A DNA stretch of 64,000 nucleotides, taken from NCBI GenBank assembly GCA_963710425.1, contig CAVQAR010000024.1, positions 85,935 through 149,934 of the forward strand. The letters run 5' to 3'. Within the stretch, counting starts at the first letter, position 1, and the number at the start of each line of letters is the position of its first letter. A program made the translations under genes and the position numbers. Below the pieces are notes generated by a model, which had not been told where the DNA came from, did no database searches, and saw nothing but the letters and a program-made list of their open reading frames with translations. Of the stretch, positions 1 through 64,000 are shown in pieces. The stretch is from an uncultured delta proteobacterium. GTDB lineage: Bacteria > Desulfobacterota > Binatia > Binatales > Binataceae.

Positions 1-2020
1 GACGCGGCTCAACAAGGCGCGCAATTCCTTGTCGCCCGACACCGGCGGCAGCAAATACACCTTCACTCAGCAGGCGATCCAGGAGTTGCCGCAGGGCGCG
101 AATACGTCTCTCAATCAGGTAATACTGCAGGCGCCGGGCGTCGCGCAGGATTCGTACGGACAGCTCCACGTGCGCGGCGATCACGCAAATCTGCAGTATC
201 GCATCAACGGCGTGCAGCTCCCCGAGGGCATCACCGGCTTCGGACAGATACTGAGTCCGCGCTTCGCCCAATCGATCAGCCTGTTGACGGGAGCGCTGCC
301 GGCTGAATACGGCCTGCGAACGGCCGGCGTCATCGATATCAAGACAAAGGATGGATTGCTTGACCCGGTCGCCGATGTCGATTTCTACGGCGGGCAGCGC
401 GGGACGACGCAGCCAAGCTTCGAGTATGGCGGATCGAAGGGAAACTTCAGCTACTTCATGACGGGGCAATACCTCGGCACCGATCGCGGTATCGAGCCGC
501 CGACGTCGGGGCCGACGGCGATTCACGATACGAGCAACCAGGGCTCGTTCTTCGGATATTTCTCCTACTTTCTTAATCCGACAATGCGGCTGAGCCTGAT
601 TACGGGATCCGCGATCAATCACTTCCAGATTCCCGCGAACCCCGATCAGCCGCAGGTTTTCGCGCTGGCGGGCGTACCGAGCTATCCATCGGCAAAAATC
701 CGCGATAACCAGTTCGAGCAGAACTACTTCAACGTGCTGGCGCTGCAGGGGACGGTTGGCGAGAACATCGATTATCAGATCGCGCCGTTCACCCGTTACT
801 CGACGGTCACTTTCAATCCTGACCACGTCGGCGACTTGATCTATAACGGCGCCGCGTCGAAGGTTTTTCGCAGCGACTGGGGCAGCGGTTTTCAGATCGA
901 CACTGCCTATCACGGGATCGCCAATCATACGTTTCGGCTGGGCGGGTATTTCGACGCTGAGCGCGCCGAGATCGACAATCATGAGGCGACATTCCCTATT
1001 GTGGGCGGCGTGCCTCTAACCACGCCCGTCTCGTTCGTTGATGACATCGGGCTGCAGACCTGGATTTACAGCGGCTATATCCAGGACGAATGGAAGCTGA
1101 CGGAAAAGCTGACCTTTAACTACGGCGTCCGCTTCGACCTATATGACGGACTGGTGCGAGCGGATCAGGCGAGTCCCCGTGCAGCGTTCGAATACAAGCT
1201 GTTCAAGGGAACGACGCTGCATGCGGGCTATTCGCGCCAGATGACGCCGCCCGAGACCGAACTGGTGCAGGTCGGCAATATCAAGCAGCTCAAAAACACC
1301 ACCGGCGCACCTCCTTCCAACGGCAACGGCACTCCGACCGTCGAGCGCGACCATCTGTTTGACGCCGGCGTGACGCAGGAGGTGATCCCCGGACTCAATA
1401 TTGGAATCGATTCCTACTACAAGAAGGCAGTCGACCTCATCGACGAGGGACAATTCGGGCCGGCGCTCATTTTCGAAACATTCAACTACGCCAAGGGCCG
1501 GGTTTACGGGGTCGAATTTACCGGTTCGTACACCCACGAGAACATTTACGCGCTACGAGAACTTCGCTTGGAGCGTGGCGCAGGGTACGCAGGTGGAATC
1601 CGGGCAATTCAACTTCGCGCCGAACGAACTGGCGTACATCCAGCAGTCACTATATCTTCCTCGATCACGATCAGACCTTCACCAACTCCGCCGGGGTCGT
1701 TTACAACTGGCGCAAATGGATGTTCAGCATCGACGGAATATATGGCAGCGGGCTCAGGAGCGGCTTCGTCAACACCGGAAACCTGCCATTCTATATCCAG
1801 GTCGATGCAGGCATCACGCGGCGAGTGCCATTGCCTAATAACCGGGGCACGCTCGAATTTCGCGGCGCGATCGTCGAATCTGGCGGACCACACTTACCTG
1901 GTTCGAAACGGCACCGGGGTCGGCGTGTTTGCCAATCAATTCGGACCGCGCAGAGCAATTTATGGCGGCATAAAATGGGAATTGCCCTTCACCAAGCCCG
2001 CCAGCGCGGTGGCGCCGTGA
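1..2020 (+). CDS. TonB-dependent outer-membrane receptor, 5'-partial (open from nt 2, continues left of window); barrel region broken by three frame changes
   Basis: Plug-domain sequence LHVRGDHANLQYRINGVQLP. Terminal GGIKWELPF (aromatic C-terminus typical of TBDR barrels). Conserved barrel sequence moves between frames near 1552, 1650 and 1876. Confidence 0.85.
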   Translation, partial: TRLNKARNSLSPDTGGSKYTFTQQAIQELPQGANTSLNQVILQAPGVAQDSYGQLHVRGDHANLQYRINGVQLPEGITGFGQILSPRFAQSISLLTGALPAEYGLRTAGVIDIKTKDGLLDPVADVDFYGGQRGTTQPSFEYGGSKGNFSYFMTGQYLGTDRGIEPPTSGPTAIHDTSNQGSFFGYFSYFLNPTMRLSLITGSAINHFQIPANPDQPQVFALAGVPSYPSAKIRDNQFEQNYFNVLALQGTVGENIDYQIAPFTRYSTVTFNPDHVGDLIYNGAASKVFRSDWGSGFQIDTAYHGIANHTFRLGGYFDAERAEIDNHEATFPIVGGVPLTTPVSFVDDIGLQTWIYSGYIQDEWKLTEKLTFNYGVRFDLYDGLVRADQASPRAAFEYKLFKGTTLHAGYSRQMTPPETELVQVGNIKQLKNTTGAPPSNGNGTPTVERDHLFDAGVTQEVIPGLNIGIDSYYKKAVDLIDEGQFGPALIFETFNYAKGRVYGVEFTGSYTHENIYALRELRLERGAGYAGGIRAIQLRAERTGVHPAVTISSSITIRPSPTPPGSFTTGANGCSASTEYMAAGSGAASSTPETCHSISRSMQASRGECHCLITGARSNFAARSSNLADHTYLVRNGTGVGVFANQFGPRRAIYGGIKWELPFTKPASAVAP

Positions 2021-2066
2021 AACCCAGCTCGAGCGCCGGGCGTCAGATAGTAAGGAGAACTGATAG

Positions 2067-2738
2067 ATGCAGGAAATATTTGTAGCGTGGAACGCCATCA
2101 AGTTCGGCGGCGCGATGGTCTATCCGCTGCTGGCGCTCGGCGTCCTCGCAATCGCGATAATCATCGACCGCAGTGTCCTCTACGCACGATGCCTGCGGAT
2201 GCCGGCGTCGATCGCCGACTTGGTCGATACCTTCGGATTTTCGTGGGTGGAGCTCGAAAGGCGGTTGAAGGAACTCGGCCCGCGCAACGCATACGGACGC
2301 TTCCTCCAGGTGATCGCAGACAATCGCCATCAGCCCGCGTGGTGGGTCGAATCGAGAGCGGGCGACGAAGCCGGCCGCATCGAAAAAACGCTCGCGCGCG
2401 GACTGTGGGTGCTCGAGACGGTCGTGACCGCGGCGCCGCTGCTCGGACTGCTCGGTACTATCACCGGCATGATGCAGTCCTTCAACGTGATCGGCGCGTC
2501 AACCCTGGTCGCGCCGACGCAGGTGACGGCGGGCGTCGCGCAGGCGCTGATTGCGACCGCGCTCGGACTGCTGATCGCGGTGCTCTCGCTGTTCGCGTTC
2601 AACCTGTTCTCGCGGATGCAATCGCAGGCGCTCGACACGATGGAGCGGCTGGGTTCGCGGCTGGTCGATCATATTCGGCTCGACCAGGAAGGCGGCGAAG
2701 CGGCGCCAATTCCACGACCGGCGGCAGTCGCGCGATGA
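2067..2738 (+). CDS. exbB: MotA/TolQ/ExbB proton-channel protein
   Basis: 223 aa with three hydrophobic helices. GLLGTITGMMQSF signature. Sits directly after the TBDR and before exbD/tonB. Confidence 0.9.
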   Translation: MQEIFVAWNAIKFGGAMVYPLLALGVLAIAIIIDRSVLYARCLRMPASIADLVDTFGFSWVELERRLKELGPRNAYGRFLQVIADNRHQPAWWVESRAGDEAGRIEKTLARGLWVLETVVTAAPLLGLLGTITGMMQSFNVIGASTLVAPTQVTAGVAQALIATALGLLIAVLSLFAFNLFSRMQSQALDTMERLGSRLVDHIRLDQEGGEAAPIPRPAAVAR

Positions 2739-2790
2739 AGATTCAGACGAGGCTCGCCATTTTCGTCACGGGCGAATCGAGATCATCCCG

Positions 2791-3135
2791 ATGATCGACG
2801 TGATGTTCTTCTTGCTGGTGACGTTCATGCTCGCGTCGCTGTCGATGCAGAGTCTCAACTCGATCGCGGTCAACCTGCCCAAGGGCAACGCCGAATCGAT
2901 GGAGCATCAGGAGCCGATCACGTTGACCGTCACGCACGACAGCAAAATTTTCATCGACAAGACGCCGACCACGCTCGATCAACTGGCGTTCGTGCTCAAG
3001 CCGATGCTCAAGACCAACGACCTCGGCGTGGTGGTGAACGCGGATACTGACGCGCCCGAGGGAACGGTGGTCGAGGCGATGATCGAGGCGCGGCGCGCGG
3101 GCGTCGAGCACTTTATGATTGCCGTGAAGCATTAG
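2791..3135 (+). CDS. exbD: ExbD/TolR biopolymer transport protein (N-terminus possibly frame-disrupted)
   Basis: MIDVMFFLLVTFML TM helix plus periplasmic domain. An ATG at 2735 that overlaps the exbB stop (MKIQTR...) is in a different frame, so the cytoplasmic tail may be lost to an indel near 2755. Confidence 0.8.
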   Translation: MIDVMFFLLVTFMLASLSMQSLNSIAVNLPKGNAESMEHQEPITLTVTHDSKIFIDKTPTTLDQLAFVLKPMLKTNDLGVVVNADTDAPEGTVVEAMIEARRAGVEHFMIAVKH

Positions 3136-3137
3136 CA

Positions 3138-3923
3138 GTGGCCGGTGCAGCTCAAATAGCGATGCGACCGCCGGAGCTCGACGAGCCGGCGCGGCGCCTG
3201 CTGTGGATCATCCCGCTGTCGATCGCGATTTGGGCGATTATGCTGAGCGGATTTTCGCTCATCCTGATGCGGACGAAGGCGCCGCCCGCGGAGTTGCAGC
3301 CGATCGAGGCGCGGCTGATCGACATACCGAAGGCAGTAGGCGGGCTGCAGGGCAACGGCGGCGCGATTCATCCGGCGGCGCCGGCGATTCCCAAAGGCCA
3401 AGCCGATCGTCAAACCGCATCCGGTTGCTCACGTGAAGAAGGTCGCGCCGCTGCCGCCGGTGATTCGATCACCCTACGGCACCGAGAAAGCCACCGAGGC
3501 CCCGGGCGTCGAGGAAAAACCGGGCGCGAGTGCGGGAAGCGCTACGGAAAGCGGTGCGAGCGGCGGTTCGGAAGCGGCGAAGGATCGGGCGGTGGCGGCG
3601 GAATCGGCACCGATACGGTCGGCGCGCGGGCAATCTACGCGCCGACCCCGGTGATACCCGACGACCTGCGCGAGGACGTGATGCAGACCGAGGCAGTCGC
3701 GCATTTCAACGTGTCGTTCGACGGCACCAGCGAAGTGACGCTGGCAAAACCAACTTCAAGCCCGCGCCTGAACCAGGTCCTGCTAGACGCACTCAAGCAG
3801 TGGAAGTTTTTCCCGGCAGTAAAAAATGGCGTCGCAATCGCATCATCTGATCGTCCATTCGACAGTAGATTCCGACATTCCGATTTCCTGTCGCTCAATA
3901 TTCCCACGCAGTGCCATCTTTGA
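3138..3923 (+). CDS. tonB: TonB-family energy transducer (linker readable only after two frame changes)
   Basis: N-terminal anchor LLWIIPLSIAIWAIMLSGF. C-terminal TonB_C-like AIYAPTPVIPDDLRED...LKQWKFFPAVKNG. The Pro/Lys-rich linker KAKPIVKPHPVAHVKKVAPLPPV is in frame +1 between about 3395 and 3585. Confidence 0.8.
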   Translation: MAGAAQIAMRPPELDEPARRLLWIIPLSIAIWAIMLSGFSLILMRTKAPPAELQPIEARLIDIPKAVGGLQGNGGAIHPAAPAIPKGQADRQTASGCSREEGRAAAAGDSITLRHRESHRGPGRRGKTGRECGKRYGKRCERRFGSGEGSGGGGGIGTDTVGARAIYAPTPVIPDDLREDVMQTEAVAHFNVSFDGTSEVTLAKPTSSPRLNQVLLDALKQWKFFPAVKNGVAIASSDRPFDSRFRHSDFLSLNIPTQCHL

Positions 3924-4003
3924 CCCTCAGAAGGAGCGCTGCGCGATTTCAGAAACCGGAACCGGCTTCGCGTGCGCGAAGCTGTCCGAGGCCCGTTCCT
4001 CCC

Positions 4004-4178
4004 CTCGCGTTGCTCAGGTCGTCAGGGTGACACAAAGACGCGGAGTCCGAGATCGTTCATCCGCTCGCGATGCTCGCTTCGTCAGGCTGACAGAAATCGC
4101 TCGCTCTCCTAAGACACAAGGGGCTCGCCAAGCTCGCCCTCAGTATAAGCTCGCGTTTGCTCGCTTCGTCTCAGTGGC
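4004..4178. repeat. Three degenerate copies of a ~29-nt GC-rich intergenic repeat (ctcgcg-N-tgctc-N-gtcagg-c/g-tgaca)
   Basis: Copies at 4004-4032, 4064-4092 and 4150-4178, read directly. They lie between the convergent tonB and M20 genes. Confidence 0.6.
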
Positions 4179-4199
4179 GCGGGCCGCCGTGCCCGCGAT

Positions 4200-5386
4200 T
4201 CAGGACGACAAGAGGCGATCGACGACTTTGTGAATCATCGCGGGACCTCTCTCGAACGCGTCGCGGCGGACATACTCGTTGGGCTGATGCGCCTGCTCGA
4301 GATCGCCCGGGCCGCAGATTAGCGACGTGATGCCCGAGCCGGTGAACCATCCGCCGTCGGTCGCATACAGCGCGCCGCCGGCAGTTTTCGCGCCGGTGAC
4401 TTCGAACAGACGCCGCTTCCAGAGCCGTTCCGCGCGGCTGAGTCGAGCGGGGGCACGACGTTCAGCAGCTTGGTTTCGATCTTCGCGCGATGTTCGCGGC
4501 CCGCGTAGTCGTGATCGTCGAGCGCAGTCAGCCGGCGCTGGATTTCATTGTAAACGTCGAGCGGATCGGCGTCGGGCAGCGTGCGGTAGCTGACGCGCAA
4601 CGTGCATTCCTCTGCGATCATGTTGAGCGCGATTCCGCCGTGCACCGTTCCGAAATTCAGCACGTCATGCGGTGCGTCGGGAAAAATCTCCGCATATTTG
4701 GCAGGCCGCCGCGCCGCCAGCTCCTGCTGATAGCGGCCGATCGTGTCGATGACGCGAGCCCATCACGGCGATCGCATTGACGCCGCGGGCCGGTGCGCCG
4801 CTATGGCCGCCGATGCCGCGCACGGTCACGCCGAACGACACGATGCTCTTGTGCGCGCGAGACACTTCCCACGACGTCGGCTCGCCAATCCACGCCAACC
4901 GCGGCACCGGCGTTTCGCCGAGGATTTGCTTGAGCGCGGGCGCGACGCTTTGCGCGCCGAGGCATCCGACTTCCTCGCTCGCAGTGAAGACGAACACCAG
5001 CGGCCGTTGAGCCGCGATGAATCGAGCGTCCGCGACGCGTCGAGGCATTGCGCGATGAAGCCTTTCATGTCGGTGGTGCCGCGGCCGTAAATTTTTTCGC
5101 CCGCGAGTTCGAGCTTGAGCGGCTCGCGCTCCCATCCGGGCTGTCCGTCGAACGGGACGACATCCACATGTCCCGAAATTATCAGGCCGTCGGCGCGCGG
5201 CGGACCGATCCATGCGACCAGGTTGGCCTGCGACACTCCGAACAGCTCGATCGGCTGAATCGCGGTTTTGAATCCTCGCGGCGCGAGCTCGCCTGCGATG
5301 TATTCCATCGCGTCGCGATCGCTTTTCGCGCTGACCGTGTCGAACGCGACCAGCCTGCGCGCGACCTCGTACAAGTAGTCGTTCAT
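4200..5386 (-). CDS. M20-family metallopeptidase (ArgE/DapE-like deacylase), broken by about three frame changes
   Basis: N-terminus has ISGHVDVVPFD...GRGTTDMKGF. Middle has PLVFVFTASEEVGCLGA...VRGIGGHSGAP. C-terminus has NFGTVHGG...ATDGGWF...CGPGDLEQAHQPNEYV. These segments lie in alternating frames (shifts near 5040, 4755 and 4435). Stop at 4200-4202. Confidence 0.8.
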
Positions 5387-5646
5387 AGCGTCACCTGAAA
5401 GCGTGAATGCGGTCAGGAGAATCGCACAATCGGCGTGTCGATAACAAATCGCAGTCTTATAACATCGCGGAAATACTCATGTATTGGCCATGTCCAGCTA
5501 GGATAGGCAACAGGACGCGCGGGCGGCTAGAATGCTTGGGTCGGGAGGAGGGGCTGGATGGAGTTCGATGAGCAGATGGGCAATCAACCGGATAGTCACG
5601 CAATAATTGCCGCGACGACGATCGCGGATGCGCCGGCGCTTCAACA

Positions 5647-7856
5647 ATGGAGCGTGCCGACTCGATCGCGACGTCGGTCATTGACGGATCGGTCACCGCG
5701 GTCGAGAAGACGCCGCCGCCGCATATCGATAAGGACCTCACCTCGCCTGACCTGTTCCTCAATCGCGAGCTGACCTGGCTCGCGTTCAATCGGCGCGTTC
5801 TGCATGAGGCGGAGGACGAGCGCAATCCGCTGCTCGAGCGGCTCAAGTTCCTGGCGATTACGGCGTCCAACCTCGACGAGTTTTTCATGAAGCGCATCGG
5901 CGGCCTGAAGCAGCAGGTCGTCGCGGGGATGCATGAGCTGACGGTCGATGGACGCACGCCGCAACAACAGATCAATGAATGCTACACGGTGGTGCGCGAG
6001 ATCGAGCAGCGGCAGCGCGAGGTCGGTCCGCATATTCTGCGCGAGCTCGAGAACCACGGCATTCGCGTGCGGCTCTACGCCAGCCTTTCGGACGACGAGT
6101 GCAAGTCGGTTCGCGACTACTACTACAAGAATATTTTTCCGCTGGTGACGCCGCAGGCGATGGATCCGGCGCATCCGTTTCCGTTCGTGTCGAACCTGTC
6201 GCTCAATTTGCTGGTCACGGCGCGCTATCAGAACGATTCGGATCCGCTGATGGCGCGGGTGAAAGTGCCGGTCGGCTTCGGAATCCCGCGCTTCCTGCGA
6301 GTCGGCAAGCAAAATGATTTCGTGCGGCTCGAGGACGTCGTCGCGAACAATCTCGATCTGTTGTTTCCCGGGATGCTGATCGACTCGTACGAGCTTTTCC
6401 GCGTGACCCGCAACGCCAACACCGAGCGCGACGAGGACGAGGCCGACGACTTGCTCGCGCTGATCGAATCCGAGCTGCGCGACCGCCGTTTTGCGCCAAT
6501 CGTGCGGCTCGAAGTGCTCACCGGCATCAATCCGGTTCATCGCGGGATGCTCGCGGCCGAACTCGGGCTGGACGAACGCTCCGACGTGTTCGAAGTCGAT
6601 GGGATGCTCTCGATGCGCGACCTGGGCGAGCTGGCGTCGATCGACGAGCCCGCGCTGCACGATCCGCCGCATCATCCGGTGGACCATCCGCGCCTGACCG
6701 TTGGCCGCAGTATCTTCCACGTCATTCGCGATGCGGGTTCGTTCCTGCTGCTGCATCCGTACGAATCGTTCTCGACTTCGGTCGAGCGGTTCTTGCGCGA
6801 AGCTGCCGAGGACCCGAAGGTCCGCGCGATCAAGATGACGCTGTATCGCACTTCGCCCGACTCGAAGATCATCGGCTACCTTTGCGACGCCGCGCGCAAC
6901 GGCAAGCAGGTCGCCGTGGTGGTCGAGCTGAAGGCGCGCTTCGACGAGGCGGCGAATATCCAGTTCGCGACCGGCTCGAGGAATTCGGGATTCACGTGAC
7001 CTACGGCGTGGTCGGCCTTAAGACTCACAGCAAGGTGATCCTGGTTATTCGGCAGGACTACAACGGGCTGCGCCGTTACGCGCATATCGGGACCGGCAAC
7101 TATCATCCGGTGACCGCGCGATTCTACGCTGACTACGGGCTGCTGACTTGCGACGGCACTATCGGCGAAGACCTGACCGAGCTGTTCAACTACCTGACGA
7201 CCGGCTACATGCCGAATCGTCCGTATCGCAAAATCCTTCCCGCGCCGACTGTGCTCAAGCGCGCGCTGCTGGCGCGAATCGAGCGCGAAATCAAAGTGCA
7301 CTCGGCTGCGTCGCCGGGGCTGATTCAGTTCAAGATGAACGCGCTCGAGGACGTGGACATCACGCGGGCGCTATATCGCGCGTCGCAGGCGGGCGTGAAG
7401 GTCGATCTGATCGTGCGCGACACTTGCCGGCTGCGTCCGGGAATCCAGGGGCTCTCGGAAAGCGTGCGCATCGTTAGCATCGTCGGTCGATTCCTCGAGC
7501 ACGGGCGCGTTTACTATTTCCGCAACGGCGGCGCGGAGGAGTTTTTCATCGGCTCCGCCGATTGCATGAAGCGCAATCTCGAAAGCCGGGTCGAGGTCGT
7601 CGCGCCGGTCGAGGATCCTCAACTGCGCAAGGAATTGCGCGCCGTGCTCGACATCCAGTTGCGCCCGAATCGATGTCAGTGGGAAATGCAGCCCGACGGC
7701 ACTTACATCAAGACTGCAGCCGCAGACGCCGCGCCGGCTTGCCAGCAGGCAATGATCGATTTCGCCGAGAGGCGGCAGACCGAAGCGACCAAGGTCAAGC
7801 GGCGCCGCTCCAAAGGCTTCGCCCGCCGCGCCGTCCGCGAAAGAAACGACGAATAG
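5647..7856 (+). CDS. ppk: Polyphosphate kinase 1, one frame change near 6970
   Basis: LFLNRELTWLAFNRRVLHEAEDERNPLLERLKFLAITASNLDEFFMKR at the N-terminus. C-terminal half has GLKTHSKVILVIR...HIGTGNYH. The two halves are ORFs 5647..6999 and 6882..7856 in different frames. Confidence 0.9.
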
Positions 7857-7862
7857 CGGCGA

Positions 7863-8225
7863 CTATTCGCCCGGACGCGGCGGAATCGCGACGTAGTTGC
7901 CGGGATTCGCCGCCATCGACTCGCGAACCTCCGGATGCGCCGAGAAGAACGCACCGAGCTGCGGATGCTTCTTCGCGTAGCCGTCGTCATTGATCAGCGC
8001 GGGATTGTGCGCAAGCTCGCTCGCGACCTTCGGATGCCCGCTCGCGAAGTCATTCCAGGTCTTGAGCTTCTCCGTGTCGATACCCCGATTGCCGGCCGCC
8101 TTGAACACGGTCGTCGTGTTTCCATTCACGACAGTGCCCAGAGTATTTCCTGATTGCGCCATCGATGGAACGGCAAAAGCGACGGGAAGCGCGACTGCGA
8201 TCAACAGAGTCGATATACGGTTCAT
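7863..8225 (-). CDS. Small secreted protein of unknown function, paralog A
   Basis: 120 aa. Signal peptide MNRISTLLIAVALPVAFAVPSMAQ. About 60% identical to the neighbouring ORF. Repeated HPxxxxxL/NP motifs. Ends AIPPRPGE. Confidence 0.7.
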   Translation of the reverse strand: MNRISTLLIAVALPVAFAVPSMAQSGNTLGTVVNGNTTTVFKAAGNRGIDTEKLKTWNDFASGHPKVASELAHNPALINDDGYAKKHPQLGAFFSAHPEVRESMAANPGNYVAIPPRPGE

Positions 8226-8355
8226 GCGTTCAGCATAGTGCGTCTTGATCTGAAATGCAAAAGTTCCAGGCGTGCCGTCAGGAACACAATCTGCTGACTC
8301 TATGGCGCGAGGGTGGGCGGCGCGGGGCGAAGCCGTCCAAGATAAGTGAGTGCGA

Positions 8356-8718
8356 CTATTCGCCCGGACGCGGCGGAATCGCCACGAAATTTCCCGGATC
8401 CTCGGCCATCGCCTCGCGAATATCCGGATGCGCCGAGAAGAATTGGGCCAGTTCCGGATGCTTCTGCGTGTAGCTGTCGTTGTTGATTAGCGACGGCTTG
8501 TACGCAAGCGCACGCGCGACATCCGGATGCTCGCTCGCGAAACTGCTCCAGGTCTGGAGCTTTTGCATATCAATGTCGCTTGTGTCCGCAGCCTTGAATA
8601 CGACCGTCGTATTTCCATTGACGACAGTGCCCAGCGTCCTTCCGTCTTGCGCGAACGACGAAGCGGCGAATGCGACTGGAACCACGGCTGCGATCAAAAG
8701 AGTTGATATCCGTTTCAT
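8356..8718 (-). CDS. Small secreted protein of unknown function, paralog B
   Basis: Signal peptide MKRISTLLIAAVVPVAFAASSFAQ. Ends AIPPRPGE like paralog A. ATG at 8718 is preferred over GTG at 8727 (GGTGAG-type RBS upstream). Confidence 0.7.
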   Translation of the reverse strand: MKRISTLLIAAVVPVAFAASSFAQDGRTLGTVVNGNTTVVFKAADTSDIDMQKLQTWSSFASEHPDVARALAYKPSLINNDSYTQKHPELAQFFSAHPDIREAMAEDPGNFVAIPPRPGE

Positions 8719-8867
8719 AAGTCTCACCTCTCTCTCTCCCGTCTGGCGGGATTATTTGCAACCCTACGTACTTACAAGGAGAGCAACTCTTGTACCGGGA
8801 ATATTTTTCTCACAAGCCTTGCAAGTACACGCCCATAATTCCGAGGTGAGAAGGAATTAATTACAAA

Positions 8868-9560
8868 CTATTTGGTGGCCGCGTTCGGTTTCGCCCGAAC
8901 TTCGCTGACAGTCGCGCCGGCGCTCTTCGAGTAATTCAGTTTCGACGGAGCGGCAGCGCCACCCGACATGATAAAAGTCATCGCTTCGTTGATCGTCCAA
9001 TCGAGCATGATGAGGCGGCTGGTCGGCACCAATTCCATGTAACCCGAAGTCGGATTCGGCGTGGTCGGGACGTAAACCGCGGCGATTTCCTCACCGCTGT
9101 CGGCGTCGTTGAAAATCCTGGTCACGAGACCGACAGTCTTCATACCCGGCGAAGGAAACTCGATCAAAACCACGCGCTGCGAGCTACCGGGCTTGGTCTG
9201 AAAGCTGTCGACGAGTTGGCGCGCGGCGCCGTAGATGGATTGCACGACCGGAATTCGCGCCATCAGGTAGTCGAACGCGCCGAGCAAGCGCCGGCCCGCG
9301 ACGGCGGTCGCGATTTCGCCAAGGACGTACAGCGCCGCCAGCACAATCGCGACCGAAATCGTCCCTTGAAACCACGGCGCAGAAAATCCTTCCGCGAGCG
9401 TCGGCGAATGAATCCCAAGCCACGATACGCAAACCCTGACGAACGGACTGCCAAGTGCAACCAGCAGCCCGACCAGAAAACTGATCACCCAGACGGTCAC
9501 GAGGACGGGAATCGCCGTCAGAATTCCCGCTATGAGGTTGCGACGGATCTTTGCGAGCAT
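8868..9560 (-). CDS. DUF502-family integral membrane protein
   Basis: 230 aa with two N-terminal TM helices. ARIPVVQSIYGAARQLVDSF and the downstream G..TRI...VYVPTTPNPTSG pattern are typical of DUF502. Confidence 0.7.
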   Translation of the reverse strand: MLAKIRRNLIAGILTAIPVLVTVWVISFLVGLLVALGSPFVRVCVSWLGIHSPTLAEGFSAPWFQGTISVAIVLAALYVLGEIATAVAGRRLLGAFDYLMARIPVVQSIYGAARQLVDSFQTKPGSSQRVVLIEFPSPGMKTVGLVTRIFNDADSGEEIAAVYVPTTPNPTSGYMELVPTSRLIMLDWTINEAMTFIMSGGAAAPSKLNYSKSAGATVSEVRAKPNAATK

Positions 9561-9746
9561 CGCCCCGCTTATCCTCCCGCACTCGCGACTTCAGTCGTGC
9601 GCCGGCGCAGCGCAATCGCGGCGAACACCACGCCGACGATCAGAAGGCGCTGCAACAGTACCGATTCGATTCTGCTCGATCCATGAACCCGGCGTGATCG
9701 ATGATTTAGTATCGATCGCGATAGCGCAAGTAGAACCCGAAACCGT

Positions 9747-11672
9747 TCACCAGGTGTCGATGTTGGGACGCTTCTTGCCGGTGCGCGGCGCTTTCGGCGG
9801 CGTCGATCGCAAACCCGCGACGATCCACTTGCGCGAATCCAGCGGATCGATCACGTCGTCGATCTCGAAGTGCGACGCGGTGTTGACCGCCTTCCCATGC
9901 CGATACATCCGCTCGACCATCTCGTCAAACAGCTCCTTGCGCTTCTCGGGATCCTCGACCGCCGCCAGTTCGTTGCGATATCCCAGCTTCACCGCACCCT
10001 CTAATCCCATGCCGCCAAACTCACCCGTCGGCCACGCGACTGTGAATATCGGCGCCTTGAAGCTGCCACCCGCCATCGCCTGCGCGCCCAATCCGTAGCC
10101 CTTGCGCAGTATGATCGTAAACACTGGCACGCTGACATTCGCGCCCGTCACGAACATCCGCGACGCATGCCGCACCAGCGCCGTCTTCTCGACCTCCGGG
10201 CCCACCATGATGCCGGGGGTGTCGCACAGGAATAGCAGCGGGATGTCGAACGCGTCGCACAGTTGCATGAATCGCGCGGCCTTGTCGGCGCCGTTGCTGT
10301 CGATCGCGCCCGCCAGATGCACCGGGTTGTTGGCGATCAGTCCCACCGGACGCCCTTCGATCCTGATCAGCGCCGTGACCATCCCAGGCCCGAAATGCCG
10401 CCGTATCTCGAGCACCGACCCGCTGTCGGCCAGCGTCTCGATCACCGCTCGCACATCGTAAATGCGAAGCCGATTCTCTGGAATGATCGTGCGCAACAAG
10501 CGTTGATCGGCGCATACCCAGTCGCGAACGTCGCCCTGAAAGTACGATAGGTACTTCTTGGCGACTAGTACTGCTTCGGCCTCGTCGGCGACTGGAATAT
10601 CTACTACTCCATTAGCTACTTGGACCTCCATCGGTCCTACTTCTTCCGGGCGGAATATGCCTAGTCCGCCGCCTTCGATCATCGCAGGACCACCCATTCC
10701 TATATTCGATCCACTAGTCGCGATTACTACATCGCAGCATCCTAGTAGTGCTGCATTGCCGGCGAAGCACCTACCCGAGTTGATACCCACTAGCGGTACT
10801 AACCCACTCAACTTTCCCCAATAGTTGAATGCCATGCAGTCGAGCCCGGCGACGCCCAGTCCGTCGGTATCTCCCGGCCGTCCGCCGCCGCCCTCGGTGA
10901 AGAACACGACCGGCAAGCGCGACTTCTGCGCGATTTCGAACATCCGGTCTTTCTTGCGATGGTTCTGCTGACCCTGCGTGCCGGCCAGCACGGTGTAGTC
11001 ATATGACATCAGGATGCACTGTGCTTTCGACTCCTCGAAGAGATTGCCATTGACGCGCCCAATTCCCGCGACCATTCCGTCCGCGGGGGTGTTCTTCACT
11101 AAATCTTCGATCGTGCGCCGCCGCCGCTGCGCCGCAATTACCAGCGGGCCGTACTCGACGAAGGTGCCCGGGTCGCACAAGTCGTCGATATTTTCGCGTG
11201 TCGTGCGTTGCTTGGTCTTGCGCCGCCGCGCGACCGCGTTAGGCCGAGCTGCGTCGAGCCCCGATTCGTGTCGCTCGACCACTTCCGCAAGATCGGGACG
11301 CACGCGATCCAAATCGACGTCCTCGGCTTCGGCGCTATGCGTCGTTTCGACCTCGGCCTCTTCAATAAACGCCAGCGGATGTCCTTCGAAGATCGCGTCG
11401 CCCTTGGCCACCGTGATCCGCCGCACGATTCCGCTCTTTTCAGCCGCGATGACGTGCTCCATCTTCATCGCTTCCATCACGAACAGTTGCTGCCCGCGAT
11501 GCACCCGGTCGCCCTCGCTCACATCGACCGAAACGATCGTGCCTTGCATCGGCGCCTCGATCGCCACCGTGTTTTCCGGCGCAATGATGTCATGCGCCTG
11601 CGGCGTTACGACGGTCGCGGTCGCGGCGATTGGCGACAGTGCGCCGCTCTCCGATTTGCCGTGATGGAGCAC
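9747..11672 (-). CDS. Biotinyl-carrier domain fused to an acyl-CoA carboxyltransferase domain
   Basis: Biotinylation motif EAMKMEH. Long carboxyl_trans domain (VFFTEGGGGRPGD, GGSFKAPIFTVAWPTGEFGGMGLEGAV). The reading frame continues upstream of the GTG with no start codon. Confidence 0.9.
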   Translation of the reverse strand: MLHHGKSESGALSPIAATATVVTPQAHDIIAPENTVAIEAPMQGTIVSVDVSEGDRVHRGQQLFVMEAMKMEHVIAAEKSGIVRRITVAKGDAIFEGHPLAFIEEAEVETTHSAEAEDVDLDRVRPDLAEVVERHESGLDAARPNAVARRRKTKQRTTRENIDDLCDPGTFVEYGPLVIAAQRRRRTIEDLVKNTPADGMVAGIGRVNGNLFEESKAQCILMSYDYTVLAGTQGQQNHRKKDRMFEIAQKSRLPVVFFTEGGGGRPGDTDGLGVAGLDCMAFNYWGKLSGLVPLVGINSGRCFAGNAALLGCCDVVIATSGSNIGMGGPAMIEGGGLGIFRPEEVGPMEVQVANGVVDIPVADEAEAVLVAKKYLSYFQGDVRDWVCADQRLLRTIIPENRLRIYDVRAVIETLADSGSVLEIRRHFGPGMVTALIRIEGRPVGLIANNPVHLAGAIDSNGADKAARFMQLCDAFDIPLLFLCDTPGIMVGPEVEKTALVRHASRMFVTGANVSVPVFTIILRKGYGLGAQAMAGGSFKAPIFTVAWPTGEFGGMGLEGAVKLGYRNELAAVEDPEKRKELFDEMVERMYRHGKAVNTASHFEIDDVIDPLDSRKWIVAGLRSTPPKAPRTGKKRPNIDTW

Positions 11673-13189
11673 CGCAAGCGGATCGCTCGCGTCGATCTTG
11701 GCACCCGCGCGACGTCGGCCCGACTGCTCGACGTTGCTCTGGGAGCCAATGTCGGGCGATCGAAGAACAACCGCCGATGCCCGGATTCCGCAGAACTCAC
11801 CAGCGCCGCGATATTGTCCTCGACGAAGCGCGTGTATACGCGATTCGCGATGAACTCCGGATGCTGCAGCAGGCTTTGCAAAAATCCAATGTTGGTCGGC
11901 ACGCCCTCGATTCTGAATTCAGAAAGTGCGCGATATGTCCGGGTCACCAAGTCGGCAAAGTCCGCCGAGTGCGAGTGCACGATCAGCTTGGCGAGCAGCG
12001 AATCGAAATTCGGGCTGGTCGTGTATCCGGCGTAGGCGAACGAATCGGTCCGCACCCGCGGTCCCGACGGCGCCTCGAACGCGGTGATCGTACCGCCCGC
12101 CGGTTTAGCGCTGCCATCCGCGCGCATCGATTCCATGTTGATTCGTACCTGCATCGCGAACCCGCGCGGCTTCGGAATCTCCGCCTGTAGCATCCCAAGT
12201 TCCGCCAGCGTGCTGCCCGACGCGAGTTGAATCTGCAGCTTGACCAGGTCGACGCCGGTTACTTCTTCAGTGACCGTGTGCTCGACCTGCAGCCGCGGGT
12301 TGGCTTCGATAAACGCGAAGCCGGCCTCATCGCTCGCCGACGCCTCGCTGTTGACCAGGAACTCGAACGTGCCGAGGTTGTCGTAACGCACTTCTTTCGC
12401 CATTCGCACCGCGGCCGCGGTCAGCCGGTCGCGCATCGCTGGCGCGAGTCCCGGGCTCGGCGCTATCTCGATGATCTTCTGATTGCGCCGCTGGATACTG
12501 CATTCGCGCTCCCACAGATGACTGACGTTGCCCGCGCGATCGCCGATGATCTGCACTTCGATATGACGCGCGCGCGGCATCAACTGCTCGACGTAAACGT
12601 CGCCGTTGCCGAACGACGCGCGCGCTTCCGACTGGCATCGCTTGTACGCGTTTTCGATTTCTTCGGCGCGCGACACCGCGCGCATCCCGCGTCCGCCACC
12701 GCCGGCCACCGCTTTGATCATCATCGAAGCGCTGTCGCCGAGCGACGAGAAAAAGCGCCGCGCTTCATCGAGACTCGTCGAGCCCGAGGTGCCGCGCATG
12801 ATCGGTACGCCGCATCGGGCGGCCAGCGCGCGCGCCTGCACCTTGTCGCCGAACAACTCGAGCATCTCGGCGCGCGGTCCGACGAACGTGATTCCCGCCT
12901 CGGCGCATCGCCGCGCGAAGCCGGCGTTCTCACTCAGAAAGCCGTAACCGGGATGAATCGCGTCGCAGCCCGCCTCTTTGGCCAGCGCGATAATCTGTTC
13001 TCCGTCGAGATACGCGCCTGCACCCGCGCCGCTTAGACGGCGAGCCTCGTCAGCCTTGCGCGTGTGCAGTGAGGTAGCGTCGTCGTCCGGAAAAACGGCC
13101 ACGGTGCGGATACCCATCTCGGCGGCCGCGCGGATTATTCGAATCGCAATCTCGCCGCGGTTGGCGATTAGAAGACTGTTAGGAATCAT
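11606..13189 (-). CDS. Biotin carboxylase (ATP-grasp) plus BT-like region; the last ~50 codons of the ORF are off-frame (true junction near 11755)
   Basis: LLIANRGEIAIRIIRAAAEMGI, KAVAGGGGRGMR, EANPRLQVEHTVTE. The C-terminal Arg/Ser-rich tail is non-native. Confidence 0.9.
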   Translation of the reverse strand: MIPNSLLIANRGEIAIRIIRAAAEMGIRTVAVFPDDDATSLHTRKADEARRLSGAGAGAYLDGEQIIALAKEAGCDAIHPGYGFLSENAGFARRCAEAGITFVGPRAEMLELFGDKVQARALAARCGVPIMRGTSGSTSLDEARRFFSSLGDSASMMIKAVAGGGGRGMRAVSRAEEIENAYKRCQSEARASFGNGDVYVEQLMPRARHIEVQIIGDRAGNVSHLWERECSIQRRNQKIIEIAPSPGLAPAMRDRLTAAAVRMAKEVRYDNLGTFEFLVNSEASASDEAGFAFIEANPRLQVEHTVTEEVTGVDLVKLQIQLASGSTLAELGMLQAEIPKPRGFAMQVRINMESMRADGSAKPAGGTITAFEAPSGPRVRTDSFAYAGYTTSPNFDSLLAKLIVHSHSADFADLVTRTYRALSEFRIEGVPTNIGFLQSLLQHPEFIANRVYTRFVEDNIAALVSSAESGHRRLFFDRPTLAPRATSSSRADVARVPRSTRAIRLRCSITANRRAAHCRQSPRPRPS

Positions 13190-13426
13190 GTTCTCTCGTC
13201 TCTTTTTTCAGCGCGCTGATCCAGCGCTGAACTAGTCGTCGGCTTGAAACCCGCTTGGTGTCATTTGTTGATAAATCCTCGGCGACAACGGAGCCGAAAT
13301 CCGGTTCACTGCGACGCCGTCGCAACGGCTATCTAAAGCATGATGAGCCCAATGTGTGAAAGCGCCGCGAGCCTGTCTCTGCAGATACCTCGTTGAGCGC
13401 GTGTCGATGCACAGCTATAGTTTCAA

Positions 13427-14329
13427 GTGTCTGAGCGCATGCGATTCCGCATCAAACACACCACTCGATACGTGTACGAACAGCCCGCCTCCCATTCTCA
13501 TAATGACGTACGGCTCACTCCGATCGACGCGCCGGATCAGAAGCGCGTCGCCTTCAGGCTCAACGTCATTCCGGCCGCCGAGATTTCCGAGTATCGCGAC
13601 GCGTTCGGAAACCTCACCCATTCGATCGATATCCAGCCGCCGCATACCGAGTTGGTAATCAGTTCGTGCTCAGTGGTGGATCGATTCCCCGTCCCCCCTC
13701 AACCGTCATCGCGAATTACATTTTACGACTATCTGCAGGACGATGCGGCCAGGATGAAGGAATATTCGGAATTTCTGAGCCCTAGCCGCTATGTGCCATT
13801 CAGCGATCGCTTGCGGAAGTTTTTCTGGTCCGTGCGGCCGCAACTATCCGAAGACATCACAGCGTACACCGAGCGCATGGTTCTTTACGTGCGCAATCAA
13901 TTCGGCTACGACGGCGGCACTACCCACGTTCACTCGACGGTTGACGACATACTCACCCAGGGCGGCGGGGTGTGTCAGGATTTCGCGCACCTTAGCATAG
14001 GTCTCCTGCGGCTGGCGGGAATTCCTGCCCGCTATGTCTCCGGCTACCTCGCGCCCGACCCTCACCGGAACGCCAACTCTCCGCCTCCCGAATTGGCCAG
14101 CCACGCATGGATCGAAGCGCTTTTGCCGGGTGTAGGATGGACCGGTTTCGATCCGACCCATAGAACTCGAACCATGATTCGCCACATAAGACTCGCGGTC
14201 GGCAGAGACTACAATGACCTTCCGCCAGTATCGGGCGTCTATAACAGTAGCGGCGGCGGCCGAAAGATGGCCTACGAGTTGGAAGTAAGTCTCGCCACCC
14301 AGGATAGTATCGAGGAGCTAGGCGGCTAA
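13427..14329 (+). CDS. Transglutaminase-like family protein (Bact_transglu_N plus core)
   Basis: RFRIKHTTRYVY N-terminal domain. Core GGGVCQDFAHLSIGLLRLAGIPARYVSGYL with the catalytic Cys. The likely start is ATG 13439. Confidence 0.85.
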   Translation: MSERMRFRIKHTTRYVYEQPASHSHNDVRLTPIDAPDQKRVAFRLNVIPAAEISEYRDAFGNLTHSIDIQPPHTELVISSCSVVDRFPVPPQPSSRITFYDYLQDDAARMKEYSEFLSPSRYVPFSDRLRKFFWSVRPQLSEDITAYTERMVLYVRNQFGYDGGTTHVHSTVDDILTQGGGVCQDFAHLSIGLLRLAGIPARYVSGYLAPDPHRNANSPPPELASHAWIEALLPGVGWTGFDPTHRTRTMIRHIRLAVGRDYNDLPPVSGVYNSSGGGRKMAYELEVSLATQDSIEELGG

Positions 14330-14335
14330 ATCCTG

Positions 14336-15214
14336 CTAGGACTTGATCTCGTCAGTGCCGTCGAGTCTCTTCGATAGGTCTATAGGATCTCCCAGAGAGA
14401 CCTGACCAGGATCGACCTGGTAGGCCCACACTTCGAACTTCGTCATATTGGCGGGTCCATACACAGTCGCAAATGCGCATTCGACCGCATCGAGTCCTTG
14501 CGCGATCTTAATGCGTCCTATCCTGGGTTCGTTGTAGCGTGCGTCAAACACGTGCCATTTGTCGCCAAGATACACTTCGCTGTAAGCGTGAAAATCCATC
14601 GGCGATCCCGGATCCACATGTCCTATGTCGGGTAGATGACCAGTAACGTAGCGCGCGGGTATGTTGATCGCCCGGCACAGCGCAATCGTGCAATGAGCGA
14701 AGTCGCGGCATACGCCATAGCCTCGTTCGATGATTTGCGCGGCCGAAATGTCTGGTCTTCCTGACGCGAAGCGATACTCGATGTTGTTATGAACCCAGTC
14801 AGAGATAGCCTGCACCCGCTCGCCCGCGTCGTAGATGTGTCCGAACTTTTCTCCGGCGAAAGCAAATAGCTTGTCGGAATCGCAATACCGGCTAGGCAAC
14901 AGGTAGCGCAAAAGTGACGGCTCAATTGTCGCAATCGACGGCGCGTTTCCGAATTGCTCGGACTTATCGAAGGCGGTCGACACCTCGACCATAGCGTCGT
15001 GCTGAATCTTGTTGAGTCCAGTGCCTAGAATTATCCGGTAAGCAACGTTGCCGTCGGTATCGGTAAACGATTCGAACTTTCTCGCGATTCCAAATTCGAG
15101 ATTTTCCTGCCGTATAGGACGCTCAGGATCGACTCGCGGATTAACCAGCAGTATGACCGTCGCCGAAGACTCGCATTCGAAATGGATACTGCAACCGACG
15201 CGAACCGTAAGCAT
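14336..15214 (-). CDS. Transglutaminase-like family protein, second copy
   Basis: GYGVCRDFAHCTIALCRAINIPARYVTGHL core. Start MLTVRV at 15214, 3 nt after the stop of the upstream GATase gene. The ORF-track extension to 15361 overlaps that gene. Confidence 0.8.
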   Translation of the reverse strand: MLTVRVGCSIHFECESSATVILLVNPRVDPERPIRQENLEFGIARKFESFTDTDGNVAYRIILGTGLNKIQHDAMVEVSTAFDKSEQFGNAPSIATIEPSLLRYLLPSRYCDSDKLFAFAGEKFGHIYDAGERVQAISDWVHNNIEYRFASGRPDISAAQIIERGYGVCRDFAHCTIALCRAINIPARYVTGHLPDIGHVDPGSPMDFHAYSEVYLGDKWHVFDARYNEPRIGRIKIAQGLDAVECAFATVYGPANMTKFEVWAYQVDPGQVSLGDPIDLSKRLDGTDEIKS

Positions 15215-15216
15215 CT

Positions 15217-15846
15217 TTATGCGCCGTTGCGAACTCGCTCGAAGAATTCCGCGAACAGCGGAAGATAAAGCGGATCCCGCTCGGGATGGTATTGCACACC
15301 GATTGCGTACGGATGCGATCGAAGCCGCGCCTGCTCGACTATCCCATCGCTCGCCGACCACGCCTCGACTTCGATTCCGTCGGCCAACCGCTCGAGCGCC
15401 TGGTGATGCGAGCTGTTCACCGCGCCGAATCGATGTATCGCCGTCGAGCTATGCCGCAGCGCCTGGATGTTCTCTCGCTCATAGTTGTCGTGGCCGGGAA
15501 TATCGATATGCAACGTACCGCCGAGCGCCACATTCAACACTTGCAAACCTCGACAGATTGCCAAAACAGGCTTTCCTAAAAACAGCATTTCGCGCGATGC
15601 CTTGAATTCCCATTCGTCGCGCGCGCAGTCGGTATCGACAATCAACGACGCGTCCGCGATCGCCTGCCGAAGATAGCTCGCCGAGATATCGCCGCCGCCG
15701 GTCAGCATCAACCCGTCCATCTGGGACAGATCCACCGGATGCAATCGAGCGTTATGCACCGCCAGATGCGGATAACGGCTGAATAGAAGTGTGAACCAAT
15801 GTTCGTCGCATTGGCGAATCCACGTTGCGATACTCGGCATTTCCAA
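15217..15846 (-). CDS. Class I glutamine amidotransferase, peptidase C26 (PuuD-like gamma-glutamyl hydrolase)
   Basis: GKPVLAICRGLQVLNVALGG (nucleophile Cys) and GVQYHPER (His/Glu). Confidence 0.8.
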   Translation of the reverse strand: MEMPSIATWIRQCDEHWFTLLFSRYPHLAVHNARLHPVDLSQMDGLMLTGGGDISASYLRQAIADASLIVDTDCARDEWEFKASREMLFLGKPVLAICRGLQVLNVALGGTLHIDIPGHDNYERENIQALRHSSTAIHRFGAVNSSHHQALERLADGIEVEAWSASDGIVEQARLRSHPYAIGVQYHPERDPLYLPLFAEFFERVRNGA

Positions 15847-15960
15847 CCCAGTTTGAAAAACTACGACAAAGCTCCCTCTTGAGACTACGGACGCATCGCG
15901 CTTGTCGCAAATTCACCGGAGCGAGCCCTTGCGACGAATCCGCGCGCAACCTAGTACTGT

Positions 15961-17697
15961 GTGACTCGCATGCAGATAGAAATGAAAATTCACGAATTCG
16001 CCTTGGCGACGACGCTCGCAGCGCTGTGCTGCTGCACCTCGCCCGGCCAGGTTTTCGCTGCGAACTCTCCCGCCGCGACCGCCAGTGCGTCACAAGTTGC
16101 CCCCGCCGGTGCCGCCGACATCAACGCTCTGATCGCTGCCGGTACGCTACCGGATTTGCGCTGGCCCAACTTCAGCGACTATTGCGACAGCGTCAAAAAA
16201 TTCTACGCCGCAGGCGGCGATTCTCTCGCGTGGATCCAGAACGGCAAAGCCAGCCCTCAAGCCGTCTCGATGATCCTTCAGTTTCAGCAGGCCGCGTTGA
16301 AAGGCCTCAACCCCGAGGACTATGACGCATCGCGATGGGACGCGCGTCTCGCCAAGCTCCAACCGACGGCGTCACCGAAGCCTACCGACGCCGATCTTGC
16401 ACATATCGATCTGGCGCTGACTGTTTCCGCGATGCGCTACATTTCCGATCTGCATATCGGAAGGGTCAACCCGCAGCATTTCAAGTTCGGCCTGACGGTC
16501 GGTCCCAAAAAGTATGACCTGGCCGACGAGCTGAGAACGCAAGTGCTTCCCGCGCCGGACATTGCCGCAGTGATCGCGAAAGTTGAGCCACCCTACGACG
16601 GCTATCGTCGGGCCGAAGGAGCGCTCGCCACATATTCGAAGATGGCGACCGCGGGTGACACCCCGCTCATCGCGGTGCCGCAAAAAGGTGTGCGTCCCGG
16701 AAGTACCTTCGCGTCGATGCCGCAACTAGTCGCACGATTGCGTCAGCTCGGCGATCTTCCTTCCACCGCCGACGCTCCTGCCGACTCGACGCTGTACAAA
16801 GGTCCCGTCGTCGATGCGGTGAAACATTTCCAGCATCGTCACGGCCTCGATACTGACGGCGTGTTGGGAAAGGGCACGGTGACTGAACTCAACACGCCGC
16901 TCAAAACGCGCGTGCAACAGCTCCAACTCACGCTTGAACGATATCGATGGATACCGCCGGACTTCCCCGAGCCGCCAATTATCGTCAACATTCCCGAATT
17001 CGAATTGCGTACCATGCGCCGCCAGCCGGCCAGCTACCTCACGATGAGAGTGGTCGTGGGCAAAGCGATGCGCACGCAGACGCCAGTCTTCGCGGATGAA
17101 ATGAAATATCTGATCTTCCGCCCCTATTGGCTGGTTCCGACCTCGATTCTGCGCAACGAGACGATCCCGAAGACTCGGCGCAATCCCAACTACCTGGGTG
17201 ATAATGGCTTCGAAGTAGTCGATCAAAGCGGCAACGTCGTCCCTTCATCGCCGGCCTCGGACGATGTCATAGATGGACTTCGTTCCGGCTCGTATCGGGT
17301 ACGGCAGAAACCCGGACCCAAGAATGCGCTCGGCCTGGTCAAGTTCATCTTCCCCAATCAATACAACGTGTACCTGCACAGCACGCCGGAACAGGAATTG
17401 TTCTCGCGGTCCCGTCGCGACTTCAGTCACGGATGTATCCGGGTTGAAAGGCCGGCCGACCTGGCAGCGTGGATACTGCGCGACCGGCCCGAATGGACGA
17501 TGGACAAAATACAGGCGGCAATGAAGACCGGGCCCGATAATGTTCAGGTGAATCTCAAAAAACCTATTCCAGTACTAATTCTCTATAGTACTGCAGTAGT
17601 CAATCCAGACGGCGAAGTAAGATTCTTCAACGACATCTATGGCTATGACAAGTCACTAGCCAAAGTATTGTCGAATGGCCCTCCATATCCGAGCTGA
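15961..17697 (+). CDS. L,D-transpeptidase (YkuD domain) with a peptidoglycan-binding domain, YcbB/LdtD-like
   Basis: PG_binding_1 motif FQHRHGLDTDGVLGKGT. Catalytic motif DFSHGCIRVERP. N-terminal signal/anchor. Confidence 0.85.
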   Translation: MTRMQIEMKIHEFALATTLAALCCCTSPGQVFAANSPAATASASQVAPAGAADINALIAAGTLPDLRWPNFSDYCDSVKKFYAAGGDSLAWIQNGKASPQAVSMILQFQQAALKGLNPEDYDASRWDARLAKLQPTASPKPTDADLAHIDLALTVSAMRYISDLHIGRVNPQHFKFGLTVGPKKYDLADELRTQVLPAPDIAAVIAKVEPPYDGYRRAEGALATYSKMATAGDTPLIAVPQKGVRPGSTFASMPQLVARLRQLGDLPSTADAPADSTLYKGPVVDAVKHFQHRHGLDTDGVLGKGTVTELNTPLKTRVQQLQLTLERYRWIPPDFPEPPIIVNIPEFELRTMRRQPASYLTMRVVVGKAMRTQTPVFADEMKYLIFRPYWLVPTSILRNETIPKTRRNPNYLGDNGFEVVDQSGNVVPSSPASDDVIDGLRSGSYRVRQKPGPKNALGLVKFIFPNQYNVYLHSTPEQELFSRSRRDFSHGCIRVERPADLAAWILRDRPEWTMDKIQAAMKTGPDNVQVNLKKPIPVLILYSTAVVNPDGEVRFFNDIYGYDKSLAKVLSNGPPYPS

Positions 17698-17698
17698 T

Positions 17699-17716
17699 TA
17701 GCTATTCGAATAGCTA
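17699..17716. terminator. Perfect 18-bp palindrome tagctattcgaatagcta in the 35-bp gap between convergent genes
   Basis: Read directly. It lies 2 nt after the ldt stop (17695-17697) and 17 nt before the DLH stop (17733-17735). AT-rich, no U-tract. Confidence 0.35.
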
Positions 17717-17732
17717 TTCACGAATACTTACT

Positions 17733-18569
17733 TCAGGCTACACCGTGTTGCTTGAACCAAACCTGCATTCGCATCCATCCATCTTTGGCGGCTTGCGGTT
17801 TGTAGCTGGGACGATAGTCGGCGTTGAAGCCGTGCCCCGCATCTGGATAGATCACGATCATCGACGGTTTGCCCGCGGCCTTCAGCGCGGCGCGCATCTG
17901 CTCGATCTGGGCAATCGGAATCGCCATGTCTTTGCCGCCATACAGACCCAGAATCGGCGCATTGATCTGATTGACCAAATCAATCGGATTCTTTGGCCTG
18001 AGCTCCGACGGCGGCATCTGCAGCGGCCCATACCATGCGACTCCGGTTTTCAAAGAAGAGTTGTGAGCGGCATAGAGCCACACCTGCCGACCGCCCCAAC
18101 AAAATCCGGTGATGCCGAGTCTTGTCGTGTCAGCCTTGCCCGTACTTTTCGCCCACGCCACGGTCGCGTCGAGATCGGATGCGACTTGTTCGTCCGGAAC
18201 CTTGGCGACAACTTTTGAAATGATCTGCTGCGTGTCAGCCATGCTCGCGACGTCGCCTTCGCGCGAAAAAAGCAACGGCGCGACTGCAAAGTAGCCGAGC
18301 TTGGCGAGTCGGCGGCAGATGTCTTTGATATGCTCGTGGACGCCGAAAATCTCGTGCACCACCAGCACGGTCGGGAACGGACCGCCGCTCGCCGGCATCG
18401 CGCGATACGCTGGAATCTCACCGCCCGCGACCGGAATTTTGACTTCGCCGGCGACCAGTCCGTTGCTGTCGGTCGTAATCGTGTCGGCCGACACCGGCAT
18501 CACCGCCAGCGCGAAGCCGGCCGCGAGACTTCCTACCACGAATGCGCGACGCGTGAGTCGATTTTCCAT
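17733..18569 (-). CDS. Dienelactone hydrolase family protein with a Tat-type signal
   Basis: [28 protein letters not shown]. Nucleophile elbow [14 protein letters not shown]. The ORF-track extension to 18698 is unlikely to be real. Confidence 0.8.
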
Positions 18570-18591
18570 ATTGTGAATTTTTGTAAAGCCG

Positions 18592-19541
18592 TTAGCTGGA
18601 ACGCAAGGGTGTTTCGCGCATGAAGCGGAGCGTGTCGTCCAAATCGCGGATGCCGGCATCGGAGCCCAGGCCCTGCGCGACCAACGCTGCCGCGGCATTG
18701 CCGAGTTTCATGCATTCCGCCGGCGTCCATCCGAGCCGCAGCGCGCGGATGAAACCTGCGCAATACGCGTCACCGCATCCCGACGTGTCGACGACCTCGA
18801 TGTTGTGCGCGGGCAGATGAACCCGCTCGCGCGCTGTCGTTAGCAAACTGCCGTCGCCGCCCATCGTCAGCACGACTCCGCCCACGCCGAGTTCGAGCAG
18901 TCGCATCGGCGGCGTGTTCCGGAGTGTGATGAGTCGGTCAGCTTGCAAGCTTGGTCGGCGTTGGGCATGAACCAATCGACGAACGGCAGGCACGGCTTCA
19001 GGATCGCGAGCAGTTTCGGCGAGCCTTCACTGAGGATGTCCATGCTGGTGGTCGCGCCGCCGTCGCGCGCGCGCCGCAAGATCTGCGATGCACCGTCGCG
19101 ACCCAGTCCGCGCATCGAATCGTTGCCGCCGAGATGCAGATGCGCCGCGCTTTCGATCAGCGGCCATGGCACGTCGTCGATCGAATAGACACTGTTAGCT
19201 CCGATCGCATGAAGCGCCGGCCGGTCTCCGTTTGCTCGAATTGGAAGAATGCTCGCGGAGGTTTGAACGCCGGGCTTGCGAATGACGTGGCCGGTATCGA
19301 CGCCGAAGCCGTTCAGCGCGCGGATCAGTACGTCGCCAAGAGCGTCGTCGCCGACCGCGCCGACGGTCGCGACCTCGAGTCCCAATTTCGCGAGGCCGAC
19401 CGCGGTGCCCGCCGCACTGCCCGCCGGCGCAAGCCGAATCTCGTCGAGCAGTACGCTGCCTTGTCCCTCGGGAATGTGCGTGACGTAGCGGCCAAGTATG
19501 TCGAGGACGTGCGCGCCGAGCGTCACGAAGATGTCGCTCAT
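18592..19541 (-). CDS. PfkB-family carbohydrate kinase, one frame change near 18935
   Basis: N-terminal part [14 protein letters not shown]...[16 protein letters not shown]-terminal signature [15 protein letters not shown] in another frame. The start overlaps the aldolase stop (ATGA). Confidence 0.8.
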
Positions 19542-20231
19542 CAGTGACTCGACTTTTTGCGCGCGATCTCGCGATCCTGTCGCGCGATCACTGCGGCGTG
19601 AAGTTGCGCGACGGTTTTTTCGGGGAGCACAGTCACCGGCCTGCCGGTCGCGAGCGCTTCCATATAGATGTGCGCGGATTTCTCGAGCAGCTCGACAAAG
19701 GTAAAAGTCTTGTCGAGGTCGGTGCCGATGCAAAGCGTGCCGTGGTTCTGAAGTATGTAGCAGTGGCATCGATTGGCGAGCTTGCGCGCGACGTTGTCGT
19801 GCAGTTCGCGCGTGCCTGACAGAGCGTACGGCACGACGTCGATGGTATCTGCCAATAGCCAGAGTGACTTCGTCGAACAGCGGCGGGATCGGCTCGTTCA
19901 GTATGCTGAGCGCGCTCGCGAAGGACTGATGCGTATGGATAACGGCGCTGACGTCGGCGCGCGCCTGGTAGGTCGCGACGTGCATCGGAGTTTCGATCGA
20001 CGGTTTGCGCTTGCCCTCGATCGGCGCGAGGTCGAAGTCCACTACGCAAATGTCTTCGACCGTCATCACGTCGTACTGAAGGCGCGTCGGCGTGACCGCG
20101 ATCGCATCTTCGCCATCAATCAGGATGGAGACGTTGCCCGCGCTGCCCGATTTGGATCCGAAGTAGCCGTCGGCCGACAGCCGCTGGCTTACCTGCAGGA
20201 CTCGCCGCTTGTAGTCGTCGTAGCGTCCCAT
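19541..20231 (-). CDS. Class II aldolase/adducin-family protein, one frame change near 19860
   Basis: SGSAGNVSI, PSIETPMH, AVIHTHQSFASAL (Zn His), then ILQNHGTLCIG in a second frame. Confidence 0.8.
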
Positions 20232-20297
20232 CTCAAAAAAACACGCCCCCGCGTATCGCCTGATTCGACGATACCGCGGGGGCGATGTTATTCGCCA

Positions 20298-21711
20298 CTA
20301 CGAAAGTTTGACTGAGTTCACCACCTGGATTTCCGTGAAGCCCATCAGACCCCACGGGCCGTTCTCCACGCCGATGCCCGACCATTTCGCTCCGCCGAAC
20401 GGCAAATTCGGCGCGATCGCGAGATGCTGATTGACCCACGCCGAACCGCATTCGAGTTGCGAGGCGACTTCGGTGCCGCGGGCCGAATCGTTGGACCATA
20501 CGGAGCCGCTTAGCCCAAAGTGCGTCGAGTTCGCGCGGCGGACGGCGTCGTCAACATCCTTGTAAGGAATGATCGGGAGCGCCGGGCCGAATTGCTCTTC
20601 ATCGACCAGCCGCACGCCATCGGAAATATTCCCGACGATGGTCGGCGCGAAAAAGTAGCCTTCCTTGCCGACGCGCGCCCCGCCCGAGACAATCTTTGCG
20701 CCGTGCTTTTTGGCGTCCTCGACTAGCTCGGTCACGCGCTCGAACTGCATCTTGTTGTTGATCGGACCAAGCTGGGTTCCGGCCTCGAGCCCGTCGCCAA
20801 CCTTCACGCCCTTGGCAATCTCGCCGAGGTTGTCGAGCAACGCGTTGTACATCTGCTCCGGAACGTACACGCGCTTGATCGCGCTGCAGATTTGTCCCGA
20901 GTTCTCGAATGCGCCCCAGAAAATCTTCTGTGCGACCGCCGCGGGATCCACGTCAGCCAGGATGATCGCGGCGTCGTTGCCACCGAGCTCGAGCGTGACG
21001 CGCTTCAAATCGGGCGCAGCCGCCGCAGCGACTCGCTTGCCAGTCTCGACCGAGCCAGTGAATGAAATCTTTCGCGGCACCGGATGCGTAGTCATCCACG
21101 CGCCGAGCTCGTCGCCGCCGGAGACCACGTTGAGGACTCCGGGCGGAACGAGGTCGCGCAGAATTTCGCCGAGCATCAGCGTCGTGATCGGCGTGTACGG
21201 CGACGGCTTCAGCACGATCGTGTTGCCTGCGAGCAGCGCCGGCGCGATCTTCCACATCCCGAGCATCAGCGGGTAATTCCACGGGCGTGATCGCGGCGAC
21301 GACGCCGAGCGGCTTGCGCTTGATTTCGATTTTGCCCTGCGGCGTGTCCTGCAGAACCTCGGAGGGCAGATCGAGCATCGCGGTGTACGCGCACCACATC
21401 GAGGTGCCCATGATTTCCTGTCCGGCCTTGTCGAGGGGCTTGCCCTGCTCCTGGGTGAGCGTGCGCGCGAGACCTTCAGGCGGTTGCTGCAATGCAGCCG
21501 CACAATCCTGAAGGACCTTGCGGCGCGCGTTGACGTCCTTGCTCCAACTGGGGAACGCCTTTTGTGCGGCGTTCATCGCCTGGTCGAGTTCGGCTTTCGA
21601 ACAATCGGGAACTTCGGCGAAGATCTTTCCAGTGGCGGGATTGATCACGCCAGTGGATTTCGATCCTTTCACCGACTTGCCGTCGATAGTCATGGTGTAT
21701 CCAGCAGCCAT
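20298..21711 (-). CDS. NAD(P)-dependent aldehyde dehydrogenase, one frame change near 21283
   Basis: ATG 21711 preceded by AAGGAG. WNYPLMLGMWKIAPALLAGNT, VTLELGGNDA, catalytic FENSGQICSA. N- and C-terminal parts are in different frames. Confidence 0.9.
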
Positions 21712-21794
21712 TCGAGTCTCCTTATATGCGGAATGCGTGCGAGCGATTGTAGTTGATCCAATACAACGCCGGTCGCATTGCGCGCAAACATCAA

Positions 21795-23207
21795 TCAGCC
21801 AGGGATTTCCTCGTCGAGTCCTGCCACCTTCAGCGCTTTTCGCTTCGCACCTTTGAGGTCGTAGTACCTGCGCGTGACGATTCGCTGCGCATAGAGACCG
21901 CCGCCGGCCTGCACGTTGGTCACTGCCTTCCAGCCGCCATACGCGTCGGCGGTCAGATCGCGAATCGCATGAAACAGCCGCGCGCGATATTCGCCATCGA
22001 TTCCTTTGCTCGTCCCCATATATTTGCGAACGAGCGGGCCGGTCACTTCGTTTTCGAGATCGGCGACGCCCGGCGCGGTCAGGATCGAGCCGCCCGAGAT
22101 ATCGTGCAGATGGCGCACCATCAGGTTGTAGTTCGCCGCACCGTGATACTTGCCGGCGTTGGTGTAAAGCTCGTCGGGGAACGCGCCCTGCTCGGTAATC
22201 TGGCAATTCGCGATCGCTGCCTCGAGCGCGGCGCGAATCAAAGTGGCGTGGATGAGCATCTCGGAAATTTTCTCCTTGATATGCCCTTCGCCGGCCAAGC
22301 CGTTGGACTCCGCGACGAGCTGCGCGAAGCCGACCAGCTGATCGCCTTCTTCCGCCATCGCCGAAAGTCCGCCGAGGCGCTCCCAGAGCCCGAGCGAATG
22401 CGCGAACACTGCAGCCTGCGCCACTGCGCTGTCGAGGAAAATGCGCTCGTTCGGCACGAACACGTCGTCGAGGATCACGAATCCTTCGGCCATGTGAATT
22501 TTCGCGGAGACCGGGAACGTGCGCGTGTCGGGATGGCGCGGGGCGAAAGTCGTGTCGATTATTTTGACGCCGGGCGAATTGACCGGCACCGCGCATCCGA
22601 TCGCGTACGCCTCCTCGCCGGGCTTCATCGCCTTGGTCGGAATCACCATCAGGTCATGCGCCATCGACGCGCCCGTGATGTGCAGTTTGGCGCCGCGAAT
22701 CACGACGCCGTCGGCGCGCCGCTCGACTACCCGGGTGTAGGCGTCGGGGTCGTCCTGCTTGCCGGGCGGACGGGAGCGATCACCCTTGGCGTCCGTGATG
22801 CATTCGACGATGCGAATATCTTTGCGCTGCGCCGCGTGAACGTAGTTGCGGATGCGCTCCGCATATTCCGGCAGCGCATCCTGGATTCGCGTGGCCGCGG
22901 TGGTCAGCGTCATGATCGACTGGTACGTCACGTTGGCGACGATGTCGGACTCGAGCAGCAGTGGAATCCGATCGCGTAACTCGTTGGCCGAGCGCGGGAT
23001 TTTCATCAACGGGCTGACCGCCCCGGGTTCGGGCGAGTAGAACTTGTCGTAGCCCTCTGCGATTCGCGAAACGCATTCGCCGAGCAGCGGATGATTGACG
23101 ATGTCGCGCACCCGCTCGCCTTCGAAGTACGTTTCGCGGTTGTCATCGAGCGACTTTTTGTATTGCTGTCCGGTCATCATCGCGTTCTTGTCTCCTTGGA
23201 GCTTCAC
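21795..23207 (-). CDS. HpaB/AbfD-family protein (4-hydroxyphenylacetate 3-monooxygenase oxygenase component or 4-hydroxybutyryl-CoA dehydratase family)
   Basis: 470-aa ORF. N-terminal MTGQQYKKSLDDNRETYFEGERV and overall length fit the family. The probable start is ATG 23180 (AAGGAG upstream). Confidence 0.7.
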   Translation of the reverse strand: MKLQGDKNAMMTGQQYKKSLDDNRETYFEGERVRDIVNHPLLGECVSRIAEGYDKFYSPEPGAVSPLMKIPRSANELRDRIPLLLESDIVANVTYQSIMTLTTAATRIQDALPEYAERIRNYVHAAQRKDIRIVECITDAKGDRSRPPGKQDDPDAYTRVVERRADGVVIRGAKLHITGASMAHDLMVIPTKAMKPGEEAYAIGCAVPVNSPGVKIIDTTFAPRHPDTRTFPVSAKIHMAEGFVILDDVFVPNERIFLDSAVAQAAVFAHSLGLWERLGGLSAMAEEGDQLVGFAQLVAESNGLAGEGHIKEKISEMLIHATLIRAALEAAIANCQITEQGAFPDELYTNAGKYHGAANYNLMVRHLHDISGGSILTAPGVADLENEVTGPLVRKYMGTSKGIDGEYRARLFHAIRDLTADAYGGWKAVTNVQAGGGLYAQRIVTRRYYDLKGAKRKALKVAGLDEEIPG

Positions 23208-23275
23208 ACGGTCACAAGTTTCGGGACCGTTTTTTCAACCTTACGTTAAAGTGCGCAAAAAGCCAGAATTACACG

Positions 23276-24682
23276 ATGCCTGAATTTGATTTCGACCTTG
23301 CTGTCGTTGGCAGCGGTCCCGCCGGACATCATGCGGCCATCCAAGGCGCCAAGCTGCGCAAGCGCGTCATCGTGATCGAGCGCAAACCGATCGTCGGCGG
23401 CATCTGCGTCAACATCGGGACGATTCCCAGCAAGACGATGCGCGAAGCTATCCTGTACCTCTCGGGCTATCGCGAACACGCCATTTATGGCGATTCGTAC
23501 CGCGTCAAGGAAAAAATAACGTTTCAGGATCTGTTGGTCCGCGTCGATCCGGTGGTGCGTCACGAGATCGACGTGTTGCGCCATCAGCTCCTGCGCAACG
23601 GCGTCGAGCTGACCACTGCGAGCGCGAGTTTCGTCGATCCGCACACGCTCCATCTCGAAGACAAAATGAGCGGGCTGCAAAGACGGATCACTGCGTCCAC
23701 TATTGTGTTGGCCGTTGGTACCCAGCCGACGCGCGACGCGCGCACTCCGCTGGATGGCACCTCGATCTTTTCCAGCGACGACGTCATGCAGCTCGACGAA
23801 CTCCCGCGCACGCTCGCCGTGATTGGTGCGGGCGTGATCGGATGCGAGTATGCGAGCATGTTTGCGGCGCTCGGCGTGCGCGTGACGCTGATCGACATGC
23901 GCCCGCGGCTGCTGGACTTCGTCGACGCGGAAATAGTCGAAAGCCTCGTCTACCACTTGCGCGAACGGCGGGTGACGCTCCGCCTGGGCGAAGAAGTTTC
24001 GTCGATAGAAGTGATCCGGGAGAACGGCCAGAACCGCGTGCGCACATGCCTGGCGAGCGGGAAACAGATCGTCACCGACAAAGCCTTGTCGAGCACCGGC
24101 CGCACCGGCGCGACCAGCGAGCTAAATCTCGCTGCCGCGGGACTCGAAGCCGACGCGCGCGGCCGTCTGAAAACCAACGCCGACTACCAGACCGCCGCCG
24201 AAAACATCTACGCGGTCGGCGACGTAGTCGGATTCCCGAGCCTCGCATCGACTTCGAAAGAGCAGGGCCGAATCGCAGTCTGCCGCGCGTTCAAGGTTCC
24301 CGCGCATCACGCGCCCGAATTGTTCCCCTACGGAATCTACACGATCCCCGAAATCTCATTCGTCGGGGCAACCGAAGAGAGCCTCACCAATAAGGGCGTT
24401 CCATACGAGGTTGGCAAGGCCTCTTATCGCGAAGTCGCGCGCGGCCACATCCTCGGCGACAGCACTGGAGTCCTGAAACTGCTTTTTCATCGGGAGACGC
24501 GCGAATTGCTGGGCGTCCATATCATCGGCGATGGCGCGGTCGAGCTGGTTCACATCGGCCAGGCGGTGATCTCGCTGAAAGGCTCGATCGACTACTTCGT
24601 CAATACGGTTTTCAACTATCCAACTCTCGCCGAGTGCTACAAGAACGCTGCGCTGGACGGTATCAACCGCCTAAGCGCCTAG
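23276..24682 (+). CDS. sthA: Soluble pyridine nucleotide transhydrogenase
   Basis: GSGPAGHHAA FAD fold. GGICVNIGTIPSK has Thr where lipoamide dehydrogenase carries the second redox Cys, which is the SthA hallmark. 468 aa. Confidence 0.85.
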   Translation: MPEFDFDLAVVGSGPAGHHAAIQGAKLRKRVIVIERKPIVGGICVNIGTIPSKTMREAILYLSGYREHAIYGDSYRVKEKITFQDLLVRVDPVVRHEIDVLRHQLLRNGVELTTASASFVDPHTLHLEDKMSGLQRRITASTIVLAVGTQPTRDARTPLDGTSIFSSDDVMQLDELPRTLAVIGAGVIGCEYASMFAALGVRVTLIDMRPRLLDFVDAEIVESLVYHLRERRVTLRLGEEVSSIEVIRENGQNRVRTCLASGKQIVTDKALSSTGRTGATSELNLAAAGLEADARGRLKTNADYQTAAENIYAVGDVVGFPSLASTSKEQGRIAVCRAFKVPAHHAPELFPYGIYTIPEISFVGATEESLTNKGVPYEVGKASYREVARGHILGDSTGVLKLLFHRETRELLGVHIIGDGAVELVHIGQAVISLKGSIDYFVNTVFNYPTLAECYKNAALDGINRLSA

Positions 24683-24710
24683 CCGCTTTCACGGGACCGA
24701 GCTAAAGCGG
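24683..24710. terminator. Weak hairpin ccgcttt-N14-aaagcgg between convergent sthA and recQ
   Basis: 7-bp stem read directly. Large loop and no U-tract. Confidence 0.25.
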
Positions 24711-24721
24711 AATCTGGACTT

Positions 24722-26734
24722 CTATTGGTGAGACTTAATGCATTCGACGACGCGCGCGCCGAAGTCGGTCAGTTTTCTTTCGCCCATCCCGCGTATATAA
24801 CGCAGCGCTTCGACTGTGGTGGGCCTGACGCTCGCGAGTTCGCGCAGCGTCGCGTCGTGAAGGATCACATAGGCGGGCACGGAGCGCTCGGCCGCGATTT
24901 CCCGCCGCAGTTTGCGCAGACTTTCGAACAGCGCCTCGTCGACATTAAGCCACGAGGCTTCTTCGATTCGCGTTCTTTTCGATTTCGACTCTTTCGCCTG
25001 TAGCAGTGTGACAGCACGTCCCCCGCGCATCACTTCCCATGACAAGGCGTTCAACTTTAGCATTGGACGATCGCCCGGCGTCCGCTCGAGCAGGCCGGCA
25101 TCGACTAGCTGATAGACCAGGTTGGTCAAGGTCTTGCGCGGGACGTCCTTCAGCAGGCCATAGGTGGAAAGCTTTTCATGGCCTAATCGACGGACCCGCT
25201 CACTGCTTGCGCCACTTAGGACGTCCACCACGTGCTCGACGCCGAAGCGCTGCTCGACTCGCGCGACGCACGACAACACCTTCTGCGCGAGCACGGTGGA
25301 ATCGGCAACGCCTTCCACTTCACCCAGACAAAAGTCGCACGCTCCGCAGCTAGCTCCTTTATAGGTCTCGCCGAAGTATCCGGAGAGCGCCGCATGACGA
25401 CATCGAACAACCGTCGCGAAGCGTCGCACTTCTTCGAGCAACAGCTTTCCGCTCTCTAACACTTCAGGTGGAGTCGCGGATTCCGCCGCGCTCCGCTCCA
25501 TAAGGTTGCGCCAGCGCATCACGTCAGCCGCCGAGTAGAACAGCACGCACTCCGCGGGTAAGCCGTCGCGGCCCGCGCGGCCCGTCTCCTGCTGATAGGC
25601 CTCGATCGACTTCGGGATCGCCGCATGGATTACGCATCGGATGTCGCTGCGATCGATTCCCATCCCGAACGCGACCGTCGCCACCACCACGTCGATTTCC
25701 TCGGCGGCGAAGCGATCCTGCGTGCGTCGGCGCTCGTCGGCTTCCATCCCGGCATGATACGCAGCCGCGCGCACACCTTCCGACGCCAAGTATGCGGCGA
25801 TTTGCTCGGTATCCTTTCGACTGATGCTGTAAACGATCGACGCCTCACCTTTATGACGCCGAATCGTCTCCCCGATTTGCGCGTTCACATCCACCTTCGG
25901 GCGCACGCGATAGAGCAAATTCGGACGATCGAACGATCCGACCAGCACCTGCGGGTCTGTGAGTCCAAGTTGCTCGACGATATCGCCGCGCACGCGCTCG
26001 GTCGCAGTCGCCGTGTATGCATGAATGCTCGCGCCCGGAAAACGCGTCTTCAATTCCGCGAGTCGGCGATATTCCGGGCGGAAGTCGTGACCCCACTGGC
26101 TGATGCAATGAGCCTCGTCGATCGCGAAGCTGGAAACTTTCAGGCGCGCGGCAAGCTCCAGAAATCGCGGCGTCAGCAACCGTTCCGGCGCGACGAATAT
26201 AAGATGATGCCGGCCGCCGGCTATCTCGCGCTCGACGTCACGCAGTTCCATCTGATCCATCCCGCTGTGAAGCGCCGCCGCCGGATAACCCGACAGGCGC
26301 AGCGCATCGACCTGATCCTTCATCAACGCAATCAGCGGCGACACCACGACGTCGGTGCGTCGCGCGACCGCTGGCGGCACCTGGTAGCAGAGCGACTTGC
26401 CACCGCCGGTCGGCATCACGACCAACGAGTCGCGACGATCGAGTCCCGCCTGAATAGCCTCCGACTGCAGCGGCCGCAAACTCTCGAATCCCCAAAACCG
26501 CCGCAAAACGGCCAGCACTTCGTCGGAGGATGCTCCGCTCCCCGTCTCGAGCATCGGCTGCTCGAAGCTCTTCATCGTTTTGTCGCCCGCATTCAGAGCC
26601 ATCCCCGCATCATTAGTAACAACATCACGGTTGTCGAGAAACCTGTCATGAAAAACATTCGCGCCGCAGCCGTAATCCTCGGCACAAAAAACTGTCGTCG
26701 GCTTGCGGAACCATCCGTTCGACGCGAATCCCAA
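24722..26734 (-). CDS. recQ: ATP-dependent DNA helicase RecQ
   Basis: VVMPTGGGKSLCYQVP, DEAHCISQWGHDFRPEY, Zn-binding CDFC region and a C-terminal HRDC-like domain. The real start is probably internal (ATG at 26602 or 26575). Confidence 0.9.
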   Translation of the reverse strand: MGFASNGWFRKPTTVFCAEDYGCGANVFHDRFLDNRDVVTNDAGMALNAGDKTMKSFEQPMLETGSGASSDEVLAVLRRFWGFESLRPLQSEAIQAGLDRRDSLVVMPTGGGKSLCYQVPPAVARRTDVVVSPLIALMKDQVDALRLSGYPAAALHSGMDQMELRDVEREIAGGRHHLIFVAPERLLTPRFLELAARLKVSSFAIDEAHCISQWGHDFRPEYRRLAELKTRFPGASIHAYTATATERVRGDIVEQLGLTDPQVLVGSFDRPNLLYRVRPKVDVNAQIGETIRRHKGEASIVYSISRKDTEQIAAYLASEGVRAAAYHAGMEADERRRTQDRFAAEEIDVVVATVAFGMGIDRSDIRCVIHAAIPKSIEAYQQETGRAGRDGLPAECVLFYSAADVMRWRNLMERSAAESATPPEVLESGKLLLEEVRRFATVVRCRHAALSGYFGETYKGASCGACDFCLGEVEGVADSTVLAQKVLSCVARVEQRFGVEHVVDVLSGASSERVRRLGHEKLSTYGLLKDVPRKTLTNLVYQLVDAGLLERTPGDRPMLKLNALSWEVMRGGRAVTLLQAKESKSKRTRIEEASWLNVDEALFESLRKLRREIAAERSVPAYVILHDATLRELASVRPTTVEALRYIRGMGERKLTDFGARVVECIKSHQ

Positions 26735-26865
26735 ACGTCTTTGTGGAATTACGAACAGTACAGAAACGCTACAAGGCAGTTGACCGAAGAGTGCGGATTG
26801 CGGATAAACTTCCTGTCTAGTATTTCGCCGGTTGCGATCTGAGACTTACTGGGAGGCAACGCCGC

Positions 26866-27807
26866 ATGCCAAATTTTCGAATACTGTCCTGCGATGGCGG
26901 TGGTATCCGCGGAGTGCTGAGCGCGGTTCTGCTGAATCGCCTGTCAGGCGCCTATCCTGCCCTGCTGCAAAACCGACCTGACACGATCACGCTGTTTGCC
27001 GGCACCTCGACCGGTGGAATCCTGGCTCTAGGTCTCGCCGCCGGTCTTACTCCCGCGCAGATCCGCGACCTCTACGTGGTTAACGGCAAGCTGATCTTTG
27101 ATTCCTCGTGGGCGCGCGACGTGGTCGAGATCGGCGGTATCAGCGGTTCGAAATACGACAACACCAATCTCAAACAGATTCTGCAGGACACCTTCGGCGC
27201 CATTAGACTCAAGGACTTGCACTCGCGCGTTCTGATCGCATCCTTCAGCCTGGACAACCAGTCGCCCGATCCTTCTGCCCGCACCTGGAACCCGAAGTTC
27301 TTTCACAATTTTATCGGCGCTGACAGCGACGGTGAATTTCTGGCGGTTGACGTCGCCATGTCCACCAGCGCGGCGCCCACCTACTTCCCATCCTATGGCG
27401 TACTTATCGACGGCGGTGTGATTGCCAACAATCCAAGCATGGCGGCGATCGCGCAGGCGCTCGACGGGCGCAATCAAGCCAGTGAACGCGCGACCCTGGA
27501 CGGCATCAAGCTGCTATCGGTAGGTACCGGCGCCTCGCTGCAATACATCGCTGGACAGAATCACGATTGGGGCGACGCGCAATGGATCAAGCCAATCCTC
27601 AACGTGATGATGGACGGAAGCGTCGGGGTCGCCGATTTCGAATGCCAGCAACTTCTCGGCGATCGCTACTGTCGCGTCGAGCCGGTGTTCCCCGCCGGCA
27701 AGTCCTTCCCGATGGACGACGTCAGCAAGATCGTGGACCTGATGGACCTCGCGAATTCGTTCGACCTCACCAGCACCGTCGCATGGCTGAACGCCTCAGG
27801 ATGGTGA
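26866..27807 (+). CDS. Patatin-like phospholipase
   Basis: CDGGGIRG oxyanion hole, GTSTGG (GxSxG), catalytic Asp in LIDGGVIANNP. Confidence 0.85.
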   Translation: MPNFRILSCDGGGIRGVLSAVLLNRLSGAYPALLQNRPDTITLFAGTSTGGILALGLAAGLTPAQIRDLYVVNGKLIFDSSWARDVVEIGGISGSKYDNTNLKQILQDTFGAIRLKDLHSRVLIASFSLDNQSPDPSARTWNPKFFHNFIGADSDGEFLAVDVAMSTSAAPTYFPSYGVLIDGGVIANNPSMAAIAQALDGRNQASERATLDGIKLLSVGTGASLQYIAGQNHDWGDAQWIKPILNVMMDGSVGVADFECQQLLGDRYCRVEPVFPAGKSFPMDDVSKIVDLMDLANSFDLTSTVAWLNASGW

Positions 27808-27838
27808 CGCGCGGCCGACCGTTCTTCAGCGCGGCGGA

Positions 27839-28333
27839 CTACTCTCGGTGGTATTTGAGGGTCATCGCCGCGACTCCGGCCGCAACGTTCAGTCCGTTCT
27901 GACCTTCGACCGATACCGGCTGCAGCGCGATCGACTGATCAAAACCTCCGACCAGCACGTTCGCGCCCGCACCCACTCCTAGCGTAAGGCTTGCGGTAGC
28001 GCCGCCGTAATGGCCTTCCAGTGCGCCGGGCTTGAGATCCTTGGTCGGCGCGGCGACCGCCCACAGGATCACCGCTGATTTGAGGTAGCCGATATCAGCG
28101 CCGAACTTTGAGATGCTTCCACTGTAGTATTCGACTCTGCCGCCATTGCTCGAATAGGAGCATCTGATTTCGCGCGAAGATCCGAAGATGAATCCCCATC
28201 CCGACGCTTCATGGCAAGTGAGGTAGCCGGTCTTGACCGTGTATTTGCCGGCCTGCGCGTTCGCCGCGGATGACCAACAACTCAAGGAGAGAATAGTGGT
28301 TGCGAGAAGTGCGATCCGAAGTGCTGGTTTCAT
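27839..28333 (-). CDS. DUF992-family secreted protein
   Basis: Signal peptide MKPALRIALLATTILSLSCWSSAANA. Gly-rich beta-type sequence with the conserved Cys pair. ATG 28333 has a GGAGGA RBS. Confidence 0.6.
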   Translation of the reverse strand: MKPALRIALLATTILSLSCWSSAANAQAGKYTVKTGYLTCHEASGWGFIFGSSREIRCSYSSNGGRVEYYSGSISKFGADIGYLKSAVILWAVAAPTKDLKPGALEGHYGGATASLTLGVGAGANVLVGGFDQSIALQPVSVEGQNGLNVAAGVAAMTLKYHRE

Positions 28334-28423
28334 CTCTTCCTCCTGAACCCAAGGTGTAGCTCTCAGCCTAGTCAAAACCAACCATCAGGTCCACGGAAGC
28401 GCGGACTCCTGGTCGTACGCTGA

Positions 28424-29566
28424 TTACCTCAAATCGCGGCCGGTGTAGCCCAGGATCGAGCGCGCGATTATCAGGCGCTGGATTTCACCGGCGCCTTCGT
28501 AGATGTCGAAGATGCGGCCGTCGCGGAAGCATCGATCCAGCGGATGGTCTTCCGACAGCGCTGCCGGGCCGAGCAAATCGATGCATCCTTGCGTGATTTT
28601 TCGCGCGGCCTTGCCGCCCGCGGCCTTTGCGATCGACGCTTCCACTTTCGGCGGCACGTCCTGCTGCTCGAGCCACTTCGACCGCAGCACCGTCAGCAGC
28701 GCAGCCTCGAAAATGGCTTCCAGCCGGATGAAACGATCGACGATTGCCGATCGGCTTCGCATCCCGCCGCGGTAACTGATTTCGATTCCGCGCTCGCCCA
28801 GCTTTTCGCGCGTGAAATCCAGCGCCGCGCGCGCGACGCCCAGCGCCATCGCGCCGACCATCGGGCGCGAGTCGTTGAACACCGACATCGTCGATTTGAA
28901 ATCGCCCTTGATGTGATTGAATTCCGGAATGCGGCAATTCTCGAACAGCAGGTTGCAGGTGTCGTGCGAGCGAATGCCGAGCTTCCTGAGTTGCGGCCCG
29001 ACGGTGAACCCGGGCGTACCTTTCTCGACGATGAACGTGCTCATGCCGCGGCTGCCGTCCGGCGCAATGAAGCGCGACAGCACCATCGCAGCGTCACCCG
29101 ACTGCGCCTGCGAGATAAAAATTTTCTCGCCGTTGAGAATCCACTCGCCGGTCTCGCGATCGAAGGTCGCCGTCGTCCGGATGTTCGCCGGATCAGAGCC
29201 GGCGCCGGGCTCGGTAATCGCAATCGCAATCGTGTGGTTCTTCCACTTCTCGAATTGTTCAGGCGTCGCGACGGTCTTGAGCACCGTGTTGCCGAGTCCC
29301 CATCTGCTGCGATGCAGCGAAATCCCGCCCCAATAAATCTCGAGCATCACCAGCGAGTGAAGAATTCGCGATCCGCTGCTGCCACTGAGTCCTTCTTCGG
29401 CCAGCGTGACCGGGTTTGGCAAATCTTTCGCTTCAGGAAATTCCTCGGGCTCGAGTTCGTCCTCATGCTTGTCGTAGTAGCGCGCATAGCGGCGGCCAAT
29501 GATCGCCTGCTCATGCGCGCTGCTCAGAACGTTCTCGTCAGTCGAAGTGAGTTGGAAATCTATCAT
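28424..29566 (-). CDS. Acyl-CoA dehydrogenase
   Basis: 380 aa. AITEPGAGSD and the C-terminal IFDIYEGAGEIQRLIIAR with the catalytic Glu. Confidence 0.85.
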   Translation of the reverse strand: MIDFQLTSTDENVLSSAHEQAIIGRRYARYYDKHEDELEPEEFPEAKDLPNPVTLAEEGLSGSSGSRILHSLVMLEIYWGGISLHRSRWGLGNTVLKTVATPEQFEKWKNHTIAIAITEPGAGSDPANIRTTATFDRETGEWILNGEKIFISQAQSGDAAMVLSRFIAPDGSRGMSTFIVEKGTPGFTVGPQLRKLGIRSHDTCNLLFENCRIPEFNHIKGDFKSTMSVFNDSRPMVGAMALGVARAALDFTREKLGERGIEISYRGGMRSRSAIVDRFIRLEAIFEAALLTVLRSKWLEQQDVPPKVEASIAKAAGGKAARKITQGCIDLLGPAALSEDHPLDRCFRDGRIFDIYEGAGEIQRLIIARSILGYTGRDLR

Positions 29567-29595
29567 TGTCTTGTCCTCGTGATTGTCTTCGAAAA

Positions 29596-30673
29596 CTAAA
29601 CTCCGACCGCGCCTTCAAGCACCGACACCGTGCGCGTGTCGCGATACCACATCTCGACCGGGTTATCGCGCAGGTAGCCATGCCCGCCGAGCATCTGGAC
29701 GCCCTCATCGGCAATCCACATCGCGTTCTCGGCGCAGTAGGTGTAGGCAAGTTGCGCCTGACGCGTCGCGTCGCCGCCCTGCTCGAGAATCGACGCCGCC
29801 TTCCACGTCATCCAGCGCATCGCATCGGTTTCGATCCGCATATCGGCGAGACGAAACGCGATCGTCTGCTTCTTCGCGAGCGCATCGCCATGCACCACGC
29901 GCTCCTTGGTGTAGGGCATCACGAATTCCATCACGGCCCGGCTGGTCCCGGTCATGATCGCGGACAATGCAGTGCGCGCCGAGTCGATGATGCGCTGAAC
30001 ATCGCATCCCGCGCCTTCGCCGAGCCGCGCGCTCGCAGGCAGTTCAACATCTTTGAAACTGACCGTCGGCCATCTCGAGCGCGCGCAGTCCGATATTCGG
30101 TTTCTTCTCGCCGACGCTCACGCCACGCGCGTTCCGCTCGACGATAAACGCGTCCAACGTATCGTCGGATCGTGCGACCACAAGAAAGTGACTGCAACTA
30201 TCGGCGAGCGGAATCAGTCCTTTCATGCCCGAGAGCAGATAGCCGTCGCGCTTCTTGATAGCGGTGGTGCGAATCGCGGAAACGTCGAAGGCGAAATCGG
30301 GTTCCATGATTGCGACGCCCGCGCATCGATACTTGTCGCCCGCAAACAGCGGCAGCAGATTTTTCTTTTGCGCGGGCGATCCCTGCGCAGCGATCGCGCC
30401 GAGAAATCCGATCGGCGCCGCGGCAGCGATCGCAAACGACGCGTCCGCGACCGCGAGTTCCTCGAGCAGCAGCGCATTCAGCGTCGGCGAATATCCGTCC
30501 GCATCGGATTGAGACTGGATGATTCCGGTCGCCCAGATCTCGTCGAGAATCGACGACGGCATCGCTTCGCGATCGTCGGCAGTGCGCGCGGCCGGTCGAA
30601 GCTGCGAGCTTGCCAGCTCCTGCACCATCGACTGTGCGAGTTTCTGTTCCTCGGTAAGTTCAAAAGAAATCAC
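29596..30673 (-). CDS. Acyl-CoA dehydrogenase family protein, one frame change near 30050
   Basis: N-terminal MISFELTEEQKLAQSMVQELA...AIMEPDFAFD. C-terminal GGHGYLRDNPVEMWYRDTRTVSVLEG. The two ORFs (30044..30673 and 29596..29967) are in different frames. Confidence 0.8.
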
Positions 30674-30699
30674 AGGGCCTTATCCTCCAATCTGCGCGC

Positions 30700-30739
30700 T
30701 TGACATTCGAGTCCGGTCGGACTACCAATGGTTGAACCA
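30700..30739 (+). promoter_or_regulatory. Putative promoter (TTGACA -35, TACCAA at 17-nt spacing) overlapped by a FadR/GntR-type palindromic operator TGGTTGAACCA
   Basis: ttgaca at 30700-30705. Perfect 11-bp palindrome at 30729-30739 that fits TNGTNNNACNA. It lies in the 88-bp divergent gap between the ACAD operon and the gntR-family gene. Confidence 0.45.
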
Positions 30740-30761
30740 ATGGAACACATGAGCGATACGA

Positions 30762-31541
30762 ATGTCAAGCGCCACAAAGCCGATGCGGGTGGCGACGCCG
30801 CGCCCGGCGCAGTTCAGCCGCATCCGCAACCTGCGCGCGTTCGAGGAAATCGCCGACCAGATTCGCAAGGAGCTTTCCGACCGGCGGCTTAGAGCGGGCG
30901 ATCGGCTGCCGCCGGAGCGCGTGTTGGCGGAGCAGTTCGGGGTGTCGCGCAACACGCTACGCGAGGCGCTGCGGTCGCTCGAAAATGCCGGCTTGCTCCG
31001 CTTGCAGAAGGGTGCGACCGGCGGCGCGTTCGTGCGCGAGAGCACCGGCGACGCGATAATCACCGGTTTGCGCGACATGTTCCATCTCGGTGCGATTCAG
31101 CCTGAGCATCTGACCGAGGCGCGGGTAATGATCGAATCGAGCGCGGTGCGCGCTGCGTGCGAGCGCGCGACGCCGGAGGATATCGCGGCGCTCAACGCGA
31201 ATATCGCCTCGGCGGCGAAAGCGGCGCGCGAGAATATCGATTTTTACGATCAGGCGGCGATCCATCTCGATTTTCATCGCGTCATCGCGCGCGCGACCAA
31301 AAATCCGGTGATGGTAATCGTGATGGAAGCGCTGCTCGACGTCATGCAGCACTTCATCCGGGCGATCGGGCAAAAGCGAAATCCGTGGGTGCTGCCGTCG
31401 CGCCGGCGTTTCATGAAACATTTTGAAGCGGGCGACAGCGATGCGGCCGTGAAAGAGATGGAGCAGCATCTCGAGCGGTTGAATCGTCACTACTTGTCGC
31501 TGATGAAAGAAAAAGATCGCGCCGAGGCGGCTGGTGAATAA
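30762..31541 (+). CDS. GntR-family transcriptional regulator (FadR subfamily, FCD domain)
   Basis: wHTH LPPERVLAEQFGVSRNTLREALRSLENAGLLRLQKGATGGAFV plus a helical C-terminal domain. Confidence 0.9.
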   Translation: MSSATKPMRVATPRPAQFSRIRNLRAFEEIADQIRKELSDRRLRAGDRLPPERVLAEQFGVSRNTLREALRSLENAGLLRLQKGATGGAFVRESTGDAIITGLRDMFHLGAIQPEHLTEARVMIESSAVRAACERATPEDIAALNANIASAAKAARENIDFYDQAAIHLDFHRVIARATKNPVMVIVMEALLDVMQHFIRAIGQKRNPWVLPSRRRFMKHFEAGDSDAAVKEMEQHLERLNRHYLSLMKEKDRAEAAGE

Positions 31542-32742
31542 CGATATTCTGAGCGGCGTGCGCGTGCTCGACTTCACGACCATCGTGTCGGGGCCGTATT
31601 GCACGCGACTGCTCGCGGATCTTGGCGCCGAGGTTCTTAAGATTGAGCCGCCCGAGGGCGATTTCATCCGGACGCAGCCGCCGATTCGCTCCGGCAAGAG
31701 CGCTTACTTCGCGCATCTGAATTGCGGCAAGAAAAGTCTCGCAATCGATTTGCGCAAAGCCGGTGCGGGAGATCTGATTCGCGAGCTGGCAACGAAGTCG
31801 GACGTCGTTGTCGAAAATTCGCGGCCGGGCGTCATGCAGCGGCTCGGCCTCGACTACGCGACGCTCGCACGGCTGAATCCGCGAATCGTTTACTGCTCGA
31901 TTTCGGGCTTTGGCCAAAGCGGGCCGTGGGCGACGCGCAGCGCATACGCGCCGATGTTGCACGCGGCCAGCGGTTTCGACCTAGTGAACCTATCGTATCA
32001 GGACAGGCTCGAGCGGCCGCTCAACACCGGTATCTATGTGGGCGACGTGTTGGGCGGGACGTACGCGTTCGGCGCGATTCAGTCGGCGCTGCTCGCTCGC
32101 GAGCGCACCGGCCGCGGCGATTGCATCGATCTGGCGATGATGGACGGCATCCTCGGCATGCTCATCTATGAGTTCCAGGAGGCGCAGCTTCCGCCGATGA
32201 GGAAGACCAACACTTTTCAGCCGACGCGGGCCAAGGATGGATTCGTGATGATCGCGGCGGTCAAGCCGAACAATTACGAGGCGTTGGCGCGCGCGGTCGG
32301 ACATCCCGAATGGCTGACTGATCCGCGTTTCGCGACGGCGAAAGGTCGAGCTGCGAATTGGGCGTGGTTCATGTCGATGCTGGACGAATGGGCGTCGTCG
32401 CGAACGATGCGCGAGTGCGAAGCGATTTTGACCGAGGGCGGCGTGCCCTGCTCGCGGTATTACACGGTGCGCGAGGCGCTGGCGCATCCGCATCTTGCTG
32501 AGCGCGGCAGCTTCGAAGTGATCGACGACGGCGCGGGGCCGCTGAAGGTGCCGAATCCAGCCTTCAAGTTTGGCAACTCGACGGCCAAGGCGCGCAACTA
32601 TGTGCCGGCGCTCGGCGCCGACAACGCGCGGGTGCTTTCGAGCGTGCTGGGGTATTCCGCAGATCGCATCGCCGCGCTATACGAGAAACAGATCCTTCAC
32701 GACGATAGCGGCCGCGCTTCGGGAGGACATGCAAATGGGTGA
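31534..32742 (+). CDS. Family III CoA-transferase (CaiB/BaiF)
   Basis: GVRVLDFTTIVSGPYCTRLLADLGAEVLKIEPPEGD. 402 aa. Confidence 0.9.
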   Translation: MNNDILSGVRVLDFTTIVSGPYCTRLLADLGAEVLKIEPPEGDFIRTQPPIRSGKSAYFAHLNCGKKSLAIDLRKAGAGDLIRELATKSDVVVENSRPGVMQRLGLDYATLARLNPRIVYCSISGFGQSGPWATRSAYAPMLHAASGFDLVNLSYQDRLERPLNTGIYVGDVLGGTYAFGAIQSALLARERTGRGDCIDLAMMDGILGMLIYEFQEAQLPPMRKTNTFQPTRAKDGFVMIAAVKPNNYEALARAVGHPEWLTDPRFATAKGRAANWAWFMSMLDEWASSRTMRECEAILTEGGVPCSRYYTVREALAHPHLAERGSFEVIDDGAGPLKVPNPAFKFGNSTAKARNYVPALGADNARVLSSVLGYSADRIAALYEKQILHDDSGRASGGHANG

Positions 32743-33788
32743 GATTCTCGCAGTTGGAATAACTCACTACCCGCCCCTGGCCGGCAGCGACGAAACGATG
32801 TCGTGGATACTGAAGCGGATGCTGCAGAACCCGCATCTGCCGGAAAGATTTCGCAGTGCGCAAAACTGGCCGGAAGCGATGCGCGCAGAATGGGGCAACG
32901 ACGAGGGCGACGACCGCTGCGCGGGCGCATCGCGAGCGCCTGGTGCGATCGCTGCGCAAGGCGCGCGCGCAAATCGACGAGTTTCGTCCCGACTTCATCG
33001 TGGTGTGGGGCGACGATCAATACGAAAATTTTCGCGAGGATGTGATTCCGCCTTATTGCATCTACGCGCACGAATCATTCGAGTTCGCGCCGCCGCCGCA
33101 CAATGTGTGGAAGGATGCGCCCGACAAGAAATTTCATGCGGCGGGCAACGTCGCAGCCGCCAAGTATCTCGCGGGCGGTTTGATCGAGGCGGGCTTCGAC
33201 ACCGCCTACTCATACAAACCTTTACATCATCCGCTGGGCCACGCGTTCGCCAATGCCGTGCTGTATCTCGATTACGATCGGAAGGGGTTTTCGTATCCGA
33301 TCATTCCATTCGCGATCAATTGCTACGGGCGCAAGGTGATCGCGCAGCGCGGCGGGCTGCCGGCGTTCGAAAATCCGCCGTCGGAAGCGCAGCTCGATCC
33401 GCCGGCGCCGACGCCGCGACGACTGTTCGATCTGGGCGCTGCGACTGCGCGGATTTTTGCGGAGAGTCCGTGGCGAGTCGCGCTGATGGCGTCGTCGGGA
33501 TGGTCGCACGCGTTCCTCACGGCGAAAAACAATTTTCTGTATCCGGACACGCCGGCGGACCGGGCGCTGTTCGAGGCCTTGCGCGCCGGCAACTTCGACG
33601 CGTGGCGGAATTATCCAGCAGCGTCGGTCGAGGCCAGCGGCCAGCAGGAAATCCTCAACTGGATGTGCCTGGCGGGAGTGCTCGCCGAATTGAAGCGCAA
33701 GCCGGTCGGAGGCGGAATTTATCGACACGTGGATTTTCAATTCGTCGAAGTGTTTCGTTACGGCGCCGCCGCCGCGCTAGGCAGATGA
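32735..33788 (+). CDS. LigB-family (class III) extradiol ring-cleavage dioxygenase, frame change near 32915 and possibly near 33705
   Basis: MGEILAVGITHYPPL start after GGGAGGA. The body is in ORF 32856..33788 (FIVVWGDDQYENF, SSGWSHAF). An alternative C-terminus EAEFIDTWIFNSSKCFV is readable in another frame. Confidence 0.75.
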
Positions 33789-34600
33789 AGCTAAGCGGAA
33801 AAGTTGCGCTGGTCACGGGGACCAGCACGAATATCGGCGGCGGTATCGCTGAGGGTCTCGCGGCTGAGGGCGCGGCGCTCACTTGCGTCGATGCGCGCGC
33901 GGAAAATGCGGCTGACTGTGCGCGTTACATAAAGAGTACCGGCGGACGCGCGACGGCGGTGACTTGCGACGTGACCGATGAGCGGCAGGTGATCGCGGCG
34001 GTCGCGGCTGCGCGCGAACATTTCGGCGGAGTCGATATCCTCGTGAACAACGCCGTCATCTTCAACAAGAAAGGCGTCATCGATATGCCGCTCGACGAAT
34101 GGCGGCGACAGCTCGAGATAATTCTCGGCGGTGCGTTCCTGTTCACCAAGCACGTTGCGAAGTCGATGATCGAGCAGGGACGCAAAGGCGCCATCATCAA
34201 TATCATCTCGACCGCGGGGCATCAGGGCGAGCCGAATAACATCGCGTACTGCACTGGCAAGGCTGGGCTGCTGAACTTCACGCGGTCGGCGGCGATGGAA
34301 CTGGTCGCGCACGGCATCCGCGTCAACAGTCTCACGCCGACGGCGACCGATCCGATGGAGTCACTGGTGCGCGCGGCGCGATGGGGGCGGCCGGATCGCA
34401 GTGGAGAGCAAATCAAGAATGCTTTCGAGCCGTTTCGAAAAGGCGTGCCGATGCAAAAGCTGCCGAGTCCGAGCGATTATGGAATGGCGGCGGTATTTTT
34501 GGCGTCGGACGACGCCGGGATGATCACGGGGACGGATCTTCGCGTCGATGCGGGTGCGATCGCGCGTTACTGGGCGTGGGATCCTTCTGACAATCAGTAG
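33785..34600 (+). CDS. Short-chain dehydrogenase/reductase
   Basis: KVALVTGTSTNIGGG, NNAV, catalytic YCTGK. The 676-aa ORF 32570..34600 is a chimera whose last 272 codons are this gene. Confidence 0.9.
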   Translation: MKLSGKVALVTGTSTNIGGGIAEGLAAEGAALTCVDARAENAADCARYIKSTGGRATAVTCDVTDERQVIAAVAAAREHFGGVDILVNNAVIFNKKGVIDMPLDEWRRQLEIILGGAFLFTKHVAKSMIEQGRKGAIINIISTAGHQGEPNNIAYCTGKAGLLNFTRSAAMELVAHGIRVNSLTPTATDPMESLVRAARWGRPDRSGEQIKNAFEPFRKGVPMQKLPSPSDYGMAAVFLASDDAGMITGTDLRVDAGAIARYWAWDPSDNQ

Positions 34601-34615
34601 CGAGAGGAGAAGCAC

Positions 34616-35908
34616 GTGGAAAAATCAGCCGAGAGCTACGTCATAGACGATCAGGATGCTGGGCTGTTTCGGGTTAATCGGCGGGCGTTTACCGATCCGG
34701 AGTGTCTCGCTGACGAGAGACGGCGGGTCTTCGATAAGTGCTGGATCTATGTTGGTCATGAGTCGGAGGTGTCGCACGCGGGCGACTATCGTTCGCGCAA
34801 TGTCGCGGGACGGCCGATGATCCTGGTGCGCGGCGATGACAGCGGGGTGAGGGTTCTGCTCAACACGTGTACGCATCGTGGGTCGCTGGTATGCCGGCAG
34901 AAGTCAGGCAATGCAAAAACGTTTCAGTGTCCCTATCACGCCTGGACCTTTAATTCGCGCGGGCAACTGGTAGGAGTGCCGGGTGAGGAGTCCTATAGCG
35001 ACGCGTTCAAGCGCGATGACATGGGACTCATGTCGCCGCCTCAAGTGGATAACTATCGCGGATTCATTTTCGCTTGCTTCGATAGCGCTGCCGATAGCCT
35101 CTATGACTACTTAGCTGGCGCGCGCGAGTACCTGGACCTGGTTGCCGATCAGTCAGAGCTAGGCATGAAGATTGTTTCGGGTCAGCAGGCTTATAGCGCA
35201 CGGGCTAACTGGAAGCTGCTGGTCGAAAACAGCTATGACGGGTATCACGGCCTGCCGACGCATCAGCGGTATTTCAGCTTCCTATCGGACATAGGTGTCG
35301 ATATGAAAGGCCGCGACGTGGCGACGCCGTCTCATCAGAAGGCGGTCGATCTCGGTAATGGTCACGCGGTAGTCGAATACCAAAGCGCGTGGGGACGGCC
35401 GATTGCGCACTGGGTCGCGCCGTTTGGGGAGCATCGTAAGGCTCATTTTGAGGAAGTGCGGCGCCGCTTTGACGCGCGCTTCGGGCCCGAGCGCTCGCGG
35501 CGGATTTGCGAGACCAGCCGCAACCTCGGCATTTTTCCGAACCTGGTAATTAACGACATCATGGCGATCACGGTTCGTACCTTCTATCCGGTTTCGCCTG
35601 ACTACATGGAGGTGAACGCGTGGGCGCTGGCGCCGGCGGACGAGAGCGCGGAGGACTCGGCGCTAAGGCTCGACAACTTTCTCACTTTCCTTGGCCCGGG
35701 AGGTTTCGCCACGCCAGACGATGTCGAGATGCTCGAGTCGTGTCAGCGCGGCTTTGCCAATCATGAAGTAGGATGGTCGGATATCTCGCGCGGGATGAAG
35801 CGGGAGCATCCGTCGATTACCGATGAACTGCAGATGCGCGCGTTCTGGCGGCGATGGAATCATCTTATGACAGCGCCACAGCTAAAGCGCGCGAGGAAGG
35901 CGGCATGA
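34616..35908 (+). CDS. Rieske aromatic ring-hydroxylating oxygenase, alpha subunit (BenA/AntA-like)
   Basis: CTHRGSLVC...CPYHAWTF Rieske motif. Catalytic-domain His/Asp region. 430 aa. Confidence 0.9.
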   Translation: MEKSAESYVIDDQDAGLFRVNRRAFTDPECLADERRRVFDKCWIYVGHESEVSHAGDYRSRNVAGRPMILVRGDDSGVRVLLNTCTHRGSLVCRQKSGNAKTFQCPYHAWTFNSRGQLVGVPGEESYSDAFKRDDMGLMSPPQVDNYRGFIFACFDSAADSLYDYLAGAREYLDLVADQSELGMKIVSGQQAYSARANWKLLVENSYDGYHGLPTHQRYFSFLSDIGVDMKGRDVATPSHQKAVDLGNGHAVVEYQSAWGRPIAHWVAPFGEHRKAHFEEVRRRFDARFGPERSRRICETSRNLGIFPNLVINDIMAITVRTFYPVSPDYMEVNAWALAPADESAEDSALRLDNFLTFLGPGGFATPDDVEMLESCQRGFANHEVGWSDISRGMKREHPSITDELQMRAFWRRWNHLMTAPQLKRARKAA

Positions 35909-36398
35909 GTGGCGTCGAATTGCCTAGCCGCCAGCAAGTCGAGGACCTTCTATATAAGGAGGCGGCGCTGCTCGACGAATGGCGGCTAGATGAATGGCTG
36001 GAACTTCTCACCGAAGATGCGGTGTATGAGATACCGCCTACGGACGTTCCTGAAGGAGATTCGCGAAATACGCTGTTCATCATCGCGGATGATGCGGTAA
36101 GGATACGATCGCGCGTCAAGCAGTTGCTCGGCAAGGCGGCGTGGTCGGAGAATCCGCGATCGCGCACGCGGAGGATGATTGCCAACGTGCGCGTCGTCGG
36201 TGCGGACAGCAGATAGCATTCTAGTAACCGCCAACTTTGCGGTGCATAGGATGCGTTATGAGTCGGTCGATACGTACATAGGACATTACGACTACAAGCT
36301 TGTTCGCAAGGGCAACGATCTTAAGAATCCGCGAGAGAAGAGCTATCCTGGATAACGAGGCGCTGCGGCCGCACGGTAAGATCAGCTTCATTCTATAA
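35905..36398 (+). CDS. Ring-hydroxylating oxygenase beta subunit, two frame changes (near 36212 and 36335)
   Basis: ATG overlaps the alpha stop (ATGA). LLYKEAALLDEWRLDEWLELLTEDAVY. Continues as DSILVTANFAVHRMRY...YDYKLVRKGNDLK and IRERRAILDNEALRPHGKISFIL in other frames. Confidence 0.75.
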
Positions 36399-36421
36399 CT
36401 AACAATACGTTGGAGGACGCG

Positions 36422-37405
36422 ATGGATGTCATCGACATGCACAATCACTTCATCGCGCCCGAGATAATCGATTTCCTGGCGCGCGAGGGTAAGCATTTCG
36501 CGACCAGGATCGTCGAGCGCGAGGGGCGCCGGTTTCTTTTGATCCAGGAAAAGGCGATGCGGCCGATCGACGGGCCGATCTCAAACGCGCAGGCGCGGAT
36601 CGCGGACATGGAGCGCGAGGGCGTCACGAGGCAGGCGGTTTCGTGCGTTCCGTTCCTGATGTATCCGGACGTCGAAGCGGCGCTCGGACTCGCGATCGCG
36701 CAGGTCAACAACGACATGATGGCGGCTCTGAACGCGAGCGACCCCGATCACTTCGTGCCGCTGGCGAGCGTCCCGATGCAGGATCCGCTGATGGCGGTGA
36801 AAGAACTGGAGCGCGCGGCGAAGTTGGGGCTTCGTGGGGTTGAGATTCCGCCGAAGGTGGTTGAGCGTCAGCTCGATGAGCCGGATTTCGAGGTGTTCTG
36901 GAGTGCGGCTGAAGCGTTGCGGATGGTGGTTTGCATTCATCCATTCGAAGCTGCGCCGTCTGGGGCGCTTGGCAGATATTTTCTCGGCAACCTGGTCGGC
37001 AATCTTTACGATACGGGGCTTGCCGCTGCGCTGCTGATTTACGGCGGCGTGCTCGAGCGCCATCCTGACTTGCGAATCGTTCTCTATCACGCCGGCGGTG
37101 CTTTGCCCGCGCTGGTGGGACGACTCGACATGGGATATCGGCTGGTGCCGGAGTGCCGCCAGGCAATTCCGCGGCCGCCATCAAGCTACGCGAATCAGTT
37201 CTACTTCGATATCATCGCGCATAGCCGTGGAATGCTAAGTCACCTGGTGAAGACCTATGGTGCGGATCGATTCGTCGTCGGCACCGACTATCCGTTGCCC
37301 GCCGGCCTGGCGCATCCGGTGGAAGAAGTCAAAGCGCTTGGCCTCGATGCGGGCGACGAAGCTAAAATTCTGGGCGCCAACGCACGACGACTGCTACGGC
37401 TCTGA
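36422..37405 (+). CDS. Amidohydrolase_2 (ACMSD/LigW-type decarboxylase or hydratase family)
   Basis: MDVIDMHNHF metal-binding HxH. Length and pattern match the ACMSD family. GGAGGA lies 6 nt upstream of the ATG. Confidence 0.8.
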   Translation: MDVIDMHNHFIAPEIIDFLAREGKHFATRIVEREGRRFLLIQEKAMRPIDGPISNAQARIADMEREGVTRQAVSCVPFLMYPDVEAALGLAIAQVNNDMMAALNASDPDHFVPLASVPMQDPLMAVKELERAAKLGLRGVEIPPKVVERQLDEPDFEVFWSAAEALRMVVCIHPFEAAPSGALGRYFLGNLVGNLYDTGLAAALLIYGGVLERHPDLRIVLYHAGGALPALVGRLDMGYRLVPECRQAIPRPPSSYANQFYFDIIAHSRGMLSHLVKTYGADRFVVGTDYPLPAGLAHPVEEVKALGLDAGDEAKILGANARRLLRL

Positions 37406-37459
37406 CGATTACCGCTCTCTCGGCCAAGGTGGTATATAGAGTTGGGAGAGGACAGATCA

Positions 37460-38704
37460 ATGGCGAACAAGCCGCAGATGCTGGAAGGCTATCGGGTGCT
37501 GGATTTCACGCAGTTCGTCGCGGGACCTACTTGCACGCGACTGCTCGGTGAGATGGGCGCCGAAGTAATCAAGCTCGAACTCGCGCCGTTTGGCGATCGC
37601 GTGCGCGCCGACGGGCTCAAGTCGCTCGCGCCCGAATACAAGGGTTCGAGTCATAGCACCTATTACCTACAGCACAACCATTCGAAGCTGAGCTTCGCGA
37701 TCGATCTGAAGAAACCCGGCGCGCGTGAGATCGTGATGTCGATGCTTCCGCAGATCGACGTGGTGGTCGAGAACTTCGCGCCGCGGGTGATCGACCGGTT
37801 GGGATTCGCGTATAAGGATGTCAAGGCAGTCAATCCGAAAATCATCATGTGTTCGATTTCGATGGCGGGGCAGACCGGGCCGCTCTCGGTCAAGGCCGGC
37901 TACGACTTTATCGGCCAGGCCTATGCCGGGGTTACCGATGGGATAGGACAAGTCGATGGGCCGCCGGCGCTGACTACTATGGCTATCGGCGATGTGTCTA
38001 CCGGCGTCGCGGCGGCGATGGCTATAGGATTCGCGCTGTTGCATCGCGAGCGTACGGGTGAAGGTCAGTACCTGGACGCGTCGTTGCTGGATACCTACTT
38101 CCACATGCATGAGAAGACGGTGCCGATCGTGTCGTTGCGCGGCGATAAGTTTCGTCCGACGCGAAGCGGATCGCTGCATCCTGACGGCGGAACTACAGGC
38201 ATCTTTCATTTCCGGGGCGATCAATACGTGCAGATCACATCGACGCCTCATCAATGGCCGCAGTTCGTGCGCGCGCTTGGGATGCCGGAACTGGCGAGTG
38301 ACCCGCGTTTCAAGGATGCGCGGGGTCGTCGCGACAACAAGGAACAGCTTCGGGACGTGATCGAGAGCTGGCTTTCCAAATTTCCCACTCGCGACGATGC
38401 TATCGCCGCGCTCGATGCGGAGCGGGTGCCGTGCGCGCCGGTGCTGACGGTTAATGAAGCCGTAAAGCATCCGCATCTCAACGAGCGCAAGACTGTGCGG
38501 TGGATCAAGGATCCGTTGCTGGGGACTGTCGCGATTCCAGCGGTGCCGGTGAAATTTTCTGCATGGCCGGATAGGACTGAAGTGCGTTCGGCGCGGCTAG
38601 GTGAAGATAACGAGCGGGTGCTGCGGGAATTGCTCAAGATGCCGGCGGATAAGATTCGGCAGCTGTACTCGGATGGGATACTGGTTCGCGATCCGACGCT
38701 TTGA
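37460..38704 (+). CDS. Family III CoA-transferase (CaiB/BaiF), second copy
   Basis: GYRVLDFTQFVAGPTCTRLLGEMGAEVIKLE. Confidence 0.9.
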   Translation: MANKPQMLEGYRVLDFTQFVAGPTCTRLLGEMGAEVIKLELAPFGDRVRADGLKSLAPEYKGSSHSTYYLQHNHSKLSFAIDLKKPGAREIVMSMLPQIDVVVENFAPRVIDRLGFAYKDVKAVNPKIIMCSISMAGQTGPLSVKAGYDFIGQAYAGVTDGIGQVDGPPALTTMAIGDVSTGVAAAMAIGFALLHRERTGEGQYLDASLLDTYFHMHEKTVPIVSLRGDKFRPTRSGSLHPDGGTTGIFHFRGDQYVQITSTPHQWPQFVRALGMPELASDPRFKDARGRRDNKEQLRDVIESWLSKFPTRDDAIAALDAERVPCAPVLTVNEAVKHPHLNERKTVRWIKDPLLGTVAIPAVPVKFSAWPDRTEVRSARLGEDNERVLRELLKMPADKIRQLYSDGILVRDPTL

Positions 38705-38706
38705 GG

Positions 38707-38750
38707 AACCTAACCCCTAACCCCTTCCCATGGTGGGAAGGGGGACCGGA
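38707..38750. repeat. REP-like hairpin repeat, copy 1 (aacctaacccctaa-ccccttccc-atggt-gggaagggg-gaccgga)
   Basis: 9-bp GC stem. Starts 3 nt after the CoA-transferase stop and may also terminate that operon. Confidence 0.7.
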
Positions 38751-38782
38751 AAGATAGTGCGGGCTTTGCGAATGATCCGGAC

Positions 38783-38825
38783 AACCTAACCCCTAACCCC
38801 TTCCCGAGCGGGAAGGGGAACCGGA
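38783..38825. repeat. REP-like hairpin repeat, copy 2
   Basis: Same 14-nt leader and ccccttccc/gggaagggg stem as copy 1, with a different loop (gagc). Confidence 0.7.
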
Positions 38826-38871
38826 TTGTTGGGAGACCCTCCTTAGCGGTGAAGGCAAGATTCATAGTTAA

Positions 38872-40283
38872 TCATTGAGATTTGCATAGGTCTTCATTGT
38901 TGCCGTTACCCGTATAGTTGAGGATATCTGTCTGAAATATTGGTGCTTCTACCTGTTTCTGCAGGTAGAGGTAGTATGGGAGTCGCGGGGCGCTGGCGTG
39001 GTTGGTTAGAAGGACATCCAGGCCGGCTCGATGCGGCTTATCCCAACTCTTTTGGAGATAGGTTTCATAGGTGTCGCAGAATTCCGCGCGAGAGGTCGAT
39101 GACTGCAAGTTCGAGTATAGCGATGCGAGGTCATTCGAGACCGCTCTGACGTTAATCAGCATGAAGAGCGATTTGAACAACCAGCAAGGATAAGAGTCCT
39201 ACGGTTAGGACTCGACTGAATCTCGAGACGCGGTTCGGTAGGTCAAGGCCTATGAGCCAGCATAGGCCGATCCATAACGCTGGATACAGAAACCTTTCGC
39301 CCGGACTGACCATTCCTTCGAACTCATAGCCGGTGGCGATGACGGCAATTCCGCAAACTACTGCGGATGCCAGTACTCCGGCGTATCTTGTGCGGATTTG
39401 GGTCTTCGACAGAATGCAAAGCGGTATCACCAAAGTTAGAGCGATCGCCACGACCAGATTGAGTATCGCAAAGATCTTCATCCAAGGCGCTTGAATTCCA
39501 AGCCACGGCAGAAATTCCGGAAACAACGAGAAAGCGGCGAGCCAGCGGCCGACAAGTTGATGCGGGGTCCAGAACGTCCAGTGTATAGGCATCTGCTTTA
39601 GCGAGGAGCGCCCAACTGCGTACCAAAGTGAGAGTCCTATGCGAGGGTGCGAAGGAAATGGCTAAGGAACCGAGTAAATCGGTTCGCGACTCGACGAGTA
39701 TAAGTGTCAGGGTGACCAGTACGGCGGTCGCATAGGGCACGAAGTGGAAAAGGAACATAGCTATCGATGCGGAGGCGACGAGCCACCAATTGATAGGTTC
39801 CGAGCGATAGAGTCGACGGAATAGGTAGCCGCAATAGAGGAATAAGATGGAGAGACTGAAGAGATATCCCAGCTCTCCCCAGAAGAAGAAGGTGTTCAGC
39901 AGGAACAAGAGTGGGATCAAGAGGAGAGGATTGTCGGCGTCGCGCCGCAGTGAACGCAGTAAGTAGGTCGAAGAAAGCGCCAGCAGGATGACGCAAAGGC
40001 TCAGTACGATTTTTCCCGAGATTTCGGGTGCAAGGATTAAATCCAGCAATCCCAGCATTGCCACCGTTCCAGAGTAAGGGACCGGATAGTGCTTGAACGA
40101 GTAGGAAGCCAGCGCTTGGCCGCGAAGGAGTTTGGCGACGATGGAACCCTCGAAAATCCAATCGGGATAGTCCGAGATCGGCAGAAAGCGGTAACTCCAG
40201 ATCATAGCCAAGGCGCTTATGATGCAGGCCGCGAAGGTGATTCGAAATAAGATGCGCTGGCGGTCGAGGTCAGAATCAAACAC
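38872..40283 (-). CDS. Polytopic integral membrane protein of unknown function (low GC), two frame changes near 39650 and 39180
   Basis: Three ORFs (39324..40283, 39152..39592, 38872..39180) join into about 470 aa with around 10 or more hydrophobic helices and a ~100-aa soluble tail. Local GC is well below the flanks. Confidence 0.6.
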
Positions 40284-40551
40284 TCTGATGGGTCACCAGA
40301 CCGCTAGTGTGCACCAAGAGCCAGACGATGTCATCCGGCCGGCGCTGTCATACTCGCGGCCGACCGGCGCATAAGATCAGACGCCTGCGCGGCGGGCGGC
40401 AGGGGTGACCCCTGCACCCAGTGTAAAAGAAAGAAATCGCGAAATCGCGCGGACGCGCTTTCGCTCTCTGGTTCGGGGTAGGAAAGCAGACGAAAAAGGT
40501 GCCGCCGCAGAGCGAGTTGGTGGACCTCCGAGGCGCAATCCGCGGCGATCG

Positions 40552-42258
40552 TTATGCTTGCGCCATTGGGCCGCGCAGTAACTTGCCGGGCAACGCTCCT
40601 GTATGTTCGTTCTTGCGCAGGACGACCTGGCCGTTGACTACTGTCGCGAGAAGTCCGTCGGACTTCTGCTTCAGCCGTCGCGCGCCTGCCGGCAGGTCAT
40701 AGGTCAGTTCCGGCAACTGCGGATTGATCTTGTCTGCATCGAAAATGATAACGTCGGCGAAATTGCCTTCGCGCAGAAGTCCGCGTCCCTTCAGGCCCCA
40801 GTGATACGCGGGGACAAAGCTGAGCATCCGGATTGCCTGCTCGAGAGTTAGCGCTTCCTTTTCCCGCACCCAATGACTTAGCACGTGGGTTTGCAACGAT
40901 GAGTCCATGATCTGCGAGACGTGCGCGCCCGAATCCGAGAACGTCACGACGGAGCGCGGATGTTTCATCATTTCGAGCACGTGATCCTGATTCTCGTTGA
41001 CCAGTGTCTGCAGGAAGAATTTTTTGAGATTTTTTTCCAGCGCGAGATCGATCATCACATCGACAGGATCTTTGTTCTCAGCCGCCGCGATCTCGGCTAT
41101 CGATCGATACGGCGGTGTTGGCCGGTCGAGCGGGAAGATCCAGTTGTAGTTCGCGCCGCGCGCTTCCGCACCTACCGCGCGCTCCTCGCTGCGCGATCGC
41201 TCATTTGCGGCTTGCACCAGCTTGCGACGGATATCCGGATTGCGGAGCGTGGCTTCCTGTTCTGCCAGCGGCAGTTTGCGAATCTCGCGCCACGCCGGAA
41301 TTCGATCGAACGGCATGTTGGTTTGGAACGACAGCAACACGTTGAGTGAACGGCTGTGGACCTGTACGAACATGCGACCACCGGCTGCGGCAGTCTGGTC
41401 GGCGGTCTCGAAATATCGACGCCAATAATTCGGCGCCCGGCGCGAGCTGAACATCCCAAATGTTACCGGCACTGAGCTCTCGACGGCGAGCGCCTTCAGC
41501 CGGCCAAGGTAGTCGTCGAGGCGCGTACCCTCGGCACCGGTGTCTTCACCGGCTATCTCGAAAATACCGGCGCCCAACTCGCCCATCACTCCGACCAGTT
41601 GCCGCACTTCGTTCCAGTTGGCGATTCTGCTCGCTACCGGCCGGCCGTCCGGCGTCTGATGATTGCTCGTGCGCGAAGTAGTGAACCCGATCGCGCCGGC
41701 GCGGATGCCGTCGCGCAATTCGTCGCGCATGAGCTGAAGGTCTTCGGTGGTCGCTTCTTCGTCGAAAGCGCGCTCACCCATCACGTAGGTGCGCAGCGCC
41801 GAGTGCCCCATGTACGCGGCGTAGTTGATTCCCTTAGGCAGGCGATCGACGGCGTCCAGATATTGCGCAAAGGTGGTCCAGGACCATTTGATTCCCGCCT
41901 GCATCGCTTCCGGGGAGATATCTTCGGCGCGTTCCAGGTTTCGCATGACGAGCAACTTGTCCTTCTCACCGCACGGCGCGAGCGAGAATCCGCAGTTGCC
42001 CATCACCACTGACGTGACGCCGTGCCAGCACGAGCAGGTGCCGAGCGCGTCCCAGAAAACCTGGGCGTCCATGTGCGTGTGCGCGTCGACGAGGCCGGGC
42101 GATACGATGTGGCCGTCGGCGTCGATCGTCTCGCGCGCGCTGGCGCGAATTTTCCCGATTGCGGCGATCTTGCCGCCTTCAATTCCGACGTCGCCCTTGT
42201 AGCGCGGCATCCCGCTTCCATCGACGATCGTGCCGTTACGGATTATCAGGTCGTACAT
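40552..42258 (-). CDS. N-acyl-D-amino-acid deacylase (D-aminoacylase) family amidohydrolase
   Basis: MYDLIIRNGTIVDGSG...GKIAAIG...SPGLVDAHTHMD. 568 aa. Confidence 0.85.
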   Translation of the reverse strand: MYDLIIRNGTIVDGSGMPRYKGDVGIEGGKIAAIGKIRASARETIDADGHIVSPGLVDAHTHMDAQVFWDALGTCSCWHGVTSVVMGNCGFSLAPCGEKDKLLVMRNLERAEDISPEAMQAGIKWSWTTFAQYLDAVDRLPKGINYAAYMGHSALRTYVMGERAFDEEATTEDLQLMRDELRDGIRAGAIGFTTSRTSNHQTPDGRPVASRIANWNEVRQLVGVMGELGAGIFEIAGEDTGAEGTRLDDYLGRLKALAVESSVPVTFGMFSSRRAPNYWRRYFETADQTAAAGGRMFVQVHSRSLNVLLSFQTNMPFDRIPAWREIRKLPLAEQEATLRNPDIRRKLVQAANERSRSEERAVGAEARGANYNWIFPLDRPTPPYRSIAEIAAAENKDPVDVMIDLALEKNLKKFFLQTLVNENQDHVLEMMKHPRSVVTFSDSGAHVSQIMDSSLQTHVLSHWVREKEALTLEQAIRMLSFVPAYHWGLKGRGLLREGNFADVIIFDADKINPQLPELTYDLPAGARRLKQKSDGLLATVVNGQVVLRKNEHTGALPGKLLRGPMAQA

Positions 42259-42279
42259 GGTGCGCTCCTTTTCGGGTCC

Positions 42280-43173
42280 TTAGGCTAAAGACTTGCCCTC
42301 GACATGTTGGGCGGCGGGATAGTTTATAGCGGCTTCGATGACGGGGTCACCGGCGATACGACTGTGCCACATCACGCGAGGCTCGGTCATGTCCCATGGC
42401 ATGCCTCTATGCAGCAGGCATCGATTGTCCCACACGACTGCGTCGCCGGGGGTCCAGTTGTGGTGATAGGTGCGCGGCGGTCGGCATGCGAAGTCCACTA
42501 ACTCTTGCAGGAGCCGCTCGGAGTCGGCCGGATCCATGTTCGGAATGTTATGAGCGTGGCGACCTATCACGAGCGACTTTCTGCCAGTTTCAGGATGGAC
42601 CTTCACCAACGGGCGCAATGGAACTGGACCGTCGTGGAAGCCGTAGCCGCTATACGCGCTGCCCGCCTTCGGCTGATGCCCAAGCTTCGACTGGCTGTAG
42701 TAGAGCGAGTGGTATGCCGCGAGCCGATCGACCTTTGCGCGGAGATTTTCGTCAAGAGCATCGTAGGCGGCGCGCATGTCGGCCCATCCGGTCGCGCCGC
42801 CGACGTTCGGCACAATCTCAGCGGTGAAGACCGCGCCCTTGGCCTGCACCGGCATGTAAGTGCTATCGCAATGCCAACCCATGTTGCCCTTGAGCACTTT
42901 CAGGATGTCGTTGTCCGGGTCAACGATGAGCGTACCGTCGGCATTCACGTTGCTGAGCGCTGCCAGGTTGAACTCGAGCGGTCCGAATCGCTTGGCGAAG
43001 GCAACCTGCTCGTCGCGAGTGAGATGCTGATCGGGAAAAATGAGCAGCGCGTACTCGAGCCAGGTGGCGTAGAGGTCGTGCCACGTGGCGTCGTCGAGTG
43101 AGGCGAGCTTGATGCCCGTCACCACTGCGCCGAACGTCGCGTCGAGAGGTTTGATGTCAAAAGCGCGTGCCAT
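42280..43173 (-). CDS. TauD/TfdA-family Fe(II)/2-oxoglutarate dioxygenase
   Basis: 297 aa. WHCDSTY (HxD) and a distal His in the C-terminal region. FPDQHLTRDEQVAFAKRFG. Confidence 0.8.
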   Translation of the reverse strand: MARAFDIKPLDATFGAVVTGIKLASLDDATWHDLYATWLEYALLIFPDQHLTRDEQVAFAKRFGPLEFNLAALSNVNADGTLIVDPDNDILKVLKGNMGWHCDSTYMPVQAKGAVFTAEIVPNVGGATGWADMRAAYDALDENLRAKVDRLAAYHSLYYSQSKLGHQPKAGSAYSGYGFHDGPVPLRPLVKVHPETGRKSLVIGRHAHNIPNMDPADSERLLQELVDFACRPPRTYHHNWTPGDAVVWDNRCLLHRGMPWDMTEPRVMWHSRIAGDPVIEAAINYPAAQHVEGKSLA

Positions 43174-43310
43174 GCGGGCCTCCGATCGATCTCAAATCGC
43201 TCAAGCGCCCGCACAGAGGCTATCGAACCTGTCGTCGAGTCGTCAAACCGATGCTGAGTGCGGTAGTTCCCTAATTCGAAGAATCGCGCCCTCATAGCGA
43301 GAGCAGGCCT

Positions 43311-43634
43311 TCATGCTGCGCTTTTCCGCGGTCTGATGTCGCGCTGGATCTGCTCTTCGAGTTCGCGGCGCGCGATGCGCAGGTCGTAAGTAGCCTGTAG
43401 ATTGATCCAGAATTCCGCGCTCATTCCGAAATAGTGGCCGAGACGGAGCGCGGTATCGGCACTGATCGAGCGCTCGCCTTCGACGATCGCATTGATTCGG
43501 CTAGCAGGCACGCGCAGCTCGATGGCGAGCTGATTCATGCTCATGTCGAGCGGCTTCAGGAACTCCTCCAGTAGAATCTCGCCCGGATGAATCGGCGGTA
43601 GTCTTTTTTCGTGCGCCATGTGATTACGCCTCAT
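43311..43634 (-). CDS. higA: HigA-family antitoxin (XRE HTH)
   Basis: IHPGEILLEEFLKPLDMSMNQLAIELRVPASRINAIVEGERSISADTALRLGHYFGMSAEFWINLQ. The start overlaps the higB stop (ATGA). Confidence 0.9.
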   Translation of the reverse strand: MRRNHMAHEKRLPPIHPGEILLEEFLKPLDMSMNQLAIELRVPASRINAIVEGERSISADTALRLGHYFGMSAEFWINLQATYDLRIARRELEEQIQRDIRPRKSAA

Positions 43635-43912
43635 TGGTAGTGTTTGGTGATCTCAACGTCGTGCGCATCGCTTTCACGCCAGACGAAGCAGACGCGATAT
43701 TGATCGTTAACCCTGATGCTATGCTGCCCGGCTCGCGCACCCTTTAGTGACTCCAAACGATTACTCGGAACCGCACTCAGATCGCTCAGGCCGCGCGCCG
43801 CGTCGAGCATCAGCAGTTTACGCCGCGCGACCGAATGGGCTGCTTGAAAGGGCTTCGATGGAAGATCGTCGAATACCCGTTTTGTGTCCGCGCCGCGAAA
43901 GCTCTTAATCAC
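43631..43912 (-). CDS. higB: HigB-like toxin (RelE/ParE superfamily, plasmid maintenance killer)
   Basis: 93 aa. MIKSFRGADTKRVFDD...SIRVNDQYRVCFVWRESDAHDVEITKHY. Confidence 0.85.
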   Translation of the reverse strand: MIKSFRGADTKRVFDDLPSKPFQAAHSVARRKLLMLDAARGLSDLSAVPSNRLESLKGARAGQHSIRVNDQYRVCFVWRESDAHDVEITKHYQ

Positions 43913-44061
43913 TTAATATGAAAAACTACCACGCCGTGCGGTGCACGTCAAACGGGGTATTTCATTAGGCGCATGGTTCAGACGCAGTTGGCTCCTTGAT
44001 TGAAAAAAATTCGTTCGGAACTAGCGTGATTCTTGAACGATCGGTATGCGGAGGGCAGCGT

Positions 44062-44650
44062 ATAGAACTCCGACCATTTGGCAGGACCGGGATTCAGATC
44101 TCCGCCGTCGGCTTTGGATGCTGGGAGATTGGCGGCGGCTAGGGCAGTATCGAGGAATCCGAGTTCATCAAGGCGGTTAATCGCGCTCGATCTTGGAATC
44201 AACTGCTGCGATACGGCCGAGCGTATGGGTTCGGTGCCTCCGGAAAAATTGCTGGCGAAAGCGCTCGGCTCGCGGCGCAAGGAAGCTATTATCACGACCA
44301 AGTTCGGCGTCGCCTACCCCGACGCTCCCAACTATCGCGAGAGCACGCGCAAGCGCGTCGCCTGAGTCGAATCGAGAAGGGCCTCCAGGTGCTCAACACC
44401 GGCTACGTTGACGTCTATCTGATACACTGGCCTGAGCGGACTACTTCGTTCGAAGAGCCGATGCAGGCGCTCGACGAGCTGGTGAAGCAAGGGAATGTGA
44501 GAGCGGTCGGCTTGTCAAACTTCAAGCTGATCGAGATCGAACGATGTGCGTGGATGCCGGCGATTGGCGCAACGATCCGAAGAGCACGATCAAAGCAGCT
44601 AACGATCCGGCTTTGTCGGTTTACCGCAAATTCCTGTGCGGCGACGGCGA
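44062..44650 (+). pseudogene. Aldo/keto reductase remnant: start codon lost, nonsense codon, indels, 3' truncation
   Basis: GGAGGG-6nt-ATA where an ATG is expected, then ELRPFGRTGIQISAVGFGCWEIGGG-TAG(44140)-GSIEE. The conserved LDLGINCCDTAE, AIITTKFG and VDVYLIHWP...VRAVGLSNF blocks are in shifting frames. Only about 200 of an expected ~320 aa remain before the converging LLM gene. Confidence 0.8.
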
Positions 44651-44665
44651 TACCTCGAAGTGAAC

Positions 44666-45673
44666 CTAGGACAGGCGCGGAAGGACCTTGTCGGTGAAGA
44701 GGGTGAACGACTCGTGGCTCAAAGGCGCGCACAACAAATATTCGAGCGGCATTTCCTCGCGCAAGCGTAGCAACTGATCGGTCACGGCGTCGGGAGTGCC
44801 ATATACGATCACGCCATTGAGGTAACGTTCGGCGGGGTCTCGGCTCGATTCGGCCATCTTCGGATCGATTCCCTTTAGCTTCGAGACATCGGCATCCTGT
44901 GGATGGGCATAGGAGCCGACGACCCATCGCGCGCCGCGCCGCGCGACTTCTTCCGCCTCGCGAGGAGTGTTAGCAATCGCGACAAACCTCGCGATGGGAA
45001 TCTCGCGTCCGGCAGTCGACCAGCCGGCGGCCTCGAGTAGCGTGCGATACAACTCTCGCTTGCGCGCTATTTCGCGATGCGATGAGTGCGGATCCATCAG
45101 GATTGTGAAGCCTTTCGCTGCCGCGCGTCTTATCGCTTCTTCCGAAGAAGCCGCCAGCCAGACCGGAGGATGAGGTTTCTGCCGCGGCTTGGGCAGAACC
45201 TCGATGTCGGAAAAATTGTAGTAGCGTCCTTCGTGCGTGAGCCGCTCGTTACTCCAGGCCTTCAGCACGATTTCGACTGACTCATGGAAACGCTCAGCAC
45301 TTTCTTCTGGTGTAACCCCGAATGCGCGGAACTCAGTCCTATCGAAGCCACGTCCCGCGCCCCAGTTCACGCGTCCGCCCGAAAAGATGTCGAGTAGCGC
45401 GACCTCTTCGGCCAGCCGCAGCGGATGATAAAACGCGGCGAGCGAGACCGCCGTTCCGATCCGCAGCCGCCGCGTGCGGGCGGCAACCTGCAGACCCATC
45501 ATGTGCACCGACGGACATACGCTGAACGAGTGGAAGTGATGCTCGGCGAGCCACACGGCGTCGTAGCCGGAGCTTTCCATTATTTCGATTCGCTGGAGCG
45601 CGCGCTCGTACACTGTCTCGATGGCGACGCGCCGCTCGGGCCAGCTGAAGAATTGAAGGACGCCTGCTTTCAT
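44666..45673 (-). CDS. LLM-class (luciferase-like) flavin-dependent oxidoreductase
   Basis: YDAVWLAEHHFHSFSVCPS...LRIGTAVSLAAFYHPLRLAEEVALLD. Intact 335 aa. Confidence 0.85.
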   Translation of the reverse strand: MKAGVLQFFSWPERRVAIETVYERALQRIEIMESSGYDAVWLAEHHFHSFSVCPSVHMMGLQVAARTRRLRIGTAVSLAAFYHPLRLAEEVALLDIFSGGRVNWGAGRGFDRTEFRAFGVTPEESAERFHESVEIVLKAWSNERLTHEGRYYNFSDIEVLPKPRQKPHPPVWLAASSEEAIRRAAAKGFTILMDPHSSHREIARKRELYRTLLEAAGWSTAGREIPIARFVAIANTPREAEEVARRGARWVVGSYAHPQDADVSKLKGIDPKMAESSRDPAERYLNGVIVYGTPDAVTDQLLRLREEMPLEYLLCAPLSHESFTLFTDKVLPRLS

Positions 45674-45728
45674 CGCTTTGCGGCTATCTCATTCCTGGAC
45701 TCTGTGCGAGCGCTCGCTGCTCGATGCG

Positions 45729-46921
45729 TCAGACCGGGTCGAGGCCGTCGAAGAGTGGAATTCCGAACGCGCTCTTGCCGAGAAATTCGAGCGTCTCGTC
45801 GCTGTCGAAAGGATGGTAGAGGCCGGCGCGAACGTCGCGGAACAGCCGTTCGAGCGGCAGCCGCTTGAAATACGACGACCCGCCGACGGCGCGAAGCGCC
45901 AGGTCCACCACGCGAACTGAATTCTCGACCGCGATCATCCGCGCGGCGACGGCCTTGCGCGACCAGCTCGCGGGATCGTCGGCGTCCATTTCCGCAGCCG
46001 CTTTCCACATCGCGGCGCGCGCACCTTCGATCAGCAAGTCCATCTCGCCGACTTTGTTGTAAACGGCCGGCAGATGACTCATCGGATTTTTGAGCGGGAA
46101 GCGCGTGCCGCTCGCGCATGAACTCGACCGTGAAATCGCGCGCGGACACGGCGATTCCGATGTACGGCGCGCCGATTGTGAATGGCGCCTTCGCAAACAC
46201 TTTCGTGATGCGTCCGCTCTTGGAGACCCGGCGCTGCAGCACCACGTCTGCGTCGGGCACGAACGCGTCCTTCAACTCGGAGCTGCGCGACGCGGTCGCC
46301 CGCATCCCCATCACATGCCAGTCGTCCTTGAAATTGAGGCCCGGTGTATCGCGCGGAGAAATGAAGCAGGTGATTATGGTGGGCCCGTGCGGTCCGTCTT
46401 CGCAGGTCGCCTCGAAAAAGAAGTGATCGATTGCCACACTCTGGGTGCCGAATATCTTGCGCCCGTTGACCAGCCATCCGCCATCGACCGGGCGCGCCTG
46501 CGTGCGCGGCCGCAGCGCGATGATCGCGTTGTCGGGCTCCGAGCCGGACCCGCCGCATATCAGGCTGCTCGGCCGCTATTCGGCGCAGCTTCTGCTCGAC
46601 ATTCGGTGCTTTGAACTTGCGATGCAAATCGACCAACAGCCCGACGGTGTTGAAGTGCATGTTGATCGCAAGCGCGGTCGCGCCGCATCCTTGCGCCAGA
46701 CGTTCCTGCGCCTTGATTCGCTCGAGCATCGTGGCGCCCAGTCCGCCGAGGCTCTCGGGAATGATCAGCCGCGTGTAGCCGCTCTCCTTCAGCCGTTCGT
46801 AGTTTTCGAACGGAAACGATCCCTCCTCGTCGTGGATGGCGGCGCGCTTGGCGAAGTCGTCGGCCATTTCGCCCGCCATATCGATGAAGCGCTGCTCACG
46901 CGCGGTATGAAGCTGATTCAT
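45729..46921 (-). CDS. Acyl-CoA dehydrogenase family protein, about two frame changes (near 46560 and 46110)
   Basis: The three ORFs 46079..46987, 45670..46437 and 45729..46196 carry consecutive ACAD-like segments (IIPESLGGLGAT; GSGSEPDNAI; GGSSYFKRLPLERLFRDVRAG). Confidence 0.75.
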
Positions 46922-46937
46922 TGGCTTGGCCCCGCCC

Positions 46938-47859
46938 TCAATCGTGTGCTGCCATGCCGGGAATCCACGCGTCGTAACCCGGCGCATAGTTGATGTTGCT
47001 CTGCGACGGATTGCGATTGACCAGCGGTCTCATGAAAAGCGGATGCCGCATGCTGCGCACCTCGTGCTCGATGGTGAACAGGGTCTCGCCGGTTTCAGGA
47101 TCGGCGAGGTCCTTGAATCGATACTGATGCTGATCGCTTTCCTCCGAGATGAGTCCCTTGTCGAGCAACTTCGGCGTACGGGCCAGAAAAATCCGCGACG
47201 TAAATCTGGATGTGATGGCCATCGTAGGGAGGGATCTCACGGTCGGTCTCGCGGAACATCAGATACTGTCCGATGCCTACTTCGACTCGCGCCACTCGAA
47301 TGCTTCCGTCGTCGTCCTTTGCGCTTTTGCCGGCGCCCTCTCCGCGCTGCAGCCTTGGCGCCCATCACGTTGCGGTAGAACCGCGCGATCCCGTCGGCGG
47401 TACCTTTCGGCACGTCGAATTCGACGTAAGCGATTCCTAACGTGATTCGGCCGAAGCGTTCATCGGGCGCGTAGCATCGGATGCGATTTCCCCACGGACA
47501 GGTGGCCTCGACGAACTCCTCGTGCTCGATGAAATCGAAGCGCGTCCCTTCGAGCCGTTTGCGAGTTCGTTCGAGCCGGCGAACCAGCGCCTCGCGATTG
47601 GGCACCACGATGCCGGTGTGACCGCGGAGAACCTGCGGCCGGGCTGGTCGGCAGATGGAACTGGCTGCGGCCGACGTTGACCCACATGTTGGTTGGCCCG
47701 GTCATTAGATAGGGATCGCGCGTCAGGCCTAGACCCGCGATGTAGAAAATGGTCGCCTGCTGCTGATCAGGGAACAGTTACGTTGACGTGTTCCAGCGCG
47801 ACGATGTTGCCGAGGTCTTCGACAGTTCGATTGAATCGACGCTCCATGGGAGCCTCCAT
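46938..47859 (-). CDS. VOC/glyoxalase-like protein of unknown function, at least four frame changes
   Basis: Consecutive segments (LEHVNVTVP; DQQQATIFYIAGLGLTRDPYLMTGPTNMWVNVGRSQFHLP; GITLGIAYVEFDVP; HHIQIYVADFSGPY; FTIEHEVRSMRHPLF) are each in a different frame. Confidence 0.5.
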
Positions 47860-48048
47860 CCGCGTGTTGGACCGGCATAAGCCGGTGCCTGCGAGACCCG
47901 AGACTACAATATTTGCGGCCCGAAGCGTTATTGGTTGCGATGGATATCAAGGATCGCCGAACGCGCGTATACCGCCGCGTCGTGGACAATGGCTAACAGG
48001 CGGACGGATTTAGCGCTTCGGAGCAGCGCTTCGGAAGTGCGGAAGATT

Positions 48049-48088
48049 GGGAGCACCCGCGGGCGGGGTGGTGCCCGCAGATGCTCCC
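48049..48088 (-). terminator. GC-rich hairpin (gggagca...tgctccc with an inner gcgggc/gcccgc stem) 8 nt downstream of the cupredoxin stop
   Basis: Inverted repeat read directly. No clear U-tract. Confidence 0.35.
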
Positions 48089-48095
48089 GGGCGAA

Positions 48096-48647
48096 TCACT
48101 TCACGTCCACTTCCATCCGCATCCATGGATGGATGCAGCACTCGAACAGATGTTTTCCCTTTGACAAGCCAGTGATATCGAGATGGCTGCCCTGAAGAAT
48201 TCGGGTCTTGGCCACCGCGACGCTGCCAAAGCCGCCACTGCATTCCGGAATGACGGTCGTCGCGGCGCCGGGATTAAGCGGCGGTACGAATCCGTTACCG
48301 AATGCTTTCACTTCGGTAAAGGTGTGAACCTCACCGCCCTGGTTGACTACGGAAACGACGGTCCCCGGATTGATCGTTAGCGTGTCGGGTTCGTAATCCC
48401 AGCCCGGATCGGGGGTTCCAGCTTCCGCCCCTGCAACTAGATTGCCCAGCATGGTGCTGAATCCACTCGCAACGTTCTTGCATTCGTCAGCGCCCAGTGC
48501 AGCGTTGAACGTGGTCGGATCGCATTCGTCCAATGCCACAACTTGGGCGATGCCCGGCGAGTTTCGATTTCCCTGCGCACTCGCATGTGTTGCGCCGGCT
48601 AAAATCGCGCATCCAGCCAGCAGACTTAGTATCGCTACCTTTTTCAT
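48096..48647 (-). CDS. Secreted cupredoxin (type 1 copper, amicyanin-like ligand loop)
   Basis: Signal peptide MKKVAILSLLAGCAILAGATHASA. GEVHTF (His ligand) and CCIHPWM, which matches the C-x2-H-x2-M loop. Confidence 0.7.
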   Translation of the reverse strand: MKKVAILSLLAGCAILAGATHASAQGNRNSPGIAQVVALDECDPTTFNAALGADECKNVASGFSTMLGNLVAGAEAGTPDPGWDYEPDTLTINPGTVVSVVNQGGEVHTFTEVKAFGNGFVPPLNPGAATTVIPECSGGFGSVAVAKTRILQGSHLDITGLSKGKHLFECCIHPWMRMEVDVK

Positions 48648-48821
48648 TCCTGCTTCCTCCGTTTGAAGCGAATCATTCGCTGTCGGCGCCCATCTTCAGG
48701 CATCCTGAGTCGCTGGCCAATGGACCAAGGCTGAACTTCTCCTGAACTCTCGCTGAACTCGTTGAAGCAAACGCGGCTATGCGCTCGCCCACGGCGCGAG
48801 TAGAATCGGCGACCGGAACCA

Positions 48822-51732
48822 ATGCCCGAAGATCTCGTCCAGTTTGAGGATTTTGTACTGAACCGCGGCGCCTATGAGCTGCGCCGGGGTGATGTCGTTA
48901 TTCCGCTCCAGCGGATTCCGCTCGAGCTGCTATGCCTGCTGGTCGAGCGCCGCGGACAGCTCGTTACGCGCGAGGAAATTCTCGAGCGGGTCTGGGGCAA
49001 GGGCGTCTTCGTCGATAGCGAGAACAGCATCAACACCGCGGTACGAAAAGTCCGGCGGGCCTTGAGCGACGATCCTGACGCCCCGCGCTTCGTCGTTACC
49101 GTGCCGGCCAGGGGTTATCGATTCGTCGCGGAGCTTCGCGGGCCGACGACAACTAGAGATGAGCAATTTCACGCGCGGCAGCCAGGCGTGATGGTGGGAC
49201 GCGAGCGCGAGGTGGCTTTATTGCTGAGCGGACTCGACGCGGCGGCTTCGCGGCGCGGGCGCCTGGTCCTGATTTCGGGCGAACCCGGCGTCGGCAAGAC
49301 GCGGATGGCGGATGAGGTTGCGGCCGCGGCTGAGGCAAAGCGGATGGCGGTGCTGGTCGGGCATTGCTCCGAGCACGACGAAGCCGTCGCGTATCTGCCA
49401 TTCGTGGAAATCCTGGAGAACTTCGTCGATCGCGCGTCGAATGCGGACACTCTTCGCGTTGCGTTGGGGGAGCAGGCGTCGGAGTTGGCGCGCTTGATTC
49501 CCAAACTCAAAAACATCCTGCCGGAGCTTCCGCCGCCGCTCGATTTGCCGCCGGCCCAGGCGCGACGCCACTTGTTCAATTGCTTTTTCGACTTCGTTGC
49601 TCGAATCGCTTCAAACCGACCGACTCTGATGATTCTCGAAGATCTTCACTGGGCCGACGATTCGACCTTGTCGCTGCTCGATCACCTGACGCAGCGGCCT
49701 ATCCGATTTGCCTCTGATGGTGATCGGCACCTACCGCGACGCCGAGGTCAATGTCACTCACGAGCTGGCAAAGACGCTGGAAGATTTACTCCGTGGGCGG
49801 CTTGCGACTCGCATCAGGCTCAAAGGCCTGCCACGCGATGAAGTGGCGGCGATGCTGAATAGCCTGAGCGGGAAATCGGCGCCGGCCACCGTAGTTGGCG
49901 AGATTTTCGCGGAGACTGAAGGCAATCCTTTCTTCGTCGAGGAATTGTTCCGCCATCTGGAGGAGGAGAATCGGCTGTACGATTCGGCGGGACAGTTTCG
50001 CTCCGAGCTCGAGATTGGCGAGCTGGACGCGCCGCCGAGCGTGAGGCTGGTCGTGGCGCGGCGACTGGCGCGGCTCAACGATCTGACACAGAAGATGCTC
50101 GCGACGGCGGCGGTGATCGGACGCTTCTTCAGTTTTGAAATTCTTCAGGCTTCGTGCGACTTCGATGCGGATTCGATTCTGGAGCGAGTCGAAGAAGCTG
50201 AAAAGGCCGGCGTGATTTTCTCGGTCGCGGAGAGTCCCAAGGTCCGGTTTGAGTTCTCTCACGAGCTTATTCGCCAGGCGGTGCTCGCCGGCTTGTCGGC
50301 GGCGCGACGCCAGCGGCTGCATCTCGAGGTCGCCGAAGCGATCGAGCGAACGTGTGCCGCCGGGTCGGCATCCACATTTGCCGGCAGCCTCGACGATCAC
50401 ATCACTGAACTGGCGCATCATTACGCGCATAGCGCCAACACCTGGCAGGCGGTGAAATATCTCCATCTGGCGGGCGAGCGCGCGGCGGCGTGCGGCGCGA
50501 TGGTCGAGGCGGAGCGTCAGTACCTGACCGCGCTCAAGCTCCTTGACGAATTGCCCGAAACGTCGGAACGAGACCGGCGCGAACTTGCCTTGCAGAGCCT
50601 GCTCGGTTCGGCCACTGCGGCCGTTAAGGGAATCGGCGCGCCTGAAAGAGAGCGCAGCCTTTTGCGGGCTCGCGATCTGTCACAACGCCTCGGGGAGCAA
50701 TCTCACGTGTTCCCGGTGCTCTGGCAGCTGTTCCATTTCCATGCACAGCGCGGTGAACTGCAAACCGCTCGGGAATACGCTGAACAGGCATTGGCAGTGG
50801 CCGAGAGTCAGTGCGACGCGGTGATGCTAGCGGATGCCCGAACCGCCCTCGGCGTCTGTCTCTTTTACATCGGCGACTTTGCTGCCTGCCGCAGGCAGTT
50901 CGAGCTCGCGCTCGCACAGGACATTCCTTTGCAAAAACGCCGCTATTTCGGCGAACGCGGGTTCGACGCGCTGGCAGGAGCGCTGAGCGCGCTGGCTGAG
51001 GGAATTCTTGGTTATCCGGACCGATGCTGCGTAGGAGTTGGCGAAGTTGTGAAGCGCGCGCGGACGCAGTCGAGCGTCCCTGACCTGGTGTTCGCGTTGG
51101 TAGCTTGTGGCCGGGGGCATCTTCTGGCCGGTAGTCCAAGCAGCGCCCAATCTTTGGCGGAAGAAACGATCACGCTGTCCGAGACCTACGGGTACGTCGA
51201 ACGCGCTGCATTGGGTAAATGTGTTCGAGGTGTCGCTCTCACAAGACAAGGAGAGCTCGATGAGGGTATAGCCTGCGTTCTCGAGGGACTCTCGGACTAT
51301 AGCGCGACCGGTGGCAGGCTCGGTCAGTCAGAGTTCTACAGCGCGCTTGCCGCAGCTTTCGGCAACGCAGGTCGAACTCAAGAGGGTTTGGAAGCGGTGG
51401 ACCGCGGACTGGCAATGGGCCGCGATGGTGGCGAGAGTTTCTATCGAGGCGAACTCTATCGCATAAGAGGGGAACTGATTCAGATCGAGGATCCGGCCAA
51501 TCCTGACGAGGTCGAGCGATTGTTTCGCACTGCGATCGATACTGCGTCCCGTCGGCAAGCCCGTTCATTTGAACTGCGCGCCACGACCAGCCTCGCGCGA
51601 TTGCTGGCGAAGCAAGGTCATCGCGACGAAGCGCGCGCGACGCTCGCCGAAATCTACAACTGGTTCACCGAGGGCTTCGATACCCCCGACCTCAAGGATG
51701 CCAGGACCCTGCTCGACGAGCTTAACGAATAG
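48822..51732 (+). CDS. Large transcriptional regulator: OmpR/PhoB-type winged helix + AAA ATPase + TPR, one frame change near 49706
   Basis: Trans_reg_C (ILERVWGK...VRKVRRAL...VPARGYRF). Walker A GEPGVGKT. LMILEDLHWAD. Long helical-repeat C-terminus. ORFs 48822..49841 and 49708..51732 are in different frames. Confidence 0.85.
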
Positions 51733-52884
51733 GATTGCCCGCAGAGATCTGCGCCCTCATCCCTTCTCTCGGCGTCGCGCAGGATATCGAGAGATATTCT
51801 CGCGTTCCAAACCGGAATCAAGTGGTCGGTAAGTTGGCACTCCCGGCGAGGTGAGATTGTGCGGATCGCTGTAAGTGCCTAATAGATAAGTCTGGAGGAG
51901 GAAGGGGCCCGGCGGCCCGACCGGTCTTCAAATCCCCTTCTGCGCGCCACGACAGATAATTCAGGGTTCGGTGGCTAGCAAAATCGTAGACTTCTCTGCT
52001 GCCAACGCTACCCTGGGCTACCCGGATGAAGGCTGGAGTGGGCACTCGGTGGGCAGTGCGGTAAGAATCCAAGGTCGGGGCAAGTTCAGTCCAAGACCAC
52101 GAAATAGCGGTCGACTCAGTAGTTTGCCCGCTGCGGAGGATTGGAGATCCAGTGCGTGGGTACCTCAGATAGGCGCCTCCCAGAGATTGGTTAGTTCGAA
52201 GAGGTGCAGCCAGCGCGCAATTCAGACCGCACGATCCGGAACGCCGGCGGCCCCCTAGCTAAGCTGACCACGCGCAGCGTATCGCCCGCTGGGTGGAGGC
52301 CGAGACTATTTGCCGTAAGCAGATGGGGTTCTCCTTCCAGGCCGTCGCCGAGCAGATTTCCCAGGTCGCCCGTGGCGAGGCGCAGCAGCTAATCCCATTT
52401 CACGCCTGGTATGGCCTTCCCGCCCGATTACAACATCAGGAGTCGTGCCGCCGCATCGCGGAAAATGAGCCCTTCGTTGAATTCGTTCGGCGCCGTCGGA
52501 CAGGTGTTCCCTGGTTTGGCTGGTTCAATTGATACCGAACGAACAGGCACTGACCGAATGCTACGTTGGTGAAGAGCACAGCCGTTATGAGAAGCGACCG
52601 AAACCTGCTCCATAGATCACCTTCAAACTGAACCGTCGGCTCAGATTTTGTCGCAATCGCTGAAATCCCGTTTACCGATTTGGCCCGCTGTTAACCATGG
52701 AGACCCTGAGAAACTTCGTGACTCTTTCAAGACTCCCCTTCAGAAAAGAGGTGGGCCGTGCTTTGCGTTGACGCACTGTGGTAGCTTTACCGCGCGCTCC
52801 AGCCTGACGCCGTTGGATGAGACTCGAAGGCTTCGTAACAACCGCTGGCGGGAGGTTCGCTCGCATCGTGGAGAGGGGGTCAGA

Positions 52885-55571
52885 TTGCCCGACAATCGAG
52901 AAGAAGCTGAATGGCTGACTCGCCGAGCGCGCGTCGATCCAAAGCTTCGCGGTTTGGACTGGGAGATCGTTCCATTCAAGCCCCATTTGGATCTGTCGAC
53001 GTGCACGCGGCACGCAGTCACTGAATTCCCGACGACCAACGGACCTGCTGACTACGCGCTCTTGCTCGACGGACGCATCGTCGGGATCCTTGAGGCGAAG
53101 AAGCTTTCGCTCGGGCCCCAGAACGTCCTGACCCAAGCCGAACGCTACGCGCGCGGTCTGCCGCCCGGCGAGTTCAACTTCGACGGCCGACGCGCGCCGT
53201 TCCTATACTCCACTAACGGCGAGGTGATCTGGTTCCACGACGTCCGCTCGCCTGCCAACCGCTCGAGGCGAATCGCGAGCTTCCATACGCCGGCGGCGCT
53301 GAGCGAAATGCTCGGGCGCGACTTCGACGTTGAGTGCGACCGGCTGAAGGCGCTACCAAACACCCACGGCTATCTGCGTCCATACCAACGAGAGGCCAAC
53401 GCCGCCATCGAGCGGGCCATAGCCGAGCGTAAGCGCGTGATGCTAGTCGCGATGGCGACGGGCACCGGCAAGACCTTCACGATGGTCAATGAGACGTACC
53501 GCCTGATGAAGTCCGGCGCCGCGCGCCGCGTCCTCTTCCTGGTCGATCGTCGCGCGTTGGCTGCGCAAGCGGTGCGTGAGTTCGCTTCGTTCGAAGCCGA
53601 GCCCGGGCTGAAGTTCGACAAGATCTACGAGGTCTATAGCCAGCGATTCCAACAGGACGACCTTGAACCGGGCGAGAAATTTGATCCCAAGGTGATGCCC
53701 TCCGGCCATCTGACTAACCCGAAACTTGGCGCCGCATTCGTCTACGTCTGCACCATCCAGAGCGCATGGCCCGGTATCTCTTTCCAGATCGAAGCTTCGA
53801 TCTCGGCGACGACGACGAAAAGGATCTGCCCGAGCCGTTGCCGATTCCGATCCATGCATTCGATCTGATCATCGCCGACGAATGCCATCGCGGATATACT
53901 GCCGCCGAGCAATCGCTCTGGCGCGACACGCTTGATCATTTCGACGCGATCAAGCTCGGCCTGACTGCGACACCGGCGAAGCACACAACCGCTTACTTCC
54001 GAGACATCGTTTATCGCTACGAATATCGCCGCGCAGTCGATGAAGGCTTTTTGGTCGACTACGATGCGGTCACGATCAAGTCCGGAGTGCTGATCAACGG
54101 CGTATTCCTGAAGGAAGGCGAGCAAGTCAGAACCATCGATACGAAGAGCGGCGCACAGAGCATGGACCAACTCGAGGACGAGCGTCAGTTCGAAGCGGCC
54201 GAAGTCGAAAAGAAAATTACCGTACCAGACACGAATTACAAAATCATCGAGGAAATAAAAAAGTACGCGCTGGATCATGAGCAACGCTACGGACGTTTTC
54301 CGAAGACGCTAATCTTTGCCGCTAATGACGTTCCCCACATTTCGCACGCTGACCAGCTCGTCAATCTCTGCCGCGACGCTTTCGGACGAGGCGATTCATT
54401 CGTTGCGAAGATCACCGGGACTGTAGACCGGCCGCTCCAACGGATCCGTGAGTTTCGCAATCGTCCCGCGCCGGCAATCGTCGTGTCTGTCGATCTGATG
54501 TCGACCGGCGTCGACATTCCAAATCTTGAGTTCATAGTGTTTCTGCGCCCCGTGAAATCACGAATTCTGTGGGAGCAGATGCTCGGGCGAGGAACTCGGC
54601 TCGGCACTCTCAGCCCGCCAAAGTCGCATTTCACGATCTTCGATTGTTTCGACGGAAGCCTGCTGAACTATTTCAAGAACGCATCCGCGTTCACTGAAGA
54701 TCCGCCCGACAAGCCGACCCGAACGATCGAGGAGATTATCCAGGCCATTTGGGATAATCGTGACCGAGTCTACAACGTCAAGTGTCTCAGTCGCCGCATG
54801 TTGCGGATCGACAAGGACATGTCGGGAAACGCGCGGGAGATTTTTGCCGCTTACGTTCCGGACGGCGACATGAAGGCCTTCGCCAACCGCTTACCTGCCG
54901 CCGTCACCGGGGACTTCACAGCGACCATGAGCCTTCTGCGGGACAAGAAGTTTCAGAAACTCCTGGTCAACTACGAACGCGCGCGACCGCATTTCATAGT
55001 CGCCCACGAGCTGACGGACGAAGTTACCTCTGGCCAACTGATCCGCGGCGCCGGTAACGAATACAAGCCGGAGGACTATCTCGCAGTGTTTTCTCGCTTC
55101 ATCCGGGACAACCCGGAACGTATTGAAGCGATTCGTATTCTCCTCAATCGGCCGAAAGACTGGAACACCGATGCCTTGTCTGAGTTGCGAAGAAAGCTAG
55201 CGTCTACTCCGGAACACTTCACAGTCGACAATCTCCAGAAGGCGCATGAAGCTCGCTACCATAAAGCGCTCGTCGACATCATTTCGATGGTCAAGCATGC
55301 CGCCAAAGAAGAGGAGCCGCTGCTGAGCGCCCCGGAGCGGGTCGAACGCGCGCTCAAGCGCATGGCCATAGGGCACAAGTTCACGGCCGAGCAGGAGAAA
55401 TGGTTCGAACGAATCCGCTCGCATCTGGTTGAGAATCTCTCGATCAGCCGTGACGACTTTGACATTGTGCCGGTTCTCTCCCATCACGGCGGATGGAAGC
55501 CAGCCGACCGAGCTTTCAATGGCAAGCTCAGTGGCCTGCTCTCGGAGATCAACGGAGCAATCGCGCAATGA
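52885..55571 (+). CDS. hsdR: Type I restriction enzyme R subunit (EcoEI-type C-terminal domain), one frame change near 53760; start uncertain (52648-52885)
   Basis: N-terminal nuclease-type region PADYALLLDGRIVGILEAKK. Helicase motifs MATGTGKT, ADECHRG and LTATP, plus VDLMSTGVDIP...QMLGRGTR. C-terminal FSRFIRDNPERIEAI region. Confidence 0.85.
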
Positions 55572-56968
55572 ACGAGAAGAACAACCATCATCCTGACGTA
55601 GTGCAGAAGTTATGGGGCTTCTGCCACGTGCTGCGTCACGACGGCATCGGATACGGCGACTACATCGAGCAGATAACTCTTCTGCTTTATCTCAAGATGG
55701 CCGACGAAAAGGGCGTCAAACTGCCAAAGGATTGCGGATGGAGGATTCTCCGCAGCAAAAGCGGCACCGACCTCCTCGATAGCTACATCGATATGCTACG
55801 CACGCTCGGCAAGGCGCCGGGTCTTATCGGCGACATCTACGCTGGCGCCCAATCGCGATTCAAGAAGCCGGCAAGCCTCAAGCAGCTTATCGGCACGATC
55901 GACGAGACCGAGTGGACCAGCCTCGACGTCGACGTGAAAGCCGCCGCCTACGAGGGATTGCTCGAGAAGGCCGCCAGCGAGGGCAAGAAAGGTGTCGGCG
56001 CAATTTTCACGCCCCGCATCCTCATCAAATCGATCGTCAGGTGTATGAAGCCGGACCCGCGCGTGCACAAGGAATTCACTATCTGCGATCCAGCGTGCGG
56101 CACCGGGGGGTTCCTCGTGTGCTCCTATGAATGGTTGATAGGGCAGACGCGCGGAGCGCTCGACAGAGAGACCGCAGCCCGCGTCAGAAGCAAGACTTAC
56201 TTCGGACAGGACATCGTCGAGCTTTCCCGTCGTCTCACCTTGATGAACTTGACGCTGCATACGCTGGAGCCTCAGATAAAGCTTGGCGATTCGATATACG
56301 AGGTGCCCGACTCTCGCCGCTTCGACGTTGTCCTGACCAATCCGCCGTTTGGCACCAGAGGCGCCAACCAAGCACCCGACCGCGATGACTTCACCGTTGC
56401 GACCTCGAACAAACAGCTTAACTTTCTCCAACACGTAATGACCATCCTCAAGCCGGGCGGCCGCGCCGCCGTGGTCTTGCCGGACAATTGCCTGTTCGCA
56501 GACCAGGCCGGCGAGGTCTTCGAGATTTTGACCCAGGACACTGACCTGCACACCGTTCTGCGCCTACCGCGTGGCACGTTCAGCCCTTACAGCCCGGGCG
56601 TTAAGTGCAACGTGATCTTCTTCACGAAGGGCGCACCGACCGAGAACGTTTGGATTTACGACGGTCGCACCAACGTTGAATGGATCACCAAGAAGGACAG
56701 GCCGCTTACGCCGGAGCACTTCGCTGAGTTCGAGCAATGCTTCGGCGGGGATCCCGACGGCCGCGCGAAGCGTAAGCCGGAACAGTCGAAGGAAGATCGA
56801 TGGCGCCGCTTCCATATCATCAGCGAGATCAAGGAGCGCGAGTTCAAGCTCGACGGCTTCAAGTGGCTTAAGGATGAATCGCTCGAAGACTCGGACGAGA
56901 TGCCCGAGCCCGAAGAGCTAGCGACCGATGCCATTGCTGAGTTGGAGAGTGCCGTCGAGGATTATTAG
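55568..56968 (+). CDS. hsdM: Type I restriction-modification N6-adenine DNA methyltransferase
   Basis: HsdM_N-like N-terminus (LWGFCHVLRHDG...YIEQITLLLYLKM). Motif I DPACGTGGFL. Motif IV LTNPPFG. The ATG overlaps the hsdR stop. Confidence 0.9.
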   Translation: MNEKNNHHPDVVQKLWGFCHVLRHDGIGYGDYIEQITLLLYLKMADEKGVKLPKDCGWRILRSKSGTDLLDSYIDMLRTLGKAPGLIGDIYAGAQSRFKKPASLKQLIGTIDETEWTSLDVDVKAAAYEGLLEKAASEGKKGVGAIFTPRILIKSIVRCMKPDPRVHKEFTICDPACGTGGFLVCSYEWLIGQTRGALDRETAARVRSKTYFGQDIVELSRRLTLMNLTLHTLEPQIKLGDSIYEVPDSRRFDVVLTNPPFGTRGANQAPDRDDFTVATSNKQLNFLQHVMTILKPGGRAAVVLPDNCLFADQAGEVFEILTQDTDLHTVLRLPRGTFSPYSPGVKCNVIFFTKGAPTENVWIYDGRTNVEWITKKDRPLTPEHFAEFEQCFGGDPDGRAKRKPEQSKEDRWRRFHIISEIKEREFKLDGFKWLKDESLEDSDEMPEPEELATDAIAELESAVEDY

Positions 56969-57031
56969 GATGTCTCCTGGCGCAGCAACTTTATTAGGCG
57001 CCGAGCACCACACTCGGATTCGCGGACTTAG

Positions 57032-57298
57032 TTGGCCGAGGAGCTGTTCAGGCTTGCCGATGCGATCGAAAAGCGCGTCGCGGCGGCGACAGCTCGCACC
57101 GAAAAGCTCACGCAATCGATTCTCGCCAAAGCATTTCGTGGTGAGCTCGTTCCGACCGAGGCGGAACTGGCCCGTGAAGAGGGACGTGAGTACGAGTCGG
57201 CTTCTGCCCTTCTGACACGAATTCGCTCTGAGGTCGCCAGCAAGACTGTGAGGAAGGAGGAGCGAAAGGGCAGTGCCCCGGCTGCGCTACTATCCTGA
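57032..57298 (+). pseudogene. hsdS: Remnant of a type I specificity subunit: only the conserved C-terminal helix is left
   Basis: KLTQSILAKAFRGELVPTEAELAREEGREYESASALLTRI matches the conserved HsdS C-terminal tail. No target-recognition domain is present between 56969 and 57031. Confidence 0.6.
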
Positions 57299-58353
57299 CC
57301 AGTTTCCGGCCTTCATGGGTGCCGCCTTCGGCCAGCCCACCGAAATCAATTTCACCTGGGCGGAACTGGGCAAATCAGCAGTCACTGTAGGGCGACAGAA
57401 CTGGGTCGATGTCCTTCGCTTTGGGCCCTTTTCCGTATTCGAATTGACTTGGAGGGTCGCAATGCTTTGGGCGAACCTTCGCGAAGACCCAAGTGGGCTC
57501 CTGGTCCCGTCTGAAGCGTTCGTCAACCTCGATCCGTCGGAGAGCGGCGCAATCTCTTACTTTCTCGGGAACTGCTTCACCAAACTCGTGGTAGAGAATC
57601 TCTTCGGCGTCCCTTGGCTCATGCACCTGGATGTGTATCGCCGCAGCCTGGGCATCGTGCTGACTTCCAATAGTCGCCCGGACTTCGTCGGCCTCGATCT
57701 GCAAAGACAATGGGCGGTAGTCGAAGCCAAAGGACATATGCTTAGAATGCGGCGCGACACAATGCAAAAAGCGAAGCGCCAGACCCGTTCTGTGAGGCGG
57801 ATCGCTGGTCAGAATCCCGCGCTCAGGACTGCCGTTGGAGTCTGGTTCTCCAAGACCAGCGGCACGAACGCTAAGGTCTGGGACCCTCGTGGTTACGACC
57901 GTGGAGCAGAAGATTTCGACATAAATACAGACCATTTTCTGAGGCTTTACTACGAACCGCTGATTGACCGGACTGGCTTCCTCCAGATTCGTCCGAGCCG
58001 GCGCGCACCGAGCAAGAAACTGCGCCGCCCTCTTCCGCTTCAGCCGTTCGATGCCGAGATCATTCTCGACAATGACATCGTCGCCGGGTACGCGCGCGGC
58101 GCTCCACCTGGGAGAGGTGGTGATCGCGCCGAGGGTCGGCATCGAAGATTCCATTCTCGCGGCGCTTGCGACATTGGAAGAAAGCGAGAGAGGCGAGGCA
58201 CGCCGCGATATTACTGACAACCTGCAAATACTCGTCGAGAAGCGCCGCACGTCTGACATTTCTGAAACGCCAGCCGATGGGGTGACGGTGGAACTCGGAC
58301 CCGCGTGGCGCCCCGAAAACATGCGGCGAGAACCCGCAGATCGTAGCCGTTGA
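57273..58353 (+). CDS. Uncharacterised protein with a PD-(D/E)xK nuclease-like motif, one frame change near 58100
   Basis: GTG start after AGGAAGGAGGAG. RPDFVGLDLQRQWAVVEAKGH gives PD...ExK spacing. The C-terminal part continues in the frame of ORF 57964..58353. Confidence 0.55.
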
Positions 58354-58478
58354 CCAGATGTCTAGAACTTGTACACGGGAAAGATGAAATCGGCCGCTAG
58401 GTCGATCGCGAATATGGAGAAATGCCAAGTTCCTGGCGACCTGCAAGCCGATAGAAGCTGGAGGTAAGCGAACGAACC

Positions 58479-59690
58479 GTGCCAAATACATCCAGAAACG
58501 CGCCCTGTCACTGTGGTAGCGGGAAGAAGTACAAAAGGTGTCATGGTAAAGGTTCGCCTATGTCTACCGTACACGGGCCAGCACCGATTCGAATGCCGCC
58601 GCAAGGCACAACGCAAAATCTTCCCGCCAAGGGCTTGCCGGGTCTGCCTCAATACCTCACGGTGGTTTTCGAGTATCGCGATCCTGCTGATCCCCGGAAC
58701 CGCGCAGGACCTCAGGGGCAGCCGGGAAAATATGACGTGGTGTTCACGCTAAATCGACCGGGCTTTTCGCTGCAACCTGAATACAATTCAAGCTTCGCGG
58801 ATGGACTAAAAGGAACATCGCATCTAGCCATAGGTAGGCCGGCGCATCCGTCGGTTGACCCGACCATCGACCGAATTCGCTTAGACGCTGTAGTGGAATC
58901 AGAGCGCTTCGTTTTTACTGGCCATCCTGACGCCGGCGGATTTCTCTCGAAGATGATGGGGAGCTGTTATGCCAATGGGTTTTTGGACGCGCACCGTAAG
59001 GCGTTCCGAGCCATAGCTCCCATTCTAAGCAACTGGTCCCTGCAATTAGACATTCCCGTTTCAATTTATCAAGTCGACCTGACCGAAGTAGCGTCCGGCG
59101 CGAAGAGAATGACATTCAATCCGCCCTTTCAGACCTCTCCTTTGTTGACGCGACCAGATGTCGCGCTGAAACCAGAATTTCGCGGTTACGCTAGCCTCTA
59201 CCGAGAAGCACTCAACAGCAACAGCCCCGTTTATCAATTTCTATGTTACTTCAAGATAATAGAGAGCGCGCGCAAACGACGAGAGCGGCTCGCGGGTGAG
59301 GCACGCAATCGAGTCGAGTCTTTTGCCCGACCCCCTGAAGTGTTCCCGTCCGATCCGGAAGGATTATTTCCCTGGCTGAACGCGCTATTCACCGTCAGAC
59401 CGCCTGTTTGGGACGAGATGGTGATCGAGAGCCTGCTCATGCCTGAGGTCATCGGAAAGAAATTTGGAACCATCATCGAACGGCAGCTAATCCCGTTGCG
59501 GACGAGCGTTGCTCATGCTCTTTTCGAGAGCGCCGAAATGAGCCTGTCCGTTGACGACTATATTAGCCACGAAAGAGTAAACAGATTTCTTCCCGTCGCC
59601 AAATGCATGGTTCGGCGAATGCTCAAGAATGAATTTGCCGCAGACTTTCTCGCTCACTTGCCAGATCCCACTCCAACCGGAAGCGCATGA
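58479..59690 (+). CDS. SEC-C-motif protein with an uncharacterised C-terminal domain carrying an Rx4H motif
   Basis: N-terminal APCHCGSGKKYKRCHG (SEC-C Zn motif, nt 58500-58547). C-terminal helical region YQFLCYFKIIESARKRRE...LIPLRTSVAHAL (R341-H346, nt 59499-59516). Intact 403-aa ORF. Confidence 0.65.
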   Translation: MPNTSRNAPCHCGSGKKYKRCHGKGSPMSTVHGPAPIRMPPQGTTQNLPAKGLPGLPQYLTVVFEYRDPADPRNRAGPQGQPGKYDVVFTLNRPGFSLQPEYNSSFADGLKGTSHLAIGRPAHPSVDPTIDRIRLDAVVESERFVFTGHPDAGGFLSKMMGSCYANGFLDAHRKAFRAIAPILSNWSLQLDIPVSIYQVDLTEVASGAKRMTFNPPFQTSPLLTRPDVALKPEFRGYASLYREALNSNSPVYQFLCYFKIIESARKRRERLAGEARNRVESFARPPEVFPSDPEGLFPWLNALFTVRPPVWDEMVIESLLMPEVIGKKFGTIIERQLIPLRTSVAHALFESAEMSLSVDDYISHERVNRFLPVAKCMVRRMLKNEFAADFLAHLPDPTPTGSA

Positions 59691-59853
59691 CTGGTTTTGC
59701 GCGAGAGCCTGAAGGTTGGTGGGCGGAAGACGGAAACCACACCGCGCGGAATGTCCGAGTCCTAGACCAACGCACCGGATCTACAGTCCGTGGCGCGCAG
59801 AATTCGACAATGAATAGAAGAGCAATTTCCTGACTTGGACTGAACTTGGGCCG

Positions 59854-59885
59854 CGAGAGGGGTGGGATTCAAACCCACGAGGGAC
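59854..59885 (-). other. tRNA 3'-end-like remnant (T-arm plus acceptor strand), not a complete tRNA
   Basis: The minus strand reads GTGGG-TTTGAAT-CCCAC-CCCTCTC-G. This gives a 5-bp T stem, a 7-nt loop with C56 replaced by T, and a 7-nt acceptor strand. No matching 5' acceptor, D arm or anticodon arm lies upstream. Confidence 0.35.
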
Positions 59886-59962
59886 TTATCATCCCTGCCG
59901 GTTCTCTTCTTCAGGATCGACCAGCATGCGCTGCGACGCGTCTTCACCGCGCAACTTCCTGT

Positions 59963-61273
59963 CTAGTCAGCGATGATTTCCTCGAGCGCCATTCCCCGCG
60001 ATTCCTCGATAAAAAAAACAAAAAGCAGCGATACTCCGATCGCGAATAGACCCAGATAACCAACCACGTTCGAGATACCGCCCAGCCGCGGTGCCAACGC
60101 CGCAACGATTCCCTGGCCAGTCACCTCACCGATCGCGCCGGCGAACGCGCGGCAACCCATCATCGTTGTCCGCAGGCCGCCCGGAATCAGCTCCGTGGCC
60201 GAAGAATTCGCGCCTACGCTGGTTGCATTGGTGGCCATGCCGAAGCAGCTAAATCCTGCGCCGAGCCACAGAAGCGGATGGCGAAAGGTGGAAGGCGGAC
60301 CCCAAAATGACCAGACGGAGCCCATCGCCAACACCAGCGCGAAGCCCGAAACCGTTGGAACCCGACCGAACCGCTCGCACGATGCGGCACCGAGCGGGTA
60401 TCCCGTCAGCGCCAAGCCGCCGGCAATCAGCAACATCAGGCTCGCCGCCGCTGGCGGGCTACCTACTACCGAGACGGTATGGAAATAGATCCAGGTCTTG
60501 CCGGAAGTAATCGCGATACCGCTCAACAACGCGGAGACGACCAAGGTGATCGCACGCCGGCGGTAACGGGGCCGCAACAAGTCGGACAGCGCATTGTCGG
60601 CCCGATTGCGGTTCGCGACCGCAGGCTGCAACTCAGTGATTTCATCGCGCGTGCCCTCGATTAGGTAGAGTCCGAGGCTCGGCAACGCGGCAAGCACCAG
60701 GAGCCATCGCCATGAGTAGCCGGCGTATGCCAGCAGCGGCATCAGCGCGATGCTGAACCCGCTTCCCACTCGCACCGCGATACCGACCAGGCTCTGGCCC
60801 GTCGCGCGTTCAGCGACTGGCAACTTCTCGGCCACTACCACGATCGCGGCGGCAATGGCGGCGGATGCTGTCGCATCGAGCAAGATCTCGCATAGCGTGA
60901 ACGCCTTCAGACTGCGCGAGAGCGCCGCGCCGATAGATCCGAACGAACTCGCGAACACGCACCATCTCAACAACCGGAAGCGTCCGATCACATCGAACAG
61001 GCGAGTTAAGACCAGCGCACCGATCGAAGACACTGAGATCCAGGCAAACAGTCGAGCTAGGCTCGACTGGTCCAGATGGAAGCTCTGCATAATCCAGGGT
61101 GCCGCAACCCCGTTGACCGACAGAGTAAAGGCCTGAAGAGCAAGGATCGCCAGCACCCACCGGTTCGAGGTGACCAACTGCAAAGTGGCATCTCGCGACA
61201 TGACCCCGCACGGTATCCTCATTGGAACATCGAAGCCATCGCGCAGGCGTTCAACATCACGCCGCGTCGACAT
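59963..61273 (-). CDS. MFS transporter
   Basis: 436-aa ORF with about 12 hydrophobic segments. The start may be internal (MSRDATLQ at 61201). Confidence 0.75.
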   Translation of the reverse strand: MSTRRDVERLRDGFDVPMRIPCGVMSRDATLQLVTSNRWVLAILALQAFTLSVNGVAAPWIMQSFHLDQSSLARLFAWISVSSIGALVLTRLFDVIGRFRLLRWCVFASSFGSIGAALSRSLKAFTLCEILLDATASAAIAAAIVVVAEKLPVAERATGQSLVGIAVRVGSGFSIALMPLLAYAGYSWRWLLVLAALPSLGLYLIEGTRDEITELQPAVANRNRADNALSDLLRPRYRRRAITLVVSALLSGIAITSGKTWIYFHTVSVVGSPPAAASLMLLIAGGLALTGYPLGAASCERFGRVPTVSGFALVLAMGSVWSFWGPPSTFRHPLLWLGAGFSCFGMATNATSVGANSSATELIPGGLRTTMMGCRAFAGAIGEVTGQGIVAALAPRLGGISNVVGYLGLFAIGVSLLFVFFIEESRGMALEEIIAD

Positions 61274-61361
61274 TGACGCGAGGACCAGGAAGACCGTCGC
61301 GAGTGGTTGAGGGCAGGTATGTTTAGCTACGCTGGGGCGCTACTTTTGGACGCGGTCTCTT

Positions 61362-62714
61362 ATGAACTGCACATCGTGCCATTCTGACAATCGTTCGCCG
61401 TCACGGTTCTGCGAGCATTGCGGCAGCCAGATTGATTTTTTTGACGCGAGTAGTAGACGCAACGCCCCAACAGCCGATCGCCCGCGCCCGGCCGTTGGGC
61501 CCGCTGTCGTCTCTCGGGCCCTCCTGTCAGTACGGCGGTATCTAAGTTTCCTCCGGTGGCTCATTTTGCAGCCGGTCAACCGGCTGGTTTCTCGTCATAA
61601 GGTCTCAAACAAATCGGGCGCGATACTCGTTGTTCATCCCTGCCGGATTGGCGACATGATCCTTTGGCTCGATGCTGCGCGTGGCTTGCGTGAACTGTAT
61701 CCAGCGCCTGCACACCGAATCGTTTTGCTGGCCGATACGGCCAGTGCGTCGCTGGTGCGCTCGCAACCGTATTTCGATTGTGTATTGGAGCTGGATCGAG
61801 CGCGTTTTTCCAAAAGTCCTCTGTATCGTTGGCAAATGCTTCGGAGAATCGCAGGCGAAGGATTTTCAGTTGCCCTGAATCCAGCGGCTTGGCAGGACTA
61901 TTACGTCGCGGATAGCATCATGGGCGCGTTAGGGGCCCCCGAAAGGGTGGGGTGGTCACTACGGCCCGACTCTCATTCGCCAGGCGAGCGTCTGATGAGA
62001 GTTTGGCGTGCCCGCAAATACAGTCTTCTATTGTCGATGCCCACGGAGAACCGGGGTATACTTCGACTTAATTCCGAGTTCCTGCATGCGCTTGGCCACG
62101 ATGGTTTCGCACCGCGCGCACCGAAACTGAATCTCGACCGGAAGGTTGACGTGGTGGCCGCCTCGCCCCCGTACTATGTGCTATGTCCAGGCGCGACGGA
62201 CCCACTAAAGCGCTGGCCCTCCGGGCGGTTTGCGGCGCTCGCTGAGGGCATTTTTGCCGCCACCGGAATGCGCGGCACGATATGCGGTTCGATCGCTGAA
62301 AAACAGCTCGCGATTGCGATTTGCAGGCTCGCCGACGCCCCACTTTCCGATCTCACCGGATCCCTGTCCCTGGAACAATTTGCCCAATTCGCCGCCGGCG
62401 CGAGCCTGGTTATTTCAAATGATTCGGGCCCTCTTCACGTCGCCGCCGCGTCGGGGGCGCCAACGCTCTGCATTCTGGGAGGAGGAAGGTTTGGTTGGTG
62501 CGTGCCCTATGATTCTCCTCCGCAAGAAGGCACGTGCTTGCCGCAGGCCGTCTGGCATCCAATGGAGTGCTTCGGTTGCGGCTGGCGTTGCCCTTTTGAG
62601 ATTTCACCTGAAGGTGCTGCGCCATGCGTCGTCAACATATCGGCCGCAGAAGCAACCGCAGCGGCTCTTGCGATTCTTGCTTCAAACGAAGCTCATAAAC
62701 CAGGAACATCGTAA
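61362..62714 (+). CDS. Family 9 glycosyltransferase (heptosyltransferase-like) with an N-terminal zinc ribbon
   Basis: CTSCHSDNRSPSRFCEHCG (CxxC...CxxC). GT9 signature VISNDSGPLHVAAASGAPTLCILGG. Confidence 0.75.
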   Translation: MNCTSCHSDNRSPSRFCEHCGSQIDFFDASSRRNAPTADRPRPAVGPAVVSRALLSVRRYLSFLRWLILQPVNRLVSRHKVSNKSGAILVVHPCRIGDMILWLDAARGLRELYPAPAHRIVLLADTASASLVRSQPYFDCVLELDRARFSKSPLYRWQMLRRIAGEGFSVALNPAAWQDYYVADSIMGALGAPERVGWSLRPDSHSPGERLMRVWRARKYSLLLSMPTENRGILRLNSEFLHALGHDGFAPRAPKLNLDRKVDVVAASPPYYVLCPGATDPLKRWPSGRFAALAEGIFAATGMRGTICGSIAEKQLAIAICRLADAPLSDLTGSLSLEQFAQFAAGASLVISNDSGPLHVAAASGAPTLCILGGGRFGWCVPYDSPPQEGTCLPQAVWHPMECFGCGWRCPFEISPEGAAPCVVNISAAEATAAALAILASNEAHKPGTS

Positions 62715-62747
62715 GAAGCACGACATCAGAAACATTCGCTCACTCGG

Positions 62748-63845
62748 TTACTCGTCCATGAAAACAGCGCGTCCCAAGCGAGCCGATTTCTCTGCCGCGA
62801 GCACAGCCTCAAGGCTGCGCATGCCGTCTTCAAGCGTCGGGACATCCCGCCGGTGTCCGTTAATGAGAGCCACAAACGTATCCAGGGCTCGTTGATACGA
62901 CGGATCATAGGACGGACGCCTCAACTTGCTAAGACGCCAGCCCAAACTGGCGACTCGCGGAAAAGAACGCTTGCTTCTCAAGCCGTATCCCAGTCGGCGA
63001 GGGATGCGAAGCTCAACCACCGAGCGAAATCGATCGACTGTTAGTGTTCCACATTCGCCAAGAAGTTGGATCGAATCTGCCAGTCCTGACCGGCACGAGA
63101 AGAAACTCTGGACCTCCGTGCCTCGAACCATCGTCATTCGGAGCCAGGCCGAGTCACTCTCGCTTGCTTCTGATACGATGCGAGCCTCAACCTGGCTGAA
63201 CTCGTCGTCGAGAAGAAATCGCAGGAGATCGAGGTGGTGCGAAGCTAGGTCGAGCAGCACGCCGCCTCCACTGGATCGGTGTTTCTTCCATTCGGACGTT
63301 CCGCCGCTTGCTGGCGGATCACAGAGCACTGTCTGCACCATATGAACCTTGCCGAGACGCCCCTCCGCAAGGATCGCTCGCGCCTGCTCGATCGCCGGAT
63401 GGCGTCGCCGATTGAAGCCCATCATCGTCACTAGCCCAGCGCCCGCGGACGCTTCGAGAACGCGGCGTCCTGAGTCCGCGTCCGTCGCAAGCGGCTTCTC
63501 GAGATAGAAATGCTTGCGGGCGGCGCAGGCGGCAAGGGCAAGATCGTGATGCAGACCGGTAGGAGCACAGATGACGACCGCATCGATGTCGTTTCGTGCA
63601 AGGAGATCTTCGGAGCGCTGAAAGACGGGCCTCTTCACCAATCTGGCGGCGTTATCTCTGGCTCAAGGATCGGAATCGGCGGCGGCTACCAGTTCTACGC
63701 CCCGCATGCGAGCCAAGGCGGGCAAATGTACCCAATAGGCAATGTTGCCGCATCCGATGACGCCTACCCGAAGCTTGCTCTTCACGCGCTCGGTGGTCAG
63801 TACGCCCGACCGGCCCGGTTTATCGCGATATGTCGCATCGGTCAT
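62748..63845 (-). CDS. Gfo/Idh/MocA-family oxidoreductase interrupted by one in-frame TGA (63663-63665)
   Basis: Rossmann RVGVIGCGNIAYWVHLPAL, then ...AAADSDP-TGA-ARDNAARLVKRPVFQ...ICAPTGLHHDLA...YLEKPLA. Both ORFs (63663..63845 and 62748..63641) are in the same frame. Confidence 0.8.
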
Positions 63846-64000
63846 CTGCGGATCGTCCCTGCTTCATGACGGGCACTCGCGTTTGGGTCGGCGGAAACGT
63901 AGCGGAGCGTAACCGCGCGCTCGACTGCCATCGCCAGCGTCTCGAGCGGAGACAGCATGTCGCGGAACCGCGATGATACGTAGTGACTCAATGCCATGTT
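63842..64000 (-). CDS. 3' end of an unidentified CDS entering from the right edge
   Basis: Open frame ...RFRDMLSPLETLAMAVERAVTLRYVSADPNASARHEAGTIRR-stop. The stop overlaps the downstream ATG (ATGA). Confidence 0.35.
   Translation of the reverse strand, partial: NMALSHYVSSRFRDMLSPLETLAMAVERAVTLRYVSADPNASARHEAGTIRR

Follow-up and report, generated by a model that had tools for sequence, protein, structure and literature searches.

A type I restriction-modification locus that has lost most of hsdS and carries two accessory genes at its 3' end

A block of lower GC in the window, by which we mean the whole stretch of 64,000 nucleotides analysed here, reads as a type I restriction-modification (R-M) locus followed by two uncharacterised genes. 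The locus raises the question whether these two genes form a defence module riding on a decaying R-M system, as the original prediction had it, or whether each has a relation of its own to the operon. The predicted gene order of hsdR, hsdM, hsdS tail, an open reading frame with a PD-(D/E)xK motif (ORF5) and one with a SEC-C motif (ORF6) is real and comprises the following features, where L numbers denote loci fetched for comparison:

52885-55571, plus strand: hsdR, type I restriction subunit (Pfam, PADLOC and NCBIfam matches; tblastn)
55568-56968, plus strand: hsdM, N6-adenine methyltransferase subunit (PADLOC MTase_I 4e-154, Pfam N6_Mtase 6e-56)
56962-57034, no strand: deletion-junction filler of ~75 bp (blastn against L003 and L002; junction read across)
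57035-57298, plus strand: hsdS remnant of ~88 C-terminal codons (PADLOC, NCBIfam, tblastn)
57273-58353, plus strand: ORF5, undescribed PD-(D/E)xK-motif family (homologues 357-359 aa; full-length equivalent 359 aa)
58440-58478, plus strand: ORF6 leader of ~40 nt, including GGAGG (common to the ORF6 copies of L001 and L008; DNA alignment)
58479-59690, plus strand: ORF6, intact, 403 aa (Pfam SEC-C and MauJ matches)

We favour, with moderate confidence, the reading that the block is a horizontally acquired hsdR-hsdM-hsdS operon whose 3' end has gathered two independent accessory genes.

The type I operon and the loss of its specificity subunit

The operon resembles type I systems of the EcoKI/EcoAI-EcoEI kind in the gene order hsdR-hsdM-hsdS and in stop and start codons that overlap, as well as in an HsdR with an EcoEI_R_C tail, an HsdM with an N6_Mtase domain and the C-terminal conserved region of HsdS. 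The window locus departs from them in that the target-recognition domains of HsdS are gone, the tail of HsdM is lost and HsdR is frame-broken, while its intact relatives differ by the presence of a fourth cistron. HsdR stays below the NCBIfam equivalog cut-offs (PRK11448, 176 and 384 bits vs 729; EcoAI/FtnUII, 103 and 159 bits vs 550), so the system is not assigned to family IA or IB.

The main loss concerns hsdS, of which only a tail had been predicted. Profile positions bear this out, as the remnant aligns only to the last part of two models of 461 positions each, namely 383-459 in PADLOC Specificity_I and 383-460 in NCBIfam PRK09737. Using tblastn with intact HsdS proteins, we obtained matches in the window for residues 422-513 only. 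The remnant consists of the C-terminal conserved helix region alone, with both target-recognition domains missing. At the junction, the filler stands in place of 1313 bp of L003 (6452-7765), which hold the 3' end of hsdM and hsdS codons ~1-425. A deletion of ~1.3 kb, reaching from the end of hsdM into hsdS, left only the last ~88 codons of hsdS in place. Within the 64-kb window tblastn found no other hsdS. Without a specificity subunit the R-M system of this locus cannot work, and its enzyme provides neither methylation nor restriction, in agreement with the predicted loss of function. In principle, the two remaining subunits could be served by an hsdS at another place in the genome, though the HsdM of this locus is also short of its C-terminal tail.

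The reading frame of hsdM is open, overlaps hsdR by an ATGA at 55568-55571 and has a dN/dS of 0.08. The description of this gene as intact and ATGA-coupled nevertheless holds only in part, since a C-terminal comparison with L003 reveals that HsdM lacks the last ~18 residues present in relatives, as the left edge of the hsdS deletion lies within the hsdM 3' end. The N6-adenine methyltransferase that a functional type I system needs is therefore present minus these residues.

For hsdR the predicted split is evident from profile searches, which find HSDR_N and ResIII in one ORF (52648-53868) and the remainder of ResIII, Helicase_C and EcoEI_R_C in a second one (53766-55571). With the intact 898-aa HsdR of L003 as tblastn query, residues 10-296 fall into frame 1 and residues 296-899 into frame 3. 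DNA alignment places a 2-bp insertion at the break near 53760 (CCAGAGCGC vs CCAG--CGC in L003), so nuclease and SF2 motor do not share one frame as in a functional HsdR, although this insertion may be an assembly artefact. The gene probably starts at TTG 52885, with GGAGAGGGGG just upstream, and not at 52648.

The original prediction called the locus decaying, and for hsdS this is solid. The breaks in hsdR and in ORF5 (~58106) are weak signs of decay, since housekeeping genes of the window are equally split and the breaks may thus be assembly errors. The ppk gene is interrupted mid-domain at ~6969-6990 (PP_kinase_C_1 profile 2-92 and 86-164 in two ORFs), as is a pfkB kinase at ~18894-18926 (profile positions 14-201 and 217-297 in two ORFs), and there are further suspect pairs. 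At ~one break per 8-10 kb of window, about one is predicted within the 7-kb block, and dN/dS past the breaks is still low (hsdR 0.05, ORF5 0.21). On the other hand, neither indel lies within a long homopolymer, the 2-bp AG duplication in hsdR resembles true slippage, and a genome rich in recent pseudogenes would look identical. We consider the case evenly balanced for a less decayed locus, in which both breaks are assembly or sequencing errors, both proteins are full-length in the cell and hsdS alone is truly lost. Several further genes in the window appear split.

ORF5, a fourth cistron with a PD-(D/E)xK motif

Relatives of ORF5 overlap an intact hsdS by 26 nt in L002, L003, L058 and L059, and L003 presents the complete arrangement of hsdR (898 aa), hsdM (484), hsdS (512) and ORF5 (359). 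In R-M operons of this type ORF5 is regularly the fourth cistron and is translationally coupled to hsdS. In the window it is broken by a 1-bp insertion near 58106, from frame 3 to frame 1 (tblastn split at 58108-58115; indel relative to L002). This copy would either be inactivated by a recent insertion or merely seem broken through assembly error. The gene has a dN/dS of 0.18-0.26.

The family alignment reveals invariant residues E57, R61, D87, E90, H118, P136-D137, E151-x-K153 and Q170. P136-D137, E151 and K153 are kept throughout 41 sequences, with identities as low as 23%, as well as in the window copy, confirming the motif that had been read from ORF5. An AlphaFold model of a protein 90% identical to ORF5 (P0121; pLDDT 91, pTM 0.93) shows the order helix-strand-strand-strand-helix-strand around the motif (H88-111, E115-118, E138-141, E147-156, H161-171, E174-177), which agrees with the PD-(D/E)xK core, including D where strand 2 starts and ExK within strand 3, as judged from the order of secondary-structure elements only. 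A Foldseek search of the PDB with this model yielded nothing significant (best E 0.16), and the weak list is mostly made up of PD-(D/E)xK proteins, namely CinB, McrC, influenza PA-N, NucS, SfsA, EcoO109I and VRR_NUC. ORF5 hence resembles the superfamily in its D...ExK signature, in a helix-borne acidic residue upstream of it, in the predicted core order and in its weak structural neighbours. It differs from known members in having no significant profile or Foldseek match, with Pfam, NCBIfam, PADLOC, PHROGs and PDB sequences all giving none, and in extra N- and C-terminal regions that resemble no known protein. Motif and model together suggest that ORF5 is probably a nuclease. It may be an endonuclease that depends on Mg2+ and supplies methylation-based defence systems with a second nuclease activity.

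Such an enzyme could contribute extra restriction activity or, by analogy, act as a PrrC-like back-up effector that is freed once the R-M complex is inhibited. PrrC of EcoprrI, like RloC, is a latent effector gene inside a type I R-M operon with which it is co-transcribed, and PrrC sets the precedent for a back-up effector restrained by the R-M complex (PMC3874165, PMC12707154). Both ORF5 and PrrC are accessory genes built into a type I hsd operon, ORF5 as a putative effector. PrrC, however, combines an ABC-ATPase with an anticodon nuclease and is sited between hsd genes, whereas ORF5 carries the PD-(D/E)xK motif, follows hsdS and has neither an ATPase domain nor sequence similarity to PrrC.

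A second host system of the ORF5 family is Hma (HmaA helicase, HmaB methylase, HmaC ATPase). In L004 an ORF5 homologue lies 49 nt past hmaC (HmaB 6.6e-133, HmaC 1.8e-140), trailing it as ORF5 trails hsdS; Hma itself is absent from the window and is relevant only in this respect. Among the genes tightly linked upstream of 60 family members are Methylase_S (4), PLDc_2 (3), UvrD helicases (2) and Eco57I (2), as well as EcoRII-C, DUF499 and SduA_C. Integrases, methyltransferases and BREX parts occur in the neighbourhoods, and distant relatives are frequently without a recognisable defence neighbour. Partners as diverse as these would suit a restriction nuclease acting by itself, either modification-dependent (type IV-like) or solitary, which tends to land beside methyltransferase-based systems with no functional tie to the type I complex. 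Consistent with this, a tightly linked upstream gene is found in only 57 of 113 ORF5 loci, leaving about half without one, and type IV enzymes are common beside type I loci (see PMC12707154). Nevertheless, the closest clade keeps the 26-nt overlap with hsdS though its members are only 57-90% identical, which argues for co-translation and selection for linkage, and we regard the stand-alone nuclease as rather unlikely.

ORF6, a self-contained mobile gene

ORF6, the larger passenger gene, is intact as predicted. It is the only clearly intact gene of the block and is under purifying selection (dN/dS 0.16 vs L001). Its product starts with a SEC-C zinc knuckle (residues 6-24), which a linker joins to a beta-rich conserved domain (~55-215) and, further on, an alpha-helical MauJ domain (238-383). 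The knuckle (PF02810; 33.5 bits vs a threshold of 20.4; C10, C12, C21, H22) matches the SEC-C peptides of SecA and YchJ in the PDB. The MauJ domain (PF17419; 61.3 bits vs 28) covers model positions 2-116 of 116 and contains R341-x4-H346, which is invariant in 41 sequences of the family alignment. The description as a SEC-C/Rx4H protein is therefore correct. The AlphaFold model has a pLDDT of 84, and Foldseek found nothing significant with it (best E 0.05 in PDB, 0.03 in BFVD).

MauJ is a family of unknown function named from the methylamine-utilisation cluster. The helical domain of ORF6 passes its cut-off and relatives are publicly annotated as MauJ, but the setting differs, with no mau genes nearby, a SEC-C knuckle added at the N-terminus, and copies that either stand alone or lie in R-M or defence islets. 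No known mechanism goes with the name MauJ.

Another likeness is to HEPN RNases from Abi, toxin-antitoxin and CRISPR-accessory systems, with which ORF6 shares an invariant R-x4-H in an all-helical domain, often as LRNxIAH, and the character of a single, mobile, defence-adjacent gene. ORF6 differs in that no profile or structure match to a HEPN family was found, its motif lies within a long predicted helix and not clearly at a helix start, and nothing in HEPN proteins parallels its large conserved beta domain. HEPN proteins were absent from the Foldseek matches, no Pfam HEPN family was found at E<=10 and hhalign put the probability for an AbiJ Abi_C protein at 0.2%, in searches that are not very sensitive to short helical folds. 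From these features we infer that ORF6 most likely acts alone, as an effector set off by stress or infection. Given the invariant LR-x4-H in its helical MauJ domain, it may be a HEPN-like RNase that works without metal, and through the SEC-C knuckle it may be anchored to nucleic acid or the ribosome; these two suggestions jointly form the weakest step of the proposal.

The similarity of ORF6 to L001, 91% at the nucleotide level by blastn, is confined to 58474-59692, that is from 5 nt before the start to 2 nt past the stop. Its 8 distinct contexts have no partner gene in common. ORF6 alone makes up a complete cassette, which moves independently of other genes. In L008 and L009, hsdR residues 5-71 are joined to hsdS residues ~459-499 immediately 5' of ORF6; here, likewise, R-M genes of the same family were deleted and ORF6 was retained behind hsdS.

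About half of the 8 contexts adjoin defence or toxin-antitoxin genes, where the neighbours of ORF6 copies are a type IIG enzyme plus a DRT, a type II methyltransferase, or AbiJ together with PIN/MazE. The other four are ordinary metabolic or translation neighbourhoods (L008 flanks, L010, L011, L140), which leaves a defence role tentative. Alternatively, ORF6 might be a MauJ-like protein of Acidobacteriota with a housekeeping or regulatory task, lying only by chance beside an R-M remnant. The size of its family (344 clusters at 50% identity with E<1e-30), the purifying selection and the ordinary contexts fit such a protein. So does its distribution, as family members were found neither in viral contigs nor in plasmids or PHROGs, and PADLOC-DB 2.0 yielded only matches driven by SEC-C (E2-type models at E ~2e-4). 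This reading sits less well with a gene that lacks both a conserved neighbour and a fixed locus, whose similarity between unrelated contexts is limited to the gene itself, pointing to gene-level mobility, and whose GC of 53.7% is the lowest within the block. Moreover, two independent junctions, in the window and in L008, put ORF6 behind the same type I hsdS, and other copies accompany the defence genes named above. Overall, a role outside defence appears doubtful to us.

Co-occurrence of the two genes and borders of the block

ORF5 and ORF6 adjoin on the same strand with 125 bp between them. Both occur on defence loci in other genomes, ORF6 in only about half of its contexts. The original prediction combined the two into a nuclease/effector defence module riding the R-M locus and had itself made this depend on their co-occurrence. 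No ORF6 relative was found beside an ORF5 relative in 46 genome, 80 metagenome and 6 individually fetched loci (~130), and none of the 8 ORF6 contexts contains an ORF5 relative. ORF5 is coupled to hsdS rather than to ORF6, the similarity of ORF6 to L001 ends at the gene borders, and L008 carries hsdS'-ORF6 with ORF5 missing. The two families travel independently, which largely refutes the two-gene module, and we consider it highly improbable. The statement that the genes are not assignable to a named system was sound, as PADLOC, Pfam, NCBIfam and PHROGs return only SEC-C and MauJ; in PADLOC, ORF5 has no match and ORF6 is found through the SEC-C motif only. Both proteins are without a match among named defence systems and solved folds, and the functions proposed for both are derived from sequence and model.

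A much wider reading is speculative and in our view unlikely to hold. In it, the hsdS 3' end of this type I lineage would be a docking point for alternative single-gene effectors (the ORF5 family, the ORF6 family or both) that outlive the R-M genes. ORF6 would then found a single-gene immune effector class, novel at the fold level and abundant in Acidobacteriota, and ORF5 would be a new PrrC-like back-up nuclease that senses inhibition of methylation-based systems (type I R-M, Hma).

The composition of the block is as predicted, with 57.3% GC against 60.1% elsewhere in the window. It marks the minimum among all stretches of equal size, 0.4% of which are as low or lower. To its left, 51733-52884 contains no ORF recognisable by Pfam, which weakly agrees with the gene-free debris expected there. 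Three features were read at the borders:

59850-59880, minus strand: tRNA-3'-end-like hairpin, GTGGG TTTGAAT CCCAC followed by CCCTCTC, read from the sequence
52081-52095, minus strand: exact 15-mer CTTGGACTGAACTTG, inverted partner at 59834-59848
51938-51951 and 59789-59802: 14-mer CGTGGCGCGCAGAA, second inverted pair

The hairpin is in part what the predicted tRNA-3'-end-like remnant at the right border had described. The minus strand from 59880 to 59850 reads GTGGGTTTGAATCCCAC CCCTCTC, a T-arm-like hairpin plus 7 nt. It has no ARAGORN or Rfam match, its loop carries T at the place of C56, which is near-universal in tRNAs, and neither the window nor the fetched loci contain a second copy. 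It could be the relic of an attachment site, for which this is weak evidence. The two inverted pairs, of which the 15-mer has a chance expectation of 0.06 matches, are not colinear, and both flank the island on its two sides.

A type I operon without its specificity gene

The block at ~52648-59885 carries six features on the + strand (coordinates without a locus name are window positions).

Features of the block
52648-53868, + strand: hsdR piece 1, HSDR_N and the start of ResIII; NCBIfam PRK11448 positions 240-502
53766-55571, + strand: hsdR piece 2, end of ResIII, Helicase_C and EcoEI_R_C; PRK11448 positions 535-1118
55568-56968, + strand: hsdM; PADLOC MTase_I 4e-154
57032-57298, + strand: hsdS tail, an 88-codon ORF whose match to HsdS models is limited to their last ~78 positions
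57273-58217, + strand: ORF5 as read in the window, PD-(D/E)xK-motif ORF
58479-59690, + strand: ORF6, SEC-C/MauJ ORF

The GC content of the block is 57.3% versus 60.1% for the rest of the window, the minimum among all equal-sized windows, and is lowest in ORF6 (53.7%). With all six features found and the GC minimum confirmed, ORF calls, family profiles and the GC scan largely bear out the gene order and lower GC of the original prediction. The two overlapping hsdR ORFs correspond to one predicted HsdR, likely starting at TTG 52885, which is preceded by GGAGAGGGGG and to which Met1 of the relatives aligns. At the hsdR stop, the sequence ATGA overlaps the stop codon with the hsdM start. A type IB assignment, suggested by the name EcoEI_R_C, was dropped, as the best NCBIfam model is PRK11448 and neither cut-off was reached. 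Scanning for sigma-70 promoters and terminators gave signal no higher than the shuffled background.

Comparison with the metagenomic contig L003 demonstrates both the operon structure and the loss of hsdS. L003 holds an intact operon of hsdR (898 aa), hsdM (484), hsdS (512) and an ORF5 homolog (359), and its DNA is 91% identical to the window across 53007-56961. Similarity ends at 56961 and restarts at 57037, with 1313 bp in L003 facing ~75 bp in the window. Taking L003 as reference, the missing stretch comprises the final ~18 hsdM codons and codons ~1-425 of hsdS, the latter including both target-recognition domains. Type I methyltransferase and nuclease cannot recognize DNA without HsdS (PMC3874165), and the 64-kb window contains no second compatible hsdS. 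The restriction-modification part is therefore predicted to be non-functional unless a compatible hsdS exists elsewhere in the genome. Read from the alignment, this deletion is structural and would stand whatever the frame breaks are.

Two such breaks were found. Near 53760, hsdR reads CCAGAGCGC where L003 has CCAG--CGC, a 2-bp insertion in the window. Near 58106, ORF5 reads GCTCCACCTGG where L002, another locus with the closest ORF5 clade, has GCTCC-GCTGG, a 1-bp insertion that moves the frame; the frame-corrected equivalent spans 57273-58353 and encodes 359 aa. Genes elsewhere in the window are split, or look split, in the same manner.

Split or apparently split genes outside the operon
5647-7856, + strand: polyphosphate kinase (ppk), frame break ~6969-6990
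15217-16093, - strand: C26 peptidase, apparently frame-split; profile match begins at position 56
18592-20231, - strand: pfkB-family kinase fused to an aldolase domain; ORFs 18867-20231 and 18592-18993, break ~18894-18926
45729-46987, - strand: acyl-CoA dehydrogenase, apparently frame-split; the longer ORF holds the N domain only
48822-49841 and 49708-51732, + strand: apparently one large regulator (OmpR-type Trans_reg_C, AAA_16, TPR repeats) split into two overlapping frames

The ppk gene is split mid-domain, with PP_kinase_C_1 positions 2-92 in ORF 5647-6999 and 86-164 in ORF 6882-7856. The pfkB-family kinase is broken mid-domain too, and the regulator to the left of the block probably contains another frame break. 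With breaks occurring roughly once per 8-10 kb, chance suffices to account for those in hsdR and ORF5. Moreover, dN/dS downstream of the breaks is 0.05 for hsdR and 0.21 for ORF5, which argues that they are very recent or artefacts. For the split housekeeping genes, either errors in the assembly or a genome rich in recent pseudogenes would be an explanation. The originally proposed decaying restriction-modification locus with passenger genes holds in outline and its hsdS deletion is firm, whereas it is doubtful that the hsdR and ORF5 frame breaks represent decay. In practice, nearby housekeeping genes should be checked before pseudogenes are called from frame breaks in such assemblies.

Mobility genes adjoin the operon's intact relatives. 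L003 (1-1304) has a large serine recombinase with DUF2924, and L002 (3769-7989) has an IS3 element and a tyrosine integrase, along with an HTH/M78 pair. This fits movement of the operon on integrative elements.

ORF5 at the tail of defence operons

In the closest ORF5 clade (57-90% identity), the start of the gene and the end of an intact hsdS overlap by 26 nt in every copy with upstream DNA (counted in L002, L003, L058 and L059). The window ORF5 shows the same 26-nt overlap with the hsdS stump, demonstrating that ORF5 is coupled to hsdS. In this lineage the type I operon has ORF5 as its fixed fourth cistron. A relative with 46% identity lies 49 nt behind hmaC of an Hma system (locus L004; HmaB 6.6e-133, HmaC 1.8e-140). 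Of the 113 family loci with sufficient upstream DNA, 57 carry a gene on the same strand that ends ≤150 nt upstream. Among the 60 such genes scanned, the recognizable ones encode Methylase_S (4), PLDc_2 (3), UvrD helicases (2), DUF4041/T5orf172 (2) and Eco57I (2), along with N6_N4_Mtase, EcoRII-C, DUF499, Shedu SduA_C and others. The wider neighborhoods contain integrases, methyltransferases, BREX parts, OLD/AbiEii-type ATPases and transposases. Taken together, the hsdS overlap, the hmaC linkage, the upstream genes and these neighborhoods show that the ORF5 family is a promiscuous addition to nucleic-acid defence operons, placed at their tail.

Two further arrangements were observed. In the Hma operon of L004, hmaB and hmaC are separated by an inserted small PemK-toxin pair (4263-4873), which lies upstream of the ORF5 homolog; a second PemK and a SocA/Panacea antitoxin gene lie downstream. 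In L006 (8001-9579) and L007 (2168-3746), a distant ORF5 relative of 310 aa (36% identity) overlaps the 232-aa ORF downstream of it, which is conserved but without Pfam match, in a non-defence neighborhood; this branch may represent a different two-gene arrangement.

For ORF5 itself, searches of Pfam, NCBIfam, PADLOC and PHROGs and of the PDB sequences gave zero matches. Its homologs, ~310-400 aa long, form 107 clusters at 90% identity, are found in a further 204 metagenomic stretches and are spread over many phyla. Aligning 41 members with identities down to 23% revealed the invariant residues E57, R61, D87, E90, H118, P136-D137, G140, E151, K153, G154, Q170, D204-P205 and Y227. In the confident AlphaFold model of P0121, a family protein 90% identical to ORF5 (pLDDT 91, pTM 0.93), E90 sits on a helix, D137 opens a strand, E151/K153 lie on the strand after it, and a helix carrying Q170 comes next. 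This predicted order of elements is as expected for a restriction-endonuclease-like core. A Foldseek search of the family model against the PDB gave nothing significant (best E 0.16), and the weak list is rich in PD-(D/E)xK enzymes (CinB, McrC, PA-N, NucS/EndoMS, SfsA, EcoO109I, VRR_NUC). The invariant residues, the modeled core and this list make it likely, but do not prove, that ORF5 is a PD-(D/E)xK nuclease. Outside chromosomes, IMG/VR and PLSDB yielded one viral contig and two weak plasmid matches for the ORF5 family. With so few ORF5 matches and with ORF6 relatives absent from both databases, a phage or plasmid origin was rejected.

ORF6 and its independence from ORF5

Residues 6-24 of ORF6 form a SEC-C zinc knuckle (33.5 bits), which leads into a low-confidence linker. 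A beta-rich domain (~55-215) with invariant D71, S114-H115 and D191 precedes a helical domain (232-385) that matches Pfam MauJ at 61 bits against a threshold of 28 and has invariant Y241-R242-E243, R267, R341, H346, D359, C376 and R379. The family comprises 344 clusters at 50% identity (E<1e-30), mostly from Acidobacteriota where the source is named, and many members miss the SEC-C knuckle. In an exhaustive profile search the best 150 matches were all full-length family members. The confident AlphaFold model (pLDDT 84) found no significant Foldseek neighbor in the PDB or BFVD; the latter was searched for ORF6 alone, the PDB for both models. Overall, Pfam, NCBIfam, PADLOC, PHROGs, PDB profiles and Foldseek offered only SEC-C and MauJ as named families for either protein. 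PADLOC matched nothing beyond SEC-C, in accordance with the original view that neither can be assigned to a named system.

Contrary to the two-gene nuclease/effector module proposed for ORF5 and ORF6, a survey of homologs found no co-occurrence, the outcome fixed beforehand as refuting it. ORF6 relatives were present at none of the ORF5-family loci (0 in 46 genome, 80 metagenome and 6 individually fetched loci), and no ORF6 locus examined contained an ORF5 relative. The two genes are adjacent in the window because each occupies the tail of one and the same operon type.

ORF6 is independent of ORF5 and mobile. Its closest copy (92% protein identity) lies in L001 (1-20800), a dense island of defence genes, which include those for a type IIG enzyme (975 bits), a DRT UG5-nitrilase reverse transcriptase (874 bits) and an HKD+Snf2 protein. 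The DNA similarity (91%) is confined to the gene, beginning 5 nt ahead of its start and ending 2 nt past the stop; a ~40-nt leader upstream of ORF6 is common to the window, L001 and L008. A HATPase_c_3 protein with a type II methyltransferase, a large serine recombinase, a DUF4760 protein and an IS3 element are also part of the L001 island.

In L008 and L009, the 340 bp directly upstream of an ORF6 relative (76% identical protein) join hsdR codons 5-71 to hsdS ~459-499 of the same type I family as the window operon.

Fusion upstream of the ORF6 homolog
L008 7677-7999 (also L009): 67-codon ORF, hsdR codons 5-71 fused to the hsdS tail

This fusion is the scar of an internal deletion that took out almost all of a type I operon but spared the cargo gene. 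It implies an hsdR-hsdM-hsdS-ORF6 ancestor without ORF5, a single internal deletion and retention of ORF6. The L008 islet is flanked by two acyl-CoA dehydrogenase paralogs. The window repeats this theme through a different deletion; ORF6 is thus repeatedly retained after loss of the restriction-modification genes. Its dN/dS of 0.16 (window versus L001) and 0.06 (L001 versus L008) indicates that the gene is maintained. Deletion of the restriction-modification genes with ORF6 kept under purifying selection in two independent lineages suggests that ORF6 has value of its own.

ORF5 is predicted to be a metal-dependent endonuclease supplementing methylation-based systems. Its co-translation with HsdS makes a PrrC-like arrangement the most interesting version, in which ORF5 would be a latent effector held by the restriction-modification complex and freed once a phage inhibits that complex, as has precedent (PMC3874165, PMC12707154). 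More plainly, ORF5 may be an additional restriction nuclease that acts independently. For ORF6, action on its own is most likely. Its R-x4-H motif, often LRNxIAH, resembles the HEPN RNase signature. No profile or fold search matched it to HEPN families, and hhalign of its MauJ domain against the HEPN protein AbiJ was empty. With the motif present but profile and fold support absent, the HEPN assignment was not adopted and membership is hypothetical only; our best, tentative guess is a HEPN-like RNase tethered through its zinc knuckle. A non-defence role, possible rather than probable and about as likely as that guess, is a live rival. ORF6 relatives occupy housekeeping neighborhoods in L010, L011 and L140; they adjoin a type II methyltransferase and HTH gene in L139 and AbiJ with a PIN/MazE pair in L144.

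The 3' end of the type I operon is a docking site shared by two undescribed families without detectable structural relatives. One is a conserved fourth type I cistron that, unlike PrrC, belongs to an undescribed, likely PD-(D/E)xK, family also found behind Hma and other defence genes; the other, a SEC-C/MauJ protein, is very different cargo at the same position. Restriction-modification operons with built-in accessory effectors are mainly known from PrrC. The overall interest is modest but real. If either protein is an anti-phage effector, it would extend single-gene defence by a new family from soil members of the poorly studied phylum Acidobacteriota, and the MauJ domain would have its first functional handle.

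Borders of the island

The left gap (51733-52884) contains no recognizable gene. A 79-codon ORF at 52293-52532 (+ strand) encodes a helix-turn-helix-like fragment (…GFSFQAVAEQISQVARGE…) without Pfam match, perhaps left over from a recombinase or regulator. On the - strand of the right gap lies a T-arm-like hairpin, for which no tool called a tRNA, Rfam was silent and no repeat partner was found; defining the island by a tRNA or att site was dropped for want of a tRNA, Rfam match or direct repeat. Exact inverted matches of 14 nt (51938-51951 and 59789-59802) and 15 nt (52081-52095 and 59834-59848) each occur at two places only in the 64 kb, with 0.06-0.12 expected by chance. They are not colinear and so do not form a simple terminal-inverted-repeat pair; both pairs sit in the gene-free gaps bracketing the island.

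What the first reader, a model, noticed from the sequence alone, without database searches (positions are those of the whole stretch)
58479..59690. SEC-C zinc motif fused to an unknown domain ending in a HEPN-like Rx4H motif
Residues 8-23 (APCHCGSGKKYKRCHG) are a textbook SEC-C metal-binding motif, placed unusually at the extreme N-terminus. After a Pro/Gly-rich linker and a ~200-aa unknown region comes a helical C-terminal domain. This domain contains YREALNSNSPVYQFLCYFKIIESARKRRE and LIPLRTSVAHALFES. The second contains R-x4-H, the catalytic signature of HEPN RNases, which are common abortive-infection effectors and frequent neighbours of type I R-M genes. The ORF is intact (403 aa) in a contig where many genes are not.
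Basis: partly seen in the sequence, partly recalled or inferred. Interest (0 to 1): 0.7.

Follow-up and report, generated by a model that had tools for sequence, protein, structure and literature searches.

The report
Zinc-knuckle protein with probable HEPN RNase domain
An intact soil-bacterium gene encodes a small zinc-binding motif, a new beta-rich domain and a helical domain of the poorly understood 'MauJ' family that carries the invariant catalytic signature of HEPN RNA-cutting enzymes, making it a testable candidate for a single-gene toxin or defence RNase.

Summary
ORF 58479-59690 (+, 403 aa) is intact, has a Pfam-significant SEC-C motif (residues 6-24), a disordered linker, a beta-rich domain and a helical C-terminal domain containing R341-x4-H346. 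The "unknown" domain is not unknown: it belongs to Pfam PF17419 (MauJ). R341 and H346 are invariant in 120 homologues and in 147/147 cluster representatives, and the residue after the Arg is mostly N/D/H, as in HEPN RNases. The AlphaFold topology fits the published HEPN layout: acidic E262 in helix 2, an insert, the motif at the end of helix 3, then helix 4. Eleven sub-threshold Pfam hits to four HEPN families all fall on that helix. Against this, Foldseek found no HEPN structure and no HEPN model reaches significance. Canonical mau-operon MauJ proteins share the fold (hhalign 97.5%) but have lost the His and nearly all polar invariants. The gene has no conserved partner in 79 species-level loci. 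It is low in GC and often shares homology with relatives over the ORF only. In this lineage it follows a type I R-M operon, and in one relative it overlaps hsdS. Best reading: a divergent HEPN-type RNase, possibly defensive. Verdict: a new variant of a known kind, of moderate interest.

The parts
58479..59690 (+). Intact ORF, 403 aa, GTG start: SEC-C, linker, beta-rich domain, MauJ/HEPN-like helical domain
   Evidence: The N-terminus matches the homologues' consensus MxKxGRNxPCPCGSGKKYKxCHG.
58460..58464 (+). GGAGG Shine-Dalgarno-like sequence 14 nt upstream of the GTG
   Evidence: Read directly from the sequence. The spacing is rather long; function not tested.
58479..58550 (+). SEC-C metal-binding knuckle (residues 1-24; C10, C12, C21, H22)
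   Evidence: Pfam PF02810, 33.5 bits, cut-off 20.4. Profile hits to SecA and YchJ SEC-C peptides in the PDB, E 4e-9. Present in frame in 47 of 79 related loci.
58551..58610 (+). Pro/Gly-rich flexible linker (residues 25-44)
   Evidence: pLDDT 45-49; composition read from the sequence.
58611..59117 (+). Beta-rich domain (residues 45-213) with invariant polar residues D71, R73, N74, Y85, R93, E101, S114, H115, K158, S184, D191, Q198. No known fold or family match.
   Evidence: Its C-terminal half is shared with canonical MauJ, where the polar invariants are lost.
59172..59633 (+). Helical domain (residues 232-385), Pfam MauJ PF17419, with a HEPN-like layout: H1 232-246, H2 250-277, insert 278-328, H3 329-350, H4 361-385
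   Evidence: layout compared with the description in PMC3710099.
59262..59264 (+). E262, conserved acidic residue in helix 2 (E in 137 and D in 8 of 147), followed by R267 and R268
   Evidence: HEPN families typically have a conserved acidic residue in helix 2.
59499..59516 (+). R341-T-S-V-A-H346, the candidate catalytic R-x4-H near the end of helix 3
   Evidence: Invariant in 120/120 and 147/147. The residue after R is N56/D36/H8/V29. All weak HEPN-family Pfam hits map here.
52648..55571 (+). Context: type I restriction subunit hsdR, split into two overlapping ORFs (52648-53868 and 53766-55571)
   Evidence: Pfam ResIII, HSDR_N, Helicase_C and EcoEI_R_C. The collinear L091 gene is intact at 896 aa.
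55493..56968 (+). Context: hsdM, type I N6-adenine methyltransferase
   Evidence: Pfam N6_Mtase, E 5.8e-56.
57032..57298 (+). Context: C-terminal remnant of hsdS (88 aa)
   Evidence: 78.5% nt identical to the 3' end of the longer hsdS reading frame of L091.
57273..58353 (+). Context: frameshifted PD-(D/E)xK-like gene (RPDFVGL...VVEAKG). An independent island gene, not a partner.
   Evidence: Absent from the collinear island L091.

Best explanation
The gene encodes a stand-alone, metal-independent endoribonuclease of the HEPN type. The helical C-terminal domain (Pfam 'MauJ') supplies the active site: R341 and H346 at the end of helix 3, assisted by E262 in helix 2. By analogy with other HEPN enzymes, the site is probably completed by dimerisation. 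The conserved beta-rich domain packs against the helical domain and acts as a built-in regulatory or substrate/trigger-binding module. The N-terminal SEC-C zinc knuckle, on a flexible linker, is an optional targeting or sensing module, present in about 60% of relatives. Its known counterparts bind ribosomes and SecB or sense metal/redox state. The gene behaves as a horizontally mobile accessory gene. In this lineage it rides at the 3' end of a type I R-M operon, so its most likely biological role is conflict or defence: a growth-arresting RNase released on infection or stress, like other single-gene HEPN effectors. Shown here: the domain composition, invariance of the motif, the HEPN-like helix layout in the model, weak but position-consistent HEPN profile matches, absence of a conserved partner, and ORF-limited homology. 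Inferred: RNase activity, dimerisation, the roles of the beta domain and SEC-C, and a defence role.
For: SEC-C and MauJ are above Pfam thresholds. R341 and H346 are invariant in 120/120 and 147/147, from a family of 888 cluster representatives. The residue after R is mostly N/D/H, as PMC3710099 reports for HEPN. The AF2 models (pLDDT 87-88, pTM 0.81-0.84) give H1-H2, an insert, H3 with the motif near its C-terminal end, a low-confidence loop, then H4. That matches the published HEPN description, including the acidic residue in helix 2. HEPN_RiboL-PSP is the most frequent Pfam family other than MauJ and SEC-C among 146 representatives (4 members, best E 8.5e-4). Eleven weak hits to four HEPN-named families all map onto the R-x4-H helix at constant profile positions. 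Canonical mau-operon MauJ shares the fold (hhalign 97.5%, E 6e-12) but has 0/35 His at the H346 column and has lost nearly all polar invariants of both domains while keeping the hydrophobic ones. So those residues form a functional site, not a structural one. No neighbour family recurs in more than 5 of 79 loci, and no Pfam family occurs more than twice among 146 flanking genes. DNA homology to the closest relative (91% nt) is limited to the ORF plus 11 bp upstream and 2 bp downstream, and at least 7 other species pairs show gene-only homology. Gene GC is 53.7% against 59.8% for the window. The family occurs in six phyla. In the collinear island L091 the gene overlaps the hsdS stop. The closest relative sits in an island with Eco57I-like R-M, a PLD-SNF2 helicase and a reverse transcriptase. 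RAZR shows that a zinc finger plus a divergent HEPN domain can be a complete single-gene abortive-infection system (PMC13017515).
Against: Foldseek found no HEPN or any other significant match for the full model (best E 0.04) or for the C-terminal domain against the PDB (best E 4.2) or BFVD (best E 0.7). No HEPN Pfam model reaches its cut-off, the weak hits cover mainly the motif helix, and family consensus sequences gave none. PADLOC and NCBIfam match only the SEC-C motif. In the window itself the residue after R341 is Thr, and in its subclade it is often Val. Most genomic contexts are housekeeping, and R-M-like genes lie within 10 kb in only 3 of 79 loci, so a defence role is not supported family-wide. 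The family is absent from the phage collection and, apart from one canonical mauJ, from the plasmid collection. There are no biochemical data.
Confidence: 0.5

Rival explanations
1. It is a housekeeping or stress-response RNA-processing RNase, not a defence gene. The SEC-C knuckle docks a HEPN-type nuclease on the ribosome, as SecA's metal-binding domain does, for rRNA, tRNA or mRNA processing or quality control in Acidobacteriota.
For: Most neighbourhoods are housekeeping. Conservation is high along the whole length (mean column identity 48%). There is no antitoxin-like partner. SEC-C domains bind ribosomes and SecB (bioRxiv 10.1101/613315), and a ribosome-associated enzyme family (MetAP NF008970) also carries an N-terminal SEC-C.
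Against: Distribution is patchy: 126 confirmed relatives among 185,579 species genomes, though this is a lower bound from a pattern scan. There is no synteny, homology between species is often limited to the gene, GC is low, and the family is spread across phyla. SEC-C is missing from about 40% of loci. Closest relatives are embedded in an R-M operon or defence islands.
Confidence: 0.22
2. It is a non-catalytic MauJ-like accessory protein. The conserved R and H bind a ligand or partner (as in nucleotide-binding, non-nuclease HEPN domains) or are structural, and the protein acts as a chaperone or scaffold, as is presumed for MauJ in methylamine dehydrogenase clusters.
For: Membership of Pfam MauJ and clear homology to mau-operon MauJ across both domains. 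HEPN domains without nuclease activity exist (PMC3710099).
Against: No mau genes lie near any of the 79 loci. The residues that are invariant here are exactly those lost in true MauJ, so the functions differ. According to PMC3710099, HEPN domains that retain the motif are predicted to be RNases.
Confidence: 0.12
3. It is a different enzyme. The invariant polar residues of the beta-rich domain (S114, H115, K158, S184, D191, E101) form the real active site, for example of a hydrolase acting on a non-RNA substrate. On this reading the helical domain's R/H contribute only to substrate binding, and the HEPN resemblance is convergent.
For: The beta domain has as many invariant polar residues as the helical domain. 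They are lost together with R/H-side residues in canonical MauJ. There is no structural match to HEPN.
Against: No Pfam, NCBIfam or structural match to any hydrolase. H115 is Asn in the otherwise intact L091 copy. Weak profile matches point specifically to HEPN families.
Confidence: 0.1
4. It is one half of a two-gene system with the upstream PD-(D/E)xK-like ORF (57273-58353), as the first reader proposed testing.
For: The two are adjacent on the same strand in the window, and a homologue of the upstream gene lies about 750 bp from a family member in L064.
Against: The upstream gene is frameshifted here, absent from the collinear island L091, and adjacent in only 1 of 79 other loci, in divergent orientation. 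Its plasmid homologues occur without any MauJ-like gene.
Confidence: 0.03

Closest known systems
Pfam PF17419 MauJ (methylamine utilization protein MauJ of mau gene clusters)
   Same: The window protein scores 61.3 bits against a cut-off of 28. A profile-profile match to 35 canonical MauJ proteins gives 97.5% probability, E 6e-12, over residues 139-387, which covers the second half of the beta domain plus the helical domain. Hydrophobic and glycine core positions are shared.
   Different: Canonical MauJ is about 300 aa, has no SEC-C and no first half of the beta domain, and sits in mauFBEDA-J operons. It has 0/35 His at the H346 column and only 17/35 Arg at R341, and it has lost K158, S184, D191, Q198, K259, E262 and R267. 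From memory, not verified here: mauJ mutants had no clear phenotype (Chistoserdov et al. 1994; van der Palen et al. 1995), so the name conveys no mechanism.
HEPN superfamily RNases, nearest Pfam families HEPN_RiboL-PSP (PF18735), Swt1-like HEPN (PF18731), MAE_28990-like HEPN (PF18737) and pEK499_p136 HEPN (PF18736)
   Same: Invariant R-x4-H with N/D/H after the Arg. The motif lies at the C-terminal end of the third core helix. A conserved acidic residue lies in helix 2, and there is an insert between helices 2 and 3. Weak matches to these four models fall on the motif helix. Association with R-M operons is described for several HEPN families.
   Different: All matches are below the curated cut-offs. 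Foldseek finds no HEPN structure. The acidic residue is followed by R at +5/+6 rather than the typical E-x3-[KR]. The N-terminal beta-rich domain is not found in those families.
RAZR (PD-T7-4): N-terminal zinc finger plus a DUF4145-type HEPN RNase, a single-gene abortive-infection system (PMC13017515)
   Different: RAZR has a Cys4 zinc ribbon rather than SEC-C, a DUF4145 domain with R146...H154 spacing, and no beta-rich middle domain. Neither the DUF4145 Pfam model nor any PADLOC model hits the window protein beyond SEC-C. No trigger or oligomer is known here.
SEC-C / SecA-like metal-binding domain proteins (SecA C-terminal tail, YecA, YchJ)
   Same: The same CxC...C[HC] knuckle, with E 4e-9 to SecA peptides in the PDB. 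These domains bind zinc or iron and contact SecB and ribosomes (bioRxiv 10.1101/613315), and YchJ is reported as a redox sensor (PMC13377102).
   Different: Here the motif is at the N-terminus of a putative nuclease, not on a translocase or chaperone, and it is dispensable in about 40% of relatives.
ApeA-type single-gene HEPN defence proteins (lead from memory only)
   Same: As I recall, these combine an N-terminal non-helical domain with a C-terminal HEPN nuclease in one stand-alone defence gene.
   Different: No PADLOC or Pfam match to ApeA models.

Membership tests
Pfam PF17419 MauJ | Score above the curated gathering threshold of the family HMM | tested here: met
   61.3 bits against a cut-off of 28, residues 238-383 on profile positions 2-116 of 116. 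All 77 plus 146 relatives also match.
Pfam PF17419 MauJ | Homology to MauJ proteins encoded in genuine mau operons | tested here: met
   hhalign 94.6% against the Indioceanicola MauJ and 97.5%, E 6e-12, against a 35-sequence canonical alignment. The mau operon context of the reference was confirmed.
Functional MauJ (methylamine utilisation accessory protein) | Location in a methylamine dehydrogenase (mau) gene cluster | tested here: not met
   No mau genes in the window's neighbourhood or among the flanks of 79 loci.
HEPN superfamily | Conserved R-x4-6-H motif | tested here: met
   R341-x4-H346 is invariant in 120/120 and 147/147.
HEPN superfamily | Polar residue (N, D or H) immediately after the Arg | tested here: met
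   N56, D36, H8 against V29 and others among 147 sequences. The window itself has Thr. The criterion comes from PMC3710099.
HEPN superfamily | Four-helix core in two hairpins, with the motif at the end of helix 3 before the loop to helix 4, and frequent inserts between helices 2 and 3 | tested here: inconclusive
   The secondary-structure order of two AF2 models fits. Model coordinates could not be inspected, and Foldseek found no HEPN structure.
HEPN superfamily | Conserved acidic residue in helix 2, often as E-x3-[KR] | tested here: met
   E262 (E137, D8 of 147) lies in helix 250-277. The basic residues conserved after it are R267 and R268 (+5/+6); K266 (+4) is present in the window only.
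HEPN superfamily | Significant profile or structural similarity to an established HEPN family | tested here: inconclusive
HEPN superfamily | Metal-independent endoRNase activity dependent on R and H | not testable with these tools
   Needs biochemistry.
SEC-C motif (PF02810) | CxC...C[HC] metal-binding knuckle above the Pfam threshold | tested here: met
   33.5 bits against 20.4; E 4e-9 to the SecA C-terminal peptide 1ozb.
RAZR / PD-T7-4 | DUF4145-type HEPN domain and Cys4 zinc ribbon; match to the PADLOC model | tested here: not met
   No DUF4145 hit in Pfam at E<=10 in 77 plus 146 members. PADLOC hits only the SEC-C motif of E2-like proteins.
Type II toxin-antitoxin or two-gene defence module | A conserved adjacent partner gene | tested here: not met
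   No neighbour family in more than 5 of 79 loci. No Pfam family occurs more than twice among 146 flanking genes.

The most novel reading that the evidence does not exclude
The 'MauJ' fold is a previously unrecognised two-domain HEPN family. A novel beta-rich domain and the HEPN helices form one composite catalytic or sensing centre. The SEC-C knuckle delivers the nuclease to ribosomes or senses a trigger. The protein is a new single-gene abortive-infection or toxin system widespread in soil Acidobacteriota. The enigmatic MauJ of methylamine dehydrogenase clusters is then a catalytically dead derivative of this RNase, co-opted for another role.
Probability: 0.3. Interest if true: 0.7.

Novelty: new variant of a known kind. 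Interest (0 to 1): 0.5.

Why it matters
If it is confirmed, several things follow. The MauJ Pfam family, named after a gene whose function has never been established, would gain a mechanistic assignment. The family would split into an active RNase clade (at least 192 clusters at 50% identity) and a degenerate mau-operon clade. There would be a new HEPN domain architecture (SEC-C, a new beta domain, HEPN). It would also give a candidate single-gene conflict or defence effector for Acidobacteriota, an abundant soil phylum whose immune repertoire is almost unstudied. The SEC-C fusion offers a concrete, testable hypothesis of ribosome-targeted or metal/redox-gated RNA cleavage. The practical lesson for annotation is that "methylamine utilization protein MauJ" labels on these acidobacterial genes are misleading.

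Tried and rejected
- **Foldseek.** The full model against the PDB, and the C-terminal domain model against the PDB and BFVD, gave nothing significant.
- **PDB sequence search.** A profile of the family matched only SEC-C peptides.
- **NCBIfam and PADLOC.** Only the SEC-C motif matched.
- **Pfam at E<=10 on 77 close members.** No HEPN family appeared, apart from one PaREP1 hit at E 0.19.
- **Consensus sequences.** Scanning family and subclade consensus sequences to amplify the HEPN signal found nothing. Only real member sequences gave the weak HEPN hits.
- **HEPN family alignments.** I tried to obtain them from the supplement of PMC3710099 for hhalign, but only an HTML stub is held.
- **Literature.** Searches for MauJ+HEPN, PF17419, and mauJ with methylamine dehydrogenase found no relevant paper.
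- **Conserved neighbour or partner gene.** None was found.
- **The upstream ORF as a partner.** Rejected.
- **Family-wide R-M association.** Rejected: 3 of 79 loci.
- **Phage carriage.** None was found.
- **tRNA island boundary.** There are no tRNAs in the window.
- **Promoter and terminator scan.** Nothing above shuffled expectation.
- **Two near-identical copies in one MAG (L026/L029).** I considered these as evidence of single-gene transposition. The duplication spans about 10 kb, so it is a segmental duplication or co-binned strains.
Full report
**1. Observation**

The ORF exists exactly as described: 58479..59690 on the + strand, GTG start, 403 aa. All quoted peptides and residue numbers are right. 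That covers the SEC-C motif at residues 8-23, YREALNSNSPVYQFLCYFKIIESARKRRE at 241-269, and LIPLRTSVAHALFES at 337-351 with R341 and H346. A GGAGG lies 14 nt upstream of the start. The N-terminus matches the family consensus MxKxGRNxPCPCGSGKKYKxCHG, so the start is well placed.

Pfam confirms SEC-C (33.5 bits, cut-off 20.4). It also assigns residues 238-383 to PF17419 MauJ (61.3 bits, cut-off 28), so the "unknown domain" is a catalogued family, although one of unknown function. NCBIfam and PADLOC recognise only the SEC-C motif. NCBIfam also shows that an N-terminal SEC-C is not unprecedented: the methionyl aminopeptidase model NF008970 has it at profile positions 2-20.

**2. Is the R-x4-H meaningful?**

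One R-x4-H in 403 residues is roughly what chance gives. The argument rests on conservation.

- A homologue search returned 248 proteins, mostly from Acidobacteriota metagenome-assembled genomes (MAGs).
- In a MAFFT alignment of the 120 listed hits (43-92% identity), R341 and H346 are invariant in 120/120.
- An exhaustive HMMER search with a C-terminal-domain profile found 888 cluster representatives (50% identity clusters) at E<=1e-3, and 192 at E<=1e-30.
- Across the 146 retrieved representatives plus the query, R and H are invariant in 147/147. The residue after the Arg is N (56), D (36), H (8) or V (29).

The reference survey of the HEPN superfamily states that this residue is "typically polar (mostly N, D or H)". 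[quoted passage not shown]

**3. Structure**

AlphaFold2 with a 77-sequence alignment gives a confident model (pLDDT 87, pTM 0.81):

| Residues | Element |
|---|---|
| 1-24 | SEC-C knuckle |
| 25-44 | disordered linker |
| 45-213 | beta-rich domain with one long helix (168-190) |
| 232-385 | helical domain |

The helical domain modelled alone is equally confident (pLDDT 88, pTM 0.84). Its helices are:

| Helix | Residues | Note |
|---|---|---|
| H1 | 232-246 | |
| H2 | 250-277 | contains E262 (E137/D8 of 147), followed by R267 and R268 |
| insert | 278-328 | two short helices |
| H3 | 329-350 | R341 and H346 in its C-terminal third |
| loop | 351-357 | low confidence |
| H4 | 361-385 | |

This is the canonical HEPN order of elements.

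**4. Sequence link to HEPN families**

- Scanning 77 close members against Pfam at E<=10 gave nothing relevant.
- Scanning the 146 diverse representatives made HEPN_RiboL-PSP (PF18735) the most frequent family other than MauJ and SEC-C (4 members, best E 8.5e-4). HEPN_MAE_28990 appeared once.
- To locate the matches I concatenated C-terminal domains and scanned two batches of about 50 domains each. That gave eleven weak hits (E 0.002-0.2) to four HEPN-named families. Each family matched at constant profile positions: RiboL-PSP about 140-175 of 191, Swt1-like about 66-93 of 115, MAE_28990 at 94-195 and 156-176 of 211, and pEK499_p136 at 77-100 of 152.
- Every one of these hits maps onto helix 3 with the L-x-P-x-R-[NH]-x-x-[AS]-H segment. 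One MAE_28990 match spans 104 residues, from helix 2 to helix 4.
- Unrelated weak hits (Acyltransf_C, DUF7750 and one-offs) map elsewhere.
- Family consensus sequences gave no HEPN hit.

Taken singly none of these hits is significant. Their concentration in one superfamily and on one helix is hard to attribute to chance, but the similarity is largely motif-centred.

**5. Relationship to true MauJ**

A tblastn search of plasmids found an annotated mauJ inside a mauF-B-E-D-A-J cluster of Indioceanicola profundi. Profile comparisons show clear homology over residues 139-387. The probability is 94.6% against that protein, and 97.5% (E 6e-12) against an alignment of 35 canonical MauJ proteins, including Methylorubrum extorquens.

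In that clade:
- The H346 column contains no His (G15, A5, ...).
- The R341 column is R17/H13.
- E262 is not conserved.

More generally, canonical MauJ keeps the hydrophobic and glycine core positions: G154 34/35, L156 31/35, A171 35/35, L183 32/35. It replaces almost every polar invariant of both domains: K158 to E, S184 to L/D, D191 to G, Q198 to G, K259 to A, E262 to A/D, R267 to G, H346 to G/A, D359 to G.

PF17419 therefore has two parts. One is a small, probably non-catalytic mau-operon clade. The other is a much larger clade, to which the window's gene belongs, in which a set of polar residues across both domains is under strict constraint. Their joint loss suggests that they serve one function. 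The name MauJ gives no mechanistic information for this gene.

**6. Genomic behaviour**

- Eighty related loci were fetched from species-representative genomes. They are mostly Terriglobia, with a few Planctomycetota, Myxococcota, Dormibacterota, Gemmatimonadota and Verrucomicrobiota.
- After ORF calling and all-against-all clustering, no neighbour family within 6 kb occurs in more than 5 of 79 loci.
- A pooled Pfam scan of 146 immediately flanking genes shows no family more than twice. Most are housekeeping, with a sprinkling of TIR, integrase, IS200 transposase, HipA, DUF5677 and N6_Mtase. The gene is therefore solitary.
- SEC-C is encoded in frame in 47 of 79 loci. The closest homologue, P0001, has it too; its gene call is merely too short.
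- DNA similarity to that closest relative (91% nt) covers only window 58468-59692, the ORF plus 11 bp upstream and 2 bp downstream, with unrelated flanks.
- At least seven other species pairs share 75-92% nt identity over the gene alone.
- Gene GC is 53.7% against 59.8% for the window.
- The family is not in the phage collection.

These are the traits of a horizontally mobile accessory gene.

**7. The local island**

Upstream lie a type I R-M system and one further gene:
- hsdR, split into 52648-53868 and 53766-55571.
- hsdM, 55493-56968.
- An 88-aa C-terminal remnant of hsdS, 57032-57298.
- A gene at 57273-58353 with a PD-(D/E)xK-like RPDFVGL...VVEAKG signature. It is frameshifted relative to an intact 321-aa homologue in L064.

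Homologues of that last gene on Streptomyces, Azospirillum and Enterococcus plasmids stand alone next to integrases, a MazE/Doc pair, IS elements or an "abortive infection protein", never next to a MauJ-like gene.

A metagenomic contig (L091) carries the same island, collinear with the window:

| Segment | nt identity to window |
|---|---|
| hsdR + hsdM | 77% |
| hsdS 3' end | 79% |
| MauJ-like gene | 71% |

In L091 the PD-(D/E)xK-like gene is absent. The intact SEC-C/MauJ-like ORF starts about 40 nt before the hsdS stop codon, so it is the fourth cistron of the R-M operon.

The 92%-identical relative P0001 lies beside an Eco57I-like enzyme, a PLD-SNF2 helicase, an HATPase-methylase pair and a reverse transcriptase. 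Other fairly close relatives sit among acyl-CoA dehydrogenases or other metabolic genes. R-M-like genes lie within 10 kb in only 3 of 79 species loci. The R-M and defence-island association is therefore real for this sub-lineage but not for the family.

**8. Mechanism**

The best-supported reading is a HEPN-type metal-independent RNase.
- R341/H346, with E262, form the catalytic centre.
- The beta-rich domain regulates the enzyme or binds substrate or trigger.
- SEC-C on a flexible tether is an optional targeting or sensing module. By established knowledge, SecA-like metal-binding domains bind zinc or iron, SecB and ribosomes, and YchJ is reported to sense redox state.

A conflict or defence role, with growth arrest by RNA cleavage, follows from several observations: the solitary, mobile, low-GC behaviour of the gene; its placement in an R-M operon and in a defence island in the closest relatives; and the precedent of RAZR, a zinc-finger plus HEPN single-gene abortive-infection system.

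The steps that are shown and the steps that are inferred are separated in the Best explanation section. The main rival is a ribosome-associated housekeeping or stress RNase. Less likely are a non-catalytic MauJ-like accessory protein, or a different enzyme whose site lies in the beta domain.

**9. Comparison, novelty and verdict**

The protein is a member of Pfam MauJ by score and homology. It is not a functional MauJ, because it has no mau context and carries different invariant residues.

For HEPN membership:

| Criterion | Result |
|---|---|
| Motif, and polar residue after the Arg | met |
| Acidic residue in helix 2 | met |
| Order of helices | met |
| Significant profile or structural similarity | not met |

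I therefore rate HEPN membership as probable (about 0.65-0.7), not established.

The protein resembles RAZR in logic but fails membership of that family. I found no paper linking MauJ to HEPN.

Noticed in passing
window 57273-58353 (+): Frameshifted gene with a PD-(D/E)xK-like signature (RPDFVGL...VVEAKG) and no Pfam, NCBIfam or PADLOC match. An intact 321-aa homologue is at L064:8280-9245(-). Solitary homologues sit on Streptomyces, Azospirillum and Enterococcus plasmids next to integrases, MazE/Doc, IS elements or an 'abortive infection protein'. It may be an uncharacterised stand-alone nuclease or defence gene family.
   Followed up: partly
window 52648-57298 (+): The type I R-M system looks decayed. 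hsdR is split into two overlapping ORFs, hsdS is reduced to an 88-aa C-terminal remnant, and hsdM is intact. The collinear island in L091 has an intact 896-aa hsdR and a longer (itself frameshifted) hsdS. The disruptions could be real decay or long-read assembly errors.
   Followed up: partly
L091:9587-10783 (+) and the hsdS 3' end: In the collinear island, the SEC-C/MauJ-like ORF starts about 40 nt before the hsdS stop codon, which suggests translational coupling to the R-M operon. This copy has Asn at the otherwise invariant H115 position.
   Followed up: partly
Canonical MauJ clade (P0267-P0301), about residues 120-130: Most canonical mau-operon MauJ proteins share their own conserved motif, R-[VI]-A-D-x-x-H-G-A, in the beta-domain region. 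It is absent from the window's clade and may be the functional site of true MauJ.
   Followed up: no
L026 and L029 (same MAG, two contigs over 1 Mb): Two 98.7%-identical copies of the family lie within a duplicated, partly rearranged segment of about 10 kb. This is either a segmental duplication or co-binned strains.
   Followed up: partly
window 58479-59690; insert region residues ~283-303 of family members: There is a recurrent weak Pfam match to Acyltransf_C (PF16076, profile positions about 18-39) on the conserved 'P...E...WL..(I/L)F' segment between helices 2 and 3. It is probably a short helix-motif coincidence.
   Followed up: no
window 48822-51732 (+): Two ORFs appear to form one gene: a Trans_reg_C DNA-binding domain with an AAA_16/STAND-like ATPase, followed by TPR repeats. 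This is a large signal-transduction ATPase-type regulator just upstream of the R-M island.
   Followed up: no
window 44415-46987 (-): Several overlapping ORFs in different frames on the minus strand (44415-44927, 44666-45673, 45670-46437, 46079-46987) are consistent with further frameshifted genes or assembly errors.
   Followed up: no
window 61362-62714 (+): A heptosyltransferase-family (Glyco_transf_9) protein carries an N-terminal zinc-ribbon-like CxxC...CxxC segment. A Glyco_transf_9 gene also flanks the family member in L002, probably by coincidence.
   Followed up: no
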